Assembly: GCA_036274695.1 (NCBI GenBank)
Contig: DASUFF010000044.1
Span: forward strand, 484-64,483
Length of the DNA stretch: 64,000 nt
Reading direction: 5' to 3'
From: a bacterium
Lineage (GTDB): Bacteria > UBA10199 > JACPAL01 > GCA-016699445
Both the position numbers and the translations under genes were made by a program. Every line of letters starts with the position of its first letter. The stretch's first letter is position 1. Under the pieces are notes generated by a model that had not been told where the DNA came from, did not search any database, and saw only the letters and a list, made by a program, of their open reading frames with translations. This document shows, piece by piece, positions 1 through 64,000 of the stretch.

Positions 1-1
1 T

Positions 2-448
2 CCCGGCCGCGAGGCCTTTGCCTCGGGCTCGGCACTTCTCCAGCGGGAGGGCGAGGCGGAGGCCGTCGCCCGCATCGCCGTACCGGCCTTCGGCGAGTTG
101 CGGCGGCATTACGAGATGATCCGCCCGGCCATCCTCCACAATTTTTTCGTGAACGTCGGATTGAAGGACGAGGGATTTTGCTGGCATTGGGCCCGGGACT
201 TGACCGACCGCCTGAAGGTGCTGGATCTCGAAACTTTCGACCTCCTCTGGGCGACCGCCCGCGGCGGGACCATGCGCGAGCACAACACGGTTGTTTTGGT
301 CTCCAAGGGCCGCGAGCTTCAGGACGGGCTGGTGCTCGACGGCTGGAAATACGCCGGCAAGCCGTTTTGGATCCGCGTCACCGACGACAAGAAACATCCC
401 TGGAAAGTCGGCCAATATTACGGCGGCGGGGCCGAGACGCAGCATTGA
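2..448 (+). CDS. hypothetical protein, C-terminal part (N-terminus upstream of window)
   Basis: The frame is open from position 2 to the stop at 446-448. GC3-rich codons match the neighbours. No family motif recognised. Confidence 0.45.
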   Translation, partial: PGREAFASGSALLQREGEAEAVARIAVPAFGELRRHYEMIRPAILHNFFVNVGLKDEGFCWHWARDLTDRLKVLDLETFDLLWATARGGTMREHNTVVLVSKGRELQDGLVLDGWKYAGKPFWIRVTDDKKHPWKVGQYYGGGAETQH

Positions 449-501
449 AAACCAGTTGTTTTCCCCCCTGGGTTTAAGTAGCTTGGCCCAACTTTAACAC
501 C

Positions 502-951
502 ATGCCTCCCCGCATTTTCAGAGACATTCTCGTCGTCGACCGTTCCGCGCTGGCCTGCAACATGTACCAGCTGCTTTTCTCCTCCCAGAGCCGGTACCGG
601 GTGCTGTTCGCGGAGGAGTACGAAACCCTTTTCAAAAGAAGCAAGCGTCTGCGTCCCGATCTGATGATCGTCAACAGCAACGCGTTGGCCCGGAACGCCG
701 AGCTTAAATTCCCAGCTCCCGCCATCCTTATCGTGTCCAAGGATCGCGTGGATCTCCGGGAGCAGGCGGCGGGACGCAAGGACCTGGTCCTGATCGAGAA
801 GCCGTTTTATCCTTACGACCTCATCTCCGTCGCCAACCGGCTGATCTTGTCCGCCGTGGAAAAGGCGAAGGAAAGAAACCGGCGCGCCGAGGCGCGCGCG
901 GGCAAACGGGCGCCGGCCGGCAAGGCCGCGCGGAAGAGGAAGCATGGCTAA
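502..951 (+). CDS. receiver-like (pseudo-receiver) domain protein with basic tail
   Basis: CheY-like layout: ILVVDRS near the N-terminus, ILIVS at the conserved Ser/Thr position, EKPF at the conserved Lys-Pro. The phospho-acceptor position reads DLMIVNSN, with Asn where Asp is expected. Overlaps the next gene by 8 nt. Confidence 0.6.
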   Translation: MPPRIFRDILVVDRSALACNMYQLLFSSQSRYRVLFAEEYETLFKRSKRLRPDLMIVNSNALARNAELKFPAPAILIVSKDRVDLREQAAGRKDLVLIEKPFYPYDLISVANRLILSAVEKAKERNRRAEARAGKRAPAGKAARKRKHG

Positions 952-1330
952 AAAGACCGACAAGGCAGCGCCCAAGACGGAGCAGAGAATGGTTCACGAA
1001 AAACGCGTGCATCCGCGGCGGACGCTTCGGTCGCAGGTGATCTTCGAGGACGAGTCGGGCGAAGGGTTCATTTATTTCTATTCGACCGACATCAGCATCG
1101 GCGGCCTGTTCCTGGAGTCCGACATCCCCCTGAAGATGGGCACGCGCGTCTTTCTTTCCTTTTCGCTCAGGGACGATTCCGCTCCCATCCGCGCGATCGG
1201 ACGCGTCGTGCGCGTCGAAAGGGAGACGGCCGACAGCATGACCGTCGTCGGCATGGGCGTTCAATTCAGCGATCTGCAGGAATCGGCCAAGAAGATCATC
1301 GAAGACTACGTTTCCCCCGCCAGCGCCTGA
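944..1330 (+). CDS. PilZ domain protein (c-di-GMP receptor type)
   Basis: Carries both PilZ signatures: RxxxR (HPRRTLR) and DxSxxG (DISIGG). Confidence 0.75.
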   Translation: MAKKTDKAAPKTEQRMVHEKRVHPRRTLRSQVIFEDESGEGFIYFYSTDISIGGLFLESDIPLKMGTRVFLSFSLRDDSAPIRAIGRVVRVERETADSMTVVGMGVQFSDLQESAKKIIEDYVSPASA

Positions 1331-2427
1331 GCCATTTTCGAAAGCCCCGACAGGTCGTGCACGTCCTTTTCGAAGAGGGGGATGGTCGCGCACGGGGTTC
1401 CCTTGCCGCCCAATTTCCTCAACAAGGCGACCGCCTTCTGGTCCCGCTTGGCCAGTTGCTCGTAGTTCTTCAGGCGTTCGACGGCCTTGGCGCGGAGCGC
1501 GGGCGGGAAGTCCGACGGCAGGCCGGAAGCGCTCCAGATCCCCTCGGGATGGACGCGGTTGACGACGAAACCCAGGAAGGGGAGCTTGGCGTGGTCGATC
1601 TTCCGGTGGAAGAACAGGGCGTCCTGCACGGAAACGGAGGCGGGGCTCGTCACCAGGAGGAAACCCACGAAGTCCCTCCGGAGCAGCTCGTAGACGGCCT
1701 GCGCGCGCTGGCGGAAACCGCCGAGCAGGTCGCTGAACAGGGAGAGCATCTCGGAGAGCTCGCGCAGGAAGCTGAAACCGGCGATTCTGTCGAAGACCGA
1801 CAGGATCTTTTCCGCGCCCTTTTTCAAAACGCCCAGGCCGATCAGGCCCGCCTCGCCCACGAAGAGTCCCGGCTTCAAAAACCATTCGAGAAGGCTGTTG
1901 GACGTCATGTTGATCATTTTTTGCGGCGCTTCGAGGAAATCGAGGGCGTGGCGCGTCGGCGGCGTATCCAAGATCAGGACGTCGTAGAGCCCGCCCTGAT
2001 AGATCTCGTAGAGCTTTTCCGTCGCCATGTACTCCTGCGAGCCGGCGATCATGCTGGACATGAGCTGGTAGAGCCGGTTCTCGAGGATGGACGCGCGGCG
2101 CTCCGGCTCCTTCACGTGGCGCTCGATCAGGCGGTCGAAGGTCGTTTTGGTATCCAGCATCATGGCGTCGAGCGATCCGGAGGCCTTCTCCCGTCTCTCC
2201 GCGGGCAGCGCGATCCGCTTGGGGGCGTCCCCAAGCGACTCGAGACCCAGGGCTGTGGCCAACCGCTTGGCCGGATCGATCGTCAGCACGATGGTTTTGC
2301 GTCCCCGGCGGGCCATCTCCAGGGCCACCGCCGCCGCGGTCGTCGTCTTGCCGACGCCTCCGCTTCCGCAACAGATGATGATCTTCTTGGCGGAAGCCGC
2401 CTTCAAAAGGTCGATGGTCTTCGTCAT
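1306..2427 (-). CDS. ArsA/Get3-family ATPase (second of a pair)
   Basis: Deviant Walker A CGSGGVGKTT and ArsA-type length and layout. Overlaps the upstream paralogue by 4 nt. Confidence 0.8.
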   Translation of the reverse strand: MTKTIDLLKAASAKKIIICCGSGGVGKTTTAAAVALEMARRGRKTIVLTIDPAKRLATALGLESLGDAPKRIALPAERREKASGSLDAMMLDTKTTFDRLIERHVKEPERRASILENRLYQLMSSMIAGSQEYMATEKLYEIYQGGLYDVLILDTPPTRHALDFLEAPQKMINMTSNSLLEWFLKPGLFVGEAGLIGLGVLKKGAEKILSVFDRIAGFSFLRELSEMLSLFSDLLGGFRQRAQAVYELLRRDFVGFLLVTSPASVSVQDALFFHRKIDHAKLPFLGFVVNRVHPEGIWSASGLPSDFPPALRAKAVERLKNYEQLAKRDQKAVALLRKLGGKGTPCATIPLFEKDVHDLSGLSKMAQALAGET

Positions 2428-3341
2428 GACTCCGCCTCCATCTGTTTTTGGATGGCGGATGCGATCAGGCGGATCTCTTCCAAGCCGAACTGGGGCGAAT
2501 AAACGAACGGAAGCCGGATGACGGGCCTCGGGCGGACCTCCCGGTCGAGCCTGTCGGAGTATTCGGCGGAAAGGTCCGCGCGCGCGTTCATGAGTTTTAG
2601 GATTTTGATGGCGGGCGTGTCCGGCGCCTGGTCGATCTTGCGCCTTTCGGCCGGCGAGAACGCCTCTTCCTCCACCTGGTTGAGGAAAAAAGGCCCGAGC
2701 GGCAGGTCCAGGCGTTTTTCCAGGCTCCGGTTCATTTCGATCGCCTCCGTCACCGGCATCTCCTCGGGCAGCGTGGCCAGAAGAACCTGGGTCCGGTCTG
2801 CGTCGTGCAGGAGCTGGTCGATCCGGTCGGCGTCGCCCTTCAGCGGCCCGATCCGCGTGGCGCGCGAAACGATCGTGGGGATCTCGAGCAGGGCCAATCC
2901 GTGGCCCGTGGCCGGCGCGTCGACGATGACCAGATCGTATTCGGAGACGAGGGCGTAGACCTTGCCGATGCTCACCATGTCCGAAAGCCCCGGCGTGGCC
3001 TCCACGAAATTCTGGACGAGCTTGTTCTCGAACACGGCCTTGTAGAGGGCTTTGAAGCGGATCTGCAGGAGGACGTATTCCTCGAAGGATTTTTTCGGAA
3101 GGATATTGATCCCCGAGACGCCGGGCAGGAGCTGCGTTTCATGATGCCCGACGGGAGGCCGGCCGAGGATGTGAGCGACTTGATCTTCGGAATGGATCTC
3201 GGCGACGATGACCTTCCGGCCGCGTTCGGCGGCGAGCAGGGCGAGAGCAAGGCTTAAGGTGGTCTTGCCGACGCCGCCCTTGCCCGAGACGATGATCAAG
3301 CGCCGACTGAGCAGTCTATCGAGTGGATTTCCGGGGGACAC
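2424..3341 (-). CDS. ArsA/Get3-family ATPase (first of a pair)
   Basis: Walker A SGKGGVGKTT and a VDAPATGH switch-like motif. Confidence 0.8.
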   Translation of the reverse strand: MSPGNPLDRLLSRRLIIVSGKGGVGKTTLSLALALLAAERGRKVIVAEIHSEDQVAHILGRPPVGHHETQLLPGVSGINILPKKSFEEYVLLQIRFKALYKAVFENKLVQNFVEATPGLSDMVSIGKVYALVSEYDLVIVDAPATGHGLALLEIPTIVSRATRIGPLKGDADRIDQLLHDADRTQVLLATLPEEMPVTEAIEMNRSLEKRLDLPLGPFFLNQVEEEAFSPAERRKIDQAPDTPAIKILKLMNARADLSAEYSDRLDREVRPRPVIRLPFVYSPQFGLEEIRLIASAIQKQMEAES

Positions 3342-3350
3342 AAGCGGGGC

Positions 3351-3896
3351 TTAGCCTTCGTACTTTTTCAGTTTGGTTTCCAGGAGATCGATCTTCTTGC
3401 GGAGAGCGCGGATCTCGGAATGGAGCGAGGGGAGGACGGACACGGCGTCGAGCGTGCCCTTCAGTTTCTCGTCGATGAACTCCTTGATCATGTGGCGCCC
3501 TTCTTCGATGGAGACGTCGCCCTTCTTGATGATTTTCTCGAAATACTTCTCGGCCTCTTCGCGCGCGTGCGAGATCGAGCTCACGCCGGATTCGATCGAG
3601 CTCTGCACGAAGTCGACGATCTTTTCGCCGCCGCTCTGGATGATGTTCCGGAGCGTGGACAGCGGGAGCAGGCTCTTCTTTTTCTTTTCCTGCTCGAAGA
3701 TGATCTGGGTCAGGGTGACGCTGGTCAAGTCGTCCTGATTCTGGTTGTCGATGATCTGGACGTCCTCGCCCTCGCGGATCAAGGTGGCGATATCGTCCAG
3801 CGTCACGTAGCGGCTCGCGTTGGTGTCGTAGAGCTTGCGGTTCTGGTAACGCTTGATGATGCGGTTTTTTTTGTTGGCGGTCGTCATAGAGCGCAC
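3351..3896 (-). CDS. PhaR-type (PHA accumulation regulator) DNA-binding domain protein
   Basis: The N-terminus IKRYQNRKLYDTNASRYVTLDDIATLIREGEDVQIID matches the PhaR N-terminal DNA-binding domain pattern. The C-terminal half is helical and charged. Confidence 0.7.
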   Translation of the reverse strand: MRSMTTANKKNRIIKRYQNRKLYDTNASRYVTLDDIATLIREGEDVQIIDNQNQDDLTSVTLTQIIFEQEKKKKSLLPLSTLRNIIQSGGEKIVDFVQSSIESGVSSISHAREEAEKYFEKIIKKGDVSIEEGRHMIKEFIDEKLKGTLDAVSVLPSLHSEIRALRKKIDLLETKLKKYEG

Positions 3897-3897
3897 C

Positions 3898-4335
3898 TCA
3901 TTCCTTTTGCAATTCTTCCTCGTACATTTGTTTGAGCAGCACCTTGCGGATGGCCTCCAAGACTTCGGCCTTCAGCTTCGATTTCTGGTTTTTGGCCTTG
4001 GCGTTTTTATGGATCTCGCCCTCCAAGACGTCGAGGATGGAGTTCATCACCTTGCGGTGGAGGGTCCGGTACTCCTCTTCGTCGGAGCGGGGCAGCGACT
4101 GCGCGAGCGTTCGGAGAGTCTTCTGGGCGTAACCGATGACCTGCTGGATGGCCTGCTGGGAGTCGTTCCCGGACATGCGGTTGGAGACGTGCTGCTCGGC
4201 GAAGCCCAAGAGGCTTTGCACCGCCAGGAGGACTTCGCGTCCCGCGCGGAGGAGATGCTTCTTGACGAGGCCCAACTCGGCCAAGCCGTCGAGCAGGGAG
4301 CTGATGTTGAGCAGAGATCCGGAAAGAGTCGACAT
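3898..4335 (-). CDS. hypothetical alpha-helical protein (phasin-like guess only)
   Basis: ORF packed tightly between tatA and the phaR-like gene (gaps of 4 and 1 nt). Heptad-like charged sequence with no named motif. Confidence 0.5.
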   Translation of the reverse strand: MSTLSGSLLNISSLLDGLAELGLVKKHLLRAGREVLLAVQSLLGFAEQHVSNRMSGNDSQQAIQQVIGYAQKTLRTLAQSLPRSDEEEYRTLHRKVMNSILDVLEGEIHKNAKAKNQKSKLKAEVLEAIRKVLLKQMYEEELQKE

Positions 4336-4339
4336 GGCG

Positions 4340-4570
4340 TTAATGCTTTGTTTCCTTGTTTTTCTCGGGACCCTTCTCAGGTTCCTCGCCCTTCACGCCC
4401 TTTTTGAAATTGCGCAGGGCCTGCCCCAGCGATCCACCGATGGCCGGCAATTTTCCCGCTCCGAAGACGACCAGGACGATGGCGAGGACGATCAGAAGCT
4501 CCCAAGGCCCCAGCCCGCCTATGCCCGCCAATGTCATTGGTATATTCTGGGGTATATTCGGGTGCGACAT
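4340..4570 (-). CDS. tatA: twin-arginine translocase subunit TatA/E
   Basis: [43 protein letters not shown] is the canonical TatA TM segment plus amphipathic helix. The true start may be the internal Met at 4537. Confidence 0.85.
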
Positions 4571-4613
4571 TTCAAGAAAAGGCTATCACCCCATGACGCG
4601 GGTTGTCTAGGAT

Positions 4614-4632
4614 TTTGACGCACCTTTGACGC
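4614..4632. repeat. direct repeat TTTGACGC-acc-TTTGACGC (11-nt period), with a third TGACGC at 4594-4599, between rpe and tatA
   Basis: Read directly from the sequence. It lies in the 69-nt spacer upstream of the tatA to arsA operon. Confidence 0.5.
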
Positions 4633-4639
4633 GGGGAAA

Positions 4640-5299
4640 TTACAGCTGGGCGCGCATTTGTTGAATCGTAACGCGGCAGTCCGGGCTCTTGAAGATGGCG
4701 GACCCGGCGACGAAGACGTCCGCCCCGGCGCGGGAGACCTCGCCGATGTTGGATGTCTTGATACCGCCGTCCACTTCGATCAGGACGGGGAGCTTCTTCT
4801 CATCTATGACGCGCCGGAGAGTCTTTACTTTCTCGAGGCAGGAGGGAATGAAGGCCTGTCCGCCGAAGCCGGGATTGACCGTCATCACCAAAACCATGGA
4901 GACGTCCGGCAACACGGGAAAGACGGATTCGATGGGCGTGTCGGGATTTAAAGACACGGCGGCTTCGACGCCATGCGAACGAATGAGTTTAAGCGCTTCG
5001 CGGAGTTTGTCCGCATCCGGGAAAACTTCCACATGAATGGTGATCGAATCGGAGCCGGCCTTCGCGAACTCGCCGACGAATTTTTCCGGCGATTCGATCA
5101 TCAAATGCGTATCCAGTTTCAGTTTCGTGGATTTGCGCGCGGCTTCCACCAGGACGGGGCCTATGGTGAGGTTCGGAACGAAGTGGCCGTCCATGACGTC
5201 CAAATGGATCAGGTCGGCGCCTGCGGCCTCGACGGCTCGGATTTCGTCTCCTAATTTTGAAAAATCGGCGGACAAGACGGACGGGGCGATGAGTTTCAA
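4640..5299 (-). CDS. rpe: ribulose-phosphate 3-epimerase
   Basis: APSVLSADF...HLDVMDGHFVPN...VMTVNPGFGGQ are classic Rpe motifs. Confidence 0.93.
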   Translation of the reverse strand: MKLIAPSVLSADFSKLGDEIRAVEAAGADLIHLDVMDGHFVPNLTIGPVLVEAARKSTKLKLDTHLMIESPEKFVGEFAKAGSDSITIHVEVFPDADKLREALKLIRSHGVEAAVSLNPDTPIESVFPVLPDVSMVLVMTVNPGFGGQAFIPSCLEKVKTLRRVIDEKKLPVLIEVDGGIKTSNIGEVSRAGADVFVAGSAIFKSPDCRVTIQQMRAQL

Positions 5300-6234
5300 G
5301 TTCCCAGCCTTTCTCCGGGCGTGAGCGGATGGCCTTTCAAAAAGACATCGCAGGCCAGGCGCTTACCGCCCTCCAGCTGCAGATCCTTAATCAAGAGAGC
5401 GCCCTGACCGCAAGCGATCTGAATCCCGTCGCCCTGAATTTCAACGATCTCGCCGGCCGCGCCCTTTTTCGGATGCTCCACCAACTCCGCCGTATGGATC
5501 TTCAGGCGCTTTCCCTTGAGCGAGGTGAAGGCGCCGGGCCAGGGCGTGACGCCGCGGATCTGTCCCCAGAGCGCCTTGGCCTTGCGGGTCCAATCCAGAT
5601 GCCCGTCTTCCTTCTTGAGCATGGGCGCCGGCGTCGCCAGGCGGTCGTTCTGGGGCATGGCCTCGAGGGAACCGTCGGAGAGACCGTCCAAGGTTTCGAT
5701 CAGGAGCTCGGCCCCGATGACGGCCAGGCGCTTTCCCAAAATCTCGGCGTTGTCCTCGTCGTGCATCATGACTTTCTTCTGAAGGAGGACCGGGCCTGAG
5801 TCGACGGGGCCGTCTTTCAAGCGGAAGGTCGTCACGCCCGTTTCCTCTTCGTTGTTGATCAGGGCCCATTGAAGCGGGGCGGCTCCACGGTATTTCGGGA
5901 GCAGGGAAAAGTGGACGTTGATGCAGCCGTGCGGCGGGAGATCCAAAACTTCCTTCGGCAATATCTTTCCGTAGGCGACGATGGCGATGACGTCCGCCTT
6001 GAGTCCTCGCAGGGTCTCCAAAAATTCGGGATTCTTCTTGATCGACTCGGGCTGGAAGAGGGGAAGATTTTTCTCCTTCGCGAAGCGGGCGACTGCGGGC
6101 GGCGTGAGTTCCAGGCCCCGTCCGACCGGCCTATCCGGTTGGCTGACCACGCCCACGACTTTGTGGCCCGACTCCAAGACCGCCTTCAGGGAGGGGGCGG
6201 CGATTTCGGGCGAACCCATAAAGAGGACATTCAT
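5296..6234 (-). CDS. fmt: methionyl-tRNA formyltransferase
   Basis: NVHFSLLPKYRGAAPLQWA motif. Sits downstream of def. Confidence 0.93.
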   Translation of the reverse strand: MNVLFMGSPEIAAPSLKAVLESGHKVVGVVSQPDRPVGRGLELTPPAVARFAKEKNLPLFQPESIKKNPEFLETLRGLKADVIAIVAYGKILPKEVLDLPPHGCINVHFSLLPKYRGAAPLQWALINNEEETGVTTFRLKDGPVDSGPVLLQKKVMMHDEDNAEILGKRLAVIGAELLIETLDGLSDGSLEAMPQNDRLATPAPMLKKEDGHLDWTRKAKALWGQIRGVTPWPGAFTSLKGKRLKIHTAELVEHPKKGAAGEIVEIQGDGIQIACGQGALLIKDLQLEGGKRLACDVFLKGHPLTPGERLGT

Positions 6235-6241
6235 AGCGAGG

Positions 6242-6814
6242 TCATCCGACGTACGTCGGCCCCGAGCCGTGCTCGATCTCCTCTTCCGGCTCCGGACGTT
6301 CGTTGCGCGCCAGTTTCTTTTTGTAGAGGTCCTGCTTCAGGCGGGAGAGCTTGTCGAAGATGAGCTTGCCGTCCAGGTGGTCGATCTCGTGCTGGAAGGC
6401 GACGGCCAAAAGATCTTCGCCCAAGTACTTCACTTTCTTTCCTTCACGGTCGAGGCCTTCGACTAAAATCTTCTTCGCGCGCTCGACGGGGACGATCAGG
6501 TTGGGCATGGAGAGGCAGCCTTCGTCCCACAGGATCTTTCCTTCCTGGATGGTGACGATGGGGTTGATGATGGCCTTGGGATCCGGCTTGTGGGTTTCCT
6601 TGCCCAGGGCGTCTTTTTCCAGGAGACCGACGTCGATCACCAAGATGCGCTTGGAGACGGCGACCTGAGGCGCCGCCAAACCGACACCGGGCGCGGCGTA
6701 CATGGTCTCGTACATGTCCTCGATCAGCTTCTGAATCTCCGCATCGACCTTCTCGACCGGTTTCGCCACCTTCCTAAGGATGGGATCCGGATATTTGACG
6801 ATATCTAAAATCAT
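6242..6814 (-). CDS. def: peptide deformylase
   Basis: GVGLAAPQ, EGCLS and HEIDHL metal-site motifs. Confidence 0.93.
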   Translation of the reverse strand: MILDIVKYPDPILRKVAKPVEKVDAEIQKLIEDMYETMYAAPGVGLAAPQVAVSKRILVIDVGLLEKDALGKETHKPDPKAIINPIVTIQEGKILWDEGCLSMPNLIVPVERAKKILVEGLDREGKKVKYLGEDLLAVAFQHEIDHLDGKLIFDKLSRLKQDLYKKKLARNERPEPEEEIEHGSGPTYVG

Positions 6815-6826
6815 CTCTTTTCTTCC

Positions 6827-8851
6827 TCACATCATGTCTACGGGATCCACGTTAATGAGCATCTTCATACTCGAGGGTAAGTCATCCCGCTCGAAATCGT
6901 CAAGGAGGGCGGCGAGTTGGGGCTGCAGGCGGGCGTAGCGCCCGGTCTTGATCAGGACGTGCCAACGCGCCCGTCCCCGGACGGTTTCGATGGGGCAGGG
7001 GGCGGGGCCCAGAAGGCAGTCCGGTCCGGATAAGACGCGTTCCAGGCGGCGGCTCAAGGTTTCGAAGACCTTGCGGACGCGGTCGGGTTGGGCGTCCGAA
7101 AGGCGGATCTCGATCAGGCGGTTGAAGGGCGGGTAACCCGCCTCCCGGCGATGGCCCAGCTCCGTCTCCGAAAAGGCGAGGCCGTCGTGCGTGGCGGCGG
7201 CGACTAAACTCTCGTGGCCGGGCCGGTAGGTCTGGATCAGCACGCGCCCCGGCCGATCGGCCCGTCCGGCGCGGCCGGAGACTTGTGTGACGATCTGATA
7301 GGTGCGTTCCGCCGCTCGAAAATCGGGAAGATGCAGGCCCACGTCGGCGTCCAGGATGCCGACCAAGGTCAGATTCGGATAATCGTGGCCCTTGGTGATC
7401 ATCTGCGTGCCCACGAGCACGTCGATCTCCCGGTTCTTCATCTTTTCCAAAACGTCCAACCATTGGCCGCCGCCGGCGGAATCCCGGTCCAGCCGCGTGA
7501 CGCGCGCCTTGGGGAAGAAGCGTTTGATTTCCGAGGCCACCTTCTCCGTTCCGAAACCCTTCAGGGCGAAGGTGCCCTTCCCGCACTCGGGGCAGACGGG
7601 CGTATAGTCCCGCGAATCGTCGCAATAGTGACACACCAGTAGGGGCGAGGTCGCCTCGGCCCCGCGCGACCGATGCAGCGTCAGGCTCACGTCGCACTGA
7701 TCGCAGGACGGCACGTGGCCGCAGGCCGGGCACAGCACGAAGGGAGCGAAGCCGCGGCGGTTGACGAAGAGGAGGGTCTGCTCGCGGCGGGCGAGCGTCT
7801 GCTCGAGGGCGTCCAGCAATTGCGGGGAGAAGATGGCGTCCTTCAGGGCTTCATGGCGGCGGTCGATGGTTGCGATTGCGGGCAGCGAGACGCCGGCGGG
7901 GCGCGCGGTGAGCTCGATCTTTTTCATCTTTCCCTGGATGGCCCGCTGCAGCGACTCCAGCGACGGCGTGGCCGATCCCAGGACGACGGCGAGTTTTTCC
8001 TCCGAGGCGCGCCAGAGGGCCAGGTCGCGGGCGTGATAGCAGAAGCGCTCCTCCTGCTTGTAGGACGGGTCGTGCTCCTCGTCGACGATAAGGAGCTTTA
8101 AGTTCGGCATCGGCAGGAAGATCCCCGACCGCGTGGCGACGATGACTCGGTGGCGTCCTTCGCGCGCGGCGGTCCAGACCTGCCGGCGTTGGGCGTTGGT
8201 CAGGGCGCTGTGGTAGGCGGCGATTTCCTCCTTTTCCCCCAGGCTGCGAAAGCGTCCCAAGAGCTGGGGCGTGAGGCCGATCTCCGGTACTAAGACCAGC
8301 ACCTGCCCTCCCCGGTCCAAGGCGCTTCGGGCGGCCTTCAGGTAGACCTCAGTCTTTCCGCTGCCGGTGATGCCGCGCAGGAGGATCGGAAGGCCGGGCT
8401 TTTCCAAAACCTCATCGATCGCGGCGCACGCCGTCTTTTGTTCTTCATTTAAAGGCGGCGGTTCGGGGACGTGGAAGGCCTCCCGTTCCGGAGAACGCTT
8501 GCGCGGCTTGGACTCCCGGCGCTTTTCAAAGGCGTCGGGCGGGGAGAGATGCCGGAGCACCTCGCCGATCGGCGTCAGGTAATAGGCGGCGGCCCATCGC
8601 AAGAGCTTGATCTGGGACGGGATCAGCAGCGTGGTTTCGGAGATCTCGGCGACGTCCCTCAGTTTGAGGCCTTTGGCCCTGTCCGGTTGGGAAGGCTCGC
8701 CCAGGACGACGCCGGAGACCGTCTTGTTCCCCAGGGGCACGCGCGCGACGGCGCCCGGCCGGGCCCGGTCGGCCAGGTGGTCGGGGAGGCGGTAGAGCAA
8801 GGGGTGCCGTAGGGCGAGGGGGAGGACGATTTCGACAAGACGTTCGGTCAC
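6827..8851 (-). CDS. priA: primosomal protein N' (replication restart helicase PriA)
   Basis: Walker A GITGSGKTEVY, DEEH box and the Cys-cluster zinc region CPACGHVPSCDQCDVSLTLH...CHYCD...CPECG. Confidence 0.93.
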   Translation of the reverse strand: MTERLVEIVLPLALRHPLLYRLPDHLADRARPGAVARVPLGNKTVSGVVLGEPSQPDRAKGLKLRDVAEISETTLLIPSQIKLLRWAAAYYLTPIGEVLRHLSPPDAFEKRRESKPRKRSPEREAFHVPEPPPLNEEQKTACAAIDEVLEKPGLPILLRGITGSGKTEVYLKAARSALDRGGQVLVLVPEIGLTPQLLGRFRSLGEKEEIAAYHSALTNAQRRQVWTAAREGRHRVIVATRSGIFLPMPNLKLLIVDEEHDPSYKQEERFCYHARDLALWRASEEKLAVVLGSATPSLESLQRAIQGKMKKIELTARPAGVSLPAIATIDRRHEALKDAIFSPQLLDALEQTLARREQTLLFVNRRGFAPFVLCPACGHVPSCDQCDVSLTLHRSRGAEATSPLLVCHYCDDSRDYTPVCPECGKGTFALKGFGTEKVASEIKRFFPKARVTRLDRDSAGGGQWLDVLEKMKNREIDVLVGTQMITKGHDYPNLTLVGILDADVGLHLPDFRAAERTYQIVTQVSGRAGRADRPGRVLIQTYRPGHESLVAAATHDGLAFSETELGHRREAGYPPFNRLIEIRLSDAQPDRVRKVFETLSRRLERVLSGPDCLLGPAPCPIETVRGRARWHVLIKTGRYARLQPQLAALLDDFERDDLPSSMKMLINVDPVDMM

Positions 8852-8947
8852 ATCCCCGGTCTAACGCAGCCGCCTCCCCGAAGGAAAAGATTTGTTTTCG
8901 CCGGGGGCATTCAGTAAGTACACTGCCTCTTCCGGCAGGATCGGGGC

Positions 8948-9021
8948 CGGGGCGTAGCTCAGCCTGGTAGAGCGCTTGCTTCGGGAGCAAGAGGTCCCGA
9001 GTTCAAATCTCGGCGCCCCGA
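8948..9021 (+). tRNA. tRNA-Pro (anticodon CGG)
   Basis: Hand-folded cloverleaf. Acceptor cggggcg/cgccccg, D arm gctc-agcctggta-gagc, anticodon arm cttgc-ttCGGga-gcaag, variable loop aggtc, T arm ccgag-ttcaaat-ctcgg, discriminator A. CCA is not encoded. Confidence 0.9.
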
Positions 9022-9037
9022 CCCGGATCCTGCCGGA

Positions 9038-9349
9038 TCACTCACCCTCCGGCTTCAACTTGAAAGCCGCAAACGTTCGAAAATTCCTTTCAATCTCGCG
9101 GACGTCCAGGCCCAGGCATCGGTCCGGCAGGTTTTTCAATTTCTCCAGACCCGCCTTGTGCATCTTGGCCGCGCCTCCCGGAATTCCGCTGTCCCGTTTC
9201 AGGTAGGCCACGGCGATCTGGATCAAGGCCTGCAGCAGGCGCTTCTCGTTGCCCTCGGCGTCGTTCCACGCCTCCTCCCAGATCTCGTGGGCGTCGAAGA
9301 AGAGGCCGTCGTTGAAAAGGCGGACGCCTTGTCGGAATTGTTCCTTCAT
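9038..9349 (-). CDS. DUF309-like protein
   Basis: GVRLFNDGLFFDAHEIWEEAW...LLQALIQIAVAY matches the DUF309 pattern. Confidence 0.65.
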   Translation of the reverse strand: MKEQFRQGVRLFNDGLFFDAHEIWEEAWNDAEGNEKRLLQALIQIAVAYLKRDSGIPGGAAKMHKAGLEKLKNLPDRCLGLDVREIERNFRTFAAFKLKPEGE

Positions 9350-9828
9350 TCTCCGTCATCCGGGTTTTTCGTCAGCCGCGCGAGGGCTCGCCGTTTGGCC
9401 CGCCCGAAGCGCCGGGAGGGATCAGTTTCGAAATTTTCCGGATGGTCCACTGCGATCTGGAATTCCTTCGAGTTCAAAACCCCGCAGCCCTTCTTTTCGG
9501 CGTGCCGCATGACCTCGATGTCGGAGGAGACGACGATGGCCGCCGGTCCCCATTGGGAAGCCGCGGCTTTGATCCAATCGTCCGCCCGCTGGCCGCTCGC
9601 GGTGAAGACGACGCGGAAACCTCGGTCGATGGATTCGGTGGGTCGGGAGGCGTCGGTCTTATAGGCGTCGAAGACCACCGAGACGTCGAACTCCTTCAAT
9701 TGGGGCCTTTTCGCCAGCCATTCCAAGACCGCCGTTCGGCCCTTGTCGTGGCCGCGGATGGCCTCATCCCGGAACAGGCGGTCCTGCCAGAGGAAGTTAT
9801 AGCCGTCGATGAGGATCCGGGTGGCCAT
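9346..9828 (-). CDS. NYN/YacP-like nuclease domain protein
   Basis: The N-terminal RILIDGYNFLW motif is typical of YacP-like NYN domains. The start is set at the Met directly before it; the ORF is open up to 9852. Confidence 0.6.
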   Translation of the reverse strand: MATRILIDGYNFLWQDRLFRDEAIRGHDKGRTAVLEWLAKRPQLKEFDVSVVFDAYKTDASRPTESIDRGFRVVFTASGQRADDWIKAAASQWGPAAIVVSSDIEVMRHAEKKGCGVLNSKEFQIAVDHPENFETDPSRRFGRAKRRALARLTKNPDDGE

Positions 9829-9923
9829 GACGCAAATTAAGCGGAAGCCCAAATCCGGCGCAACTCCCTTCCCGGTCCGACGAAGAGGAGGACATCTCGG
9901 GTGGACTGTCTTAAGGAGTCTTT

Positions 9924-10466
9924 ATGGGTGACCTAGACGTCGTGGCCTTGAACCGGGTCCTGAAGTGGATCGGGCTCGAGATGACCTCCCCGCAGGAAGT
10001 CCGCGTCCTCGCCGACCCCTCCCAGGGGCCTTATGTCCGGAAACCTCAAACCCTAGTCGGCGTCTTCACCGATCCCGCCCCTAACGGCGGATATGCGTTG
10101 AGCCGGACGCCCCAACTGGACCGCATCGTGCGGTCCTTCGCGCCGCTGGGGACCTCCGTTTGGACGGAAAGCCCTCTTCCGAGCCCCGCGGAGAAGCGGG
10201 CCATCTTGGACACCGTGCGCACTCAGATGCAGATCCCCGGCGCCGATGCCTCCTCCCGTCACGGACGCATCCTGGCGACGACCCTCTACTGGAACGCCGT
10301 CAAGTCGCTTCGATTAAGCCCCTCCGAGGCCCGCCGCGAGGCCGCGACCCTTCGCGGGATCATCGAGACGCGCAAGCAAGCCTCCGACCAGCCGTCCCAG
10401 GAAATCGCCCGTAATGCGGCGCTGGCCCTCGCGGTATTGATCGAAGCCTATCCGAATGCTAAATAA
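9924..10466 (+). CDS. hypothetical protein
   Basis: ORF with a plausible RBS (aaggag, 6 nt upstream). No motif recognised. Confidence 0.45.
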   Translation: MGDLDVVALNRVLKWIGLEMTSPQEVRVLADPSQGPYVRKPQTLVGVFTDPAPNGGYALSRTPQLDRIVRSFAPLGTSVWTESPLPSPAEKRAILDTVRTQMQIPGADASSRHGRILATTLYWNAVKSLRLSPSEARREAATLRGIIETRKQASDQPSQEIARNAALALAVLIEAYPNAK

Positions 10467-10472
10467 GAGGAC

Positions 10473-11795
10473 GTGCTCTTCGACCTGCTCGCGGAATCCC
10501 GAAAAATCATCGGCATCGACACCTCGGGGTCCAAAGGGACCCGGTCCCTCGTCCGTCATCTCCTTCCGTATTGCGAGGCGATCGGCCTGAAAGCGGAACT
10601 TCTGGGGCCCCGGTCCGGCCGCGAGGCGGACGTGAACCTGGTGGCCCATACGGTCCGGAAGGGCTCCAAAAACCTGTGCCCCGGCGGGCTCGCCCTCGTC
10701 ACGCACCTGGACACCGTGCCCGGCGGCGAGCCGGCGTATTGGACCGAGACCGGCGGCGATCCCTGGAAGGCGACGTTGAAGGAAGACAGGCTCTACGGGC
10801 TGGGCAGCGCGGACACCAAACTCGATTTTCTCTGCAAGCTCCTCGCCCTGGAAAAGGTGGGGGTGAAGAACCTCAAGACGCCGGTCGCCTTGATCGGCAC
10901 GTTCGGCGAGGAAAGATCCCTGGGCGGCGCGCGCTGGCTGAGGGACAGCGGGCGGCTGACTCCGAAGTTCGCCGCCATCGGCGAACCGTGCGAGCTGAAG
11001 GCCGTGGTCGCCCACAAGGGCATCCTTTACATGAGGGCCCTGTTTAAGACGCAGGTGGGAGGAAAGCGCTCGTCGCCGTTCATCACCGAACACTTCCGCG
11101 GCAAGGCGGCGCACGGTTCCATGCCCCATCTCGGGGAAAACGCCATCGAGAAGGCGATCCGTTGGATGCGTGACCGGAAGGGTACGGAGGTCGCCGAAAT
11201 CCAGGGGGGGACGGTCCACAACGTCGTCCCTGAATCCTGCCGCGTGTCGGTGCAGGAAGGGGAGGGGCCCGCCCCGCGCGCGAACTTCCTCGTCACTTTC
11301 CTCGCGTATTTGGAGAAGGCGCGGGCCTATCTGAAGACGCACCGGAACGAGGACTTCGATCCTCCTTATACGACGGACAACGTCGGCGTCGTCCGCATGC
11401 CGGACGTCGAAACCATCGAGATCGAATTCGACTTCCGCCTGATCCCGGAGACGGATGAAAAGACGCTTTTGGAGATCTTCGAATCTTTCGAACACGAGGT
11501 ACCCGGAGGGAAGATCGAAAAGATCCGATCCAATCCGCCGCTCAACACCGCCAAAAACTCCGAGATGGTGCGGCGCATCGGCCGCGCCCAGACGGCCGTC
11601 CGTCTGCACAAGGCCTTCGTGGTCAAGTCCGGCAACACCGAGGGCCCGATCTTCGCGGAGATGGGGGCCCAGGCCGTCGTCACCGGGCCCGGCCGGTCGG
11701 TCGGCAACATCCATGCGCCCAACGAGCACAACGAGGTTTCCCAAATCCTCAAGGCCGTGGATTTCTACACGGCGTTTCTAAAGGGATTCTGCTAA
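10473..11795 (+). CDS. M20-family deacylase (ArgE/DapE-like)
   Basis: LVTHLDTVP and GLGSADTKLDF metal and catalytic motifs of the ArgE/DapE family. GTG start with an agagga RBS. Confidence 0.75.
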   Translation: MLFDLLAESRKIIGIDTSGSKGTRSLVRHLLPYCEAIGLKAELLGPRSGREADVNLVAHTVRKGSKNLCPGGLALVTHLDTVPGGEPAYWTETGGDPWKATLKEDRLYGLGSADTKLDFLCKLLALEKVGVKNLKTPVALIGTFGEERSLGGARWLRDSGRLTPKFAAIGEPCELKAVVAHKGILYMRALFKTQVGGKRSSPFITEHFRGKAAHGSMPHLGENAIEKAIRWMRDRKGTEVAEIQGGTVHNVVPESCRVSVQEGEGPAPRANFLVTFLAYLEKARAYLKTHRNEDFDPPYTTDNVGVVRMPDVETIEIEFDFRLIPETDEKTLLEIFESFEHEVPGGKIEKIRSNPPLNTAKNSEMVRRIGRAQTAVRLHKAFVVKSGNTEGPIFAEMGAQAVVTGPGRSVGNIHAPNEHNEVSQILKAVDFYTAFLKGFC

Positions 11796-11801
11796 AATCT
11801 A

Positions 11802-11843
11802 CCTCCCCAACCCCTCCTTAATAAGGAGGGGCTTAGGGGAGGT
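11802..11843. repeat. solo GC-rich nested palindromic element (outer arms cctcccc/ggggagg, inner hairpin cccctcctt-aat-aaggagggg)
   Basis: Read directly from the sequence. It sits between the M20 gene stop and the AstA-like start. The same architecture is found split around the DUF559 gene at 14175-14671. Confidence 0.85.
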
Positions 11844-11850
11844 GGCCTTT

Positions 11851-12696
11851 ATGTCTTACATGATCCGACCCGCACGTCTGCTCGACGCCGACACGCTGTC
11901 CGACCTCTCGGGCTCTCTCTCGGCCCGCGGCTTTCTCACCCTCCCGGCCAAGCCCGAAGAGTTGGAGCGGTTGATCGCCGTCTCGGAGCAGTCCTTCCGG
12001 GGGGCGCTCAAGGACCCCGACCAGGGCCGCTACGTCTTCGTGATGGAGGACATGGGCAAACGGCGCGTGATCGGCTGCTCGCTCATCGTCGCGCGCCACG
12101 GCACGGAAGACTCGCCCCACCTGTATTTTCAGGTCGACGAGGAGAAGGGGACGATCAACTTTCAGTCCGATCCCGTCGGCCGCACGGAATTGGGGGGCTT
12201 GATCCTGGACCCGGCCTACCGCGGCAAGCCGGCGAAGCTGGGCAAGGGCCTGTCGCTGATCCGCCTCCTTTATATCAAACGGAATCCCAAGCTCTTTAAG
12301 GACGACCTGCTGGCGGAGTTCCTCCCGCCCTTCACCCCCGACGGCAAATCGCACTTGTGGGAATCGCTCGGCCGGCGCCTGACCGGCATGGGCTACCGCG
12401 AGGCCGACGAAAAATCCCGGCGCGACAAGCGCTTCGTCCTCTCTCTCTTCCCGCGCGGGCCGATCCTCGTCAGCTCGCTCTCGGAGGAGGCTCAGATGTC
12501 CATCGGCGTCGTCGGCTCGGAGACGGAAGGGGCGGTGAAGATGCTCAAATCCGTCGGATTCGAGTACCTCCGCCAGATCGACCCCTTCGACGGCGGGCCG
12601 CATTATGGAGCGAAGAAGGACGCGGTGAAATACGACGTCGTGGAAGATTTCCTCTTCGAACAGACGGAGATCAAATGGATGTTCACGCCGTCTTGA
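11851..12696 (+). CDS. arginine N-succinyltransferase (AstA)-family protein, short form
   Basis: Collinear with AstA along its length: MIRPARLLD..., LTLPAKPEELERLI, YVFVMED, LILDPAYRGK, HLWESLGRR, EEAQMSIGVV, IDPFDGGP. It lacks the roughly 60-aa C-terminal part of E. coli AstA. The start is uncertain (11842, 11851 or 11860). Confidence 0.7.
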   Translation: MSYMIRPARLLDADTLSDLSGSLSARGFLTLPAKPEELERLIAVSEQSFRGALKDPDQGRYVFVMEDMGKRRVIGCSLIVARHGTEDSPHLYFQVDEEKGTINFQSDPVGRTELGGLILDPAYRGKPAKLGKGLSLIRLLYIKRNPKLFKDDLLAEFLPPFTPDGKSHLWESLGRRLTGMGYREADEKSRRDKRFVLSLFPRGPILVSSLSEEAQMSIGVVGSETEGAVKMLKSVGFEYLRQIDPFDGGPHYGAKKDAVKYDVVEDFLFEQTEIKWMFTPS

Positions 12697-13583
12697 TGGG
12701 GGATCCCTCCGAGTTTCACATCGCCGGAGGCGCGAACCCCTTCACGCGGACCTGGTGGGGGCGGAAGAAATACGTCAACCGCATGAAGGCGATCGAACAG
12801 TGGAAGGCCCTTCACGACCTTCTGATCTCGATGGGGCTCAAGGTCCTCACCCTCCCCGCATCCCACGAAAATCCCGGCCTCGTGTACCCCGCCAACTACG
12901 GCGTGCGGCTGGGCAACGCCTACGTCCTGTCCAACCTCCTGCCCACGCGCGCCGGCGAGCGGCCGGTCTACGAGCGGTTTTTGAAAAATTTAGGCCTACA
13001 GACCGTCTCCATCCGCAGCCGCTTCGAGGGCGAGGCGGAGTTCTTTCCGGTCGGCAAGCGATGGATCTTCACCTACGGGGCCGTCAAGCAGCAGGGCTTC
13101 AAACCCCAATTTTCCATCCCGCCCTGGACGCGTGTCTATGGGTTCCGCACGGAGCGACACGCGATGTACGAGCTTCAGAAATACCTGGCCCCCGGGACGG
13201 AGATCTTGGATTTCGAGCTGATCGAGGAGTCGCACTATCACGGCGACACCGTCTTCTGCTCCTTCGGCCCGCACCGGGAATTCTTGATCGCCTACCTGGA
13301 AGGCATCTTGGAGGCCGACCGCGAACGGTGCCGCCACATCTTTAAGGAGAACTTGATCGTTTTATCGTCGAAGGACGCCTTCTACTATGCCGCCAACTCC
13401 TTTCAGGTGGAGACGCCGGAGGGTTTGAAGCTCATCGTCCCCGAGGGCGTGAGCCGGGCCCTGCTCGATCAGATCCGCGAGCGCGGCGTGACGCCGGTGA
13501 CCATCGACGTCTCCGAGTTTTTGAAAAAGGGCGGCGGGGCGGTGAAATGCATGATAGGGGATTTGGGAAAGCTCTCGACTTGA
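12675..13583 (+). CDS. amidinotransferase / DDAH / arginine deiminase-fold (guanidino-group modifying) enzyme
   Basis: FEGEAEFF, HYHGDTVF and a C-terminal GGGAVKCMIG (catalytic Cys context) fit the fold. The ATG at 12675 overlaps the AstA-like stop by 22 nt. The longer track ORF from 12357 is Arg-rich shadow sequence. Confidence 0.65.
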   Translation: MDVHAVLMGDPSEFHIAGGANPFTRTWWGRKKYVNRMKAIEQWKALHDLLISMGLKVLTLPASHENPGLVYPANYGVRLGNAYVLSNLLPTRAGERPVYERFLKNLGLQTVSIRSRFEGEAEFFPVGKRWIFTYGAVKQQGFKPQFSIPPWTRVYGFRTERHAMYELQKYLAPGTEILDFELIEESHYHGDTVFCSFGPHREFLIAYLEGILEADRERCRHIFKENLIVLSSKDAFYYAANSFQVETPEGLKLIVPEGVSRALLDQIRERGVTPVTIDVSEFLKKGGGAVKCMIGDLGKLST

Positions 13584-13596
13584 GGAGACACGCCGC

Positions 13597-14196
13597 ATGG
13601 ATCCGGAAAACGTCCGCCTCGCCGCGCCCGGCGCGGGGCTTCCCTTCCTCGAATACCTGGTCTCCCGCTATTACTGGTTCCCGAAATTTTGCAAAAGCAC
13701 GACCTGGGACCAGGCGCACGCCCTGTTCCAAAAACAGGGCGCCCGTCTGCTCGCCATCGCGCGGGAATTGCCGGAGGGCCAACGGACGATCCGCGTGCTG
13801 ATCCCGCGCGTTCCGGGCATCGAGGACAGCTCGCGCCACTGGTCGGTGGCCATGGTGCTGGAGCACCTGATGATCGTCGGCAAACTCATGGGCGAAGGCA
13901 TCGTCGAATTGACCCACGGCCGCATCCCGGACTGGGACATCTCGACGGCGGACGTGAAGCCCCGAGGCGGTTTGGAAGGCTCCGTCGTGATTGCGGACTA
14001 CGAAAAGTTTCTGAAGCGTTTCGAACAGCAGGTGATGACGGAGGCGGGCGACCGCGCCTCGGGCGCGCGGCTGAAACATCCCTGGTTCGGGAGGTTAAAC
14101 GCCCATCAGTGGCTGTGCTTGGCGGGGGCGCATCAGAAGGTGCACCGGGTTCAGGGGGAGAGGATCAGGAAGAACCTCCCCCAGCCCCCTCCTTAA
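13597..14196 (+). CDS. DinB/DUF1569-like helical-bundle protein
   Basis: HWSVAMVLEHL and the C-terminal HPWFGRLNAHQWLCLAGAHQKVH pattern. The last codons and the stop lie inside the palindromic element. Confidence 0.55.
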   Translation: MDPENVRLAAPGAGLPFLEYLVSRYYWFPKFCKSTTWDQAHALFQKQGARLLAIARELPEGQRTIRVLIPRVPGIEDSSRHWSVAMVLEHLMIVGKLMGEGIVELTHGRIPDWDISTADVKPRGGLEGSVVIADYEKFLKRFEQQVMTEAGDRASGARLKHPWFGRLNAHQWLCLAGAHQKVHRVQGERIRKNLPQPPP

Positions 14197-14608
14197 CAAG
14201 GAGGGGGTTCAGATGGCTGGCTAGTTGGAAGAGGGTGGCTTCTAGGTCTTTGAGAATGGCTTCGTTGGAATAGCGGATCACGTTTAATCCGAGTTCCATA
14301 AAATATTTGGTTCTTTCAGCGTCGTGAAACGCCTGGCGCGGATCCTCGTGAATTTCGCCGTCCACTTCGATGACTAATTTTTGGGATGCGCAGAAAAAAT
14401 CGGCGACGAAGCGGCCGATGCCGTGCTGTCGCCGGAATTTAAGTCCCATAAATTGTTTGGCCCGTAATTTATCCCAGAGTGCGCGCTCCGCCGGCGTCAT
14501 GTTGGCGCGCAACCGCCGCTTAACCTCCAACTTATTCCGATCCCCTCGAAGCGCATGCGTCATGGCATCCGTCTCCAAAACAGCAGACGAATCCATCATC
14601 GTCACCAA
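14165..14608 (-). CDS. DUF559 (Vsr-like endonuclease fold) domain protein
   Basis: TPAERALWDKLR...FRRQHGIGRFVADFFC...LVIEVDGEIH...D..R...L...G..V.R is the DUF559 pattern. The C-terminal tail PLLVKEGAGGG is read through the flanking palindrome. Confidence 0.8.
   Translation of the reverse strand: MVTMMDSSAVLETDAMTHALRGDRNKLEVKRRLRANMTPAERALWDKLRAKQFMGLKFRRQHGIGRFVADFFCASQKLVIEVDGEIHEDPRQAFHDAERTKYFMELGLNVIRYSNEAILKDLEATLFQLASHLNPLLVKEGAGGGSS
14175..14207. repeat. left terminal repeat of the DUF559 cassette (outer arm cctccccc + hairpin ccccctcctt-aac-aaggaggggg)
   Basis: Read directly from the sequence. It is the reverse complement of 14637-14670 apart from the 2-nt linker and one extra G. 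Confidence 0.85.
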
Positions 14609-14636
14609 AACCCATTCAAGTTGTGTCCACGAAAAG

Positions 14637-14670
14637 CCCCCTCCTTGTTAAGGAGGGGGTTGGGGGGAGG
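14637..14670. repeat. right terminal repeat of the DUF559 cassette (hairpin ccccctcctt-gtt-aaggaggggg + outer arm ggggggagg)
   Basis: Read directly from the sequence. The loop gtt is the complement of the left copy's loop aac, so the two copies are inverted. Confidence 0.85.
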
Positions 14671-14688
14671 TCGTCCCGGGCGGCCCGC

Positions 14689-15084
14689 CTAACCCACCAA
14701 CGCCCTCAGAAAGTCAAAAACGGTGATGATCCCGACGATCTTATCCCCTTCCACCACCGGCAGGGCGCCGATGTGTTTGTCGATGACGAGCGCCGCCGCC
14801 TTTTTCAGATCGTCTTCGGGGCCCACCTTGTAGACCTTGGTGATCATGACGTCCTCGACGTGCAGCTCGTCGGTCAGGCGGTAGAGGTCGTTCCACTCCT
14901 TGAAAACGTCCGCGATGTCCGGGCGGCGCAGGTCGCGGTCGGTGACGAAGCCGACCAGGCGGTCGCCGCGCACCACGGGGAGGTGGCGGAAGCCGTTCTT
15001 CTTCATGATCTTGAAGGCGTCCTTCACGGAGGTTTCAGGGGCCACGGTCACTACCTTGGCGGTCATCCAATCCTTGATCTTCAT
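14689..15084 (-). CDS. CBS-pair domain protein
   Basis: MKIKDWMTAKVVTVAPETSVKDAFKIM...HLPVV plus a second CBS repeat VEDVMITKVYKV...GALPVV. aaggag RBS 6 nt upstream. The rest of the 646-aa track ORF is Arg/Pro-rich shadow sequence. Confidence 0.85.
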   Translation of the reverse strand: MKIKDWMTAKVVTVAPETSVKDAFKIMKKNGFRHLPVVRGDRLVGFVTDRDLRRPDIADVFKEWNDLYRLTDELHVEDVMITKVYKVGPEDDLKKAAALVIDKHIGALPVVEGDKIVGIITVFDFLRALVG

Positions 15085-15104
15085 GGGATTCTCCTTCGGC
15101 CGAT

Positions 15105-17363
15105 CTACTCTACAACGGAACGCCGAACTTCGCCATCGGAGAGAGGGAGGTAGGCAAAACCCTTGGCGCCCATCCAATCCTTGAGCGAGGTTTCCAGGCG
15201 GGAAGCGGTGTCCGGATCGGAGGCGATGTAGACGGCGTGCGAGCCGGCGAGCAGGGCGCGGAGCAGGTCGCCGGTGGCGGAGACGGGACCGGCGGCGCCC
15301 AGGTCCAGCGGCGGGGTGACGGAAGAAATCCGGGCGAGTTTCGGAAGAGCCAGACGAAAGACCTCGGGGCCCGCGAGGAGGTTTTCCCGCCGCTCTTCCA
15401 GCGTATCCGGGTGCTTTAAGAAGGCGTTCGGCGGATGGAAGAGGACCAAGGCCTTGGCGCCTGCGCCGGCGGCGTCCTCGAGGCGCTCGGTGAGAGGGGC
15501 CAGTTCCGGCGTGATGCGGACGGCGACGGGTACGCGGACGGCGGCGGCGACGAGTGAGATGACGCGCAGCGGATCGGCCGGACCGCCTTCCTCCCGCGAT
15601 CTGAGAACGATCTCGAGGGCGTCGGCCCCGGCCTGCTCGAGGGCGAAGGCCAAGGCGAGCCAGTTTTTTTCCGTTGAGGCCGCGATCCCGGCGATGACCG
15701 GCACCTCCACCGCCTCCTTCCATTCCTTCAAAAGCTCGGCGTAGCGCTCCAGCGGCGGGCGCGTCTTCTGATTGGGGCCGCGGACGCCCTGGTGAAGGGT
15801 TTCGAAGGTCCGCCACGCCTCGCGGTCCAAGTCTTCTTCGGAGACGGGCCCGAAAAAGACGGCGCCGGCGGGCGATTCGGCCACGGCGCGCCGCTCCGAT
15901 TCGGAGGCCTCCGCCGGCACGCAGGCGATCAGCGGCGTGCGCAGCGAGAATCCCAAATAGCGCGTCCTTAAATCCGCCCGCGCCTGCGAAGGCCGCGCGG
16001 CCTCCCCGCCCAAGGCGGCCTTTCTCTCCAAGGGACGGAGGGGGATGACGGTCTCGGCGTCGGCCAAGGCCTGCCGGGTCCGGTCCATGGCCCGGCGGTG
16101 CGCGGCGACGATGTCCTCGCTGAAATCCCCCCAGCGGTCTTCCACCGCCTCGCGCACGATCTCCTCGGCGCGCTCGCGCGCGAGGCCCAATTGCTTTTCG
16201 GCGTCGATCGAGGCCGACAGGCAGGCGGTGATGACGGGCCCGACGCGCTTGCCCAGCCCGGTTTCCCGGCCGATGGCGTCCAAGTCGATCGAGCGCGGCG
16301 TCTGGCCCGCGGGCGAGACCGTCAGGATCGTTCCTTCCCAGGTGATTTGAAGGTCCGAAGACGAGAGGGGGCGGCGCTCGCCGATGGGGTGCGGGGCGAT
16401 GCGCAGGTGAATCGATCCCCCCGAGGCCTCGGCCATCGTATGCGCTTGGTAATAAGAGGAGGATCGCGGCCCCAAATCCTCCAACCATCCGCGGACGGCG
16501 GCCTCCATCTCGGCCAAGGCCTCCGGGTCCCGCGCGCGAAGGACGGCCTTCCAAACGTCGGCGGGACCGTCGCCCGAGGCGAGCGGCGGCAGAGCCAAAA
16601 GGGGCGGCAGGTTCACGAACCACGACCACCCGCCCACGATGCCCTCGTGCAGGGCCGAGAGGACGTCGGCGCGCAGGAGCTCCGAGGTCATCAGCTCGCG
16701 CGTGGTGGACGGCAAGGCCTCGAGAAAGGCCCGCGCCGGCAACGGCCGGACCAGCTTCAAGGAGACCAGCGCGGTCTTTTCATCGCGGAGATTCTCCGCC
16801 TCCGCGCCCGCGGTCACGCAGACGCGCGCGGCGTCGGCCGGGCCGGTGAATCGGCAGAGGCGCAACGCCCGCCCCGTCAACGCCTCGAAGCGTTGGAAGA
16901 GGGCGGCCAGGCGGTCGGAAAACGCCTCCTTCCCCCCGCGGGGCGTGATTTGGTCCAAATGTTTCAACTCCTCTTCGGAGAGAACGTCGCTCTTGGCCAG
17001 TTCCTCGCCGACCCAGCGCCGGTCGTAGGCGTGCAGGAGGGGCGTCGACGCCGCGCGTGCGGCGATCAAGGCGATCGCGCCCAAGTCCGCCGCTTCCTGC
17101 GAGGAGCCGGAGATCAAGACGGGCAATCCCAAGGCCAGGAAGGGCGAGAGATCGGAGGCATGGTCGTAGACGATGTGCAGAGCCGCCGGCCGGCCCTCTT
17201 CGAGGGCCTTTCGTAAGGCCGGGATCAGGCCGATGGCCTCTTCGACGCGGACGACGGAGGACAAGCGGTCGCCGGCGTCCGTCAAGACGGCGGCCGCGCG
17301 GGCGACGGCCTCGTTGCCCGTGAGGATTTTCCAATAAGGCTTGCGCAAGATGCGCCGTTTCAT
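15105..17363 (-). CDS. multidomain protein: 2-oxoacid:ferredoxin oxidoreductase-like N-terminal and gamma-like regions fused to a DHOD/DPD-like TIM-barrel region
   Basis: The N-terminus ILTGNEAVARAA resembles the PFOR alpha start. The mid-region ASGGSIHLRIAPHPI resembles the PFOR gamma RGG..HLRI motif. The C-terminal PVIAGIAAS...AGADALEIVL...VPVAVRITPE...AGAKALVLF resembles the DHOD-family barrel. No CxxCxxC ferredoxin motif was seen. Confidence 0.45.
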   Translation of the reverse strand: MKRRILRKPYWKILTGNEAVARAAAVLTDAGDRLSSVVRVEEAIGLIPALRKALEEGRPAALHIVYDHASDLSPFLALGLPVLISGSSQEAADLGAIALIAARAASTPLLHAYDRRWVGEELAKSDVLSEEELKHLDQITPRGGKEAFSDRLAALFQRFEALTGRALRLCRFTGPADAARVCVTAGAEAENLRDEKTALVSLKLVRPLPARAFLEALPSTTRELMTSELLRADVLSALHEGIVGGWSWFVNLPPLLALPPLASGDGPADVWKAVLRARDPEALAEMEAAVRGWLEDLGPRSSSYYQAHTMAEASGGSIHLRIAPHPIGERRPLSSSDLQITWEGTILTVSPAGQTPRSIDLDAIGRETGLGKRVGPVITACLSASIDAEKQLGLARERAEEIVREAVEDRWGDFSEDIVAAHRRAMDRTRQALADAETVIPLRPLERKAALGGEAARPSQARADLRTRYLGFSLRTPLIACVPAEASESERRAVAESPAGAVFFGPVSEEDLDREAWRTFETLHQGVRGPNQKTRPPLERYAELLKEWKEAVEVPVIAGIAASTEKNWLALAFALEQAGADALEIVLRSREEGGPADPLRVISLVAAAVRVPVAVRITPELAPLTERLEDAAGAGAKALVLFHPPNAFLKHPDTLEERRENLLAGPEVFRLALPKLARISSVTPPLDLGAAGPVSATGDLLRALLAGSHAVYIASDPDTASRLETSLKDWMGAKGFAYLPLSDGEVRRSVVE

Positions 17364-17402
17364 ACCACAGACGGCGGCTTTTGCCCAGAGCCCAGAAGGG
17401 GT

Positions 17403-18560
17403 TCAGGCGGCTTTGACCTTCCGGTCGCTCGGAAGGAAAAACAAGAGCCCGGTGACCGCCAGCGTCAGCGCGGCGTTGAAGAGAAAGGCTGGTCTTGCCC
17501 CCCAATGATCCCAGAGCAGTCCGAACAGGAGGGAGGCCGGCAGCAGTCCCATCCCGTAGGAGAAATAATACCAGCCGAGCGCCGTGGCCCGCGCTTCCCC
17601 GGAGGCGATCAAGGCCGGATAGGCCCGCTCCGCCGGCTCGATCAGCCCCGTGTGGAAGCCGTAACCGGCCATCAGCGCCCAGGAAAATGTGAGCGTCCCA
17701 TCGAAGGCGAACCCGACATAGATGATAGCGAAGAGGATCCAGCCGAGAGCGATCGTCCGCCTCCGGCTCCACGCGTCCGACAGCCGCCCGCCCACGTACG
17801 TGGCGATTAAGGTGAAGAACGTCATCACGAACCAGGCGAGGGGCATTTGATATTCGGGAAGGCCCATGTCCCTCATCTTCATGATGAGGAAGAGCTCGGA
17901 GGGCGTGGTCAGGGCCGAGAGGAACATGAGCGCCGCGTAGGTCTTGAGCGGCTTGGGCAAACGTCTCCAGGACAACGGCGCCGCCTTCGGCGGGGGCGGC
18001 ATCGCCGGTACCTTCAGGAAACGCGGAACGATCAGGACGGAAAGTATGGCCGGAATGCTGGCGATGAGGAAAAGGAAGGGCAGTTTGACGGAAAAGAGGG
18101 CGAGGGCTCCGGTGGCGATGAGGGGGCCGAGAAGCGAGCCCGTGTGGTCCATCATCCTCTGAATGCCGAAGGCTTCTCCCAGATGTTTGCCGTCCACGGA
18201 GGCCGTGATGATCTGGTCGCGCGGGGCGGTGTGGATGCCCTTGCCGAACCGGTCGATCGTCCGGGCGGCGAGCGTCACTTCCGGATAGGGAATGGCGAGG
18301 AAAAGCCTTGCGAAGGTGGAAAGCCGGTACCCGCCGACGGTCATCTTCCGGCTGTTGCCCTTGCGGTCGGCGTACCAGCCCGCGAAGAGGGTGGTCATGT
18401 TGGCCACCGAGTTGGCCAAACCCTCCATGACGCCCAGAAAACTGGCGCCCAGTCCCATCGTCGCCAGATAGGCCGGCAAAAGCGGCGTGATCATGTCCGC
18501 GGTCACGTCGTTGAAGAGGCTCAAGCAGCCGAGCAGAAAGACGTTGCGATGGATGCGCAT
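17403..18560 (-). CDS. MFS transporter
   Basis: About 12 hydrophobic segments and a WYADRKGNSRK loop in the D-R-x-G-R-(K/R) MFS signature position. Confidence 0.75.
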   Translation of the reverse strand: MRIHRNVFLLGCLSLFNDVTADMITPLLPAYLATMGLGASFLGVMEGLANSVANMTTLFAGWYADRKGNSRKMTVGGYRLSTFARLFLAIPYPEVTLAARTIDRFGKGIHTAPRDQIITASVDGKHLGEAFGIQRMMDHTGSLLGPLIATGALALFSVKLPFLFLIASIPAILSVLIVPRFLKVPAMPPPPKAAPLSWRRLPKPLKTYAALMFLSALTTPSELFLIMKMRDMGLPEYQMPLAWFVMTFFTLIATYVGGRLSDAWSRRRTIALGWILFAIIYVGFAFDGTLTFSWALMAGYGFHTGLIEPAERAYPALIASGEARATALGWYYFSYGMGLLPASLLFGLLWDHWGARPAFLFNAALTLAVTGLLFFLPSDRKVKAA

Positions 18561-18671
18561 CAGCGACCCGTTAAAAATTCCAGTTTGTCGGCGACGAACT
18601 CCGAAAGACGAAGGAGTTTGTGGCGCATGGGCCGGTTTTACCTCTTTTAGCCGCGAATGCCTATCCCTCTC

Positions 18672-18899
18672 CTAACCTACGTCGGCGCCCGCGACGGTAA
18701 TCGTCGCCTCGCCCACCGTCACCACCGACCCCGCACGGATCTTGCATGCCTTTCGCAGCTCCACCTGGCCGTTCACCTTCACGACCCCCGAGGCCACCAG
18801 CGCCTTTCCGGCCCCGCTGGACTCGCAGAGGTCCATGACCTTGAGGAGCTTGTTGAGTTCGATGAAGTCGTCCTTGAGCGTGAAGGTGAGGGAGGGCAT
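18672..18899 (-). CDS. S4-like RNA-binding protein (YbcJ type)
   Basis: 75 aa. IELNKLLKVMDLCESSGAGKALVASGVVKVNGQVELRKACKIRAGSVV matches the YbcJ/S4 pattern. Confidence 0.7.
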   Translation of the reverse strand: MPSLTFTLKDDFIELNKLLKVMDLCESSGAGKALVASGVVKVNGQVELRKACKIRAGSVVTVGEATITVAGADVG

Positions 18900-18901
18900 C
18901 G

Positions 18902-19531
18902 TTATTTCATGAAGACGGATTTCGCGGTGATCTTTCCGTCCAGTTTATCGTAGAGGCACCGGTAGTCGAATTTCATTTCCGCGTCGTTCTTGCCTTGGAA
19001 AGACCCGTCGCCTTCCAAGAGTTTTCCCTCTTTCCCCGCCTTAAATTCTTTGGCGGAATGAAAGACGAGGTTCGACATCTGGGCGTTCTTCTTCTTGATC
19101 TCCGACGTGATGGCGTCCTGGCATTTGCTCACCGAGGTTTCATCGGCCACGGGCGCGGCTTTGGAGGTCGCTGGCGGCGCCGCCGCTGCCGCGGCGGGGG
19201 CGTCGGCTTTGGAGCCCGTGTAGTAGAGGTTGCCCGGTTTCCCCGAGGCGGCGTTGACGTCGCAGAACCATTCGAATTCCGTCCGCTCGCCGCCGGGCGC
19301 TACGTAAGAGCCCTTGCCCGCGTAATGCGTCAGGGGGCCGTGGGGGATGGAGCTTCTTGAGCCATTCACGAAAGCGATCTTTTTTAACTTTTCCGCCTCC
19401 TTCATTTTTTTGGCGATGGCGTCCTCGCATTTGTCTGCGGGCGACGGGGGAGCTTTGGCCAGGAGACGGCTCGGAGCGGCAGCGCAGATCAGCGATACCA
19501 TCAACACTGCAAAAATTTTTCTGAGGCTCAT
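18902..19531 (-). CDS. exported protein with an internally duplicated domain
   Basis: Signal peptide MSLRKIFAVLMVSLICAAAPSRLLA. Two similar halves, C.DAIAKKMKE...F.CDV and CQDAITSEIKK...YRCLY, are joined by an Ala-rich linker. Confidence 0.6.
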   Translation of the reverse strand: MSLRKIFAVLMVSLICAAAPSRLLAKAPPSPADKCEDAIAKKMKEAEKLKKIAFVNGSRSSIPHGPLTHYAGKGSYVAPGGERTEFEWFCDVNAASGKPGNLYYTGSKADAPAAAAAAPPATSKAAPVADETSVSKCQDAITSEIKKKNAQMSNLVFHSAKEFKAGKEGKLLEGDGSFQGKNDAEMKFDYRCLYDKLDGKITAKSVFMK

Positions 19532-19591
19532 AGAGATCTCCTTATCACGGAGTCGGGCGTTAGCGCCGATACCATTTCGGTTCGCAGGTCA

Positions 19592-19606
19592 TTATCATTA
19601 TGATAA
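19592..19606. promoter_or_regulatory. AT-rich 7-1-7 palindrome TTATCAT-T-ATGATAA (Fur-box-like hexamer array ATTATC ATTATG ATAAAT)
   Basis: Read directly from the sequence, in the divergent promoter region 19532-19704. The hand alignment to the 19-bp Fur consensus matches about 12-13 of 19 positions. Confidence 0.35.
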
Positions 19607-19704
19607 ATTAAAAATAAAGTTCTAAAATTGCGTTTGAACATCGATTCAATAGGTCTACAATTATTGCGGAAATAAATCGATTCAGACTCGAGAGAGGGGG
19701 TTCT

Positions 19705-20766
19705 ATGCGAGCCACGAAACCCATCCTTTACGTGTGTCTTTCCATCACGGTTCTTTGCGCGTCCACCGCGCTGGCCGAGACCGGTGTGAAGCCGTTTGCG
19801 ATTGATGCGCCGCTCAATGTCGGGGATTCGCTGACGCTACAATCGGACGTTCCGGATCATTTCGCGGCAGGTTGGTTTCAGAAACTCAACCTGGGCGAAA
19901 AGACGGGCGCCGCCGATTACCAGGAGAATATCTCCGGCTCCAGCTCTCGGACCCTTTCCGTCGGCGACGTCGTGAGCCAAAAAAACGGGAACATGGTCGG
20001 TCCGACCAATAAAGGGGTGAAGGATCTCATCGCCCAAGACCCGGACGCGTATTGGGATCAAACGAACGCCTGCGTCGTCACCTCCAATCCCGCCAGCCCT
20101 CGCATCGCCCCGCTCGTGGTCTTTGATCCGGAGGAATACTTGGAAACTGGCGTTGTCAGGATCGCGGCGTTTCAACAGGTCTTCTTTGAGGCCATTCTGG
20201 GCGGAAGCCAGGTGGTCGTCCGGGCGACGTCGAAGGATCCCGCCCGCACGTGTTTGGTCAACGAACAGAAGGAGACCACTTGCAACGACGGGCGGGACAA
20301 CGACGGTGACGGAGCCGTCGATTGCCAGGATTCCGATTGCAGCGCCGTCATCGGGTGTACAAGCGATATCAACGTCTCCGCCATTCCTCCCAGTGCGACG
20401 GTGGCGAGGGGGCAACAATTTGTCCGTGTGACGGGGGTCATCAACCCCTTCAATTCCGCATCCGCCGTCGTCACGGTGGTGGATCGCATCCCTCAGGGAT
20501 CTAACGTCGTCTCCATCGCTTCGGTCGACCTCTACCTTCAGGGATCGACCGAACCCGTCCGGGGCGCCTGCTCGGTCGATCAAACCGAGAGTCAAACCGA
20601 TATCGTTTGTACGAGTCCTTTGCAGGAGGGGACACGGATGGATATCGTCGTCGTCGAGACCATCTCCTCTGCGGGGATTTACGAACACGGGATTACGGCG
20701 TCGTCGGATCGAATCGATCCCAATCCGGCCGACAATGTCGCCGTTTTTACGGCGATCGTCGAATAG
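19705..20766 (+). CDS. exported protein with a CxDGxDNDGDGxxDC metal-binding-type motif and a DUF11-like C-terminal domain
   Basis: Signal peptide ending TALAETG. CNDGRDNDGDGAVDCQDSDC motif. Beta-rich C-terminus. Confidence 0.6.
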   Translation: MRATKPILYVCLSITVLCASTALAETGVKPFAIDAPLNVGDSLTLQSDVPDHFAAGWFQKLNLGEKTGAADYQENISGSSSRTLSVGDVVSQKNGNMVGPTNKGVKDLIAQDPDAYWDQTNACVVTSNPASPRIAPLVVFDPEEYLETGVVRIAAFQQVFFEAILGGSQVVVRATSKDPARTCLVNEQKETTCNDGRDNDGDGAVDCQDSDCSAVIGCTSDINVSAIPPSATVARGQQFVRVTGVINPFNSASAVVTVVDRIPQGSNVVSIASVDLYLQGSTEPVRGACSVDQTESQTDIVCTSPLQEGTRMDIVVVETISSAGIYEHGITASSDRIDPNPADNVAVFTAIVE

Positions 20767-20914
20767 CCTCGACGACCAGTGCTTCAACCGTGGAGGTATG
20801 CCTCTCTAAGACGGAAAACGGAACCCAGCCAATTCTTTCAGTCGGCCCTGGGCGTCGAACGTGAATCCCAGAAAGCCGATTCCGATTCCCCTTGGGAGTA
20901 AAGGACGTGAGGAC

Positions 20915-21916
20915 TTAGGGGCTAGGAGGCGGTTCGCAGGCGCACTCCGGCTCGCCCAATGCCCCCGTTTGTCCGGGATCCACGCAGCGGGTGGCCCCAC
21001 AGGCACCCCCGTCGGGAGGTTGGCCGGCGGACTCGTCACATTCCTCTCCCGACTCCAAGACGCCGTTCCCGCACATCGGAGGGGCGGCCGGGTCGTCGAC
21101 GGTCACGCATTCGCAGGTGTCGACGAAACAGGCGGCGGTCTCCCCCTTCGAAAGACATTCCTGCACGCCCTCGAAGCCGGCGGTCGCGTCGCAACCCTCC
21201 CCTTCGTCTAAGACCCCATTCCCGCAGGTGACGCACTCGCAGGAGACCTGCTTCAGGGCCTGAAGCAACTCCTCCTCGCTTTCGGCGATGGGAAAACTCG
21301 TCGGCCCGCAGATGGTGCCGGGCTGATCCGTGCAATCGGCGGTCGTGTGGCACTCGTCGGCGACGTCCTTGGGGATGAGGCAGATGCAGTCGAAAAAGCA
21401 GAAGCTGATGGGGTCGCCAGGATCGTCCTCCCACGGCTGGCAGATTCCGTCCCCGCAGGTGCCGGTGTAGCACACACCGGGATCGAAGCAGTCTTCGAGG
21501 CAGGGATCCGTGTCGGCGCACTCGCCGTTCAAGGGATCGCAGAACCCGTCCCCGCAGGTCTCGCCTTCGGGCAGCCCGAAGCAGAGGCTCCGGTCGCAGT
21601 CCTTCGTGCAATAGGCGAAGACGTCGCATTCGCCCGCCGCCGGATCGCAGATCCCGTCGCCGCAGGGGACGATCTCGCAAAGGTCGCCGACGCCGTCTCC
21701 GTCCTCATCAATCTGGCTCGGATTGTAGACGAGGGGACAGTCGTCGACCTCAAGCGGTACGCCGTCGCAATCGGAGTCGTCAGGCGGCGGGCTGGCGAGA
21801 CAGTCATCGCCGGCGGATTCGGTCGTGGAGCCGTCCTTTCCGCAGGCGGCGGACCACAGGGATAAGGAGCCCAGGAGGACTGCGACAAAAAAGAGAAGAA
21901 ATCGGCCTCGCCTCAT
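20915..21916 (-). CDS. Cys-rich exported protein (thrombospondin type-3-like and Myxococcus-type cysteine-rich repeats)
   Basis: Signal peptide with a SAAC site. DCPLVYNPSQIDEDGDGVGDLC (TSP3-like). Repeated CGDG(I/F)C units and two CGNGVL(D/E)xGE(G/E)CD units. Confidence 0.7.
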   Translation of the reverse strand: MRRGRFLLFFVAVLLGSLSLWSAACGKDGSTTESAGDDCLASPPPDDSDCDGVPLEVDDCPLVYNPSQIDEDGDGVGDLCEIVPCGDGICDPAAGECDVFAYCTKDCDRSLCFGLPEGETCGDGFCDPLNGECADTDPCLEDCFDPGVCYTGTCGDGICQPWEDDPGDPISFCFFDCICLIPKDVADECHTTADCTDQPGTICGPTSFPIAESEEELLQALKQVSCECVTCGNGVLDEGEGCDATAGFEGVQECLSKGETAACFVDTCECVTVDDPAAPPMCGNGVLESGEECDESAGQPPDGGACGATRCVDPGQTGALGEPECACEPPPSP

Positions 21917-21997
21917 GGTGAAAAATTTTACTCCAATTGATTAGAATAACGAGTGGAAATTGGTACAATGTTAAACACTTTCTCGTTTTGATAATTT

Positions 21998-23200
21998 ATG
22001 GCCGGGCAACGACTTAAATTGTTTGCCGCGCTCGCGGTCTTGGCGGCCCTCTCCTCCGTCGGGGGGTGTCCCTCGCCGAGCGGCCCTCCCGTCCCGCCCG
22101 CGGAGATCCCGTCCCTCGTCGCCTTCCCGCAGAGCGTCGGCATCGACGTCTCGAAGGCGGGCGAAGGCCCCTCCGCGGCCCTCAGGACCGAGGCGACCCG
22201 AAAAGATCAGTCCGACATTACGGATTTTTCAGACGTCATCTCCCTCGGGCCGGTCATCTTCAACGGCTTCAGCGTCCTACTGGACGCCTTCCTGGGGCCT
22301 CTTTCCGATCTTGAGATTCCGGTCAGCACGACGATCACCACCTTCGAAGGGCCGATGGCTTTCACGCCCGGCGCCATCGCGGTGGTCAAGATCGATTTCA
22401 CGGACTTCGACCTCGACGACGACGGGGCGCTCGAGGGTTGCAGCGGCTGCACGTGCCCCACGGGCTGCGCGCCGTCCTTCACCGCCTGTCCCTCGGAGGC
22501 GCCCGTGACCCGGCTCAAGCCCGTCTGCTACCGCATCTGGCTCCGCGATGTGGGGGAGACCGAGTTTGTGCGGTTCGCGGCCGGGCGGATCGACCGTTAC
22601 GCTGTGCGCGACGACCCGGCGACGGAGGCCAGCGAGGAAAACGCGGGCGAGGGCCGATTTCGGCTGGGCGTCAACCCGCGGCCGGCGCCGGACGGGACGA
22701 CCAACCCGCTCTCCTTCGGCGTCTTCTACGACCACTTGGACGAGACGGACTTTTTGAAAAAACAGACCGAGTTCTTCGTCAAAGACACGACGCTCGACTC
22801 GGGAAGGGCGGAAAAGGATCGCCTCGATGTTCACGCCTTCGTCACCCAGGAGGACGCGACCGGCGCCGGCGATCCCTCCTCGCTGAAGAAGACCGTCAAG
22901 CTCGACCAGCGCTTCAACCCGGATCCGGAGGACGGACCGGCGATCGTTCAATACATCGGCCGGTTCCGCAACGACGCGGATTTCTGGAGCGGGACCTTCA
23001 ACCTCGAGGACATCACGGGCGTGGATCCCAAAAAAGTCAGCGAGGAGAACGTCTGCGCGCGGATCTCGACGGGCGGCGAGGTCGGGCAAGGCAATTGTCT
23101 GGACTTAGGAATCGACGTCACCGGCGAGGAATTCCTTCTCCCTTCCCAAGACGCGAACGTCACCTTTCCCTCCGGCTTTCCGCAAACACCGACTTTTTAA
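21998..23200 (+). CDS. probable lipoprotein, function unknown
   Basis: N-terminus MAGQRLKLFAALAVLAALSSVGGC followed by a Pro-rich linker. No catalytic motif. Confidence 0.6.
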   Translation: MAGQRLKLFAALAVLAALSSVGGCPSPSGPPVPPAEIPSLVAFPQSVGIDVSKAGEGPSAALRTEATRKDQSDITDFSDVISLGPVIFNGFSVLLDAFLGPLSDLEIPVSTTITTFEGPMAFTPGAIAVVKIDFTDFDLDDDGALEGCSGCTCPTGCAPSFTACPSEAPVTRLKPVCYRIWLRDVGETEFVRFAAGRIDRYAVRDDPATEASEENAGEGRFRLGVNPRPAPDGTTNPLSFGVFYDHLDETDFLKKQTEFFVKDTTLDSGRAEKDRLDVHAFVTQEDATGAGDPSSLKKTVKLDQRFNPDPEDGPAIVQYIGRFRNDADFWSGTFNLEDITGVDPKKVSEENVCARISTGGEVGQGNCLDLGIDVTGEEFLLPSQDANVTFPSGFPQTPTF

Positions 23201-23298
23201 AACGGGTTCATTAGGTGGGCTTCAGCTGGATGACCTCTTTTCAAACCCCTCCATCCAAAATTCCGGACGATCCAGTAGATCGAGAGGCTCAAAAGCCG

Positions 23299-23314
23299 TG
23301 GCACCTTGATTGCA
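23299..23314 (+). promoter_or_regulatory. sigma-54 (-24/-12) promoter TGGCACcttgaTTGCA
   Basis: Perfect match to TGGCAC-N5-TTGCA, about 70 nt upstream of the ATG at 23388. Confidence 0.75.
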
Positions 23315-23387
23315 TTTCACTTTTTCCGTGTTCGAGACCCGGAAAGGTTGACGTGGAAAAGAGGAATTCTTAAGGAGGGAGACCGTT

Positions 23388-23675
23388 ATGGCGACCGACG
23401 AAAAACTCGATGAAGTTCTCAAGATCGTGCGTGAGCAGGGAAAACAGTTGGTGTCGCTCATCCAGGAGCAGGGCGAGCGCCACGAACGCCGTTTCAACGA
23501 AATCGATGGCCGATTTGCTGAGATCGACGACCGCTTCACTCAACTTGAAACTAGGCTGAATGCCAAGATCGACAAGGTCTATGAAGCCCTTTCTCAGGAT
23601 ATTTCCGTCTTCGCGGAAGATATGTATCGAGTGCAAGATCGTGTGACCCGGCTCGAAAAGAAGCTTCTCTCTTAG
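23388..23675 (+). CDS. small coiled-coil protein (95 aa), unknown function
   Basis: Good RBS (aaggaggg) and a heptad-rich sequence RFNEIDGRFAEIDDRFTQLETRLNAKIDKV. Confidence 0.65.
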   Translation: MATDEKLDEVLKIVREQGKQLVSLIQEQGERHERRFNEIDGRFAEIDDRFTQLETRLNAKIDKVYEALSQDISVFAEDMYRVQDRVTRLEKKLLS

Positions 23676-23707
23676 GCCCCCACTGAAACTCTGAAATCAG
23701 TCCCAGC

Positions 23708-23742
23708 TTTGGACTTTGGACCTTGGACTTTAGTCTTTGGAC
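23708..23742. repeat. tandem heptamer array (TTTGGAC x5, one unit degenerate), followed by the palindrome GGACTC-C-GAGTCC
   Basis: Read directly: tttggac tttggac cttggac tttagtc tttggac. It lies 33 nt after the coiled-coil ORF stop and about 160-195 nt upstream of the 23903 promoter. Confidence 0.8.
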
Positions 23743-23902
23743 TCCGAGTCCCCCGAGTGTTCCATCCGGTCCTGGCCCCTCGATTCACCATGGATTTGGC
23801 AAAGAAGTGATCATTTCCCATTTTAGGGTTTTTGATTTCACAATATCGGAAGTCTCAATTTCTCATTCATTAAAAACATTAATCAAATCAATATCATTTA
23901 TT

Positions 23903-23918
23903 CGGCATGGAACTTGCT
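23903..23918 (+). promoter_or_regulatory. sigma-54 (-24/-12) promoter cGGCATGgaacTTGCT
   Basis: GG and GC elements at consensus spacing, 29 nt upstream of the ATG at 23948. aaggag RBS in between. Confidence 0.65.
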
Positions 23919-23947
23919 GCTAACTAGGCTCCAACCAAGGAGATTTC

Positions 23948-24754
23948 ATGGAGCGTGGCACCTTCGTCGGTCGAGAGTACATCGATGCTCTGAAGACTCA
24001 TTACCCGCATTTCGTCGTGGGCGCGGCCCAGGAAAAGGTGGATGACAAGCTGCACATCGGCATCGTGGACGATTGGTGTCGGAATTACGATGAAGTCGGC
24101 GTCGATACGCTGGCTCGTTATCAGTCGATTCGTCAGCGTCCGTGGGGAGCGGCTCGTGGGGTTTGGGAAAGCGCGGGCGGCGGACCGAACCGTCGCATGG
24201 CGGGCGCTTACGGTTCTTACAAGGGGCTCATCAATTTAAAACCGGCCACCGACTTGGTTTTGTATTCCAACTTAATCTGGGAATTGAGACCCAAGACGAT
24301 TTTGGAATTCGGAAGCCTCCAGGGCGGAAGCGCTCTTTGGTTCGCGGATCAACTGGACGCTTTATGCGGCGGGCAGGGCGAAGTGCATTCGTTCGAGCTC
24401 TGCTACAAGTGCATCCATCCTCGCGCTTCCCACCCGCGCTTGCGCTTTCACGAAGCGGACATGCGCGACTTGAGCACCTTGAAGCGGGAGTTTTTGGAAT
24501 CCCTGCCGCGTCCCTGGCTCGTGATCGACGATTGCCACGAGAACCTGGAGAACGTGGTTCCCTTCATGGCGAGCCTGATGCAGGAGGGGGATTATTTCGT
24601 GATCGAAGACGCGTTTTCGAATCCCACGCCCGAAATCATCGGCAAGGCCACGGAGGCCATCGACGGCTTGGGCTTCCTCGTGGACACGAAATACACGGAC
24701 GCTTACGGCATGAACGTGACGTGCGCGCCGAACGGCTGGTTGGTGAAGATTTAA
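23948..24754 (+). CDS. CmcI/cephalosporin-hydroxylase-family class I SAM-dependent methyltransferase
   Basis: KPATDLVLYSNLIWELRPKTILEFGSLQGGSALWFA is the CmcI-family pattern (G-x-G-G-S nucleotide loop). Confidence 0.65.
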   Translation: MERGTFVGREYIDALKTHYPHFVVGAAQEKVDDKLHIGIVDDWCRNYDEVGVDTLARYQSIRQRPWGAARGVWESAGGGPNRRMAGAYGSYKGLINLKPATDLVLYSNLIWELRPKTILEFGSLQGGSALWFADQLDALCGGQGEVHSFELCYKCIHPRASHPRLRFHEADMRDLSTLKREFLESLPRPWLVIDDCHENLENVVPFMASLMQEGDYFVIEDAFSNPTPEIIGKATEAIDGLGFLVDTKYTDAYGMNVTCAPNGWLVKI

Positions 24755-24805
24755 ACGGCTAGGCGTCGCAGTCTGCGTCGGTGCCGAAGGAGATTAGGCG
24801 CCACG

Positions 24806-24943
24806 CGCCGTTTTTCAATCCGTTCGTCAGCTCGAGCAAACACCAACGACGTGATGCCCCGAGCCTTCGGCGCCTGCCTGCTCCTGGCCGCGGTTGTCTT
24901 GGCGGTTCAGATGAACCCCCGCTCAAATCCACGGCTTTTTTGA
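24806..24943 (+). pseudogene. truncated paralogue fragment of the small membrane protein gene at 28361-28624
   Basis: 24853-24907 aligns by hand to 28471-28525 at 44 of 55 nt. It encodes MPRAFGACLLLAAVVLAV versus MPRAFGACLLLAAAVLAL. The upstream part is only weakly similar and there is no N-terminal half. Confidence 0.5.
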
Positions 24944-25051
24944 TAATCACCGCATCATTCCGGGTATTTTCTAACTCCCTACGCCCCGAAGACTCTTAAT
25001 AATAGTCTTAATAATTAAGTGCTTAGACTGCCGGTCGCCAAGACCCTTTGG

Positions 25052-25067
25052 TGGCATGGTGGTTGCT
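25052..25067 (+). promoter_or_regulatory. sigma-54 (-24/-12) promoter TGGCATGgtggTTGCT
   Basis: Full consensus match, 27 nt upstream of the ATG at 25095, which has a ggagg RBS. Preceded by an AT-rich stretch with repeated AGTCTTAATAAT/AGACT units (24989-25030). Confidence 0.75.
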
Positions 25068-25094
25068 ATCTTAGCTCTCAAAAATGGAGGATAT

Positions 25095-25601
25095 ATGGCA
25101 CCCATTCGGCGGGCCAGGCATTACGTCACGTACTTAATGGCCCTTTTCATTTCAGGTCTCTTCTCATTGGTCGGGCGCCATGCCCCGGCCTGGGCTCAGG
25201 ACGTTCGAAGCCAGCAAAGCGCAAAAATTTTCAGCGAGGTTCTTCAGGGTAATCAGGCAAGCGTTCAGAAAAAACCGACGGGGACCTCGACCGCCGCTCA
25301 AACGGAACAGCTCGGCGATTCCCGCGCGTTAAAAATCATTCCGGAACCCGGAAACATCAACGAGAGGGAAGGAAGAAGTGCCACACTGAACCCGGAGTTG
25401 ACCCCGGAGGCCAACCAGCAGGTCAACGAGACCATGAACAGAATCGAGCTCAAACTGAGGAACAAGGAAGCCCTGACCTCCGAAGAATTCTCCTTATTGG
25501 CGGGCGTGCAAAACACGGCGCGGCTCAATGACATTTACATGCAGTTGAATACGCTGATGTTGATGGTCCGCGATCTTCAAGAAAAGGCGCCGAAACAGTG
25601 A
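25095..25601 (+). CDS. exported or membrane-anchored protein with a coiled-coil C-terminus, unknown function
   Basis: N-terminus MAPIRRARHYVTYLMALFISGLFSLVGRHAPAWAQD (signal or anchor). The start is moved from the track ATG at 25056, which lies inside the promoter. The stop overlaps the next start (GTGA). Confidence 0.6.
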   Translation: MAPIRRARHYVTYLMALFISGLFSLVGRHAPAWAQDVRSQQSAKIFSEVLQGNQASVQKKPTGTSTAAQTEQLGDSRALKIIPEPGNINEREGRSATLNPELTPEANQQVNETMNRIELKLRNKEALTSEEFSLLAGVQNTARLNDIYMQLNTLMLMVRDLQEKAPKQ

Positions 25602-27217
25602 AAATTTGCCTCATCAATCCACCGACCACCGCTCCTTGGGAACGCCGCGTTTATTTCCCCATGGCCTTGATCACATTGGGCGGGGTTTTGAAGAAATTGG
25701 GCGTTGAGGCGGCCCTCTGGGATTTCGATCTTTATTTCAAAAAGGCGGGGAACACCACGGAGGCCGGTTTCAGCCGCCTGCTGAAGGCCGGCGTCGTTTC
25801 TGCGGGTACGAAAATCTTCGGCATTTCGTCGCTCTGCTCGAATTTTCCCATGGCCGTCTGGATCTCTAAGAAGATCAAAGAATATTGCCCGGACGCCTTG
25901 ATCATCCTGGGAGGACCGCAGCCCTCGTCGATACCCACGCAGATTCTGGAACAATTTGATTTTATCGACGTCGTCGCCGCGGGCGAGGGAGAAGTCACCC
26001 TGGAAGAGATGGTCCGGTGCAATTTCGACCGCGCCGCACTCGCCGAAATACCGGGTGTCGCCGTCAGGATCGGCCAGGAAATCAAATTCAATACGAAAAG
26101 GCCTCTCGTCGCCGACATGGACGATCTTCCGATGCCCGATTGGTCCTTGCTGGATCTCAAGGAATATTACGCCCCGCACCTGGAGAAATTCCCGACGCCG
26201 GTGGAAGTCGGCCGCGGATGCCCTTATAATTGCACGTTCTGCTCGACCGCCCTGATGTGGCAAAAAGACTTCCGCGTAAAATCGCCCAGAAGGATTCTCG
26301 ATGAGATGGAGCTCCTTCATCGGGAATACGACATCACGGAATTCGAGTTCGTCCATGACAACTTCACGACCTCCAAGAAGTTCGTGGGCGAATTTTGCGA
26401 TTTCATGGAACGCGAAAACACCAAAAACTTTCTGTGGCATGCGGCCTCTCGAACGGATTGCCTCGACATCCCCCGATTGGAAAAGATGCACGCCGTCGGG
26501 TTGAAGGGCCTTTTTTTCGGCATCGAGACCGGTTCCGAAAGAATGCAAAAAGTCATCAAAAAGGGGCTTCAGTTCGATAGATTCGAGCCTATCTTACGAC
26601 GGGCGAACGAGTTGGAAATCGTCGTGACGACGGCATTCATTCTGGGATTCCCCGATGAGGAGGCCGAAGACTTCGATCAAACCGTGCGCCGGGCCCTGCA
26701 TTATAAGAACCTCGACACGCGGTGGGTCGTCTTCTCCAAGCTGGCGGCTTTAACGGGCACGGACCTCTATCGCAATTACGTGGATAAGCTGACCACGCCG
26801 TCGGGACTCTCCGTTTTCAGCCCGCAATATTACGGGCTCCCGTACATCAACGACCTGATCAAGAAGCACCCCGATCTCTTTTCTTCTTTTTATCACGTTC
26901 CGCACCGTCTGTTTTCCTCCGAGTTTCTCGGAAAGTTCGTCCAGTTCGCGAGTTTGTTGGTGAACGGAAATCCCAAGACCACCCTCATGATCATGGAAAA
27001 TCTGCGCATCGGTGTGGTCGAATTGTTTTCCCTGTGGGACGATTGGGCCCTGGAAAGAGACATTCCCTGCTTCCGTCATCATTCCTATTCCTACGAACGC
27101 TTCCGTAAGGACTTTGCGGCCTTCCTGAATGACGTGATCTTCAAAGGCGCGATCGCGATGACGCACGGTGGTTCGGAAGGAAAATTCGAGTCTTCAGGCC
27201 ACGCGATTTTTTCCTAA
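25598..27217 (+). CDS. B12-binding-domain (class B) radical SAM enzyme
   Basis: N-terminal Rossmann-like MKICLINPP...ILGGPQPS...AAGEGE followed by the radical SAM cluster motif GRGCPYNCTFC. Confidence 0.8.
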   Translation: MKICLINPPTTAPWERRVYFPMALITLGGVLKKLGVEAALWDFDLYFKKAGNTTEAGFSRLLKAGVVSAGTKIFGISSLCSNFPMAVWISKKIKEYCPDALIILGGPQPSSIPTQILEQFDFIDVVAAGEGEVTLEEMVRCNFDRAALAEIPGVAVRIGQEIKFNTKRPLVADMDDLPMPDWSLLDLKEYYAPHLEKFPTPVEVGRGCPYNCTFCSTALMWQKDFRVKSPRRILDEMELLHREYDITEFEFVHDNFTTSKKFVGEFCDFMERENTKNFLWHAASRTDCLDIPRLEKMHAVGLKGLFFGIETGSERMQKVIKKGLQFDRFEPILRRANELEIVVTTAFILGFPDEEAEDFDQTVRRALHYKNLDTRWVVFSKLAALTGTDLYRNYVDKLTTPSGLSVFSPQYYGLPYINDLIKKHPDLFSSFYHVPHRLFSSEFLGKFVQFASLLVNGNPKTTLMIMENLRIGVVELFSLWDDWALERDIPCFRHHSYSYERFRKDFAAFLNDVIFKGAIAMTHGGSEGKFESSGHAIFS

Positions 27218-27379
27218 AGCGGCAAAGGAAAAGTCGGACACGCGTCGACCCCATTGAAAAATAGTCCGAAAAGGTTTCAGAAATCCGCATCGTCCAAAAA
27301 TCAAACCTAGCTGTCCATTCCCCCGGTCTTTCAATCCCGTGATCGCCAATATTTCCTAGCCATTCCGCATCATCGCACT

Positions 27380-27395
27380 TGGCCCGCGTCTTGCT
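27380..27395 (+). promoter_or_regulatory. sigma-54-like promoter TGGCCCGcgtcTTGCT
   Basis: GG/GC spacing is correct, with one mismatch (A5 to C). It lies about 95 nt upstream of the TTG start at 27492. Confidence 0.45.
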
Positions 27396-27416
27396 CTCCT
27401 ATCAATAGCCGGTCGT

Positions 27417-27445
27417 TTGACAAGTGATACCTTTAAAGGTATCAT
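27417..27445 (+). promoter_or_regulatory. sigma-70 promoter TTGACA-N17-TATCAT containing a perfect 18-bp palindrome GATACCTTTAAAGGTATC (27426-27443)
   Basis: Read directly from the sequence. The palindrome spans the spacer and the -10 box, which is the classic operator position. Confidence 0.7.
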
Positions 27446-27491
27446 ATTGGAGGTAGCGTGGGCAGGATAAGGCGGGGGCGAGGAGTGTTTT

Positions 27492-27956
27492 TTGAAACAT
27501 AACAAATTCAGAAAGGTCGAGTTCGACAACAAGAAGAGGGTTTTTCATCTAGAGTATTCTTCCGGTTTAAAGGTGGATTGCCCTTATTCCGCCCTGGGCA
27601 TTCGAGACAGAGTGGTCGAAGCCGGACTGGATCCTGAAGTGGGGCGGCATTCCTTTTATTTCAGGCTGAATAACGGCAAGAAAGATTATGTCCCCCACGA
27701 TCAGCCGCTCCATATCGTCCAAAACCCCGAGTACGTCCGCGAAACGACGCTCTTTGAAGTGACCAAACAGCTGAATCGCTTCATTCGGGAATCCGGGGTT
27801 TCCAAGCGTGAGCTGGCCAGGCGACTCGGCACATCTCTGACCCAGCTAGCCCGACTTTTGGATACGACGAACTACAAGAAGGAACTTTCCCGCCTGATCG
27901 AGCTGGCGGCCATGCTCAACTACGAATTCAAATGGGAATTCAAACGAGCCGCATGA
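27492..27956 (+). CDS. DNA-binding protein: unknown N-terminal domain plus a C-terminal XRE-type helix-turn-helix
   Basis: SKRELARRLGTSLTQLARLLD is HTH-like. TTG start with an aggag RBS 6 nt upstream. Confidence 0.6.
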   Translation: MKHNKFRKVEFDNKKRVFHLEYSSGLKVDCPYSALGIRDRVVEAGLDPEVGRHSFYFRLNNGKKDYVPHDQPLHIVQNPEYVRETTLFEVTKQLNRFIRESGVSKRELARRLGTSLTQLARLLDTTNYKKELSRLIELAAMLNYEFKWEFKRAA

Positions 27957-27973
27957 AATGCTACGGTTTCCCC

Positions 27974-28360
27974 ATGAAATACCTCCACACCATGCTCCGA
28001 GTCGTCGACCTCGAAAAATCCCTCAAATTCTACACCGAAGGCCTCGGCTTCCACCTCATCTCCCGCGAAGACTACCCCAAGGACAAATTCACCCTCGCTT
28101 TCATTGCGCCGCCGGGTTCCGGCAAAGACGCCCCGATGATCGAGCTCACCCACAATTGGGAGACCAAATCTTACGTCCACGGCGACGGCTACGGTCACAT
28201 CGCGTTTCAAGTGGACTCCATCGCGGACGTCCAGAAGCGCCTGAAGGAGCACGGCTACGATTTAAGCTGGGGCCCGGGCGAGACGCCGTCGGGTAAGCGG
28301 AAGATGGCCTTTGTGGACGATCCGGATGGGTATGAGATCGAGTTGTTGGAAGGGCACTAA
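27974..28360 (+). CDS. gloA: lactoylglutathione lyase (glyoxalase I)
   Basis: MKYLHTMLRVVDLEKSLKFYTE.LG...ELTHNW...YGHIAF.V...GYEIELLE is the canonical GloA pattern. Confidence 0.88.
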   Translation: MKYLHTMLRVVDLEKSLKFYTEGLGFHLISREDYPKDKFTLAFIAPPGSGKDAPMIELTHNWETKSYVHGDGYGHIAFQVDSIADVQKRLKEHGYDLSWGPGETPSGKRKMAFVDDPDGYEIELLEGH

Positions 28361-28624
28361 TTGTCCCCCATCTTCAAAATCATCGTCATCTTCCTTCTGG
28401 CCTGGCCGGCCTTGGTCTCCCTCATCACCGGCCGCATCTATCTCCGTTCCGGTTCTACCGCGAAAGGATGGATGCCCCGGGCCTTCGGCGCGTGTCTTCT
28501 CTTGGCGGCGGCGGTCTTGGCTCTGTATTGGACGGGGCATTGGCCGTTGTCGCTTCAAGGGGCCGTCACGCCGGCGGTGGTGGTGCTGTTGGTCTTGGCC
28601 GTGGCGCTGCAAGCGATTTTTTGA
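28361..28624 (+). CDS. small integral membrane protein (3 predicted TM segments)
   Basis: TTG start immediately after the gloA stop. Hydrophobic segments. A diverged fragment copy sits at 24806-24943. Confidence 0.5.
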   Translation: MSPIFKIIVIFLLAWPALVSLITGRIYLRSGSTAKGWMPRAFGACLLLAAAVLALYWTGHWPLSLQGAVTPAVVVLLVLAVALQAIF

Positions 28625-29136
28625 AGTTGACGTCGCTTATTCGTTTCTCCGGGGTCGTCCCCTCGAGGAGCCATCATTTGACCCGCGAAGTGAACGGCCG
28701 CCTTGGTCCGATCGGCCTCCGCGAGCCGCTCCGCTTTTTTCCAAACCGGCTGGAGCTTTCGCCCGGCGTCATAAGAGCCGCGGACGATTGTCGTGAGCCA
28801 AAAACCGTCCGATTGAGGAGGGGAGGGATCGTCGGAGACGGTCGCGTTCGCGGCCAAGGCGATTTGCCGCCCCAACTCGAAATCGGAGATCTCGTGATCG
28901 TCGATCGCAAGGAGTTCGCGCAATTCCGAAATATTGTCCGCTCCGAGCGTGTTGAAGAATTGGATGAGATAGAAAGTGCGGCTTAAGGCGAAGCTCTGAT
29001 CGCGGCGCCGGACGATGCCGGACACCATCTGCACGGAGGTCCCGGGTGAGGTCAAGGAGTCACGGGACGCCTCCACTCGCCATTCCTCGGGATGCCTCGG
29101 ATCCAAGATGAAGCGTGCCGAGGTCATGGAGGGCAT
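28555..29136 (-). CDS. hypothetical protein
   Basis: 193-aa ORF with no motif. Its 3' end overlaps the convergent small membrane ORF by 70 nt, so one of the two ends may be wrong. Confidence 0.4.
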   Translation of the reverse strand: MPSMTSARFILDPRHPEEWRVEASRDSLTSPGTSVQMVSGIVRRRDQSFALSRTFYLIQFFNTLGADNISELRELLAIDDHEISDFELGRQIALAANATVSDDPSPPQSDGFWLTTIVRGSYDAGRKLQPVWKKAERLAEADRTKAAVHFAGQMMAPRGDDPGETNKRRQLQKIACSATAKTNSTTTAGVTAP

Positions 29137-29214
29137 GTGCCTCGGGCGCGTTAATAATTCCCCATTATCTTTCTTACAGTCGAAGCGCTAGAATCACTTT
29201 TCGAGGTGGTTCCG

Positions 29215-29511
29215 ATGAACAGACGCCTTCGGTTCGCCTGCCTTTTGTCCTTGGTTTTTCTCGCCGGGTCTCTTGAAACGCCGGCCAGGGCGGAGCAGGG
29301 CGGCGTCGAGGAGGCGCCCAAGGAGTCTTCGTTTACCTATGATCGAAAGACCGGCCTTTTCGTCCGCGTCCGGCCGAAGAGGCATCCTTCCTTCTACCGG
29401 GCCGGAGACTTGAACGTGAACGTCGGCTATGCGCCGAGGGTGTCGCGTCCGACGGAGGAGACGTTGCCTCCCGGCGTCGAACGCTTCCTTTTCAAGCGGA
29501 CGTTTCCATAG
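29215..29511 (+). CDS. small exported protein
   Basis: MNRRLRFACLLSLVFLAGSLETPARA signal peptide. The ATG at 29215 has a gaggtgg RBS. Confidence 0.55.
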   Translation: MNRRLRFACLLSLVFLAGSLETPARAEQGGVEEAPKESSFTYDRKTGLFVRVRPKRHPSFYRAGDLNVNVGYAPRVSRPTEETLPPGVERFLFKRTFP

Positions 29512-29520
29512 GGGAATCCC

Positions 29521-29880
29521 CTAAATCTTCGTCAAAGCCCCCTTCGCGTCCTCGACGTCCCACTTGAGCGCATTCACGGACGCCTTCTCCGGCAGATACA
29601 CCACCGGCACCGCGCCGCCTTCCTGGAAACGTTCATAGACGGCGTTCGTCACGAACACCCGACGCTTGTGCGCCGTCCCCGTCGGATCGGTGAACTCATA
29701 CGTCAGCGCCGGCCGCCGCTTCTTTCCCATGCGCACCGTGGTTTTCACCGTGATCGTGGCCAGGGTCTCGACGCCCGACGCGACTAACTTTTTGAATTCC
29801 GTTCCGCGTTTGACGACCACGAAAAGCCAGCAGGCGATGGAGAGGGCGATCAGGAGGAAGGGGAGGAGGAAGGAAATCAT
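29521..29880 (-). CDS. DUF3592-like membrane protein
   Basis: One N-terminal TM segment (ISFLLPFLLIALSIACWLFVVV) followed by a beta-rich domain, with the pattern G.E..A.I......R.G......Y.F.DP.G. The start is set at the Met before the TM segment. Confidence 0.5.
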   Translation of the reverse strand: MISFLLPFLLIALSIACWLFVVVKRGTEFKKLVASGVETLATITVKTTVRMGKKRRPALTYEFTDPTGTAHKRRVFVTNAVYERFQEGGAVPVVYLPEKASVNALKWDVEDAKGALTKI

Positions 29881-30009
29881 GGCCCGAAGATAGCATGACC
29901 CCAAAACCGCCGGCGAAAAATACTCCATTCATCGGATGGGGTTGGATAAATGTTGGGGAATTGCTTTTGCGGCAACGTGCTGTAAACGCCTCGATGTTGA
30001 GGTGCGCCT

Positions 30010-31521
30010 ATGCCGCAGTTTCCCGGTTTCGTGAGTCTCCTAAATCCGATGGCGGTTGGAGCGGCGGGCGCGATCGACGCCTCATTAATTACCACCCGGC
30101 CGCCTCCGCCCTCGAGCGACCCGGCTCCGCCGTTAACGGGATTGACTTCCGCGACCACCTCACATGTCCGACTTCAGCAATCATATGCCGCCCGCCTCTT
30201 GAGTCCCACCGCCCCTCCGGAACCATCGGAAACGGACGGTGAGATGTCTCCGATGGACGAGCTGGACTCGCTCCTGCGATCGGCCGATCCCGACTTGGCG
30301 AAGCGCGGAAGCCGGGTCACGTATCTGCTTCCCTGGATGTCTTCGAGCGATCTGCGGGAATGCCTTCAAAGGTTCCGAGGAGGTCCGGATATCGCGGAAG
30401 CCCTCTCGTCCATGATGGAGCAGGCGGCCACCGACGAGCTCCGTTTTCACTGGCTGCGTTTTTTGGCTGCGGCCTCCCAGGCGGGAATTTCCAATAGGGT
30501 GGCTCTTAAAAGGTTGGTGGGGCGGATTTCAGGAAAGCTCAAGACCAACTCGGAAAGGGAATTGAGATGGTATGGAGCGACGGAGAGCCTGATCGAGACG
30601 CTCGGGTCGTCGCCCGCGAGTTTGAGTCAGGAGAAAGTGTATCATGCCTTTCAAGAAGTCCGGTCTTCGCTTTGGAAGATCGGGTGTCCGCTGTCCCTGA
30701 TCGATCGCTTGATCAACGAATCCTCCCGCAACGATCACCACGGGCAGATCGCCTATTGGATGTTCGATCACTGGTCTTCCGATTGGTCCGCGGTTCCGAA
30801 AGTCATCGGGCTTCAGTATATGGCGGATCGGATCGCCGCGGCCGGGGACGTGGTGTTGGGTTTGTACATCCTTCAGGATCCGAACCGGTCTTTGGACGAG
30901 CTGGAAACCGTTCGCGGAGGCCGATTCCTTCGGGCCTGGTTCAGCGATCACGAGAAGGGTTTCGCCAGCGTCATGAACGTGGCCAATGCCCCTTCCGAAG
31001 ACTTGTTGGAGAAGGTCATCAATGCCTATGCGGATCCCGACAATTACTTTTTGCCGCCGGTCCACGGTCTAATCCGGGAATTGCGGGCCCGAGCGAGGGA
31101 GAGCGTCTATGGGGCTCAAGAAGACATGCTGCATCGGGCGGCGGGAAAATTACTGAAAGCCTGCATTCTGGAGCCGATCTTTCAAGTAGGGCAACGCGAA
31201 GATAACGACGATCAGCTGGCGGAGATCGTGGACAACCTGGAGGAAGGGATGCGTCGCGGCGACGACTGTTCGCCGGACGAATGGGTCGCTTTGATGTCGG
31301 AGACCATGGAAGCCTTGCAGGCCCGTCACCGCCAGGAAGCGGCTCATGATTTCCTCCGCGCGATGTACAAGCTGGCCCTTTGTCCCGACGGCACGTATGC
31401 GAATCTTCGGCTCAATCTCGTGACGAATCTCGAAATCGCGATGCACGGCCGAAAAAATGAAAGAGACTCTCGTCCGCTCAAGAGAATTTGCCAGAGTCTG
31501 ATGGCGTGGAAGATCGAATGA
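30010..31521 (+). CDS. hypothetical 503-aa all-helical protein with a Pro/Ser-rich N-terminus
   Basis: Long ORF with normal codon bias and no recognisable motif. Confidence 0.55.
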   Translation: MPQFPGFVSLLNPMAVGAAGAIDASLITTRPPPPSSDPAPPLTGLTSATTSHVRLQQSYAARLLSPTAPPEPSETDGEMSPMDELDSLLRSADPDLAKRGSRVTYLLPWMSSSDLRECLQRFRGGPDIAEALSSMMEQAATDELRFHWLRFLAAASQAGISNRVALKRLVGRISGKLKTNSERELRWYGATESLIETLGSSPASLSQEKVYHAFQEVRSSLWKIGCPLSLIDRLINESSRNDHHGQIAYWMFDHWSSDWSAVPKVIGLQYMADRIAAAGDVVLGLYILQDPNRSLDELETVRGGRFLRAWFSDHEKGFASVMNVANAPSEDLLEKVINAYADPDNYFLPPVHGLIRELRARARESVYGAQEDMLHRAAGKLLKACILEPIFQVGQREDNDDQLAEIVDNLEEGMRRGDDCSPDEWVALMSETMEALQARHRQEAAHDFLRAMYKLALCPDGTYANLRLNLVTNLEIAMHGRKNERDSRPLKRICQSLMAWKIE

Positions 31522-31608
31522 TCGGCGGAAAGGGCGAAAATCATCTGTTTCGATGACGCCAAGGAAGGCGGGTCCCCTTAGAATCTCCGGATTCAAAAAG
31601 GAGGCCCC

Positions 31609-32184
31609 ATGAAACGATTCGCTCTCAGTCTCGGTCTCGCCGCCGTCCTGCTCAGCCCCGCGATTCAAGCGGCTCCTCACAACGATTTCGAGGACGTCTC
31701 CTGGATCTCGGGCGGCCAGCGCCACATCTACGGAACGGTCTTCACCCAACCGGCCGATCCGGGAGTCGTGGACGTCTACGTCATCGGTCCGGTGAACGCC
31801 GACGACCCGCTGGACGATGTGACGCTGGACCCCCATTATCCCTACGTCCACGATCACGTGACCACCAAGGTCCCCTTCGGGCATCGCAAGCTCGCCCGCT
31901 TCCTGGTGGTCGACTTCGGGGTCAACGGAAACGCGGGCAACGTCCATACGCGCACCGTCGTGGCCAATCCCGATTTCCCTCCGATCGAGCCGGAGGACGG
32001 CAGCTTCCACGTCACTCCCACGCGCGAGGCTCCTTACGAGATCGATCTGGGGACGGGATTCGTGCCGCTGACGTCCGTCGAAGTCGTGCAAGCCGGTATC
32101 ACGGCGGGACTCCTCCGCACTATCGAGATCGCCCAAGACATCAGCGTGACGGGATGGAGCGGCGGAACCGTCGGGGACGAATAG
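31609..32184 (+). CDS. exported hypothetical protein
   Basis: Signal peptide MKRFALSLGLAAVLLSPAIQAAP and an aaggagg RBS. Confidence 0.6.
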   Translation: MKRFALSLGLAAVLLSPAIQAAPHNDFEDVSWISGGQRHIYGTVFTQPADPGVVDVYVIGPVNADDPLDDVTLDPHYPYVHDHVTTKVPFGHRKLARFLVVDFGVNGNAGNVHTRTVVANPDFPPIEPEDGSFHVTPTREAPYEIDLGTGFVPLTSVEVVQAGITAGLLRTIEIAQDISVTGWSGGTVGDE

Positions 32185-33306
32185 TCAGGATTCTTTCGAG
32201 GGGTGAAACCCGTGGGTCAACAGGGCGGCTTGGACCCTCGAGTCGACGCCGAGTTTTTCCAAGATGCGCCCCACGTGGGTTCGGATGGTGGCGTGGCTCA
32301 CGAAGAGCCGCCGGCTGATCTCGCCGTCCGACAGGCCTTGGGCCACGAAGCCCAGCACTTTGATCTCCGCCGGGGTCAGTTGGAAGGGTTTTAACCTTTC
32401 CCTGGCCTCCGGCGGGATCTCGTGGGCGTCCAATTCCGCCAGCACGAAAGTTTCTCCGGAAACCGCCCGCACCAGCTTGAGCCTCGCGCGGATCGGAAGA
32501 CCGCCGTCGCGGGGGATGTCGATTTCGGACAAACACCTGCCGGGGGCCGATTTGCCGCGGGCGAGCTCGCCCAACTTCCGCGCGGCGGATACCAAGACCG
32601 GGGGAAGATGGTCCTTCCCTCCGCGTCGAAGGGCCAGACGGTCGTGTGCGCCCCGCGAGGACCAAAGAAAACGCCCGTCAAGGCCCAAGGCGATCTCGTC
32701 TCGGCGCCTTTCCTCGAGGATGGCGTGCGCCACCCCGATTTTTTCCTCCAACCGGCGGTTCCGTTTCGCCACGGCGCGGAGCGGATCGAGGATCCGATGC
32801 AGCGCCTTCTCCTCCTCCCGGCTGAAATCAGGCTGGCGGAAGGAGCGCGCCAGGACCAACCCGACCATGCCCGGAGAATGGTACTCCGAATCGGTCAGGC
32901 GGATGTGCACCAAATGATCGGCGTCCCGCGGATGCATAAACTCATGGAAGGCCTCGGACTTGAGGTAGTCCTTCCACGCCTCGAGGCGGGAGAGGACGGC
33001 CACGGGGAGGTTGGATTGGCTCTCCTCGGGGTAAAGCGGGTCTGCGGCGTTGCCGCGCCGGGCGTACTCTTCGCAGACTTCGATCAAATTGCCGGCGACC
33101 GGCATCGGACTTTCTTGAGGGCAGTGATAAAGGATCGAGGCGCTCGTATCGAAGAAACGTTCCAAAAGGGGAAGGACTTGGGAGCCCAGGTCCTCCAAAC
33201 TGACCGCTTCGAGGGAGACGCGAAAGACAGCCGCGAGGAGTTCGCGCTTGAGACTGGAAATCATAGTGTTCCGCGAAATTTTGAACGCGAGCAAAGAGCC
33301 AGTCAA
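32185..33306 (-). CDS. LuxR-family transcriptional regulator (N-terminal sensor region, C-terminal HTH)
   Basis: The C-terminus LTPAEIKVLGFVAQGLSDGEISRRLFVSHATIRTHVGRILEKLGV is the canonical LuxR/FixJ HTH. Confidence 0.8.
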   Translation of the reverse strand: MTGSLLAFKISRNTMISSLKRELLAAVFRVSLEAVSLEDLGSQVLPLLERFFDTSASILYHCPQESPMPVAGNLIEVCEEYARRGNAADPLYPEESQSNLPVAVLSRLEAWKDYLKSEAFHEFMHPRDADHLVHIRLTDSEYHSPGMVGLVLARSFRQPDFSREEEKALHRILDPLRAVAKRNRRLEEKIGVAHAILEERRRDEIALGLDGRFLWSSRGAHDRLALRRGGKDHLPPVLVSAARKLGELARGKSAPGRCLSEIDIPRDGGLPIRARLKLVRAVSGETFVLAELDAHEIPPEARERLKPFQLTPAEIKVLGFVAQGLSDGEISRRLFVSHATIRTHVGRILEKLGVDSRVQAALLTHGFHPSKES

Positions 33307-33348
33307 GAAACTTCATTTTCCTTGCGGACGAAAGTTCCGAGCGGATAC

Positions 33349-33376
33349 TTGTTCCGGCGGTCGAGCCGTGTATAAT
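33349..33376 (+). promoter_or_regulatory. sigma-70 promoter TTGTTC-N16-TATAAT; the ATG lies 7 nt after the -10 box (leaderless candidate)
   Basis: Read directly from the sequence. There is no room for an RBS before the ATG at 33384. Confidence 0.55.
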
Positions 33377-33383
33377 CCGCTGC

Positions 33384-33833
33384 ATGCCGAAGACCTTTTC
33401 TCCCGTCACGCCCCTCGACAAAGCCGTGAAGGCCGCCCGCGAGGGCAAGAACAAGGTGGCGGATTTCTACAGCCTCTTCCTGCGCTCCCGGATCTTCGTT
33501 CCCATCAAGGATTTCCCGGGGGTGAAGCCGAACGCGCAGCGCGCCGTCCTGCGCGGGACGTTTTCTTTCCGCGTCAAGCTCCTCGGCAAGCGGCGCATCC
33601 TGATGATCTTCGACACGCCGATGCGCCTCCAACGCGCGTTCAAGACGCCGACGCAGTTCATTTCGCTGGGTCCGGGGGCCCTCTTGGAGGCGCTGCCGGC
33701 GGATCACTACCTCTTGCTGAACGCGGGCGCGCCTTTCGCCCGGATGTTCCTTCCCAAGGAGCTGGCGTGGCTTAGGAAAAACATGATTCGGAAAACCGCG
33801 CCCCCGAAGAGGCCGGCCCGACGGCTTAGGTAA
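33384..33833 (+). CDS. SseB-family-like protein
   Basis: FYSLFLRSRIFVP...ILMIFDTPMRLQ...LGPGALLEALP...LLLNAG resembles the SseB N-terminal domain pattern. Confidence 0.5.
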   Translation: MPKTFSPVTPLDKAVKAAREGKNKVADFYSLFLRSRIFVPIKDFPGVKPNAQRAVLRGTFSFRVKLLGKRRILMIFDTPMRLQRAFKTPTQFISLGPGALLEALPADHYLLLNAGAPFARMFLPKELAWLRKNMIRKTAPPKRPARRLR

Positions 33834-33839
33834 ACTCCC

Positions 33840-34232
33840 ATGGACTACCAAACCTATTACGACCGGGCGCAGGAAGGATCGAAGAAGTTCGATGCGGGGG
33901 ACGTGGACGGGGCGATCCGTGTCTTCGAAGACCTCGTCGCAAGCGATCTGGCCGAAGTGGACAAGGCCATCATGTGCCTGAACGTGGCCACCATTTATGA
34001 AAAAAGCGGAAAGACGGACGAGGCTCTGCGGTGGCTGGACCGCGGGATCGCCATCGAGCGGCTCTACTGCCGCTCCAACGTGGCGGAGAACAAGGCGTTG
34101 CTGCTGATCCGTCTCGAGCGTCCGAAGGAAGCGTTGGAGATCTATAAGGAGTACGTGACCAAGCCTTACGTGGGCGAGGAGCAGAAGGCCCGCTTCTTGA
34201 ACAACATGCAGGTGTTGGAATCTCAGGCGTAG
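33840..34232 (+). CDS. TPR-like repeat protein
   Basis: Helical-repeat pattern (GDVDGAIRVFEDLV..., NVATIYEKSGKTDEALRWLDRGI). Confidence 0.55.
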   Translation: MDYQTYYDRAQEGSKKFDAGDVDGAIRVFEDLVASDLAEVDKAIMCLNVATIYEKSGKTDEALRWLDRGIAIERLYCRSNVAENKALLLIRLERPKEALEIYKEYVTKPYVGEEQKARFLNNMQVLESQA

Positions 34233-34247
34233 GCGAGGAGGGTCATC

Positions 34248-34703
34248 GTGTCCCGAACGATCTTCTCCCTGCACCTGGCCGCGACGCTCTTCTTGGTCGG
34301 GCTCATTTGGTTCGTTCAGCTCGTCCACTATCCGCTGTTCGATCACGTCACCGCCGCCCTCTCGCCGTCCTACGAGATCGCGCACGTCTGGAAGACCATC
34401 GCGCTGGTGGCGCCGGTGATGTTCGCGGAGGGAGCCACGGGCGTCCTCCTCCTTTGGAAGCGTCCGGAAGGCGTCGGGGCGCCCGCGGTGTGGATCGGGC
34501 TCGTCCTCCTGATCGTGATCTGGTCCTCCAGTTTTTTCTTTCAAGTCCCCCTGCACCGGCTTTTGTCCCAGGGTTTCGACGAGACCGCCCACCGCAGCCT
34601 CGTGGCGACGAATTGGATCCGGACGATCGCGTGGAGCCTGCGCGGGCTTCTCGTGCTTAGGATGAATCGGAAGATGGACGGGGCCCGGGCCTCAGCGGAC
34701 TAA
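34248..34703 (+). CDS. DUF1772-like integral membrane protein
   Basis: Four hydrophobic segments. The pattern F.VQLVHYPLF...W is typical of that family. GTG start. Confidence 0.5.
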   Translation: MSRTIFSLHLAATLFLVGLIWFVQLVHYPLFDHVTAALSPSYEIAHVWKTIALVAPVMFAEGATGVLLLWKRPEGVGAPAVWIGLVLLIVIWSSSFFFQVPLHRLLSQGFDETAHRSLVATNWIRTIAWSLRGLLVLRMNRKMDGARASAD

Positions 34704-36392
34704 CTGGCACCCGCCGCCGCTTCCGCCTCCGCCGCCCGTGGAGGCCGTTCCGCCGCCGGACGCGGACACGGTGATCGTCGCCGAGGCGGCGTTGTCGCCG
34801 GGGCTTAAGTCCCCGATCTGGCCCGAGACGGAGATCGCGTTCACAGCGCTTCCCGCGGAGGAAGGCGTCGCGTTGACGATGACCGTCGCGTCTTCCGACG
34901 GCTCGAGGATGCCCAAATCGCAGACGACCTTCGGGCCGGAGGAGCAGGCGCCGTGCGTCGAAGACGCCGAGGTGACGGTCAAGACCGAAGGAACGGAATC
35001 GACGACCTGCACGCCGTGGGCCGCGAGCGGGCCGTTGTTGACCGCGGTGACGGTGAAGGTCACGGGGGCCCCGTCTCCCACTGTCGCCTCCGTGCGGCTG
35101 GCGAGGACCGAAAGGGAGAGATCGGTTAAGTCCCCCTGAAAGACGACGAGCGTGGCGTCGAACAGGCCCACCGAACCTTCGCGGATGGAGGCGCCGGGAA
35201 CGATCACCCGGCCGTCGTTCAAGACGGCCACGTCCGCGCCGAAATCGGTGTCTCCCGGCGTGACGTCGACGAAGGCGAAGCCGTCGCCGCTGAAGGTCGC
35301 GTCGGGCGTTCCGTTGGCCTCGTAACGAGCGGCGAAGAAGGCGGAATCGCCCCCGGCTGCGTCCACCTCGCCTCCGACGACGATCCGGTCGTCCTTCATG
35401 ATGTCCAACCCCGCCGGCGTCTCCTTGGTGACGCCCGGGATGTCGGAGATGACCTTGCCGTCCGCGTCGAAGTCGTTGTCGACGCCGCCTTCCGCGGTAA
35501 AGCGCAGCAGGCAGAGGCGGTTGTTGCCTCCGACCCGCGTCGAAGCGACGACGACGATGCGTCCGTCGGATTGGAAGCCGAAGTCCGAGGGGGAATCGTC
35601 GTCGTTGCAGAAATTGAAGGTGAAACCGCCCGTTCCGAAATCCGTGTCCGGCGACCCGTCTGCGAGGAGGCGCACGACGGCGTCGACGTCGTCGGCCTTC
35701 GAGACGGCGACGATGCGGCCTTCGGCGTCCACGCCCAAGGCGCGCAGACCGACCGTCGACGCGGGGCCGACTTTACTGGCGACCGTTCCGCCGACGCCGA
35801 AACCGGCGTCCAAGACGCCTTCCGGCGTGTAACGGGTGACGGTGAATTCGTCCGCCGCGCCGTTGTTTCCGATCAGGATGTTGCCGTCCTGGTCCAGGGC
35901 GATGGCGAAGCCCGGAGAGGGAAAGATGACGCCGTCTTCCCCGAAATTTGAGTCGCGCGTGCCGTCGGTGTTGTAGCGCGCGACGATGTTCTCGAAGGTC
36001 AAGCCGTCCATTCCGAATCCGACCCCCACGATCTTCCCGTCCGGTTGGACCAGCAGGCGCGTCAGCTCTTCCGGGCCGGGGTCCAAGATGCTGTCGGCCA
36101 CGACGCCGTCCGTGCCGAAGGCGGCGTCCAAGACTCCGTCGGTCGTCGTGTGCATCAGAAGAAAGTCGCGCGTGCCTCCCTGGCCCGTTTCCCCGATCGC
36201 TCCCCCGGCCAAAATCCGGCCGGAAGGAAGAGGGAAGGCGGTGTCGGCGTTCGAAAAATCGGCCAATTCCAGCCGGAGGATGCCGCCGTCCCCGAAGGCC
36301 GGGTCCAGGTCGCCCGGAGCGGCGAAGGCCGGCGGGACGCAAACGGCGACGAGAACCACGGAGATAAAAATGCGACGCACGATGCGAGCCAT
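34692..36392 (-). CDS. exported delta-60-repeat (beta-propeller) protein with a DUF11-like domain and Gly-rich tail
   Basis: Signal peptide ending PAFAAPG. Seven D-x-x-F-G-x-x-G units (LDPAFGDGG, LDAAFGTDG, RDSNFGEDG, LDAGFGVGG, PDTDFGTGG, VDNDFDADG, PDATFSGDG). C-terminal tail GGGGGSGGGCQLVR. Confidence 0.75.
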   Translation of the reverse strand: MARIVRRIFISVVLVAVCVPPAFAAPGDLDPAFGDGGILRLELADFSNADTAFPLPSGRILAGGAIGETGQGGTRDFLLMHTTTDGVLDAAFGTDGVVADSILDPGPEELTRLLVQPDGKIVGVGFGMDGLTFENIVARYNTDGTRDSNFGEDGVIFPSPGFAIALDQDGNILIGNNGAADEFTVTRYTPEGVLDAGFGVGGTVASKVGPASTVGLRALGVDAEGRIVAVSKADDVDAVVRLLADGSPDTDFGTGGFTFNFCNDDDSPSDFGFQSDGRIVVVASTRVGGNNRLCLLRFTAEGGVDNDFDADGKVISDIPGVTKETPAGLDIMKDDRIVVGGEVDAAGGDSAFFAARYEANGTPDATFSGDGFAFVDVTPGDTDFGADVAVLNDGRVIVPGASIREGSVGLFDATLVVFQGDLTDLSLSVLASRTEATVGDGAPVTFTVTAVNNGPLAAHGVQVVDSVPSVLTVTSASSTHGACSSGPKVVCDLGILEPSEDATVIVNATPSSAGSAVNAISVSGQIGDLSPGDNAASATITVSASGGGTASTGGGGGSGGGCQLVR

Positions 36393-36579
36393 GAGTCCTC
36401 CTTAAGCAATCGTTGGTAGGAAGCCAAACATAGCGGGTCGCAAACGGGCGCACAACCACTTCGGAGAAAAAGTATTTTCTTCGTGTTACCGACTGAATAC
36501 GGAAAGTCCCTCCGCTCGCCGTCTCTCCTTGAAATCCCGACGGCACTCGGGCTCCAATGAATGAAGGCAAAGGAAAACC

Positions 36580-38121
36580 ATGAAAAAAACGCATTTTCTC
36601 GCCGTCATCGCCCTGGCTTCGACGCTGACGGGGCTCGGCTGCGGGCAGGAGACCCTGACCGGGGCGCTGATCGACGGGCCGGTTCAAGGCATTTCGTATG
36701 AAACGGAGAGCGAAGCCGGCGTCACCGACGAGGAGGGCGCCTTCCGATTTCATCAAGACGAGACCGTCCGGTTCTTTTTGGGGGACATCGATCTGGGCAC
36801 GGTCTCCGGCGAGATGGTCGTCACTCCCTTCGACCTGGCGGGGATCGAGCCTCTGACGAACGCGCGGGAGATCCGGGCGATGTTCCACCAAGTCCTCAAC
36901 CGGCACTCCCATCCCTTCGAGCGCGCGGCCAACATCAGCTTGTTCCTGCAAAACAGCGATCGGGACCAGGATCCTTCCAACAGCATCGTCGTGCCCGAGG
37001 GGATGGCGGAGCTGACCTCGGGCGTCAGCCTTCCCTTCGACGAGAATTTCAGGTTTTTCCCGCACAATCCAAGCCTTCGCGGTTTCATCAACGCCGGCGC
37101 CGCCGCCGGCTTGTTCACGGCGGGGCCTTTCGAGACGGATTATCCCAACGCCCTCGACCACCTGTACGCTTCGCTGGGGCTGACGCCGGGGATCTACCGC
37201 AGCGTGGGTTCGCGTTTCGACGCGGACGGAGACGGCGTCTTCGACCAGATCCGCCATACCACCTACAACGCCGCCGGGCTGAAAGAACGGCAGGAGCTCG
37301 ATACGGACGGTGACGGGACGGCGGACCGCGTGGAACGTTTCACCTACGACGCGCGCAACCGTCTCACACACACCGAGGAGGATACGGACAACGACGGGAC
37401 CTTCGACGTTCTGGCGGACTTGACCTACGACGCCTCCGGGCGGCTGATCCTGACGGAGGTGGACGACGACGCCGACGGCGCACCGGATTCCGTCACCGCG
37501 CACGAATACGACGCGTTGGGGAACGAGGTCCGCACGGTCCGGGACGACGACGGCGACGGGACGACCGACCGGGTCGAGGAGTTCGCCTACGACGAAAACG
37601 GCAACCCGACGTTCTTTAAGGTGGACGTGGACGGCGACGGGACGTTCGATTCCTCGACGACGTCGACCTATGATGCGAACCACAACCAGCTCACGAGCGC
37701 GACGGACTCCGACAACGACGGAGCGGTGAACTCCACCTCCGCGACCGCCTACGACGAAAACAACAACCGTCTGCGCTCGGAAAACGATTTCGACGCGGAC
37801 GGAGTTCCGGACTTAGTCACCGTTTTCTCCTACGACGCCGCGGGCAACCAGATCAGCTCGGAGACGGACTTAAACGGGGACGGGACGACCGACCGGATGG
37901 TCACCCGCGCCTACGACGATGTGGGCAATCCCATCCTCACGGAGGAGGACACCGACAACGACGGCACGATCGACCGGCGCTCGACGGAGGAGATCAACGC
38001 CTTCGGATATCCCGTCCGGTTCGTCAGTGACGACGACGCCGACGGGACCCCCGATTCCGTGAGCGAGCTCGATTACGAGTTGGGCAACTGGCAGGCCTTC
38101 TTCGTGGAGTTCTTCGATTGA
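36580..38121 (+). CDS. probable lipoprotein with 11 tandem YD / DxDxDG repeats
   Basis: N-terminus MKKTHFLAVIALASTLTGLGC. Repeats of about 24-26 aa combine a Ca-binding-type DxDxDG with YDxxGN (RHS/YD-like). Confidence 0.75.
   Translation: MKKTHFLAVIALASTLTGLGCGQETLTGALIDGPVQGISYETESEAGVTDEEGAFRFHQDETVRFFLGDIDLGTVSGEMVVTPFDLAGIEPLTNAREIRAMFHQVLNRHSHPFERAANISLFLQNSDRDQDPSNSIVVPEGMAELTSGVSLPFDENFRFFPHNPSLRGFINAGAAAGLFTAGPFETDYPNALDHLYASLGLTPGIYRSVGSRFDADGDGVFDQIRHTTYNAAGLKERQELDTDGDGTADRVERFTYDARNRLTHTEEDTDNDGTFDVLADLTYDASGRLILTEVDDDADGAPDSVTAHEYDALGNEVRTVRDDDGDGTTDRVEEFAYDENGNPTFFKVDVDGDGTFDSSTTSTYDANHNQLTSATDSDNDGAVNSTSATAYDENNNRLRSENDFDADGVPDLVTVFSYDAAGNQISSETDLNGDGTTDRMVTRAYDDVGNPILTEEDTDNDGTIDRRSTEEINAFGYPVRFVSDDDADGTPDSVSELDYELGNWQAFFVEFFD
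37219..38076 (+). repeat. coding tandem repeat region (11 units of about 72-78 nt)
   Basis: DADGDG, DTDGDG, DTDNDG, DDDADG, DDDGDG, DVDGDG, DSDNDG, DFDADG, DLNGDG, DTDNDG, DDDADG, each followed by xxYDxxGN. Counted in the translation. Confidence 0.75.
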
Positions 38122-38131
38122 GGGCGGCGAG

Positions 38132-40006
38132 TTAAACCGTCCGGCTGACCAGGGTGTACTGGAACCGGGACAATTCGCTCCGCAGCGCGCGGTAGAGCGC
38201 CTCCGGGATCTCGATGTAGACCTGGCGGCGGTAGCGCCGCAGGTGTTTGAGCAGGAGGCGGGTCTGTTCGGCGCCGGATTCCTTGAAGGCGCGCAGGTCG
38301 ATGACGACCTCCTCGTGCGTCTTCCTCAAGGTCTTCCGAAGGGCCTTGGAGAGATTCAGGACCTTTTTCATCTCCATCGCCCCCTTCAATTCGACGCGCA
38401 GACGGTCGATCCCGTCCCACGCCGCGATCTTGAGCGAGACGCCCTCCAATCCGTCCCGTGCGCGGAGCAAGAAGGCTTGAAGCTTGAGACGCGCCGTTTC
38501 CACGCGGGTCGCCGTTTTGTCGAAATGGCGCACGCGGTAGCTCTTCAGCGACAGGGCGGCGATCCAGTCGGTGATGATCACAGCGAGCGTCTTCGGGTTC
38601 CGGGCGGCGGAGAGGCAGGAACGCAGGAAATACGCGATCCGTCTCGGGCCTCCGGGCAGGATGCCGTGGAGCATCAGGCCGGAGGCGTAGGAAAACTTCT
38701 GACGGAAGCTCAAGTGTGGAGACGTAAGCGGGTGTTTCAGGTGCTTCAACTTGTTGCGGATACGTTCGTAGATGGCGCGATCGTCGGTCAGGCGGCGCTG
38801 GAGGTCTTCGTAGCCGACGATCAGCTCCTCCTGCGACATCTGGAGCGGGATGACGTTGGTGAACGGGCGCGTGTTGTCCGGCGCAGCCTCCTGCCGCAAG
38901 CGCCCGGCCTTGTGCAGCCTCTCGAAGAGAGGCGTCTTGGGCAGGGCGCAAAGCAGGGCGACCATCGAGACGACGATGCCGGAGTTGACGATGAAGTGAT
39001 ATTGGCGCTCGAAGATCGTCTTGTCGTCGTGGTCGAAGCCGACGATGAAGCCGGCGAAGATGTCGATGCCGTGTGCGTAGACCGTCCGGATGGAGGTCAG
39101 CAGATCGCTTCGAAGATTCTGGTTCTTCAGCGTCTCCTTCAAGCTCTCCTCGTTCGGCGTCTCGATGCCGATGAAGACCCACTCGAAGTTGGCCTTTTGG
39201 AAGAGGCTCATCAGCTCGGCGTCGCCCGTCATGTTGATGGAGGCCTCGGTGCCGAAGCTGAAGCGGTAATCGTGCCGCTTCTGGTAGTCCGCGAGGAAGG
39301 CCAGGAGCTCCTTGGCCTTGTGGATGTGGCCGATCAAATTGTCGTCCACGAAAAAGACGCTGGTGACGCCGCGGCTTCTCAGCATGTCCAGTTCGCGCTC
39401 CACCTGCTCCAGGGATTTCGTGCGGGGCTTGCGGCCGAACATGACGATGATGTCGCAGAATTCGCATCGAAAAGGGCAGCCGCGGGAGAATTGCAGGGAA
39501 ACCTTTTGGTAGAGGTCCGTGTTGAGAAGGTCGTAGCGCGGCGCGGGGGAGTCGGTCAGATCCACTTCCCCCGTCTCCTGATACAGGGCCCGGGGCGAAC
39601 CGGCGGCGAAGTCGGCGCAGAATTTGGGCCAGATGTATTCCGACTCCCCGGCGATGACGGCGTCGGCCAAGCCTTCGTAATCCTCCGGACACAGCGAGGC
39701 GTAGGAGCCTCCGGCGACGACGAAGATCCCGCGCTTCTTGAAATGCTCCAGGATCTCCTTCTGGCGGGGGACCTGGACGCCCATGCCGCAGACGCCCACC
39801 ACATCGGCCTCGAAATCCCAGTCGATGGGCTCGACGTTCTCGTCGATCAAGGCGATGTCCCAATCCGCGGGCGTGAGGGCGGCCAGCGTCGCCAATCCCA
39901 GGGGGGAATTGACGGCCTTTTTGTCCTTGGCGACGTTGTCCAACACCCACGTGAAGCTCCAGAAGCTCTCGGGAAACTTGGGATTGATGAGCAGGAGGCG
40001 GGGCAC
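38132..40006 (-). CDS. B12-binding radical SAM enzyme (DUF4070-type) with a roughly 110-aa C-terminal STAS-like extension
   Basis: MPRLLLINP...GGSYAS (B12-like domain), SRGCPFRCEFC (radical SAM cluster) and a DUF4070-like region. The tail VVIDLRAFKESGAEQTRLLLKHLRRYRRQVYIEIPEALYRALRSELSRFQYTLV follows the STAS pattern. Confidence 0.75.
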   Translation of the reverse strand: MPRLLLINPKFPESFWSFTWVLDNVAKDKKAVNSPLGLATLAALTPADWDIALIDENVEPIDWDFEADVVGVCGMGVQVPRQKEILEHFKKRGIFVVAGGSYASLCPEDYEGLADAVIAGESEYIWPKFCADFAAGSPRALYQETGEVDLTDSPAPRYDLLNTDLYQKVSLQFSRGCPFRCEFCDIIVMFGRKPRTKSLEQVERELDMLRSRGVTSVFFVDDNLIGHIHKAKELLAFLADYQKRHDYRFSFGTEASINMTGDAELMSLFQKANFEWVFIGIETPNEESLKETLKNQNLRSDLLTSIRTVYAHGIDIFAGFIVGFDHDDKTIFERQYHFIVNSGIVVSMVALLCALPKTPLFERLHKAGRLRQEAAPDNTRPFTNVIPLQMSQEELIVGYEDLQRRLTDDRAIYERIRNKLKHLKHPLTSPHLSFRQKFSYASGLMLHGILPGGPRRIAYFLRSCLSAARNPKTLAVIITDWIAALSLKSYRVRHFDKTATRVETARLKLQAFLLRARDGLEGVSLKIAAWDGIDRLRVELKGAMEMKKVLNLSKALRKTLRKTHEEVVIDLRAFKESGAEQTRLLLKHLRRYRRQVYIEIPEALYRALRSELSRFQYTLVSRTV

Positions 40007-40672
40007 CGGGCAAGTTTCCCACGATCCCCCGGGAGCGGCAAGAACATTGGCAACAAAACCGAGTTACGGCCGAAGACACGCCATGCCTTTTTCCACATCG
40101 CCCGTTTCGGTTCCCTTGAGTTTCCTGGATGTTTGGCGCCCTCTGCCGACTTTAGGAACCTTTTCCTTTCCGGCACCGACGTCGGGCTCTCCGACCCAGC
40201 TCACCCGCCAAACCGTCCCGGCCTTCATTGACACCTTTGGCGACTTGATGGAAGGCGCGGAGCGCACCTGGGGAAATCGCCCCTCCGGAGCGTGGACCCT
40301 CGAGGAGTTGGTGCATTGGGACTTTGCGGAAATCTTAACCGGCGCCCTTTCCGCCGTCCCCTCCTAGCCTTCCTTTTCCTTTCCTTCCGTCTGACGGTGG
40401 AACTGATGAACCAGCCAGGGCTCGTGCCGCCTCATGCGGTGCATCAGAAAAAGGAAGAAGGAGCAAATGCCGTCGATCCGGATGATCGACCATGAATTTT
40501 TAAGCGTGATCGTTTCCATGATGAGAATCCTACGCGAACCGGAAAATTCCGAATATCGGGCGGGCTCCGATTTTAGGATGGGGGAGAAGCCTACGGGGAT
40601 CGGGGATTTTTCGCGCCGCGCTCGGGGATTCCCCTATCCCGTTTTCAGGAAGGAAGAGGGGGGCTTGACGAT

Positions 40673-40701
40673 TTGGCAGTTCATGCCTTTCGTGGTATAA
40701 G
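40673..40701 (+). promoter_or_regulatory. sigma-70 promoter TTGGCA-N17-TATAAG
   Basis: Read directly from the sequence, about 100 nt upstream of the sigma factor ATG at 40804. Confidence 0.5.
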
Positions 40702-40803
40702 GGTCATCCAAAAGGGGGACGTTTTTTAAGTCCGGTCGTTCGCAGTACCTTCTCGCCTGAAGTGCCGTCTCTGCCCTCACCGGAAGTAAAAGCGTTGCAA
40801 CAT

Positions 40804-41754
40804 ATGAAAACCATTAAGAAAACTCCGCTCGGAGGAGAGGAGATCCTCGCCCCGTACCTGAAGGAATTGGGCGCGAGGGACCTGCTCACGCACGAGGAGG
40901 AGATCGCGCTCGCCAAGAGGATCGAGCAGGAGAAAAAAATTCCGAAGCTCGCGGCCAAGCGGCGGCGTTTCGCCAAGCGGGGAATCGCGCGCAAGCTCGG
41001 GTGCGAAATCCGCCGGATCCGCCAGGACGTGCACGAGGCCAAGCAGGAGATGATCCGGAAAAACCTGCGTCTCGTGATCAGCGTGGCGAAGCGTTACGGA
41101 AACGCGGGGTTGCCGCTGCCGGACCTGATCCAGGAAGGCAACATCGGGTTGATGCGCGCGGTGGAGAAGTTCGACTACCGTATGGGGACGCGTTTCGCGA
41201 CGTACGCCGTGTGGTGGATCCGCCAGTCCATCACGCGCACGCTGTCCAACCGTTCGCGCACGATCAGGATTCCGGTGCACATCTTAGCGGCCCAGTCCAA
41301 GCTGGCGCGGACCTCGCGCTCCCTTCTCCATGAGCTGGGCCGCGAGCCCACGCCGGAGGAATGCGCCGAGGAGATGCGGCTGACGGCGGAGAGGATCGAG
41401 ACGATCTCGCACACGGTGGCCCAGCCGGTCTCCCTGGAGAAGCCGGTCGGCGAGGACGGGGACGCGGTTTTGGGCGAATTCATCGCCGATCCCAACGCGC
41501 CGAATCCGGGCGAAGTGTTGATTCAGAACCGCGTGTCCGAGAGGGTGATGCAGGTCTTGGGAACGCTCACGCCCCGCGAGGAGAAGATCCTGCGCCTGCG
41601 CTTCGGCATCGGCGAGGACCAGGAGCACACCTTGGAAGAGGTGGGAAAGACCTTCCGCGTGACCCGGGAACGCATCCGGCAGATCGAGGAGAAGGCGCTC
41701 AAGAAGCTCGGGCGCGGGTTCCGGGGCGAGAGGTTGAAGGCTATCCTCGAGTGA
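40804..41754 (+). CDS. RNA polymerase sigma factor, RpoD/sigma-70 family (short, no long region 1.1)
   Basis: Region 2: NLRLVISVAKRY...DLIQEGNIGLMRAVEKFDYRMGTRFATYAVWWIRQSI. Regions 3 and 4: TLEEVGKTFRVTRERIRQIEEKALKKL. A GTG at 40762 is an alternative start. Confidence 0.88.
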   Translation: MKTIKKTPLGGEEILAPYLKELGARDLLTHEEEIALAKRIEQEKKIPKLAAKRRRFAKRGIARKLGCEIRRIRQDVHEAKQEMIRKNLRLVISVAKRYGNAGLPLPDLIQEGNIGLMRAVEKFDYRMGTRFATYAVWWIRQSITRTLSNRSRTIRIPVHILAAQSKLARTSRSLLHELGREPTPEECAEEMRLTAERIETISHTVAQPVSLEKPVGEDGDAVLGEFIADPNAPNPGEVLIQNRVSERVMQVLGTLTPREEKILRLRFGIGEDQEHTLEEVGKTFRVTRERIRQIEEKALKKLGRGFRGERLKAILE

Positions 41755-41780
41755 GTTACAGTGAAAAAGAGAGGTGCGCG

Positions 41781-42176
41781 ATGAAACCCGAACTGAAGCT
41801 ATGGACCAATAAGGCCAAGGCTGTCCTGCAGGATAAGGAGAGGCTGGAAAGCTTTCTCAAGGAGGCCGTGGTCAAGGCGGACCGCAACAAGTCCAAGATC
41901 CGCCGGGTCTGGTCCCATCTCAAGGCGCTGGCGCGGATGATCCGGGCGTGGGCGAAGGGCGAGTACCGCCGCGTGCCCGCGAGCACGCTCGTGGCGGCGG
42001 CCGCCGCCCTCGTGTATTTCCTAAATCCCTTCGACCTCGTGCCGGATTTCCTGCCCGTGGGGTTGATCGACGACGCCCTTTTCATCGGCTGGGTGCTGAG
42101 CGCGATCCAGACCGACGTCGAAAAATTCCTCGACTGGGAGCGGACGATCCCCGTCACCGCCGAAAACGTCGAATAG
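41781..42176 (+). CDS. YkvA/DUF1232-family membrane protein
   Basis: YFLNPFDLVPDFLPVGLIDDA is the DUF1232 signature. The longer track ORF from 41361 is shadow sequence inside the sigma gene. Confidence 0.7.
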   Translation: MKPELKLWTNKAKAVLQDKERLESFLKEAVVKADRNKSKIRRVWSHLKALARMIRAWAKGEYRRVPASTLVAAAAALVYFLNPFDLVPDFLPVGLIDDALFIGWVLSAIQTDVEKFLDWERTIPVTAENVE

Positions 42177-43076
42177 TCAGCCCTCGCGAAACGAGACCTT
42201 GTTCGCCTTCAGGAAGGCCTTGATCGGATCGATGTGGATGCAGCGCCCGACGTGCAGGAAGGCGTTGTCGGAGACGGTGACGCTTTTGCCCAGCTTGTAG
42301 ACTTCCTCGTGGATGTCGAATCCCAGGTAGAGATGCCCGGTGGCGAACTGCACGCCCCACACCTTGCCGTCGGCGTCGAAGACGGGGCCGCCGCTCTGGC
42401 CGCGCAGCCCCGGCGTGCTCATCTCGAACCCGGAAATGCCGCCCCCGTTTTGGCCCTCGCCGTTTCCCGATTGGAGGACCAGGCGCGTGACCATGCCCTC
42501 GATGGGAAAGAGAGGCGTGTGCAGTCGGCCTTCCTGCGTCCATTCGATGGCGTCCTTCTCGTCGTCATAACGGTAATTGGTGAAGTCCGGAAAAGGGTAG
42601 CCGAGACGGCAGAGCATCCGGCCCGGCTTAAGGCCGGCGGTTTGAGCCGGGAAGGAAGGGAAGTTCTCGCACAAAAGCCTGCCGCTGGAGAACTTGATGA
42701 GCGCCAGGTCCAGTTTTTCGTGCGGGATGATTTTGACGTCGAGCTTGCCGTCCATGCAGTTGACGAAATTGTTCCGGATCTCCACGGTGATCCGCTCCGA
42801 GTAGCCGTATTTTTTCTCCAAATCCTTCACCGCCGCCCGGCGCTTGCGGACGATCATGTCGTGCGCCTCCTTCAGGAACTGGCGGTAGCGGCGGTTGACC
42901 TTGTCGGAGTTCGACACCAATTCGGTGACGTGTTTGCAGGTCAGCGCCCAGCCGTCCTCGTTGACGAAGAAGAGGGACGCGCAGACGGGGTGGACCTTGG
43001 TGGTGCCGTAGTTTCGGGTGATCGTGTGGATGGGGCGGACGAATTTGGCGACGGTTTCGATGGCCTCGACGAACAT
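42177..43076 (-). CDS. trypsin-like (S1/PA-clan) serine peptidase domain protein, no signal peptide seen
   Basis: His context ALTCKHV and Ser context LRGQSGGPVFD. Confidence 0.65.
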   Translation of the reverse strand: MFVEAIETVAKFVRPIHTITRNYGTTKVHPVCASLFFVNEDGWALTCKHVTELVSNSDKVNRRYRQFLKEAHDMIVRKRRAAVKDLEKKYGYSERITVEIRNNFVNCMDGKLDVKIIPHEKLDLALIKFSSGRLLCENFPSFPAQTAGLKPGRMLCRLGYPFPDFTNYRYDDEKDAIEWTQEGRLHTPLFPIEGMVTRLVLQSGNGEGQNGGGISGFEMSTPGLRGQSGGPVFDADGKVWGVQFATGHLYLGFDIHEEVYKLGKSVTVSDNAFLHVGRCIHIDPIKAFLKANKVSFREG

Positions 43077-43124
43077 GGGGTTCCCTGTTTACAAGCCGCT
43101 CATCATATCACGAAGGATCCCTGA

Positions 43125-43937
43125 TTACTCGCCGATTCTCGCGTCGACCACCTCGCCGAAGCGCGCGCGGATGGCGGCGGTGTCTCCCATCTGCGCCGCG
43201 CGGCCCAGGTCGGCGTGGGGCATGTCGCCGTGGCCGGGGTAGGCGTAGCTCGCGCTCAAGGTCCCGTTCTGGTCGATGGCGACGCTGCCCGTGAACACCG
43301 GCCGGCCGGGAGAACTCCAAGATCCGCCTTCCCCGTAGGCGCCGAAGAGGCGCAGGGCGCGATAGGCCCGGGACCCGTTTTGGAAAGCGGTCGGGGACAG
43401 GTAATGGTTGTCCAGAAAGACGTAGCCCCCGTCCGCGAGACGAAAAGAGACGCTGCTGGTGTGGCTCTCCAGGTCGACGGAGGCGATGGTGGCTCCCGCC
43501 GGGCTTTGGAGGATTTCCGCCGTATACTGCAGCCGAGTCAGAAAGCTCGCGTCGCCGTCGTTGTCCGCGTTCGCGGGATAGAGCGTGGCGGTGACGGGGC
43601 GGCCGTTGATCGAGAGATGGAACTCGTAGCCGTGGCCGGAGCTGGTGACGCTGTTGACGGTATAGCCCAATCCTTCCAAGCGGTGCGAGACCGATCCGAG
43701 CAGGATCTGGTGGGCCTGGGGGCGTTGGAGCGCGGAAGGAAACCCGGTCTCGAAGAAGCCGTGCGCGTTCGCGTATTCGCGGTCGGCGGCCGAGAGGAGG
43801 GGACGTTCTTGGGCGATGAACCGGTTCGTCTCGACGACGCGGGTGTCGGAGACGACGTTGGGCTCGTCTTGAATCGTATTATAAAGGGACACCAGCATGC
43901 CGTCGTCGATGGAGACGGACGAAGTCGGTTCACCCAT
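43125..43937 (-). CDS. hypothetical protein (270 aa)
   Basis: Strong RBS (aaggagg, 6 nt upstream). Lies 48 nt upstream of the peptidase gene on the same strand. No motif recognised. Confidence 0.55.
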   Translation of the reverse strand: MGEPTSSVSIDDGMLVSLYNTIQDEPNVVSDTRVVETNRFIAQERPLLSAADREYANAHGFFETGFPSALQRPQAHQILLGSVSHRLEGLGYTVNSVTSSGHGYEFHLSINGRPVTATLYPANADNDGDASFLTRLQYTAEILQSPAGATIASVDLESHTSSVSFRLADGGYVFLDNHYLSPTAFQNGSRAYRALRLFGAYGEGGSWSSPGRPVFTGSVAIDQNGTLSASYAYPGHGDMPHADLGRAAQMGDTAAIRARFGEVVDARIGE

Positions 43938-44039
43938 GGGAAGACCTCCTTGGCGTTACATTGATGCGATTAATGTGATGAGCTTTTTGGTTATCGACGG
44001 CGGTCTAACGGAAGTTTCGTGGTGAGTTGTAAGTGTCTG

Positions 44040-44927
44040 TTACTTTAAGGATTTTTTCTTGCGCAACGGGGCGTAATCCTCTCTTACACTGGGAGGAGGC
44101 TCCTGCGAGACGTCCTTTAAATTCCTTCCCGTCCAATAGATCAGGACCAAGAACAGCTGGTAAAAATAGAAGATCCAGACGGCCCCCAAGATGAGAGAGG
44201 CCAGCGAGCCGTAGACGACATTATATTGCGAGACGCTTCGGGCGGTTAAGGCCTTGAAGCCCCACTGGCCCAGCGTGAGGGCGCCCGAGAACATGACGCC
44301 GCCCACGGCGGCACGGCGGATAGGGATGCGCCGCGTGGGCAGAACGAGCATGACGATCAGGAACATGAGAAACGAGAGCAAGAGGAAGGCGCCCTTCGAA
44401 GCGAAGATGCCCGGGATGTCGAACCCGAAATAGCCCAGCGACTTCCTCAAGCCCCCGAGCAGGAGCGGCGTCAGGAGTACGAGCATGCCGGCGGTGACCC
44501 AAATGAGAAAGAAAAGACGACGCAGGAAATAGTTTCTCCGCCTATCCATCTTGAGCAGGTCGTTCACGAAATGCTCGAGGTTGAGATAGAGCAGGCGGGA
44601 GGAGAACAAGAGCGTCACCAATCCGAACCATCCGAAGGTCCTGCGTTTGGCGAAGAGCGAACCGATCGTTTTTAGAAGAACCGGGTTTTGGAGCGGAAAG
44701 AACTGCTCCATCAGGCGGACGGTTTCCCTGACCAAGACGTCCTGGGGCACGAGGTGACCGAGCAGCGTGACCAACACCAAGACCAGGGGGACGATGGAGA
44801 TGATGGTGAAGAAGGAGAGGCTCGCCGACTTGTTGGTGAAATCCTTGCGGACGTAGGCGTCCCACCAGCCCTTGACGTGTTTCACGATCGTGACGGCGCG
44901 GGAGATCATGGGATGCGCCCGGCTCAT
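44040..44927 (-). CDS. YihY/BrkB-family integral membrane protein
   Basis: ASLSFFTIISIVPLVLV... and about 6 TM segments with YihY-like topology. Confidence 0.7.
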   Translation of the reverse strand: MSRAHPMISRAVTIVKHVKGWWDAYVRKDFTNKSASLSFFTIISIVPLVLVLVTLLGHLVPQDVLVRETVRLMEQFFPLQNPVLLKTIGSLFAKRRTFGWFGLVTLLFSSRLLYLNLEHFVNDLLKMDRRRNYFLRRLFFLIWVTAGMLVLLTPLLLGGLRKSLGYFGFDIPGIFASKGAFLLLSFLMFLIVMLVLPTRRIPIRRAAVGGVMFSGALTLGQWGFKALTARSVSQYNVVYGSLASLILGAVWIFYFYQLFLVLIYWTGRNLKDVSQEPPPSVREDYAPLRKKKSLK

Positions 44928-44942
44928 AACATAGGAGCGAAG

Positions 44943-44961
44943 CGCGTGACAATGTCACGCG
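44943..44961. promoter_or_regulatory. perfect 9-1-9 palindrome CGCGTGACA-A-TGTCACGCG, with a third GTGACA half-site at 44961-44966
   Basis: Read directly from the sequence, in the 50-nt divergent spacer between the yihY-like gene and the 44978 ORF. Confidence 0.5.
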
Positions 44962-44977
44962 TGACAACGCCGGCGGG

Positions 44978-45346
44978 TTGGATCAGGATGCGTCCATGTC
45001 GACGCGGCGCTTTTCGCGAATCGGTCTGGTCGTCGCCCTCGTCTATGCCGCGCTTGCCGTCGCGGCGTCGGGTTACGATCTCCTCAGGGCCCCCAGCGGG
45101 GGGTGGCTGGACCTGCGGGGGATCGAAACTTGTCTTGCGACATTGCCGGCCTGCTGGCTGGTCGACGCCGTCCTGCCGAAGATCGGGTTGCCGCGGCCGG
45201 ATTTCTATCATCGGTTGGAGAGCCCCTACACGGTGGTCGCCGTGGCTTTCTCCGTCCTTTCCTGTGCGGCCGCGCTTTATTTCCTGACGGCGTGGATCGA
45301 AAGCCGGATTCGAAAAAGGAAATCGAAAAGGGGAAAGTCTCAGTGA
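44978..45346 (+). CDS. small membrane protein, unknown function
   Basis: Hydrophobic segments and a basic tail. The start is uncertain. Confidence 0.4.
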   Translation: MDQDASMSTRRFSRIGLVVALVYAALAVAASGYDLLRAPSGGWLDLRGIETCLATLPACWLVDAVLPKIGLPRPDFYHRLESPYTVVAVAFSVLSCAAALYFLTAWIESRIRKRKSKRGKSQ

Positions 45347-45612
45347 AGTGTTGGTGGAGAGACGCCTTCGGAGTTCGTATCCTCTTTATCGTCCGAAGGA
45401 TCTTTTCCCGATCCGAAGCTCCATCCGATCAGGAGAGAGGCGACGGCGCCCACCAGCATCGAAACCAGGATCAGCACAAGCTTGGGTACCGCCAGGAAGG
45501 ACCAGAAGAGGAAACGGATTCGCGTCGGCTCCACGTTTTGAAGGACGACGGTGACGACCAGAACCACGGCCAGGGTCCAGAGGATGAATTTGGGGCGTTT
45601 CCAGAAACTCAT
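45340..45612 (-). CDS. LapA/DUF1049-like small membrane protein
   Basis: Two TM segments with the pattern V.L.NV.P..I.FLFW. Confidence 0.55.
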   Translation of the reverse strand: MSFWKRPKFILWTLAVVLVVTVVLQNVEPTRIRFLFWSFLAVPKLVLILVSMLVGAVASLLIGWSFGSGKDPSDDKEDTNSEGVSPPTLH

Positions 45613-45618
45613 GGGTCC

Positions 45619-45855
45619 CTACTTTTTCTCCCAGCGGATCTCCAAATCGTCCTTCTCGCCGAGCGCGTTGCGTAAGAGCTCCACCAGCGCCTCGTCCGCG
45701 CCGTCGTCGGCCAGCATGTCGATGGTATCGGGCGTCAGGAAGTAATCGTCGTCGTTTTCCGACTCTTCCTCGAGGTGGTCGTTCAGGAACTGGAACTGTT
45801 CTTCAGTGACCTGCCCGATCAGCCGATTGGAAGCCTTCTCGCGTAGTGTGATCAC
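45619..45855 (-). CDS. small acidic protein (78 aa), unknown function
   Basis: GTG start with an aaggtg RBS. Asp/Glu-rich. Confidence 0.5.
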   Translation of the reverse strand: MITLREKASNRLIGQVTEEQFQFLNDHLEEESENDDDYFLTPDTIDMLADDGADEALVELLRNALGEKDDLEIRWEKK

Positions 45856-45913
45856 GGTTCACCTTGTTTTAGGGATACCCCTTTATACCAGAGCTTTGGG
45901 ACGAAGGCGACCA

Positions 45914-47314
45914 TTATCCCGCCATCTGACGGGAGACGCGGTAGGCCATCCAGCCGAGCAGGGCGGTGGCCAGCACCATGCCGGCTAAGGCGGCGCGTTT
46001 GCCCCACACCTCTTTCATCGACGGCGGGGGCGGCGGCGGGGCGGTGAGACGGCCGGGGCCTCCCAGGGACTCCGCTTTGCCGGCGATCGCCGCTCCGCGC
46101 GGGAAGCCGGCGCCTTCCTGGAGCTTGAGCAAGGCGTTTTCATCGAAGCGGGCCTTGCGGGCCGTCGCGCTTCCGTAGGCGAGCGTATAGGGCCCGTTGC
46201 CCTCGGCGACGAAGACGACTTTTTCCGGCACCCATCCGGCCCTCATTTGGGGCGCGGCGTCGCCGAATCCGGCGGAGTCGTCCTTGGCCTCCAGGTACCA
46301 GTAGCGTTGCGGCGTGCGCTCGTAGGCGCTGCTCGGGGTGAGGACGCCGGTGGAAACCTCGCGGCCGGACTGTTTCAGGCGGTAGATCAATCCCGAAAAT
46401 TGCCAGGTCTTCGCGTCTTCGGGGCGGTTGTTGGAGGAGATCTCCGCGTTGATCGCGCGGTTGCCCTCGGGCAGGACGATCTCCAACCGGTCCACGGGCA
46501 GGGGGGCTCCCAGGTCGAAGGAGGTGACCTTGGGCGAGTTCGAGAAGCCTTTGACGGTCGTCCACTCGCGCTCCGCGGCCTTCTTGCCGGTGACGTAGGA
46601 AACGCTCGCCGAATCGAGGGAGAGGTTCGGGGCGATGCGCTCGGCGTCCTCGAGTTTCAGCCTCAAGTAGGCCGCCTTCGTCGGGGAAAAATCGAGCCGG
46701 TTCTTCAAAGTCATCCCGCCGCCTTCCTTCGGGGAGAGCTGGGCGATCAGGCCGTCGCCGTCGATCATCCGCCAGGTCTTCAGGTCGTCGCTCGCCTCGA
46801 GCGTCACGGGGAGGAGGAAGGTCTCGTCCATGCCGCTCCAGTTGACGGTGAGCGAACGCATCTCCCCGGAGACCTCGGAGGCCGGCAGGAGGTAGGCGAC
46901 GATCTTTTTCTTTTGCTCCCCGTCTCCCTGGGTCTTGAGGTTCACTTCCGAGTCGGTGCCGCCTTGGCGGATCATCACCGAGAGGGCGTCCGGGCTTTGG
47001 TTCACGCCTTCGCGCACGGGAAAGACGGACAATCCCTGCTGGGCGGTCATTTCCTCCTCGGTGGCCCCGCCGGCCGCCAAGACGTGCGGCACGACGTTGC
47101 CCTCGGCGTTGAAGACGCGCAGGTCGCCGCGATCGTTGCGCAGGAGGTCTTTGTAAACGTCCTTGGGCAGCGGGGCTTCGTAGACGGAGGATTGTCCGTC
47201 GGTGTCCAGGACGACGCCGTAGGCGAAGTCGTTGGGTTTGAGCGCCCCGTCCGCCATCGCCGAAGCGGAAACGAGGGCGAAAACGCCGATCAGGCTTAAA
47301 GAAAAAATTTTCAC
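45914..47314 (-). CDS. DUF3999-like exported protein with a C-terminal membrane anchor
   Basis: GTG start at 47314 overlaps the upstream stop (GTGA). Signal peptide VKIFSLSLIGVFALVSASAMA. C-terminal PPPPPP followed by a TM segment. The rest of the 652-aa track ORF is shadow sequence. Confidence 0.6.
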   Translation of the reverse strand: MKIFSLSLIGVFALVSASAMADGALKPNDFAYGVVLDTDGQSSVYEAPLPKDVYKDLLRNDRGDLRVFNAEGNVVPHVLAAGGATEEEMTAQQGLSVFPVREGVNQSPDALSVMIRQGGTDSEVNLKTQGDGEQKKKIVAYLLPASEVSGEMRSLTVNWSGMDETFLLPVTLEASDDLKTWRMIDGDGLIAQLSPKEGGGMTLKNRLDFSPTKAAYLRLKLEDAERIAPNLSLDSASVSYVTGKKAAEREWTTVKGFSNSPKVTSFDLGAPLPVDRLEIVLPEGNRAINAEISSNNRPEDAKTWQFSGLIYRLKQSGREVSTGVLTPSSAYERTPQRYWYLEAKDDSAGFGDAAPQMRAGWVPEKVVFVAEGNGPYTLAYGSATARKARFDENALLKLQEGAGFPRGAAIAGKAESLGGPGRLTAPPPPPPSMKEVWGKRAALAGMVLATALLGWMAYRVSRQMAG

Positions 47315-50004
47315 GCCACGGCCTCCTTCTTGGTTTTGGGCGGGAGCGGGGAGAAGTAACCGATGAGCAGGATCATCAAGCCGGCGCCGACGAACGACAC
47401 CACGCGGGCGATGGTCTGCGTCTTCGACAGATCCACGAAGAGGAGCTTCAAGACCGTCAGTCCCAGCAGGCTCGCGCCCACCATCCACGCGCCGCGGAGT
47501 TTTTTGCGCGTGCCGATCACCATCACCGTCATCGCCAGAACGGTCCAGTAGATCGTGAGCGAGGTCTGGAAGAGGAGCGAGTTGTAGAGGTCGTTGAAAT
47601 AATACGGCACGCCCATCCAGTGCGAGACGGAGCGGGCGAGCAGGACGTTGATCCAGACGAAGACCGTGAGGCCGAGCGCGAAGTACAAAAGCTTCTTGAT
47701 CGGCCAGTTCACCGCGCGGATCCAGGCCACCGCCGCCAGGAAGAAGAAGCCCTGCAGGAGCTCCAGGGGGTTGAAGACGGGCACGTAGGAAAGGAGCCGG
47801 TGGTCCGCCGTCAGGTCGAGCGACCGGAAGACCCAGATCCAGAGGAAGAAGACGATGGGCGTCAGCCCCCACGCCAGATAGCCTTTTTCATGCGCCTTGA
47901 GCGGCCAGCGGATCTTGTCGCGGAAGAAGACGACGACGGCCGTCGCCAGCACGCCCCAGAAATTTCCGATGACGCTGGACCACGTCCGTCCGGTTTCCCA
48001 GGCGGCTTCATCCGGATTGTCGGCGTCGAAGAAGACGTCCTGGAAGCCGAAGTTGAACGAGCGCACGGATTGGAAGGACGCGACGGTGACCAGCAGGAAG
48101 AGGCCGCCGGCATGGAGCAGCGTCCGGTAGAAGGAAAGGGCGCCGCCGACGGGGGGCGTCGCTTGATCCAGCCGTTTCAGGAACCAGAAGTGGACGGCGA
48201 ATCCCAGAAGCCACACGAGCCAGCCGAAGCGCGCGAACGGGAGATAATCACCCTCGAAGGCGTAGAAGGAAAAGTAAAAACCCAAGACGGGCAGGAGCAG
48301 ATACACCGGCCACCGCAGGGCCTTCCAAGACAGGAGCCCCCGAAGCGTTTCGAAAATGGCGAGCGAACCGATGATGAAAAGCATTTGCGCGTTCGTCGTG
48401 AAGGGCTCGAGATGGCGCGCGTCCATCTGGTCGCCCAACTCCCACACGCCGCCGTAGAACCACCAGCCGAGCCCCCACACATACAAGATCAGGGCGATGG
48501 CCTTCTCTTCGGGCCGGATGCGATCCTCGTGGCGCGTCAGCCAGTAGGAGCCGAAGAGGGAGGCGAGACTGACGAAAAGGGCGCCGACGAAATACGGATT
48601 GATCAGGATCGGTCCCCGGGCCGCCAGATCGCCGACGAAGGGCTTGTAGGCGAAACCGGCAGCGAAGAGCACGAGGGCGCCGAAGAGCCGCGGCAGGTAG
48701 CGGCTCTGGCGGACGCCGATCCACACCAGGGCCGCGCCTTCCAGCGCCCACGACAGACAGGTCCAGTGGTGGGTCATCCGGAGCGGGATGGTGAGCGTGA
48801 TGAAGACGACGCCGATGGCGAGCATCGCCTCCATGAGCATCTTGTAAACCGCCGGGGCCTTCTTCTGCAGCACGAAGGTGAGCGCCATGTAGTAGACGGC
48901 CAGCGCCAGCGAGCTCCACGCCAGCCCGTGCGGGATGTTTTTGACCAGGGACATCTGCAGCCCGAAGGCGACGATGGGCGTGCCGAAGACGAGCGTCGTG
49001 TCGACGAAACCTTTCAGTCGGTCGCCCACGCGCGAGGCGAAAAGGATCGGGATGATCGAGTACAGCAGGAAGAAGGCGATCAAGAAAGGCTCGGTCGTCG
49101 CAAAGAATTCGGGCGTGTAATACTTGGCGCCCCAGCTCAAGCCGATCGTGAACGTGAAGAAGAAGCCCAAGAGATTGAGCGCCCTCCAGGCCCGGAACCA
49201 GGCGATGCCCAAGATCCCCAAGTTCAAGACCAGGAAATAGCTGAAGAGGGCGACGTGGCTCCCTCCGCCCGTGGAAGTCAAAACGGGCGCGAGGAATCCG
49301 CCGCAGATGCCGATGACCGCCATGGACTGCGCGCGGAGGGCGACGGCGATGAGCGAGGAGAAGACCACCACCGCCAGCAGAAGGCCGAAGGCGAGTCCGG
49401 ACGGGAGCAACTTGTAGAGCCGGAAGGCGGCGAAGATGTTGAGATAGAGGATGCCGATGCCCCCGCCTAAGAGGCTTAAGGCGTAGCCCGGACGCTTGGC
49501 GCGCAAACGCCAGCCGAAAAAGATCAAGGCCAGTGCGCCCAAGGCGACGGCGGCGAGGCGCAACTGGATCGGGATCATTCCGTTGTCGATGGCGAGCTTC
49601 AAAAGAAACGTGATGCCCAGAAAGAGGACGATCAAGCCGATGCGGACGACCAGGTTCCCGCCGGTAAAGAAACCGCGGATCGCCTCGACCACCGGGTTCG
49701 GCGGCGACGGCGGGCGCGGTGCCGGCGGGGGCGGGGGCGTTCTTTTGACCGGCTCACGGACTTCCCGCGGTATATAAGGAGGCGGCTGAGTCGGGGTCGC
49801 CGTGGGAGCCGCCGGCGGCGGGGAAACGGTGCGTGGCGGAGGCGCCGCCGGGACCGGGGTCTCTTTGGGGAGAGGGCTGACGCCCCCCGCCTCCAAATCC
49901 GAGATTCTCCGGGAAAGTTTCTTGATCTGATCCGAGAGGCTGCTTAAGCGGACGAGGCAATAGATGAGGGCGATGACCCCCAGGAAACCGAAAAAGTATC
50001 CCAT
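47311..50004 (-). CDS. DUF2339-like polytopic membrane protein (897 aa)
   Basis: N-terminal TM segment, coiled-coil LSDQIKKLSRRISDLE, a Pro-rich linker, then more than 20 hydrophobic segments. Confidence 0.7.
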   Translation of the reverse strand: MGYFFGFLGVIALIYCLVRLSSLSDQIKKLSRRISDLEAGGVSPLPKETPVPAAPPPRTVSPPPAAPTATPTQPPPYIPREVREPVKRTPPPPPAPRPPSPPNPVVEAIRGFFTGGNLVVRIGLIVLFLGITFLLKLAIDNGMIPIQLRLAAVALGALALIFFGWRLRAKRPGYALSLLGGGIGILYLNIFAAFRLYKLLPSGLAFGLLLAVVVFSSLIAVALRAQSMAVIGICGGFLAPVLTSTGGGSHVALFSYFLVLNLGILGIAWFRAWRALNLLGFFFTFTIGLSWGAKYYTPEFFATTEPFLIAFFLLYSIIPILFASRVGDRLKGFVDTTLVFGTPIVAFGLQMSLVKNIPHGLAWSSLALAVYYMALTFVLQKKAPAVYKMLMEAMLAIGVVFITLTIPLRMTHHWTCLSWALEGAALVWIGVRQSRYLPRLFGALVLFAAGFAYKPFVGDLAARGPILINPYFVGALFVSLASLFGSYWLTRHEDRIRPEEKAIALILYVWGLGWWFYGGVWELGDQMDARHLEPFTTNAQMLFIIGSLAIFETLRGLLSWKALRWPVYLLLPVLGFYFSFYAFEGDYLPFARFGWLVWLLGFAVHFWFLKRLDQATPPVGGALSFYRTLLHAGGLFLLVTVASFQSVRSFNFGFQDVFFDADNPDEAAWETGRTWSSVIGNFWGVLATAVVVFFRDKIRWPLKAHEKGYLAWGLTPIVFFLWIWVFRSLDLTADHRLLSYVPVFNPLELLQGFFFLAAVAWIRAVNWPIKKLLYFALGLTVFVWINVLLARSVSHWMGVPYYFNDLYNSLLFQTSLTIYWTVLAMTVMVIGTRKKLRGAWMVGASLLGLTVLKLLFVDLSKTQTIARVVSFVGAGLMILLIGYFSPLPPKTKKEAVA

Positions 50005-50058
50005 AAGTGACCGAAATTCTTATCACATTTCCGGTAAGACGCGAAGATTTGTTTTTAA

Positions 50059-51537
50059 TTAAGGGAGGATCTTTTCGCAGACGGTCTTGCTCAGCAGGCG
50101 CGGCCCTTCCCGGCGAGTAAGCAGTTCGTTCCGCTCGTCATCGGCCACCGTCGGCAGATCCCGGCGGGGCGGGGGCTCCGGCATCTTCGGGGACCTAAGG
50201 AATTGATACAGATACTCCGGACCTCCGGCCTTGAACCCTAAGCTGGACACCCGATAGCCGCCGAAGGGCTGGCAGGCCACCAAGGCCCCGGTGATCTTGC
50301 GGTTGATATAAAGGTTGCCGACCTCGAAGTTCTTGCGGGCTTTCTGAATGGCCTCCGGGTTGCGTGAGAAGAGGCCGCCGGTGAGATCGTAGGGGACGCC
50401 GTTGGCGATCTCGAGGGCGTGCGAGAGGTCGCGGGCACGGATCAAGGCGACGACGGGTCCGAAAATCTCCTCGCGGGCGATGCGGGCGTCGGGCGAGACG
50501 TCCTCGAAGACCGTCGGGGGCACGAAGCCGGCTTCTCTCGGCGCCGTTCCCTGAACCGTCAGTCTTCCTTCCTTCATACCGATCTCGATGTAGCGCCGGC
50601 ACTTCGCCTCCGCCTCCGCGTCGATGACCGGCCCCATGAAATTCGCCGGATCACGCGGATCGCCGAGCGAAATGTTGGAAACCACGTCGGCGAAGCGGTT
50701 TTTGAATTCCTCATAGACTCCCGGAAGCGGGAGGATGCGCGAGCACGCCGAGCATTTCTGGCCTTGGAATCCGAAGGCGGAAAGCACCGCCCCTTCCACG
50801 GCGCGGTCCAAGTCCGCGGAGTCGTCGATGAGGATGGCGTTCTTGCCGCCCATCTCGGCGATGGTCCGCTTTTTCCGGGAAGCGATCGCCAGGCCGACCT
50901 CTTTGGAGCCCGTGAAACAGACCAGATCGATCTCGGGAGAGCGGACGAGGGCGTCGCCGACCGTTTTCCCGGGGCCGGGGAGGCATTGGACGGCGTTTTC
51001 GGGGAAGCCGGCTTCGAGAAGGATTTCGAAAAGGCGGGAGGCGATCACCGGCGATTGTTCTGCGGGTTTCATCAGGACGGTGTTGCCCGTGACCAGGGCG
51101 GCGGCGGTCATTCCCGTGAGGATCGCCAGCGGAAAATTCCAAGGCGCGATCACCGCGGCGACGCCCGCAGGCGTCATCAATCCTTCTTTGGAGATTCGAA
51201 GCGCCTCTCGGGCGTAGTATTCCAGAAAGTCGACGGCCTCACAGACGTCGGCGTCGGCCTCCTTCCAGTTCTTGCGGACCTCCAAAAGGACGAGGGCGGT
51301 CAATTCGGGGCGGCATTTCCGCAGGAGGCCGGCGGTCGCAAGCAGAAGGGTGGCGCGGTCCGCGACGGGAACGCGGCTCCATGCGGGCGCCGCCTTCCGC
51401 GCGCGGGAGACGGCCTGAACGGCGTCCTCGACGGATGAGTCTCTAAGATTCTTTTTTCGTTTAGGAAAATCCGGTTCGGCCGCGGAGACCGCCGCCGCGT
51501 TGAAGTCAGCCGACGTTTCGTTCCGGAACGGAGTCAT
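50059..51537 (-). CDS. aldehyde dehydrogenase family (1-pyrroline-5-carboxylate / glutamate-semialdehyde dehydrogenase-like)
   Basis: EADADVCEAVDFLEYYAR (PruA/PutA-type), APWNFPLAI, EMGGKNA and FGFQGQKCSACSR (catalytic Cys). Confidence 0.8.
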   Translation of the reverse strand: MTPFRNETSADFNAAAVSAAEPDFPKRKKNLRDSSVEDAVQAVSRARKAAPAWSRVPVADRATLLLATAGLLRKCRPELTALVLLEVRKNWKEADADVCEAVDFLEYYAREALRISKEGLMTPAGVAAVIAPWNFPLAILTGMTAAALVTGNTVLMKPAEQSPVIASRLFEILLEAGFPENAVQCLPGPGKTVGDALVRSPEIDLVCFTGSKEVGLAIASRKKRTIAEMGGKNAILIDDSADLDRAVEGAVLSAFGFQGQKCSACSRILPLPGVYEEFKNRFADVVSNISLGDPRDPANFMGPVIDAEAEAKCRRYIEIGMKEGRLTVQGTAPREAGFVPPTVFEDVSPDARIAREEIFGPVVALIRARDLSHALEIANGVPYDLTGGLFSRNPEAIQKARKNFEVGNLYINRKITGALVACQPFGGYRVSSLGFKAGGPEYLYQFLRSPKMPEPPPRRDLPTVADDERNELLTRREGPRLLSKTVCEKILP

Positions 51538-52192
51538 GCGCCTTCCGTTTCTTGAAATACCCGGAGACCACGCGGATCAGGAACGGAATCATGGAGACGA
51601 AAATAATGCCGGCCACCACGATGTCGAAGTGCCGCTTGACGAACGGAATGTTACCGAAAAAGTAGCCGGCCAGCAAGCACGCCCCCACCCACAACAGTCC
51701 TCCGGCGACGTTGAAGGCCGTGAAACGCCCGAACGGCATCCCGCCGGCGCCGGCGACGAAGGGCGCGAAGGTGCGGACGATCGGAAGGAAGCGGGTGATG
51801 ACGACCGTTTTCCCCCCGTGCCGATCGTAGAAGCGCTGCGTTTCCTCCAAATGCCTTTTGTTCAGCCAGCGCCGCTCCCCGCGGAACACTTTGGGCCCCA
51901 GATGGCGGCCGACGGCGTAGTTGAGCGTGTTGCCGAGGACGGCCGCCGTCGAAAGAAGCGCGATCAGAGTGGACATGCGAAGCGGCGATCCTTCCGTCGC
52001 TGCGATGGCGCCGAGCGCGAAGAGAAGCGAATCGCCGGGAAGAAAAGGCGTCACGACCAAACCGGTTTCGCAGAAGATGACGGCGAAGAGAACCGCATGG
52101 ATCCAGGGTCCGAGCGATGCGATCCATTGATTCAGATGCGCGTCAAGATGGAGGACGATGTCGAAAATTTCCGTCATGCGGTTGCGATTCAT
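51506..52192 (-). CDS. DedA-family membrane protein
   Basis: FCETGLVVTPFLPGDSLLF and VITRFLPIVRTFAPFVAGAG are DedA signatures. The start is set at MNRNRM. Confidence 0.8.
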   Translation of the reverse strand: MNRNRMTEIFDIVLHLDAHLNQWIASLGPWIHAVLFAVIFCETGLVVTPFLPGDSLLFALGAIAATEGSPLRMSTLIALLSTAAVLGNTLNYAVGRHLGPKVFRGERRWLNKRHLEETQRFYDRHGGKTVVITRFLPIVRTFAPFVAGAGGMPFGRFTAFNVAGGLLWVGACLLAGYFFGNIPFVKRHFDIVVAGIIFVSMIPFLIRVVSGYFKKRKAHDSVPERNVG

Positions 52193-52270
52193 CTCCGTTT
52201 CTCTGCGAAAAAGCGAGGGTTTTCGTTGACAATTTCGTGTCGGAAATGGTTTTATGAGAAAAATTTCCGC

Positions 52271-53365
52271 ATGAAAAAAAATCCGACGCAAGTTTACCAG
52301 GTTGAAGTCACCGATCCCGCGAAGAAACGCGAGAAGAAGGAAATGCTTTCCGAGACGGTGAAGCCTGTCGATCTCGAGAAGACGAAAACCATCGCCGACC
52401 TGGTGGATTCCTTCAAGGACATGTCCATCCAGGCGCGCCGCATCGGGCGCTGCGCGGAAGTTTTGGACAACATGCTGACCGATCCCGAGCGTCCCACCGT
52501 TTTTCTCGGCATGGCCGGTCCTCTCGTGGCCGCGGGTCTGCGTAAAACGATCCGCGACATGATCCTCTCAGGCATGGTGGACGTTCTCGTTTCCACCGGC
52601 GCCATCCTTTATCAGGATTTTTATCAGGCACGCGGCTTTCAGCATTACAAGGGAACGCCGGACGCCGACGACGTGAAGCTGCGCGATCTCTACATCGACC
52701 GGATCTACGACACCTACGTCGACGAAGAGAAATTCTGGGAGACGGATTGCTGGATCGGCCAGTTCACCGACACGCTCCCTCCGGGCGTTTATTCCTCGCG
52801 CCTGTTTCTGGAGAAGCTGGGTCAGACGGTGAAGGACGACGGTTCGATCCTGGGGGCGGCGGTCAAGATGGGCATCCCGATCTTTTCCCCGGCCATCAAC
52901 GACTCCTCCATCGGCATCGGCTTGACCGAGCATTATCACCGCTGCGTGAAGGAAGGACGCGAGGGCGTCATCATCAATTCGATCCGCGACAACTACGAGC
53001 TTACCCAGTGCGTGGTGAAGTCCAAGAAGACGGCGGCCATCTATGTGGCCGGCGGCGTTCCCAAGAACTACATCAACGATTCCGTAGTGATGGGTTACAT
53101 CTTCAATAAGGACACCGGGGGGCACACCTACGCCCTCCAGATCACCACCGACGTCCCTCACTGGGGGGGCTTGTCCGGCAGCACGTTGGACGAGGCGACC
53201 TCTTGGGGCAAGATCGGGACGAAGGCGAACAAGGCGATGGCCTTCGTCGAGCCGTCGGTGGCGCTGCCGCTTTTGGTCGGTTACGCCCTTCAGAAGAACC
53301 TCGCAAAATCCAGAAAACCTCTTCAATTTTCGTGGGATAACGACATCCTCACCAGCCTCAAATAG
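52271..53365 (+). CDS. deoxyhypusine synthase-family protein (bacterial DHS/homospermidine synthase-like)
   Basis: VFLGMAGPLVAAGLR, VDVLVSTGA, SPAINDSSIG and the C-terminal EATSWGKI motif. An alternative start lies at 52343. Confidence 0.75.
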   Translation: MKKNPTQVYQVEVTDPAKKREKKEMLSETVKPVDLEKTKTIADLVDSFKDMSIQARRIGRCAEVLDNMLTDPERPTVFLGMAGPLVAAGLRKTIRDMILSGMVDVLVSTGAILYQDFYQARGFQHYKGTPDADDVKLRDLYIDRIYDTYVDEEKFWETDCWIGQFTDTLPPGVYSSRLFLEKLGQTVKDDGSILGAAVKMGIPIFSPAINDSSIGIGLTEHYHRCVKEGREGVIINSIRDNYELTQCVVKSKKTAAIYVAGGVPKNYINDSVVMGYIFNKDTGGHTYALQITTDVPHWGGLSGSTLDEATSWGKIGTKANKAMAFVEPSVALPLLVGYALQKNLAKSRKPLQFSWDNDILTSLK

Positions 53366-53385
53366 GGACGGGGCTACCCCCGTCC
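53366..53385 (+). terminator. GC hairpin ggacgggg-ctac-ccccgtcc after the DHS-like gene (no U-tract)
   Basis: Read directly from the sequence. Confidence 0.35.
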
Positions 53386-53440
53386 TCTGCACGGTCGTCT
53401 TGACACTTTCTTAACACTTCACGTAGGACCCCCTTCCACT

Positions 53441-55528
53441 GTGCCGAATTCTCAGCCGCCGGGGGGATATCTCCCAGAAAGCTTTTGGTCCCGACTTCGG
53501 CATAAGATTTTGGGGCCCCCTCGTAACGTCTACGATCCCTCCCTCGGCCATCACATTTCGCTGGTCCCCTTGCTCGCCTGGATCGGCTTGGGCGCCGACG
53601 GCATGTCCTCGTCGGCTTACGGTCCGGACGAGGCCTTCCGGGCGCTGGGGGCGCATACGTACCTGGCCCCTTTTCTGGTGTTGGCCACTTCGCTGACGAT
53701 CTTCATCATCTCCTTGTCCTACAGCAAGATCATCGAGCACTTTCCCCAGGGCGGCGGCGGATATCTGGTGGCCACGAAGCTGTTAGGCAACACGGCGGGT
53801 GTCGTCTCAGGCTGCGCCCTGCTGGTCGATTACATTTTGACCATCACCGTTTCGATTTCGGCGGGCGGCGACGCCGTCTTCAGCCTGCTCCCTTTGGAAT
53901 GGCAGCGCTTCAAGATCGCCGTCGAGTTCGTCACCATCCTGGTCTTGATGATCACGAATCTAAGGGGCGTGAAGGAATCGGTCAAAATGCTGATTCCCAT
54001 CTTCCTCCTCTTCCTGGTCACCCACGCCATCGTGATCGGAGGCAGCGTCTTCCTGCACTTGGGAGACGTCGGCGGCGTCGTCGCCGAGACGAGGCAGCGG
54101 TACGGGGAAGGCCTCTCGTCGCTCGGGGCCTGGGGTCTCTTCCTGGTCTTCATCCGCGCCTATTCCATGGGCGGCGGCACGTATACGGGAATCGAAGGCG
54201 TTTCGAACGGCATGGGCGTCCTCCGAGAGCCCAAGGTGGAGACCGGAAAGAAGACCATGGTCTACATGGCCGTCTCCCTGGCGGTGACGGCGGGCGGCTT
54301 GCTGCTGAGCTACATGCTGCTCCGGATCCATCCGGTCGAAGGGCAGACCTTGAACGCAACGCTCGCCACCGCTTTGTTCGGTTCCTTCGCGCCGGGCGGC
54401 GTTCCCATCGGCCACTGGTTCGTGTGGCTGACGATGTTCGCGGCGGCCCTTCTCCTTTTAGTCGCCGCCCAGACCGGTTTCATCGACGGGCCCCCCGTCA
54501 TGGCGAATTTGGCCTCCGACCTCTGGCTTCCCCGCCGTTTCGCGACGCTCTCCGACCGGTTGACGATCCAGCGCGGCGTCATCCTCATGGGCATCGCGGC
54601 CCTTGCGACGCTCGCCTACACGCGCGGCGACGTCCGGATGCTGGTGGTCATGTACTCGATCAACGTCTTCGTCACGTTCTCCCTCTCCCAACTCGGCATG
54701 TGCCGGTTCTGGGTGCAGAAGATGAAGGCCAGCCGGCGCTCGCCGTGGATGCGCAATTTGTTTCTCCACGGCATCGGCTTTGTGCTGTGCGCCGCCATCC
54801 TCCTGATGATGGTGGTCGAGAAGTTCATGGAGGGTGGCTGGGTGACGATCGCCGTCACCGCGGCCCTGATCCTGCTCTGCAAGGGGATCAAGAAGCATTA
54901 TCAGAACGTCGCCAAGCTGGTTCAGGAGATCGGAGAAACGTTCGAGGGCATCCCGATGGTCTCGAACGCCAAGGGGCCGGTGCCAAAGGTGGATCCGACC
55001 AAGCCGACGGCCGTGATCCTGGTGGGCGGCGGGCACAGCCGCATGGGCATCCACACGCTATTAACGATCTTTCGCCTGTTCCCTCACACTTTTCACAACG
55101 TCGTCTTCCTCTCCGTCGGCGTGATCAACTCCGAGTTCTTCAAGGGGGAGCACGGCATCCACGAGATGGAAAACAAGGTCAGGGAGTCCCTTCAGTTCTA
55201 CGTGGATCTGGCGCATGGTTTGGGTATTCCCGCCGAGTCCGCCCACCGGGTCGGCACGGACGTCGTCAGCGAGGCCGCCGACCTGTGCGTTCACGTTTCG
55301 CGCGAATATTCCGGCGCCGTCTTCTTCGGCAGCGAGCTCGTCTTCCAGGAGCCGCGCTGGTATCACCGTCTTCTGCACAACGAAACGGCCTACGCCATCC
55401 AGCGCCGCCTGCGTTTCGGGGGACTTTCCGTTGTCATTCTTCCCGTGCTTCTCTTCGACAAACCCGCAAAGCGCGAAGAAGAAGTGTCCGAGGTCATGGT
55501 CTACCGCGGCGTCAAACACCCCCACTGA
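53441..55528 (+). CDS. APC-superfamily permease with a roughly 220-aa cytoplasmic C-terminal domain
   Basis: About 12 TM segments with GADGMSSSAYGPDEA near TM1, then a soluble tail. GTG start. Confidence 0.7.
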   Translation: MPNSQPPGGYLPESFWSRLRHKILGPPRNVYDPSLGHHISLVPLLAWIGLGADGMSSSAYGPDEAFRALGAHTYLAPFLVLATSLTIFIISLSYSKIIEHFPQGGGGYLVATKLLGNTAGVVSGCALLVDYILTITVSISAGGDAVFSLLPLEWQRFKIAVEFVTILVLMITNLRGVKESVKMLIPIFLLFLVTHAIVIGGSVFLHLGDVGGVVAETRQRYGEGLSSLGAWGLFLVFIRAYSMGGGTYTGIEGVSNGMGVLREPKVETGKKTMVYMAVSLAVTAGGLLLSYMLLRIHPVEGQTLNATLATALFGSFAPGGVPIGHWFVWLTMFAAALLLLVAAQTGFIDGPPVMANLASDLWLPRRFATLSDRLTIQRGVILMGIAALATLAYTRGDVRMLVVMYSINVFVTFSLSQLGMCRFWVQKMKASRRSPWMRNLFLHGIGFVLCAAILLMMVVEKFMEGGWVTIAVTAALILLCKGIKKHYQNVAKLVQEIGETFEGIPMVSNAKGPVPKVDPTKPTAVILVGGGHSRMGIHTLLTIFRLFPHTFHNVVFLSVGVINSEFFKGEHGIHEMENKVRESLQFYVDLAHGLGIPAESAHRVGTDVVSEAADLCVHVSREYSGAVFFGSELVFQEPRWYHRLLHNETAYAIQRRLRFGGLSVVILPVLLFDKPAKREEEVSEVMVYRGVKHPH

Positions 55529-55630
55529 TCCGTATAAAAAGTAGGCTCTGCCTAAATTTGCGGCAGCGCTTCTTCCAAACATTCTGTCCAAAATTAATTA
55601 TATTTTAACCACTTGCGGCATGACGCATGA

Positions 55631-55646
55631 TGGCACGGACGTTGCA
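55631..55646 (+). promoter_or_regulatory. sigma-54 (-24/-12) promoter TGGCACGgacgTTGCA
   Basis: Perfect consensus, 70 nt upstream of the porin ATG. The upstream region carries two TTGCGGCA repeats (55556 and 55612 regions) separated by an AT-rich tract. Confidence 0.8.
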
Positions 55647-55716
55647 TATGGCCTCCTGACAAGAAAAGATTTTGGGGCAACGATTCATTTTCACTCATTC
55701 CTATAAGGAGGTCGTT

Positions 55717-56865
55717 ATGCAGAATCGCAGGAGTAGTCACACTCGCAGGGCGCTGGCGCTGGTGGCGATGGGGATCTTGGCCCTGTCTTCCACCGCGTTC
55801 GCGGAAGACGACAAGGGCTCGACGTCGTTCTGGGAAAAAACGAAGGTCACCGGATCCTTCGACGCGTCCTATAACTGGAACTTCAACAACCCGCCCTTAG
55901 GGGCCGCCGCCATTCCGTTCCGGGCCGGCGCCAACAACACGCTTCGCGTCTTCGACAACCAGCACAACAACTTCGAGTTCAACTTCGCGGAGGTGGCCAT
56001 CGAGAACTCCCCGGCCGATTGGGCGAAGTTCCGTCTCGACCTCAACTTCGGCGAAGACGTCGCCGTGGTCGATTCCCTCAAGGGCGGCGTCATCGGCATC
56101 GACGAGTTCGGCGTGCAGCAGGCCTACGCGGACCTGACGGCAAACGTCGGCAACGGCCTGACCTTCCGCGTCGGCCATTTCGTGACGCCGATCGGTTACG
56201 AGGTCATCGAGAGCGCGTACAACTTGAACTTCTCGCGCTCCATCCTCTTCGGCTTCGCCATCCCCTTCACCCACACAGGCGTTACGATGACCTATCCGTT
56301 CTCGGATAAGTTCACCGGCATGATCGGCGTGGTGAACGGCTGGGACGTGGTGGGCGACAACAACAAGGGCAAAACGATCCTGGGCCAGTTGGTCTACAAG
56401 CCCATCAACACGTTGACGTTGTCCTTGCAGGGAACCTTCGGTCCCGAGCAGGGCGGCTCCGACGGCAATCTGCGCGGCGTCATCGACTTCGTCGGGACGT
56501 GGACGCCGAACGACAAGTGGATCGTCGGTTTGAACTACGACTTGGGCAAGGAAGAAGGCATCGGTGGCGGCGGCTTCGCCAACTGGCAGGGCGTCGCAGG
56601 CTATGTCCACTTCAAGCCTTGGGACTCCGTGGGCTTCACGCTGCGCGGCGAGTTCTTCCAGGACGACGGATCGCGCCTGCTCCTGGGGCCGAGCGCGACG
56701 GTGGGCGAAGGCACGCTGACCACTCACTTCTACCTGAGCGACGGATGGGAGACCCGTATCGAGTTCCGTCATGACCAGGCGGACCGCGCGGCCTTCCTCA
56801 AGTCCGACGGAACGGGCCGCAAGTTCCAGGATACGATCGCGGCCGAAGTGGTCTACGCGTTCTAA
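55717..56865 (+). CDS. outer-membrane beta-barrel porin (OmpL/bbp2-like), amtB-associated
   Basis: Signal peptide ending STAFAEDD, alternating beta pattern and a terminal VVYAF. ggagg RBS. Confidence 0.65.
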   Translation: MQNRRSSHTRRALALVAMGILALSSTAFAEDDKGSTSFWEKTKVTGSFDASYNWNFNNPPLGAAAIPFRAGANNTLRVFDNQHNNFEFNFAEVAIENSPADWAKFRLDLNFGEDVAVVDSLKGGVIGIDEFGVQQAYADLTANVGNGLTFRVGHFVTPIGYEVIESAYNLNFSRSILFGFAIPFTHTGVTMTYPFSDKFTGMIGVVNGWDVVGDNNKGKTILGQLVYKPINTLTLSLQGTFGPEQGGSDGNLRGVIDFVGTWTPNDKWIVGLNYDLGKEEGIGGGGFANWQGVAGYVHFKPWDSVGFTLRGEFFQDDGSRLLLGPSATVGEGTLTTHFYLSDGWETRIEFRHDQADRAAFLKSDGTGRKFQDTIAAEVVYAF

Positions 56866-56899
56866 AACGACTTTAACGAACTTTTTTTAAGGAGAAGTT

Positions 56900-58327
56900 A
56901 TGTGGAATAAACTTAAGTCACTGGCAACGAGAAGGAATCTTTTCATCGCCGTGGTGGCCGCGGTCTTCGGAGCCGTATCCGCCCCGACGGCCGTCTACGC
57001 TCAAGACCTCGGATCCTTGAAGGTGGCAATGGATACGATGTGGACCCTCATCGCGGCCATGCTGGTCTTCTGGATGAACGCGGGATTCGCCCTTGTGGAA
57101 TCCGGTTTCTGCCGAGAAAAGAACTGCGTCAACATCCTGGCCAAGAACTTCATCGTTTTCGCAATCTCCTCCATCGCCTATTGGGTGATCGGGTACGGCC
57201 TGATGTACGGGAACGGAACCAGCTTTATGGGCACCGAAGGCCTCTGGTTTCTTTCGGGAGCCGACAACAGCCCGGCCACCGGCGAAGCCTATCAGGGAGC
57301 CTACTCGGCCTTAAGCTGGACCGGAGTTCCTCTGATGACCAAGTTCTTCTTTCAATTGGTCTTCGCGGGCACGGCGGCGACGATCGTCTCCGGCGCCGTG
57401 GCCGAACGCATCAAGTTCGTTTCCTTCATCGTCTTCTCGTTCCTCTTGGTCGGCATCATGTACCCGATCACGGGCCATTGGATCTGGGGCGGCGGTTGGC
57501 TCTCTTCCAAGGGCTTCTTCGACTTCGCCGGTTCGACGGTCGTTCACTCCATGGGCGGTTGGGCCGCTTTGGCCGGTATCCTGATGCTCGGCCCCCGGCA
57601 CGGCAAATATCGCGACGGCAAGATGTACCCGATTCCGGGACATAATATGTCCACCGCCACCCTCGGCGCCTTGATCCTATGGCTGGGCTGGTTCGGTTTT
57701 AATCCGGGTTCGACGATGGCTGCGGATGCTTCATTGATCGGCCATATCGCGGTCACCACGAACATGGCGGCCGCCGTAGCGACGTTGACCGCGACCATCA
57801 CGGCCTGGGTCCTTCTCGGCAAGCCCGACCTCGGAATGATCTTGAACGGAACGTTGGCCGGGCTGGTGGCCATCACAGCCCCTTGCGCCTGGGTGACACC
57901 TGCCGGCGCCCTGGCGATTGGGGCCGTTGCCGGCGTGATCGTCGTCTTGGCGGTCATGATGTTCGACAAGCTGAAAATCGACGATCCGGTCGGAGCCACC
58001 TCCGTCCATTTGGTCAACGGCATCTTCGGCACGTTGTGCGTCGGCCTTTTCGCCGCTCCCGGCCTCGCCGGTGGGAATGCGCAGCCGAAAATCGGGCTCT
58101 TCTATGGCGGTGGAGCGGAACAATTCGTCATTCAACTGATCGGCGTTGCAGCGGTCGGCGCGTTCACCTTCGTCATCTCGTTGGTGGGCTGGGCCCTCAT
58201 CAAGTACACGATCGGCATGCGCGTGAGCCTGGAGGAAGAAGTCGAAGGCCTGGATTTCGGAGAGCACGGAAACCGCGCTTATCCGGATTTCCAAACCGTC
58301 TCGTCGCAGGGACGCGCTGCGGCTTAA
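56900..58327 (+). CDS. amtB: ammonium transporter
   Basis: Amt signatures DFAGSTVVHSMGGWAALAG and DDPVGATSVHLVNGIFG. Confidence 0.93.
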   Translation: MWNKLKSLATRRNLFIAVVAAVFGAVSAPTAVYAQDLGSLKVAMDTMWTLIAAMLVFWMNAGFALVESGFCREKNCVNILAKNFIVFAISSIAYWVIGYGLMYGNGTSFMGTEGLWFLSGADNSPATGEAYQGAYSALSWTGVPLMTKFFFQLVFAGTAATIVSGAVAERIKFVSFIVFSFLLVGIMYPITGHWIWGGGWLSSKGFFDFAGSTVVHSMGGWAALAGILMLGPRHGKYRDGKMYPIPGHNMSTATLGALILWLGWFGFNPGSTMAADASLIGHIAVTTNMAAAVATLTATITAWVLLGKPDLGMILNGTLAGLVAITAPCAWVTPAGALAIGAVAGVIVVLAVMMFDKLKIDDPVGATSVHLVNGIFGTLCVGLFAAPGLAGGNAQPKIGLFYGGGAEQFVIQLIGVAAVGAFTFVISLVGWALIKYTIGMRVSLEEEVEGLDFGEHGNRAYPDFQTVSSQGRAAA

Positions 58328-58332
58328 ACTAA

Positions 58333-58683
<351 letters not shown>

Positions 58684-58811
58684 TGAACGAAAGAAGGTTC
58701 CCTTCTGAAGTGAACGGTACGTTCACGATTATCAGATGGGGTTTCAGGGGAGAGCAGTATCTCCCCTGACTAAGACGACTGCGAGCGGAGAGCATGCGAG
58801 TGGCTCTCTCA

Positions 58812-58853
58812 CACCAGGCCCCCACAATGGGGTGGGGGCCTGGTGCTTTTTTT
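58812..58853 (+). terminator. Rho-independent terminator (14-bp stem caccaggcccccac/gtgggggcctggtg + T7)
   Basis: Read directly from the sequence. Confidence 0.85.
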
Positions 58854-58910
58854 GTGAGCGATGCCCGCCAAACGGGCTTGCCCATGATCGAGGCATAAGA
58901 AGAGTCATAA

Positions 58911-59321
<411 letters not shown>

Positions 59322-59405
59322 GCTCTGGACACGCCCAAAAATGGCATGCTAGTTAGCTCAGGTTTTTTGAGTCGAAAACATACCCTATTTCAAGGAGGAG
59401 TAACG

Positions 59406-60827
59406 ATGACACCCAAAGAAGTCTTAGCTTTCGCCAAAGAAAACAAAGCGGCGATGGTGGATATCAAGTTCACCGACCTTCCCGGCACCTGGCAGCACTG
59501 GACCTGTCCGATCTCTCAGTTCTCCGAGGAAACTTTTACGAACGGTTACGCCTTCGACGGATCGTCCATCCGCGGCTGGCAGCCGATTAATGCGTCCGAC
59601 ATGGGAATGATCCCGGATCCGAAGAGCGCCCGGATGGATCCTTTCACCAAGGTTCCCACGCTCTCTCTGATCGCCGATATCGTGGATCCCATCACCAAAC
59701 AGCCGTACAGCCGCGATCCCCGCTACGTGGCTCGGAAAGCGGAAAATTACGTGAAGACGACGGGCATCGGGGACGCGATCAACTTCGGTCCGGAAGCCGA
59801 GTTCTTCGTTTTCGATTCCGTGTCCTACGATCAGACCGTCAATTCCGCCTGGCACAAGGTGGATTCCATCGAGGGCCGCTGGAATTCCGGCAAGGATACC
59901 CTTCCCGACGGATCCCGGAACTTGGGATATCAGCCGGCCTACAAGGGCGGTTATTATCCCGTCGCCCCGAACGATACCTTGGTCGATCTCCGCGCCGAGA
60001 TGTGTCTGGAGATGCAAAAGGTCGGCATGACCGTCGAAGCGCAGCACCACGAAGTGGCGACCGGCGGGCAGTGCGAAATCGACTTCCAGTTTTCGACTCT
60101 GACCGCCACGGCCGATAATTTGATGTGGTTTAAATACATCGTGAAGAACGTGGCCCGCCGCTACGGGAAGACGGTGACGTTCATGCCGAAGCCTCTCTTC
60201 GGAGACAACGGATCCGGCATGCATTGCCATCAGTCGATCTGGAAGGAAGGCAAGCCCCTGTTCGCCGGCGACAAGTATGGCGGACTGTCCGAGCTGGCCC
60301 TGCACTACATCGGCGGCGTGTTGAAGCATGCCCAGACGATCGCGGCCTTCACCAACCCGACGACGAACTCTTACCGCCGTCTGGTTCCCGGTTTCGAAGC
60401 CCCAGTCAATCTCGCCTACTCGGCCCGCAATCGTTCCGCCGCCGTCCGCATCCCCATCGTGAGCTCGCCGAAGGCCAAGCGCATCGAAGTCCGTTTCCCG
60501 GATCCGTCTTCCAACGGATACCTGGCTTTCGCGGCCATGTTGATGGCCGGTTTGGACGGCATTCAGAACCGGATTGATCCGGGATCGGCGCTTGAGAAGG
60601 ACATTTACTCGTTGTCTCCGGAAGAGCTGAAGAACGTTCCTCAGATGCCGGGCTCTTTGGAGCAGTCCCTCAACGCCTTGCGCAATGACCACGCCTTCTT
60701 GCTGAAGGGCGAAGTCTTTACGCCGGACTTGATCGAGAAGTGGCTCGAGTACAAGACCGATAACGAGCTCAACCCGATCCGTCTGCGCCCGGTTCCGCAC
60801 GAGTTCGCCTTGTACTTCGACATTTAA
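59406..60827 (+). CDS. glnA: glutamine synthetase, type I
   Basis: [39 protein letters not shown] and [12 protein letters not shown] motifs. aaggagg RBS. Confidence 0.95.
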
Positions 60828-60855
60828 TAGGCGCGCTCGGTTCGTATCGCTTTGA

Positions 60856-60892
60856 AAAGCCCCGGGATTTCCCATCCCGGGGCTTTCGCTTT
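60856..60892 (+). terminator. terminator hairpin aaagccccggga-tttccca-tcccggggcttt followed by a T-rich tail
   Basis: Read directly from the sequence. Confidence 0.65.
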
Positions 60893-60904
60893 CGGCTCCC
60901 GCCT

Positions 60905-60933
60905 TTGACAACAACGGGGGTTTCCTCTACATT
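60905..60933 (+). promoter_or_regulatory. sigma-70 promoter TTGACA-N17-TACATT
   Basis: Read directly from the sequence, 30 nt upstream of the ATG at 60964. Confidence 0.6.
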
Positions 60934-60963
60934 CAACCTCCCTAAATCAAGGAGATGAACGTC

Positions 60964-63304
<2,341 letters not shown>

Positions 63305-63320
63305 TCTCGGAGGATGTTCC

Positions 63321-63770
63321 ATGGGTTTGAAAAGCGGACAGCCGGCGCCCGACTTTTTCCTTAAGGACCAGAACGGCGCCGTCGTCCGGCTGTCCGATTT
63401 CAAGGGCAAGCCGCTCGTCCTCTACTTCTATCCCAAGGACGACACGCCGGGCTGCACGGCCGAGGCCTGCACCTTCCGGGACAGTTTCGAGGTTTTCACC
63501 GACGCGGGGGCGGCCGTCGTGGGCATCAGCTCCGATTCCCCGGAATCGCACAAACAGTTCGCGAAGAAAAACAAGCTTCCCTTCAAACTGCTCAGCGACG
63601 AGGACGAAAGCGTCAAAAAGGCCTACGGCGTCTACACGATGATGGGCCTTTGGTCCGGCCGCGTGACGTTCGTGATCGACGGAAAGGGCGTCGTCCGGCA
63701 CGTCTTTTCTTCTCAGTTCCAGCCGAAAAAACACGTCGACGAGGCGCTAGAGGTGCTGAAGCATCTCTGA
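63321..63770 (+). CDS. bcp: thioredoxin-dependent peroxiredoxin (Bcp type)
   Basis: FYPKDDTPGCTAEAC motif. An in-frame upstream ATG at 63240 would add a lipoprotein-type signal peptide. Confidence 0.9.
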   Translation: MGLKSGQPAPDFFLKDQNGAVVRLSDFKGKPLVLYFYPKDDTPGCTAEACTFRDSFEVFTDAGAAVVGISSDSPESHKQFAKKNKLPFKLLSDEDESVKKAYGVYTMMGLWSGRVTFVIDGKGVVRHVFSSQFQPKKHVDEALEVLKHL

Positions 63771-64000
63771 GAGGCGGTTGAGGCTGACTTCCAGATCGGC
63801 CGCCACCTGCTCCGATCCGTGCATGTTCCTGGTCCGGCCCATCGTCTCCAGCAACGACGCTCCCGCGTAGGCCTCCTCGAATCGGAAATTCCCGATGCTG
63901 CCTCTCAGGGCGTGGGCCGCCTTTTCCAGACGGGAGGCGTCCCGGCGCTCGACCGCTTCCCGGATTTCGTTTTGGAGGCGCTGCCGGTCCTCTTCGAAGA
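63747..64000 (-). CDS. Hpt (histidine phosphotransfer) domain protein, C-terminal part (5' end beyond window)
   Basis: Hand translation of the minus strand gives ...RLEKAAHALRGSIGNFRFEEAYAGASLLE... (HxLKGS-type Hpt motif), ending ...LSEMLQHL at the stop at 63747-63749. Confidence 0.6.
   Translation of the reverse strand, partial: FEEDRQRLQNEIREAVERRDASRLEKAAHALRGSIGNFRFEEAYAGASLLETMGRTRNMHGSEQVAADLEVSLNRLSEMLQHL

Follow-up and report, generated by a model that had tools for sequence, protein, structure and literature searches.

The window analysed here is a 64,000-nucleotide stretch of DNA from an uncultured bacterium of the candidate phylum UBA10199, and this work concerns a block of five genes at positions 23201-27960, flanked by a gene for a 400-aa lipoprotein-like product (21998-23200) and by a glyoxalase gene (27977-28360). 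The first-pass annotation had called the five genes as those of a coiled-coil protein, a CmcI-type methyltransferase, an exported protein, a class-B radical SAM enzyme and a helix-turn-helix (HTH) protein, and these calls were right. The four sigma-54 motif matches that it reported were all recovered at the coordinates given, on the + strand and in intergenic DNA; they are called P1 to P4 below, and the genes following them units 1 to 4.

Genes and regulatory elements of the four units

P1 (TGGCACcttgaTTGCA; 23299..23314, + strand; 16.2 bits, one mismatch to the consensus) is followed after 73 nt by an ATG at 23388 with the Shine-Dalgarno sequence AAGGAGG. This ATG starts cc95 (23388..23675, + strand), a called gene for a 95-aa coiled-coil protein with RF..ID.RF repeats, for which no Pfam or NCBIfam family above cutoff was found. 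True relatives number only about ten (80-137 aa, 43-70 % identity); their N and C termini are conserved and the repeat number varies.

In unit 2, tandem (C)TTTGGAC repeats ending in a palindrome (GGACTCCGAGTCC; 23707..23751) lie about 150-195 nt 5' of P2 and are not present at the other three block promoters; judged by their sequence, they are a candidate, unproven activator site. P2 itself (cGGCATGgaacTTGCT; 23903..23918, + strand; 15.1 bits) is immediately preceded by very AT-rich DNA (0.43 G+C) and lies 29 nt before the ATG at 23948 (Shine-Dalgarno AAGGAG) of a gene for a stand-alone SAM-dependent methyltransferase of the CmcI family (268 aa; 23948..24754, + strand), which scores 46.3 bits against PF04989 (cutoff 23.2). 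The rhamnosyl O-methyltransferase equivalog was ruled out for this protein, which reaches 52 bits where the cutoff is 400. The closest homologues, at 62-67 % identity, adjoin PKS, NRPS-type or IS genes, and no sigma-54 site was found before the CmcI homologues in loci L085-L087. A terminator-like hairpin GGCGCCACGCGCC followed by the T-run GTTTTTCAAT (24797..24819, + strand), a consensus match only, lies 3' of the gene.

P3 (TGGCATGgtggTTGCT; 25052..25067, + strand) is a perfect consensus match of 18.2 bits, 27 nt before an ATG at 25095 with the Shine-Dalgarno sequence GGAGGA. The gene starting there (25095..25601, + strand) encodes an exported or membrane-anchored protein of 168 aa, here called the partner. 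Its N terminus is conserved and resembles a signal peptide (..APAWA|QD); the protein further has the motif SAKIF (NAKVF in most relatives), a Pro-rich variable middle and a C-terminal coiled coil, and matches no Pfam or NCBIfam family. The stop codon of its gene overlaps (GTGA) the start codon of a gene for a cobalamin-dependent (class B) radical SAM enzyme of 539 aa (25598..27217, + strand; PF04055, 70.9 bits; PF02310, 31.5 bits), in which C208, C212 and C215 are invariant. The top NCBIfam match of the enzyme is rSAM_ApyD (282 bits, E = 1e-83; cutoff 750), and the top fold matches of its AlphaFold model (pLDDT 87) are TsrM, TokK, MgmA, AprD4, CysS and OxsB.

Across the phylum UBA10199 the partner-radical SAM pair is conserved, and it is often preceded by a sigma-54 site and, further upstream, by a TTATCA-N3-TGATAA palindrome. 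Partner homologues, which bear lineage-specific tandem repeats, lie directly 5' of the radical SAM gene in L001/L008, L003, L005-L007, L009-L016 and L097. A sigma-54 site precedes the partner orthologue in L097 (14.7 bits), L006 (16.2), L009 (14.3), L007 (12.4), L003 (10.6) and L016 (16.0), and five of the 11 orthologous operons have none; between diverged relatives the bases around P3 change but its position is kept. The palindromes accompanying the relatives' sites lie 59-123 nt 5' of the -24 element; the same sequence occurs beside other sigma-54 sites in L018, with only 18 matches in 361 kb of UBA10199 loci. It is missing upstream of the window's P3, where the best match has 4 mismatches, and in its place an AT-rich repeat and palindrome (AAGACT-N9-AGTCTT; CTTAATAATTAAG; TCTTAATAAT twice) is found at 24989..25019, 33-63 nt 5' of P3.

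P4 (TGGCCCGcgtcTTGCT; 27380..27395, + strand; 14.5 bits) lies 37 nt upstream, start to start, of the -35 box of the sigma-70 promoter of a widespread DUF4160/HTH cassette (TTGACA-17-TATCAT; 27417..27445, + strand); this promoter matches at 11 of 12 positions and is conserved in L088, L089, L090 and L095/96. The spacer and -10 box of this promoter are overlapped by a perfect 20-bp palindrome (TGATACCTTTAAAGGTATCA; 27425..27444), conserved as GATACC-N6-GGTATC in all cassette copies. Then comes a remnant of a DUF4160 (toxin-like) gene (VGRIRRGRGVFFET*; 27458..27502, + strand), in which an internal deletion of some 160 nt has left 14 codons, as seen in alignment A3 with the intact 66-aa genes of L088, L089 and L090; the gene is also intact in L092-L096, and the L088 copy was confirmed as PF13711. 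The last gene (27492..27956, + strand; TTG start, Shine-Dalgarno GAGGAG) encodes an antitoxin-like regulator of 154 aa. A beta domain forms its N-terminal part and an XRE-type HTH (HTH_26, 21.7 bits) its C-terminal part, and its model (pLDDT 82) gave weak HicB3 and NE0471 fold matches. Its homologues fall into more than 120 clusters, nearly all of exactly 154 aa and at 69-97 % identity; the cassette neighbourhood differs every time, and the HTH gene is always behind DUF4160. The HTH gene does look autoregulated, as had been suggested, but the basis is the canonical sigma-70 promoter and the palindrome, the probable operator of the HTH protein, both of which had been missed. Among the cassette copies, the closest ones have a counterpart of P4 (L092-94, 18.6 bits; L095/96, 16.0; L088, 13.9), and L089 and L090 have none. 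P4 is kept in four independent copies, with varying spacer bases. The sigma-70 promoter just 3' of P4 could be the only functional one of unit 4.

Sigma-54 sites and base composition in the window

Both strands of the window (128 kb of sequence) were searched for TGGCAYG-N4-TTGCW with at most one mismatch, and 6 matches were found against 0.49 expected, a number reached in 0 of 100 shuffled windows. An approximate -24/-12 weight matrix, of which the consensus-plus-shuffle test is independent, gave 14.5-18.9 bits for the six sites and 11.9 bits for the next best; this scoring, of the kind that the first-pass annotation had proposed, set the six (at least 14.5 bits) clearly apart from everything else (at most 11.9 bits). 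All six lie between genes, point towards the gene that follows and have the correct spacing to it, and the four inside the block, all on the + strand, lie 27-96 nt 5' of start codons with a good Shine-Dalgarno sequence. The two outside the block precede a porin-amtB-glnK operon (55631..55646, + strand, 18.9 bits; BBP2 porin, Ammonium_transp and P-II genes) and glnB-glnA (58942..58957, + strand, 15.3 bits; P-II and glutamine synthetase genes). As amtB-glnK and glnB-glnA are textbook sigma-54 operons, these two sites act as an internal positive control. The block promoters are equal in quality to the glnA and amtB promoters of the window and are credible sigma-54 promoters.

Clustering of the sites in the block has P = 5.5e-4 when counted per intergenic region, and is weak per intergenic nucleotide (P = 0.03 for at least 4 of 6) because the block has 24 % of the window's intergenic DNA. 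No upstream element common to the four block promoters was found. P3 and P4 are position-conserved in relatives; the support for P1 and P2 is their score and position, because no orthologous loci were found for them. Neither a bacterial enhancer-binding protein (bEBP) nor RpoN, integrase or transposase was found in the window by Pfam on about 55 ORFs and by motif search in six frames, in agreement with the first-pass annotation. That annotation had regarded the missing activator as a notable feature; it is unremarkable, because no activator lies near the gln/amt sigma-54 operons of the window either. The closest genome does have a bEBP gene (Response_reg + Sigma54_activat + HTH_8), at L088.

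The lower G+C claimed for the block was borne out by computation (52.9 %, compared with 61.5 % in the window outside it). The block is the lowest-G+C 4760-nt window within the 64 kb, and tetranucleotide deviation also peaks there (0.289; window mean 0.16, sd 0.033), about 4 sd off, so that the proposed sliding-window computation makes it the most deviant stretch in both measures. Hand counts of 60-nt block lines had been correct (0.533, 0.517 and 0.45); that of the flanking line 15241 was rightly high (0.833) but unrepresentative, since flanking lines average 0.614. GC3 of the block genes is 0.61-0.73, against typically 0.78-0.88 in other window genes; GC1 and GC2 are lowered too, and the intergenic DNA of the block has 0.43-0.54 G+C. 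A GC3 near 0.7 is also seen in a few window genes outside the block. The dip is in part due to long AT-rich intergenic DNA and to amino-acid composition. No mobility gene, flanking repeat or adjacent tRNA or tRNA junction was found at the block, and its horizontal acquisition is plausible but unproven.

One system or a patchwork of accessory genes

The genes of the block and its flanks were compared by tblastn with 84 loci bearing a related radical SAM gene. A partner homologue was found in 12 of them, and no homologue of cc95, CmcI, HTH or the flanking genes within 10 kb of any. The first-pass annotation had proposed one undescribed, horizontally acquired system of five genes jointly wired to RpoN. 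Such a system might, for example, modify peptides or proteins, with a methyltransferase, a radical SAM enzyme, a structural or precursor protein and a dedicated regulator. This proposal is now very improbable and has in large part been refuted by the gene neighbourhoods. It fails because, of the five genes, just the two for the exported protein and the B12 radical SAM enzyme co-occur in these loci; they are the sole conserved module of the block, and both the CmcI gene and the HTH gene turn up elsewhere in unrelated neighbourhoods. Sigma-54 sites and low G+C common to all four units, together with the clustering per intergenic region, speak for a single system, as does the pairing, in the apy RiPP cluster, of the B12 radical SAM enzyme ApyD with the SAM methyltransferase ApyS (PMC10635010). 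Against it stand also the self-contained HTH cassette with its own promoter and operator, the hairpin after CmcI and the absence of a common upstream element. The block is probably a patchwork of accessory genes with atypical composition, in four independent units, each with a genuine-looking RpoN promoter.

Two further explanations bear on parts of this reading. Some or all block sites might be non-functional look-alikes, with sigma-70-type transcription and a clustering that comes from ample intergenic DNA. The per-nucleotide P value, the sigma-70 promoter of unit 4, a 9/12 sigma-70-like match just before P2, the lack of comparative support for P1 and P2 and the lack of the relatives' palindrome at P3 fit this explanation, but we consider it unlikely given the excess over the expected number, the gln/amt operons behind both outside sites, the conserved positions of P3 and P4 and the right orientation and spacing of every site to a start codon with a strong Shine-Dalgarno sequence. 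A somewhat better case, though still a doubtful one, can be made for a native block, that is, a weakly expressed, fast-evolving chromosomal region without recent acquisition, whose low G+C would come from a relaxed codon bias, from proteins rich in Lys, Glu, Asn and Phe and from the long regulatory spacers. In its favour, the phylum typically has both the HTH cassette and the pair of partner and radical SAM genes, insertion marks are lacking, all three codon positions and the intergenic DNA are lowered together, and a few other window genes share the low GC3. Evidence to the contrary is the deviation of about 4 sd, the decayed copy of a cassette found at a different site in each genome, and the surroundings of the methyltransferase's closest relatives, which differ from the block and in one case include an adjacent IS element.

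Under the preferred patchwork reading, the block would be an accessory-gene patch in the chromosome, with four transcription units and no single pathway. To the small coiled-coil protein (unit 1) and the stand-alone CmcI-family methyltransferase (unit 2) would be added the translationally coupled pair (unit 3) and a decayed DUF4160/HTH cassette of toxin-antitoxin type (unit 4), which appears to have lost its toxin gene and retained the antitoxin-like repressor, sigma-70 promoter and palindromic operator. Transcription from P1-P4 would need, just like that from the glnA and amtB promoters, ATP-dependent enhancer-binding activators whose genes lie elsewhere in the genome, and in the relatives the unit-3 operon may be switched on by an activator binding TTATCA-N3-TGATAA upstream of the -24 element. 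We infer that the radical SAM enzyme, whose pairing with the partner is the chief point of interest in the block, acts in the cytoplasm on the co-translated partner before export; the likeliest reaction would be B12-dependent C-methylation, as in the nearest characterised relatives ApyD, TokK and MgmA. The partner could instead be an accessory or anchoring protein, because only its N terminus and C-terminal helix are strongly conserved.

Comparison with known systems

RpoN promoters are known to work with remote bEBPs, for example glnAp2 and glnK-amtB with NtrC. The block promoters resemble these in the -24 GG and -12 GC at canonical spacing and the near-consensus TGGCAYG-N4-TTGCW, the same window has such promoters on gln and amt operons, and the relatives' palindromes, some in tandem 17 bp apart, resemble enhancer sites. 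They differ in driving accessory genes (coiled-coil, methyltransferase, radical SAM pair and toxin-antitoxin-type cassette) and in the lack of a recognisable enhancer site in the window. The methyltransferase has a clear domain match to the CmcI/rhamnosyl O-methyltransferase family (PF04989), with close homologues that are tailoring-type enzymes of natural-product clusters, whereas the window copy stands alone and has a sigma-54 site absent from the homologues.

Unit 4 is comparable to DhiTA-type DUF4160/DUF2442 toxin-antitoxin pairs, such as dhiTA of Dickeya dadantii (PMC8198452) and a pair on a Thermus plasmid (PMC12724237). As in these, the relatives' 66-aa DUF4160 gene comes first with a 4-nt overlap with the second gene, the compact cassette occurs in varied contexts, often among other toxin-antitoxin genes, and a palindrome overlaps the promoter. 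Unlike them, the second protein has 154 aa and an XRE-type HTH, its N-terminal domain has no DUF2442 sequence match, the DUF4160 gene of the window is cut down to 14 codons, and the closest copies bear an extra conserved sigma-54 element.

Along almost its whole length, the predicted fold of the radical SAM enzyme matches TsrM, TokK, CysS, OxsB and MgmA (TM 0.56-0.68; Foldseek E 1e-20 to 5e-22); a Rossmann B12 domain lies at the N terminus, and the radical SAM core has the motif CX3CX2C. Sequence identity is just 14-19 %, however, and the C-terminal helical domain (residues ~415-524) is family-specific. MgmA, the glutamine methylase of methyl-coenzyme M reductase, is protein-modifying, and such enzymes are able to methylate folded or nascent protein. 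ApyD is a B12-dependent radical SAM enzyme from aminopyruvatide (RiPP) biosynthesis, where it methylates Tyr at C-beta (PMC10635010). It represents the best-scoring curated family for the block enzyme, which at 282 bits is far under the equivalog cutoff of 750, and has the same class B architecture. The block has no RRE domain, MNIO enzyme, P450 or protease/transporter. In both cases the gene directly upstream encodes a possible substrate, peptide or protein, and is, in the block, apparently co-transcribed; the product in the block is a 168-aa Sec-type exported protein instead of a short precursor peptide.

Predicted sigma-54 promoters of the block and of the nitrogen-assimilation operons

Both strands of the 64-kb window were searched for the sigma-54 motif TGGCAYG-N4-TTGCW with at most one mismatch, and dinucleotide-preserving shuffles were used as background. 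Six matches were found where 0.49 were expected, and none of the 100 shuffles reached six. With two mismatches allowed, 12 matches stood against 9.9 expected and the signal was gone, so it is the near-consensus quality of the sites that is unusual. Scoring against background with a weight matrix, a check proposed in the first-pass annotation, was done with an approximate -24/-12 matrix modelled on published sigma-54 compilations; the six sites received 14.5-18.9 bits, and the next best in the window 11.9 bits. All six are intergenic.

Four of these sites lie in the block at 23201-27960, on the plus strand and exactly where the first-pass annotation had reported them. They have zero or one mismatch to the consensus, are co-oriented with the downstream gene, and stand 27-96 nt 5' of start codons with strong Shine-Dalgarno sequences. 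P1 (23299, TGGCACcttgaTTGCA, 16.2 bits) is 73 nt from the start codon of a 95-aa coiled-coil protein (unit 1), P2 (23903, cGGCATGgaacTTGCT, 15.1 bits) 29 nt from that of a CmcI-family methyltransferase (unit 2), P3 (25052, TGGCATGgtggTTGCT, 18.2 bits) 27 nt from that of a partner and radical SAM pair (unit 3), and P4 (27380, TGGCCCGcgtcTTGCT, 14.5 bits) 96 nt from that of a helix-turn-helix (HTH) gene (unit 4).

The sole near-consensus sites outside the block front nitrogen-assimilation operons and served as controls, each about 25 nt from a start codon. The site at 55631 (TGGCACGgacgTTGCA, 18.9 bits) heads genes for a BBP2 porin, an ammonium transporter (amtB) and a P-II protein (glnK), and that at 58942 (cGGCACGcgcaTTGCT, 15.3 bits) heads a second P-II gene (glnB) and the glutamine synthetase gene (glnA). 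This nitrogen-assimilation locus is compact (55631-60827), and no ntrBC is nearby. Both glnA and glnK-amtB are classic NtrC/sigma-54 targets; sites in front of them indicate that the organism uses the canonical consensus and that matches at such scores mark real promoters. The same predicted promoters argue indirectly for the presence of RpoN in the genome. On motif statistics, and with scores in the gln/amt range, the sigma-54 wiring of the block is credible; it is from sequence that we infer RpoN dependence of P1-P4, as well as the activators, enzyme chemistry and toxicity discussed below.

Pfam searches of about 55 ORFs and signature regular expressions in six frames detected no enhancer-binding protein (bEBP), RpoN, integrase or transposase in the window, in agreement with the first-pass annotation. 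The missing activator had been considered remarkable there; however, the gln/amt operons are equally without a nearby activator, and its absence therefore says nothing special about the block. The bEBP signature GAFTGA was absent, by regular expression, from 395 kb of fetched UBA10199 loci. Among the relatives' loci a single bEBP gene was seen, in locus L088 from the closest genome; this NtrC-type gene begins at 12009, about 5.5 kb downstream of an ORF6N region (5061-5611), and is cut off by the locus end. Searches for k-mers, inverted repeats and repeat families in the six upstream regions gave no activator site common to the four block promoters or shared by them with the gln/amt promoters, and no enhancer site could be recognised in the window.

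Composition, gene neighbourhood and origin of the block

At 52.9 % G+C, versus 61.5 % for the rest, the block is lower than any other 4760-nt stretch of the 64 kb; its tetranucleotide deviation, 0.289, is also the maximum (mean 0.16, sd 0.033). The lower G+C noticed at first reading is thus borne out by sliding computation. The hand counts of single lines behind it were correct, but the flanking line used for comparison (83 %) was atypical, as flanking 60-nt lines average 61 %. GC3 is 0.61-0.73 in the block genes and 0.78-0.88 in most genes of the window. Lower GC1 and GC2 also contribute to the dip, and so does intergenic DNA, of which four long regions (1073 nt) have 43-54 % G+C.

In a rough gene call, 30 intergenic regions of at least 50 nt were obtained, and these contain all six strong sites. 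That the six occupied regions should include all four of the block has P = 5.5e-4 by chance; the block, however, accounts for 24 % of the intergenic bases, and on a per-base footing the clustering has P = 0.03. Since L088 shows like clustering, with two strong sites within 700 nt fronting adjacent accessory genes, we attribute the cluster to a lineage habit of RpoN control over accessory genes, and do not take it for evidence of a common pathway.

The first-pass annotation had proposed that the five genes form one undescribed system. In 84 loci carrying a relative of the radical SAM gene, with flanks of up to 10 kb, we searched with all block and flank proteins as queries. Only the 168-aa partner recurs, always directly upstream of the radical SAM gene, and zero matches were obtained in these loci for the coiled-coil protein, CmcI, the HTH protein, a glyoxalase and an upstream 400-aa protein. 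With the radical SAM and methyltransferase proteins as queries, the five genes are not kept together, and CmcI and HTH relatives occur in other contexts. The block is therefore read as a mosaic of four units, and a single system is not supported; gene adjacency and a common promoter type do not make a system, and the earlier over-reading is corrected here.

The coiled-coil protein of unit 1 belongs to a tiny family, with about 10 true relatives carrying a variable number of RF..ID.RF repeats, and a metagenome scan for its gene gave one distant 1.9-kb contig with no sigma-54 site on it. The methyltransferase of unit 2 matches PF04989 at 46.3 bits (gathering threshold, 23.2) and has many homologues, the nearest of which (62-67 % identity) have a PKS as neighbour, are part of an NRPS-type cluster, or adjoin a dehydrogenase gene and an IS element; in other taxa, no CmcI homologue examined had a sigma-54 site in front of it. 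The stretch 23707-23751, which separates the coiled-coil gene from the promoter of the methyltransferase, carries (C)TTTGGAC four times in tandem, ending in the palindrome GGACTCCGAGTCC. In the spacer from the methyltransferase gene to the partner gene, a 30-codon hydrophobic ORF (MPRAFGACLLLAAVVLAVQMNPRSNPRLF, 24855-24947) lies in locally GC-rich DNA and may be the signal-peptide remnant of a lost gene.

Horizontal acquisition of the block is plausible but unproven. Its outlying composition, the decayed mobile cassette of unit 4 and a methyltransferase with relatives in other contexts favour it, while the lack of mobility genes in the window, of flanking direct or inverted repeats and of an adjacent tRNA (the only tRNA in the window is at 8948) is against it or neutral, as is the fact that two units are typical of the phylum. 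Identity to the best radical SAM orthologue is no higher than 63 %, and homologues with 36-63 % identity come from metagenome-assembled genomes labelled UBA10199, "Deltaproteobacteria bacterium", "uncultured Pseudomonadota bacterium" or "bacterium", all of which we read as the candidate phylum UBA10199. Elsewhere the window has the genes of an ordinary chromosome, among them priA, def, fmt, rpe, serS and one for a sigma-70-family factor. At 34692-38121, downstream of the block, a DUF5122 beta-propeller/DUF11 surface protein is encoded, as is an RHS-repeat protein; together with a DUF11 protein gene at 19705, these genes suggest a neighbourhood rich in cell-surface genes.

The partner and radical SAM pair and a candidate enhancer in relatives

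The main subject for follow-up is unit 3 together with the candidate enhancer of its relatives. The stop codon of the partner gene (25095-25601) overlaps the GTG start of the radical SAM gene (25598-27217). The enzyme has C208, C212 and C215 (CX3CX2C) in GRGCPYNCTFCS, which are invariant across 26 homologues, and matches PF04055 (Radical_SAM) at 70.9 bits; the B12-binding match, PF02310, is slightly below the cutoff (31.5 versus 32.1 bits), and this domain is precomputed for all homologues. The enzyme model (pLDDT 87) superposes on TsrM, TokK, MgmA, AprD4, CysS and OxsB and aligns with the B12-bound structures of TsrM and TokK over more than 480 columns, TokK being also the best PDB sequence match. 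From these features the enzyme is predicted to be a class B (cobalamin-dependent) radical SAM enzyme. Rfam gave no RNA match at E <= 1 in 22500-29000, and so there is no cobalamin riboswitch ahead of the operon. A second, unrelated B12-binding radical SAM gene (Radical_SAM and DUF4070, 624 aa) is found at 38132-40006 on the minus strand.

A comparison of about 13 relatives shows striking conservation at the N terminus of the partner, which resembles a signal peptide (MA.IRRAK.Y..YL.AL...G.FS..GR.AP.WA|EE) and precedes an NAKVF motif; the C-terminal coiled coil is also kept, and within it LT..E...L is conserved. The middle is hypervariable, and many species have there a series of tandem repeats that are nearly identical (MTFPPEATPGADR five times, YTFPPEGR eight times, GILAAPATQK and RGKAVTPADT six times each, TKGWLTAEHA three times); the window's copy has little repetition. 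More distant radical SAM relatives (30-33 % identity) are found in Acidobacteriota, Opitutia, Anaeromyxobacter and Methanosarcina. In this distant clade a conserved 60-110-aa peptide family of its own is encoded just upstream of the radical SAM gene (loci L026-L034, L037, L039, L041 and L052), with the common pattern ..V.VP...LT..E...L..AF...V..V.. and often a Lys-rich tail. These peptides have no NCBIfam match and may be an undescribed precursor-peptide family. Homology between them and the partner, proposed from the common LT..E...L, was rejected by profile-profile comparison (probability 0.8 %).

Among curated families, ApyD is the best match of the enzyme, and the score of 281.8 bits is so far under the equivalog cutoff of 750 that equivalence with ApyD is rejected. 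In a B12-dependent reaction, ApyD methylates Tyr at C-beta in a RiPP precursor (PMC10635010). A RiPP cluster, which would have a short precursor peptide, an RRE domain and additional genes for tailoring, proteolysis or export, was rejected for the pair, whose upstream product is a 168-240-aa signal-peptide protein and which has no conserved third gene in the related loci and no extra domain. Since the distant clade also has its upstream peptides, a dedicated upstream polypeptide is a recurrent theme in the enzyme clade; because of this recurrence and the precedents of ApyD and MgmA, we consider the chances about even that the partner is the substrate of the enzyme, the alternative being a membrane-anchoring or accessory role. 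If the partner is the substrate, the cytoplasmic cobalamin radical SAM enzyme would C-methylate or otherwise modify this protein, with its Pro-rich repeats and coiled-coil tail, before Sec export.

A sigma-54 site precedes the partner gene in 6 of 11 related partner operons, namely in L097, the closest orthologue (14.7 bits), L006 (16.2 bits), L009 (14.3 bits), L007 (12.4 bits), L003 (10.6 bits) and L016, of a second paralogue group (16.0 bits); none is present in L001/L008, L005, L010, L011 and L012. Each of the six site-bearing relatives also carries TTATCA-N3-TGATAA (no more than 1-2 mismatches), located 59-123 nt before the -24 element. The palindrome is triplicated at the operon of L016 (9260-9380), and in L018 (8050-8330 and 20300-20470) tandem pairs 17 bp apart lie beside three further sigma-54 sites, two of them divergent and driving small exported proteins, one of which is Cys-rich. 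In these two loci the tandem palindromes either separate divergent sigma-54 promoters or precede promoters by 70-95 nt, and only 18 matches to the motif occur in 361 kb of UBA10199 loci. This layout looks like that expected for a bEBP enhancer and appears to define a candidate regulon in UBA10199. On this view the module would be part of a sigma-54 regulon that comprises small exported proteins and is controlled by a putative bEBP at tandem TTATCA-N3-TGATAA.

The palindrome is absent upstream of P1-P4 in the window, where the best matches have 4-5 mismatches; at the corresponding place P3 has a different AT-rich repeat and palindrome (24989-25019). One perfect copy, CATTATCATTATGATAAAT at 19593 within the region 19590-19704, precedes a 353-aa DUF11-type gene (19705-20766) and, by about 30 nt, a sigma-70-like TTGAAC-16-TACAAT; this region has no sigma-54 site. 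That the translationally coupled pair is an undescribed, UBA10199-specific protein-maturation module in a bEBP-governed sigma-54 regulon with TTATCA-N3-TGATAA sites is a tentative reading, which we hold to be rather doubtful. The conserved partner and B12 radical SAM module is a concrete, testable target for discovering new protein or peptide modification.

A decayed toxin-antitoxin-type cassette with probable tandem promoters

Unit 4 is the second subject for follow-up. Its HTH protein (gene at 27492-27956) is conserved far above any other block protein, with more than 120 homologue clusters, nearly all of exactly 154 aa and 69-97 % identical. In relatives, a 66-aa DUF4160 gene precedes the HTH gene in all eight loci (L088-L090 and L092-L096; six distinct versions), where it is intact by gene call or direct translation and overlaps the HTH gene by 4 nt. 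The neighbourhood varies each time and often includes other toxin-antitoxin (TA) genes. In the window about 160 nt of the DUF4160 gene are deleted. Alignment with three relatives shows that its first dozen codons are retained, and a 14-codon ORF (27458-27502) is fused to the TTG start of the HTH gene. The cassette promoter, TTGACA-17-TATCAT (11/12 matches), is also retained, as is the palindrome TGATACCTTTAAAGGTATCA overlapping this sigma-70 promoter. With DUF4160 mostly deleted and the HTH gene kept, the cassette has lost its toxin-like gene and retains the repressor-like one; by its sequence, unit 4 is a decayed cassette of putative TA type. The model of the HTH protein (pLDDT 82) consists of a beta domain and an HTH, with weak fold matches to HicB3 and NE0471 (E about 0.02). 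A DUF2442 domain was also considered and rejected, the N-terminal 89 residues having no Pfam match even at E = 5.

A sigma-54 element is found in four of the six distinct cassette copies, in L092-94 (TGGCACGCCGATTGCT, 18.6 bits), L095/96 (CGGCACGCTGATTGCT, 16.0 bits), L088 (TGGCACAGGTCTTGCC, 13.9 bits) and the window (TGGCCCGCGTCTTGCT, 14.5 bits), and is lacking in L089 and L090. In the closest copies it stands 37-47 nt upstream of the sigma-70 -35 box. Because the spacer bases differ among copies while the element stays, the comparison favours real tandem sigma-54 and sigma-70 promoters in the cassette. In L088, an ORF6N/KilA-N-type gene adjoining the cassette (5061-5611) has an 18.5-bit sigma-54 site.

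To our knowledge, nothing is known of gene regulation in the uncultured phylum UBA10199. The present results indicate that in UBA10199 DNA the canonical RpoN -24/-12 consensus is recognisable from the sequence itself, with validation on the gln and amt operons, and that this lineage places sigma-54 promoters before accessory genes, including a TA-type cassette.

Pairs of DUF4160 and DUF2442 have been described as type II TA modules, namely dhiTA in Dickeya (PMC8198452) and a plasmid-stabilising pair in Thermus (PMC12724237). Unlike a DhiTA-type module, the window's cassette no longer has an intact, overlapping DUF4160 gene. If the tandem promoters are real, a TA-type cassette with a conserved sigma-54 promoter beside an autoregulated sigma-70 promoter would be unusual.
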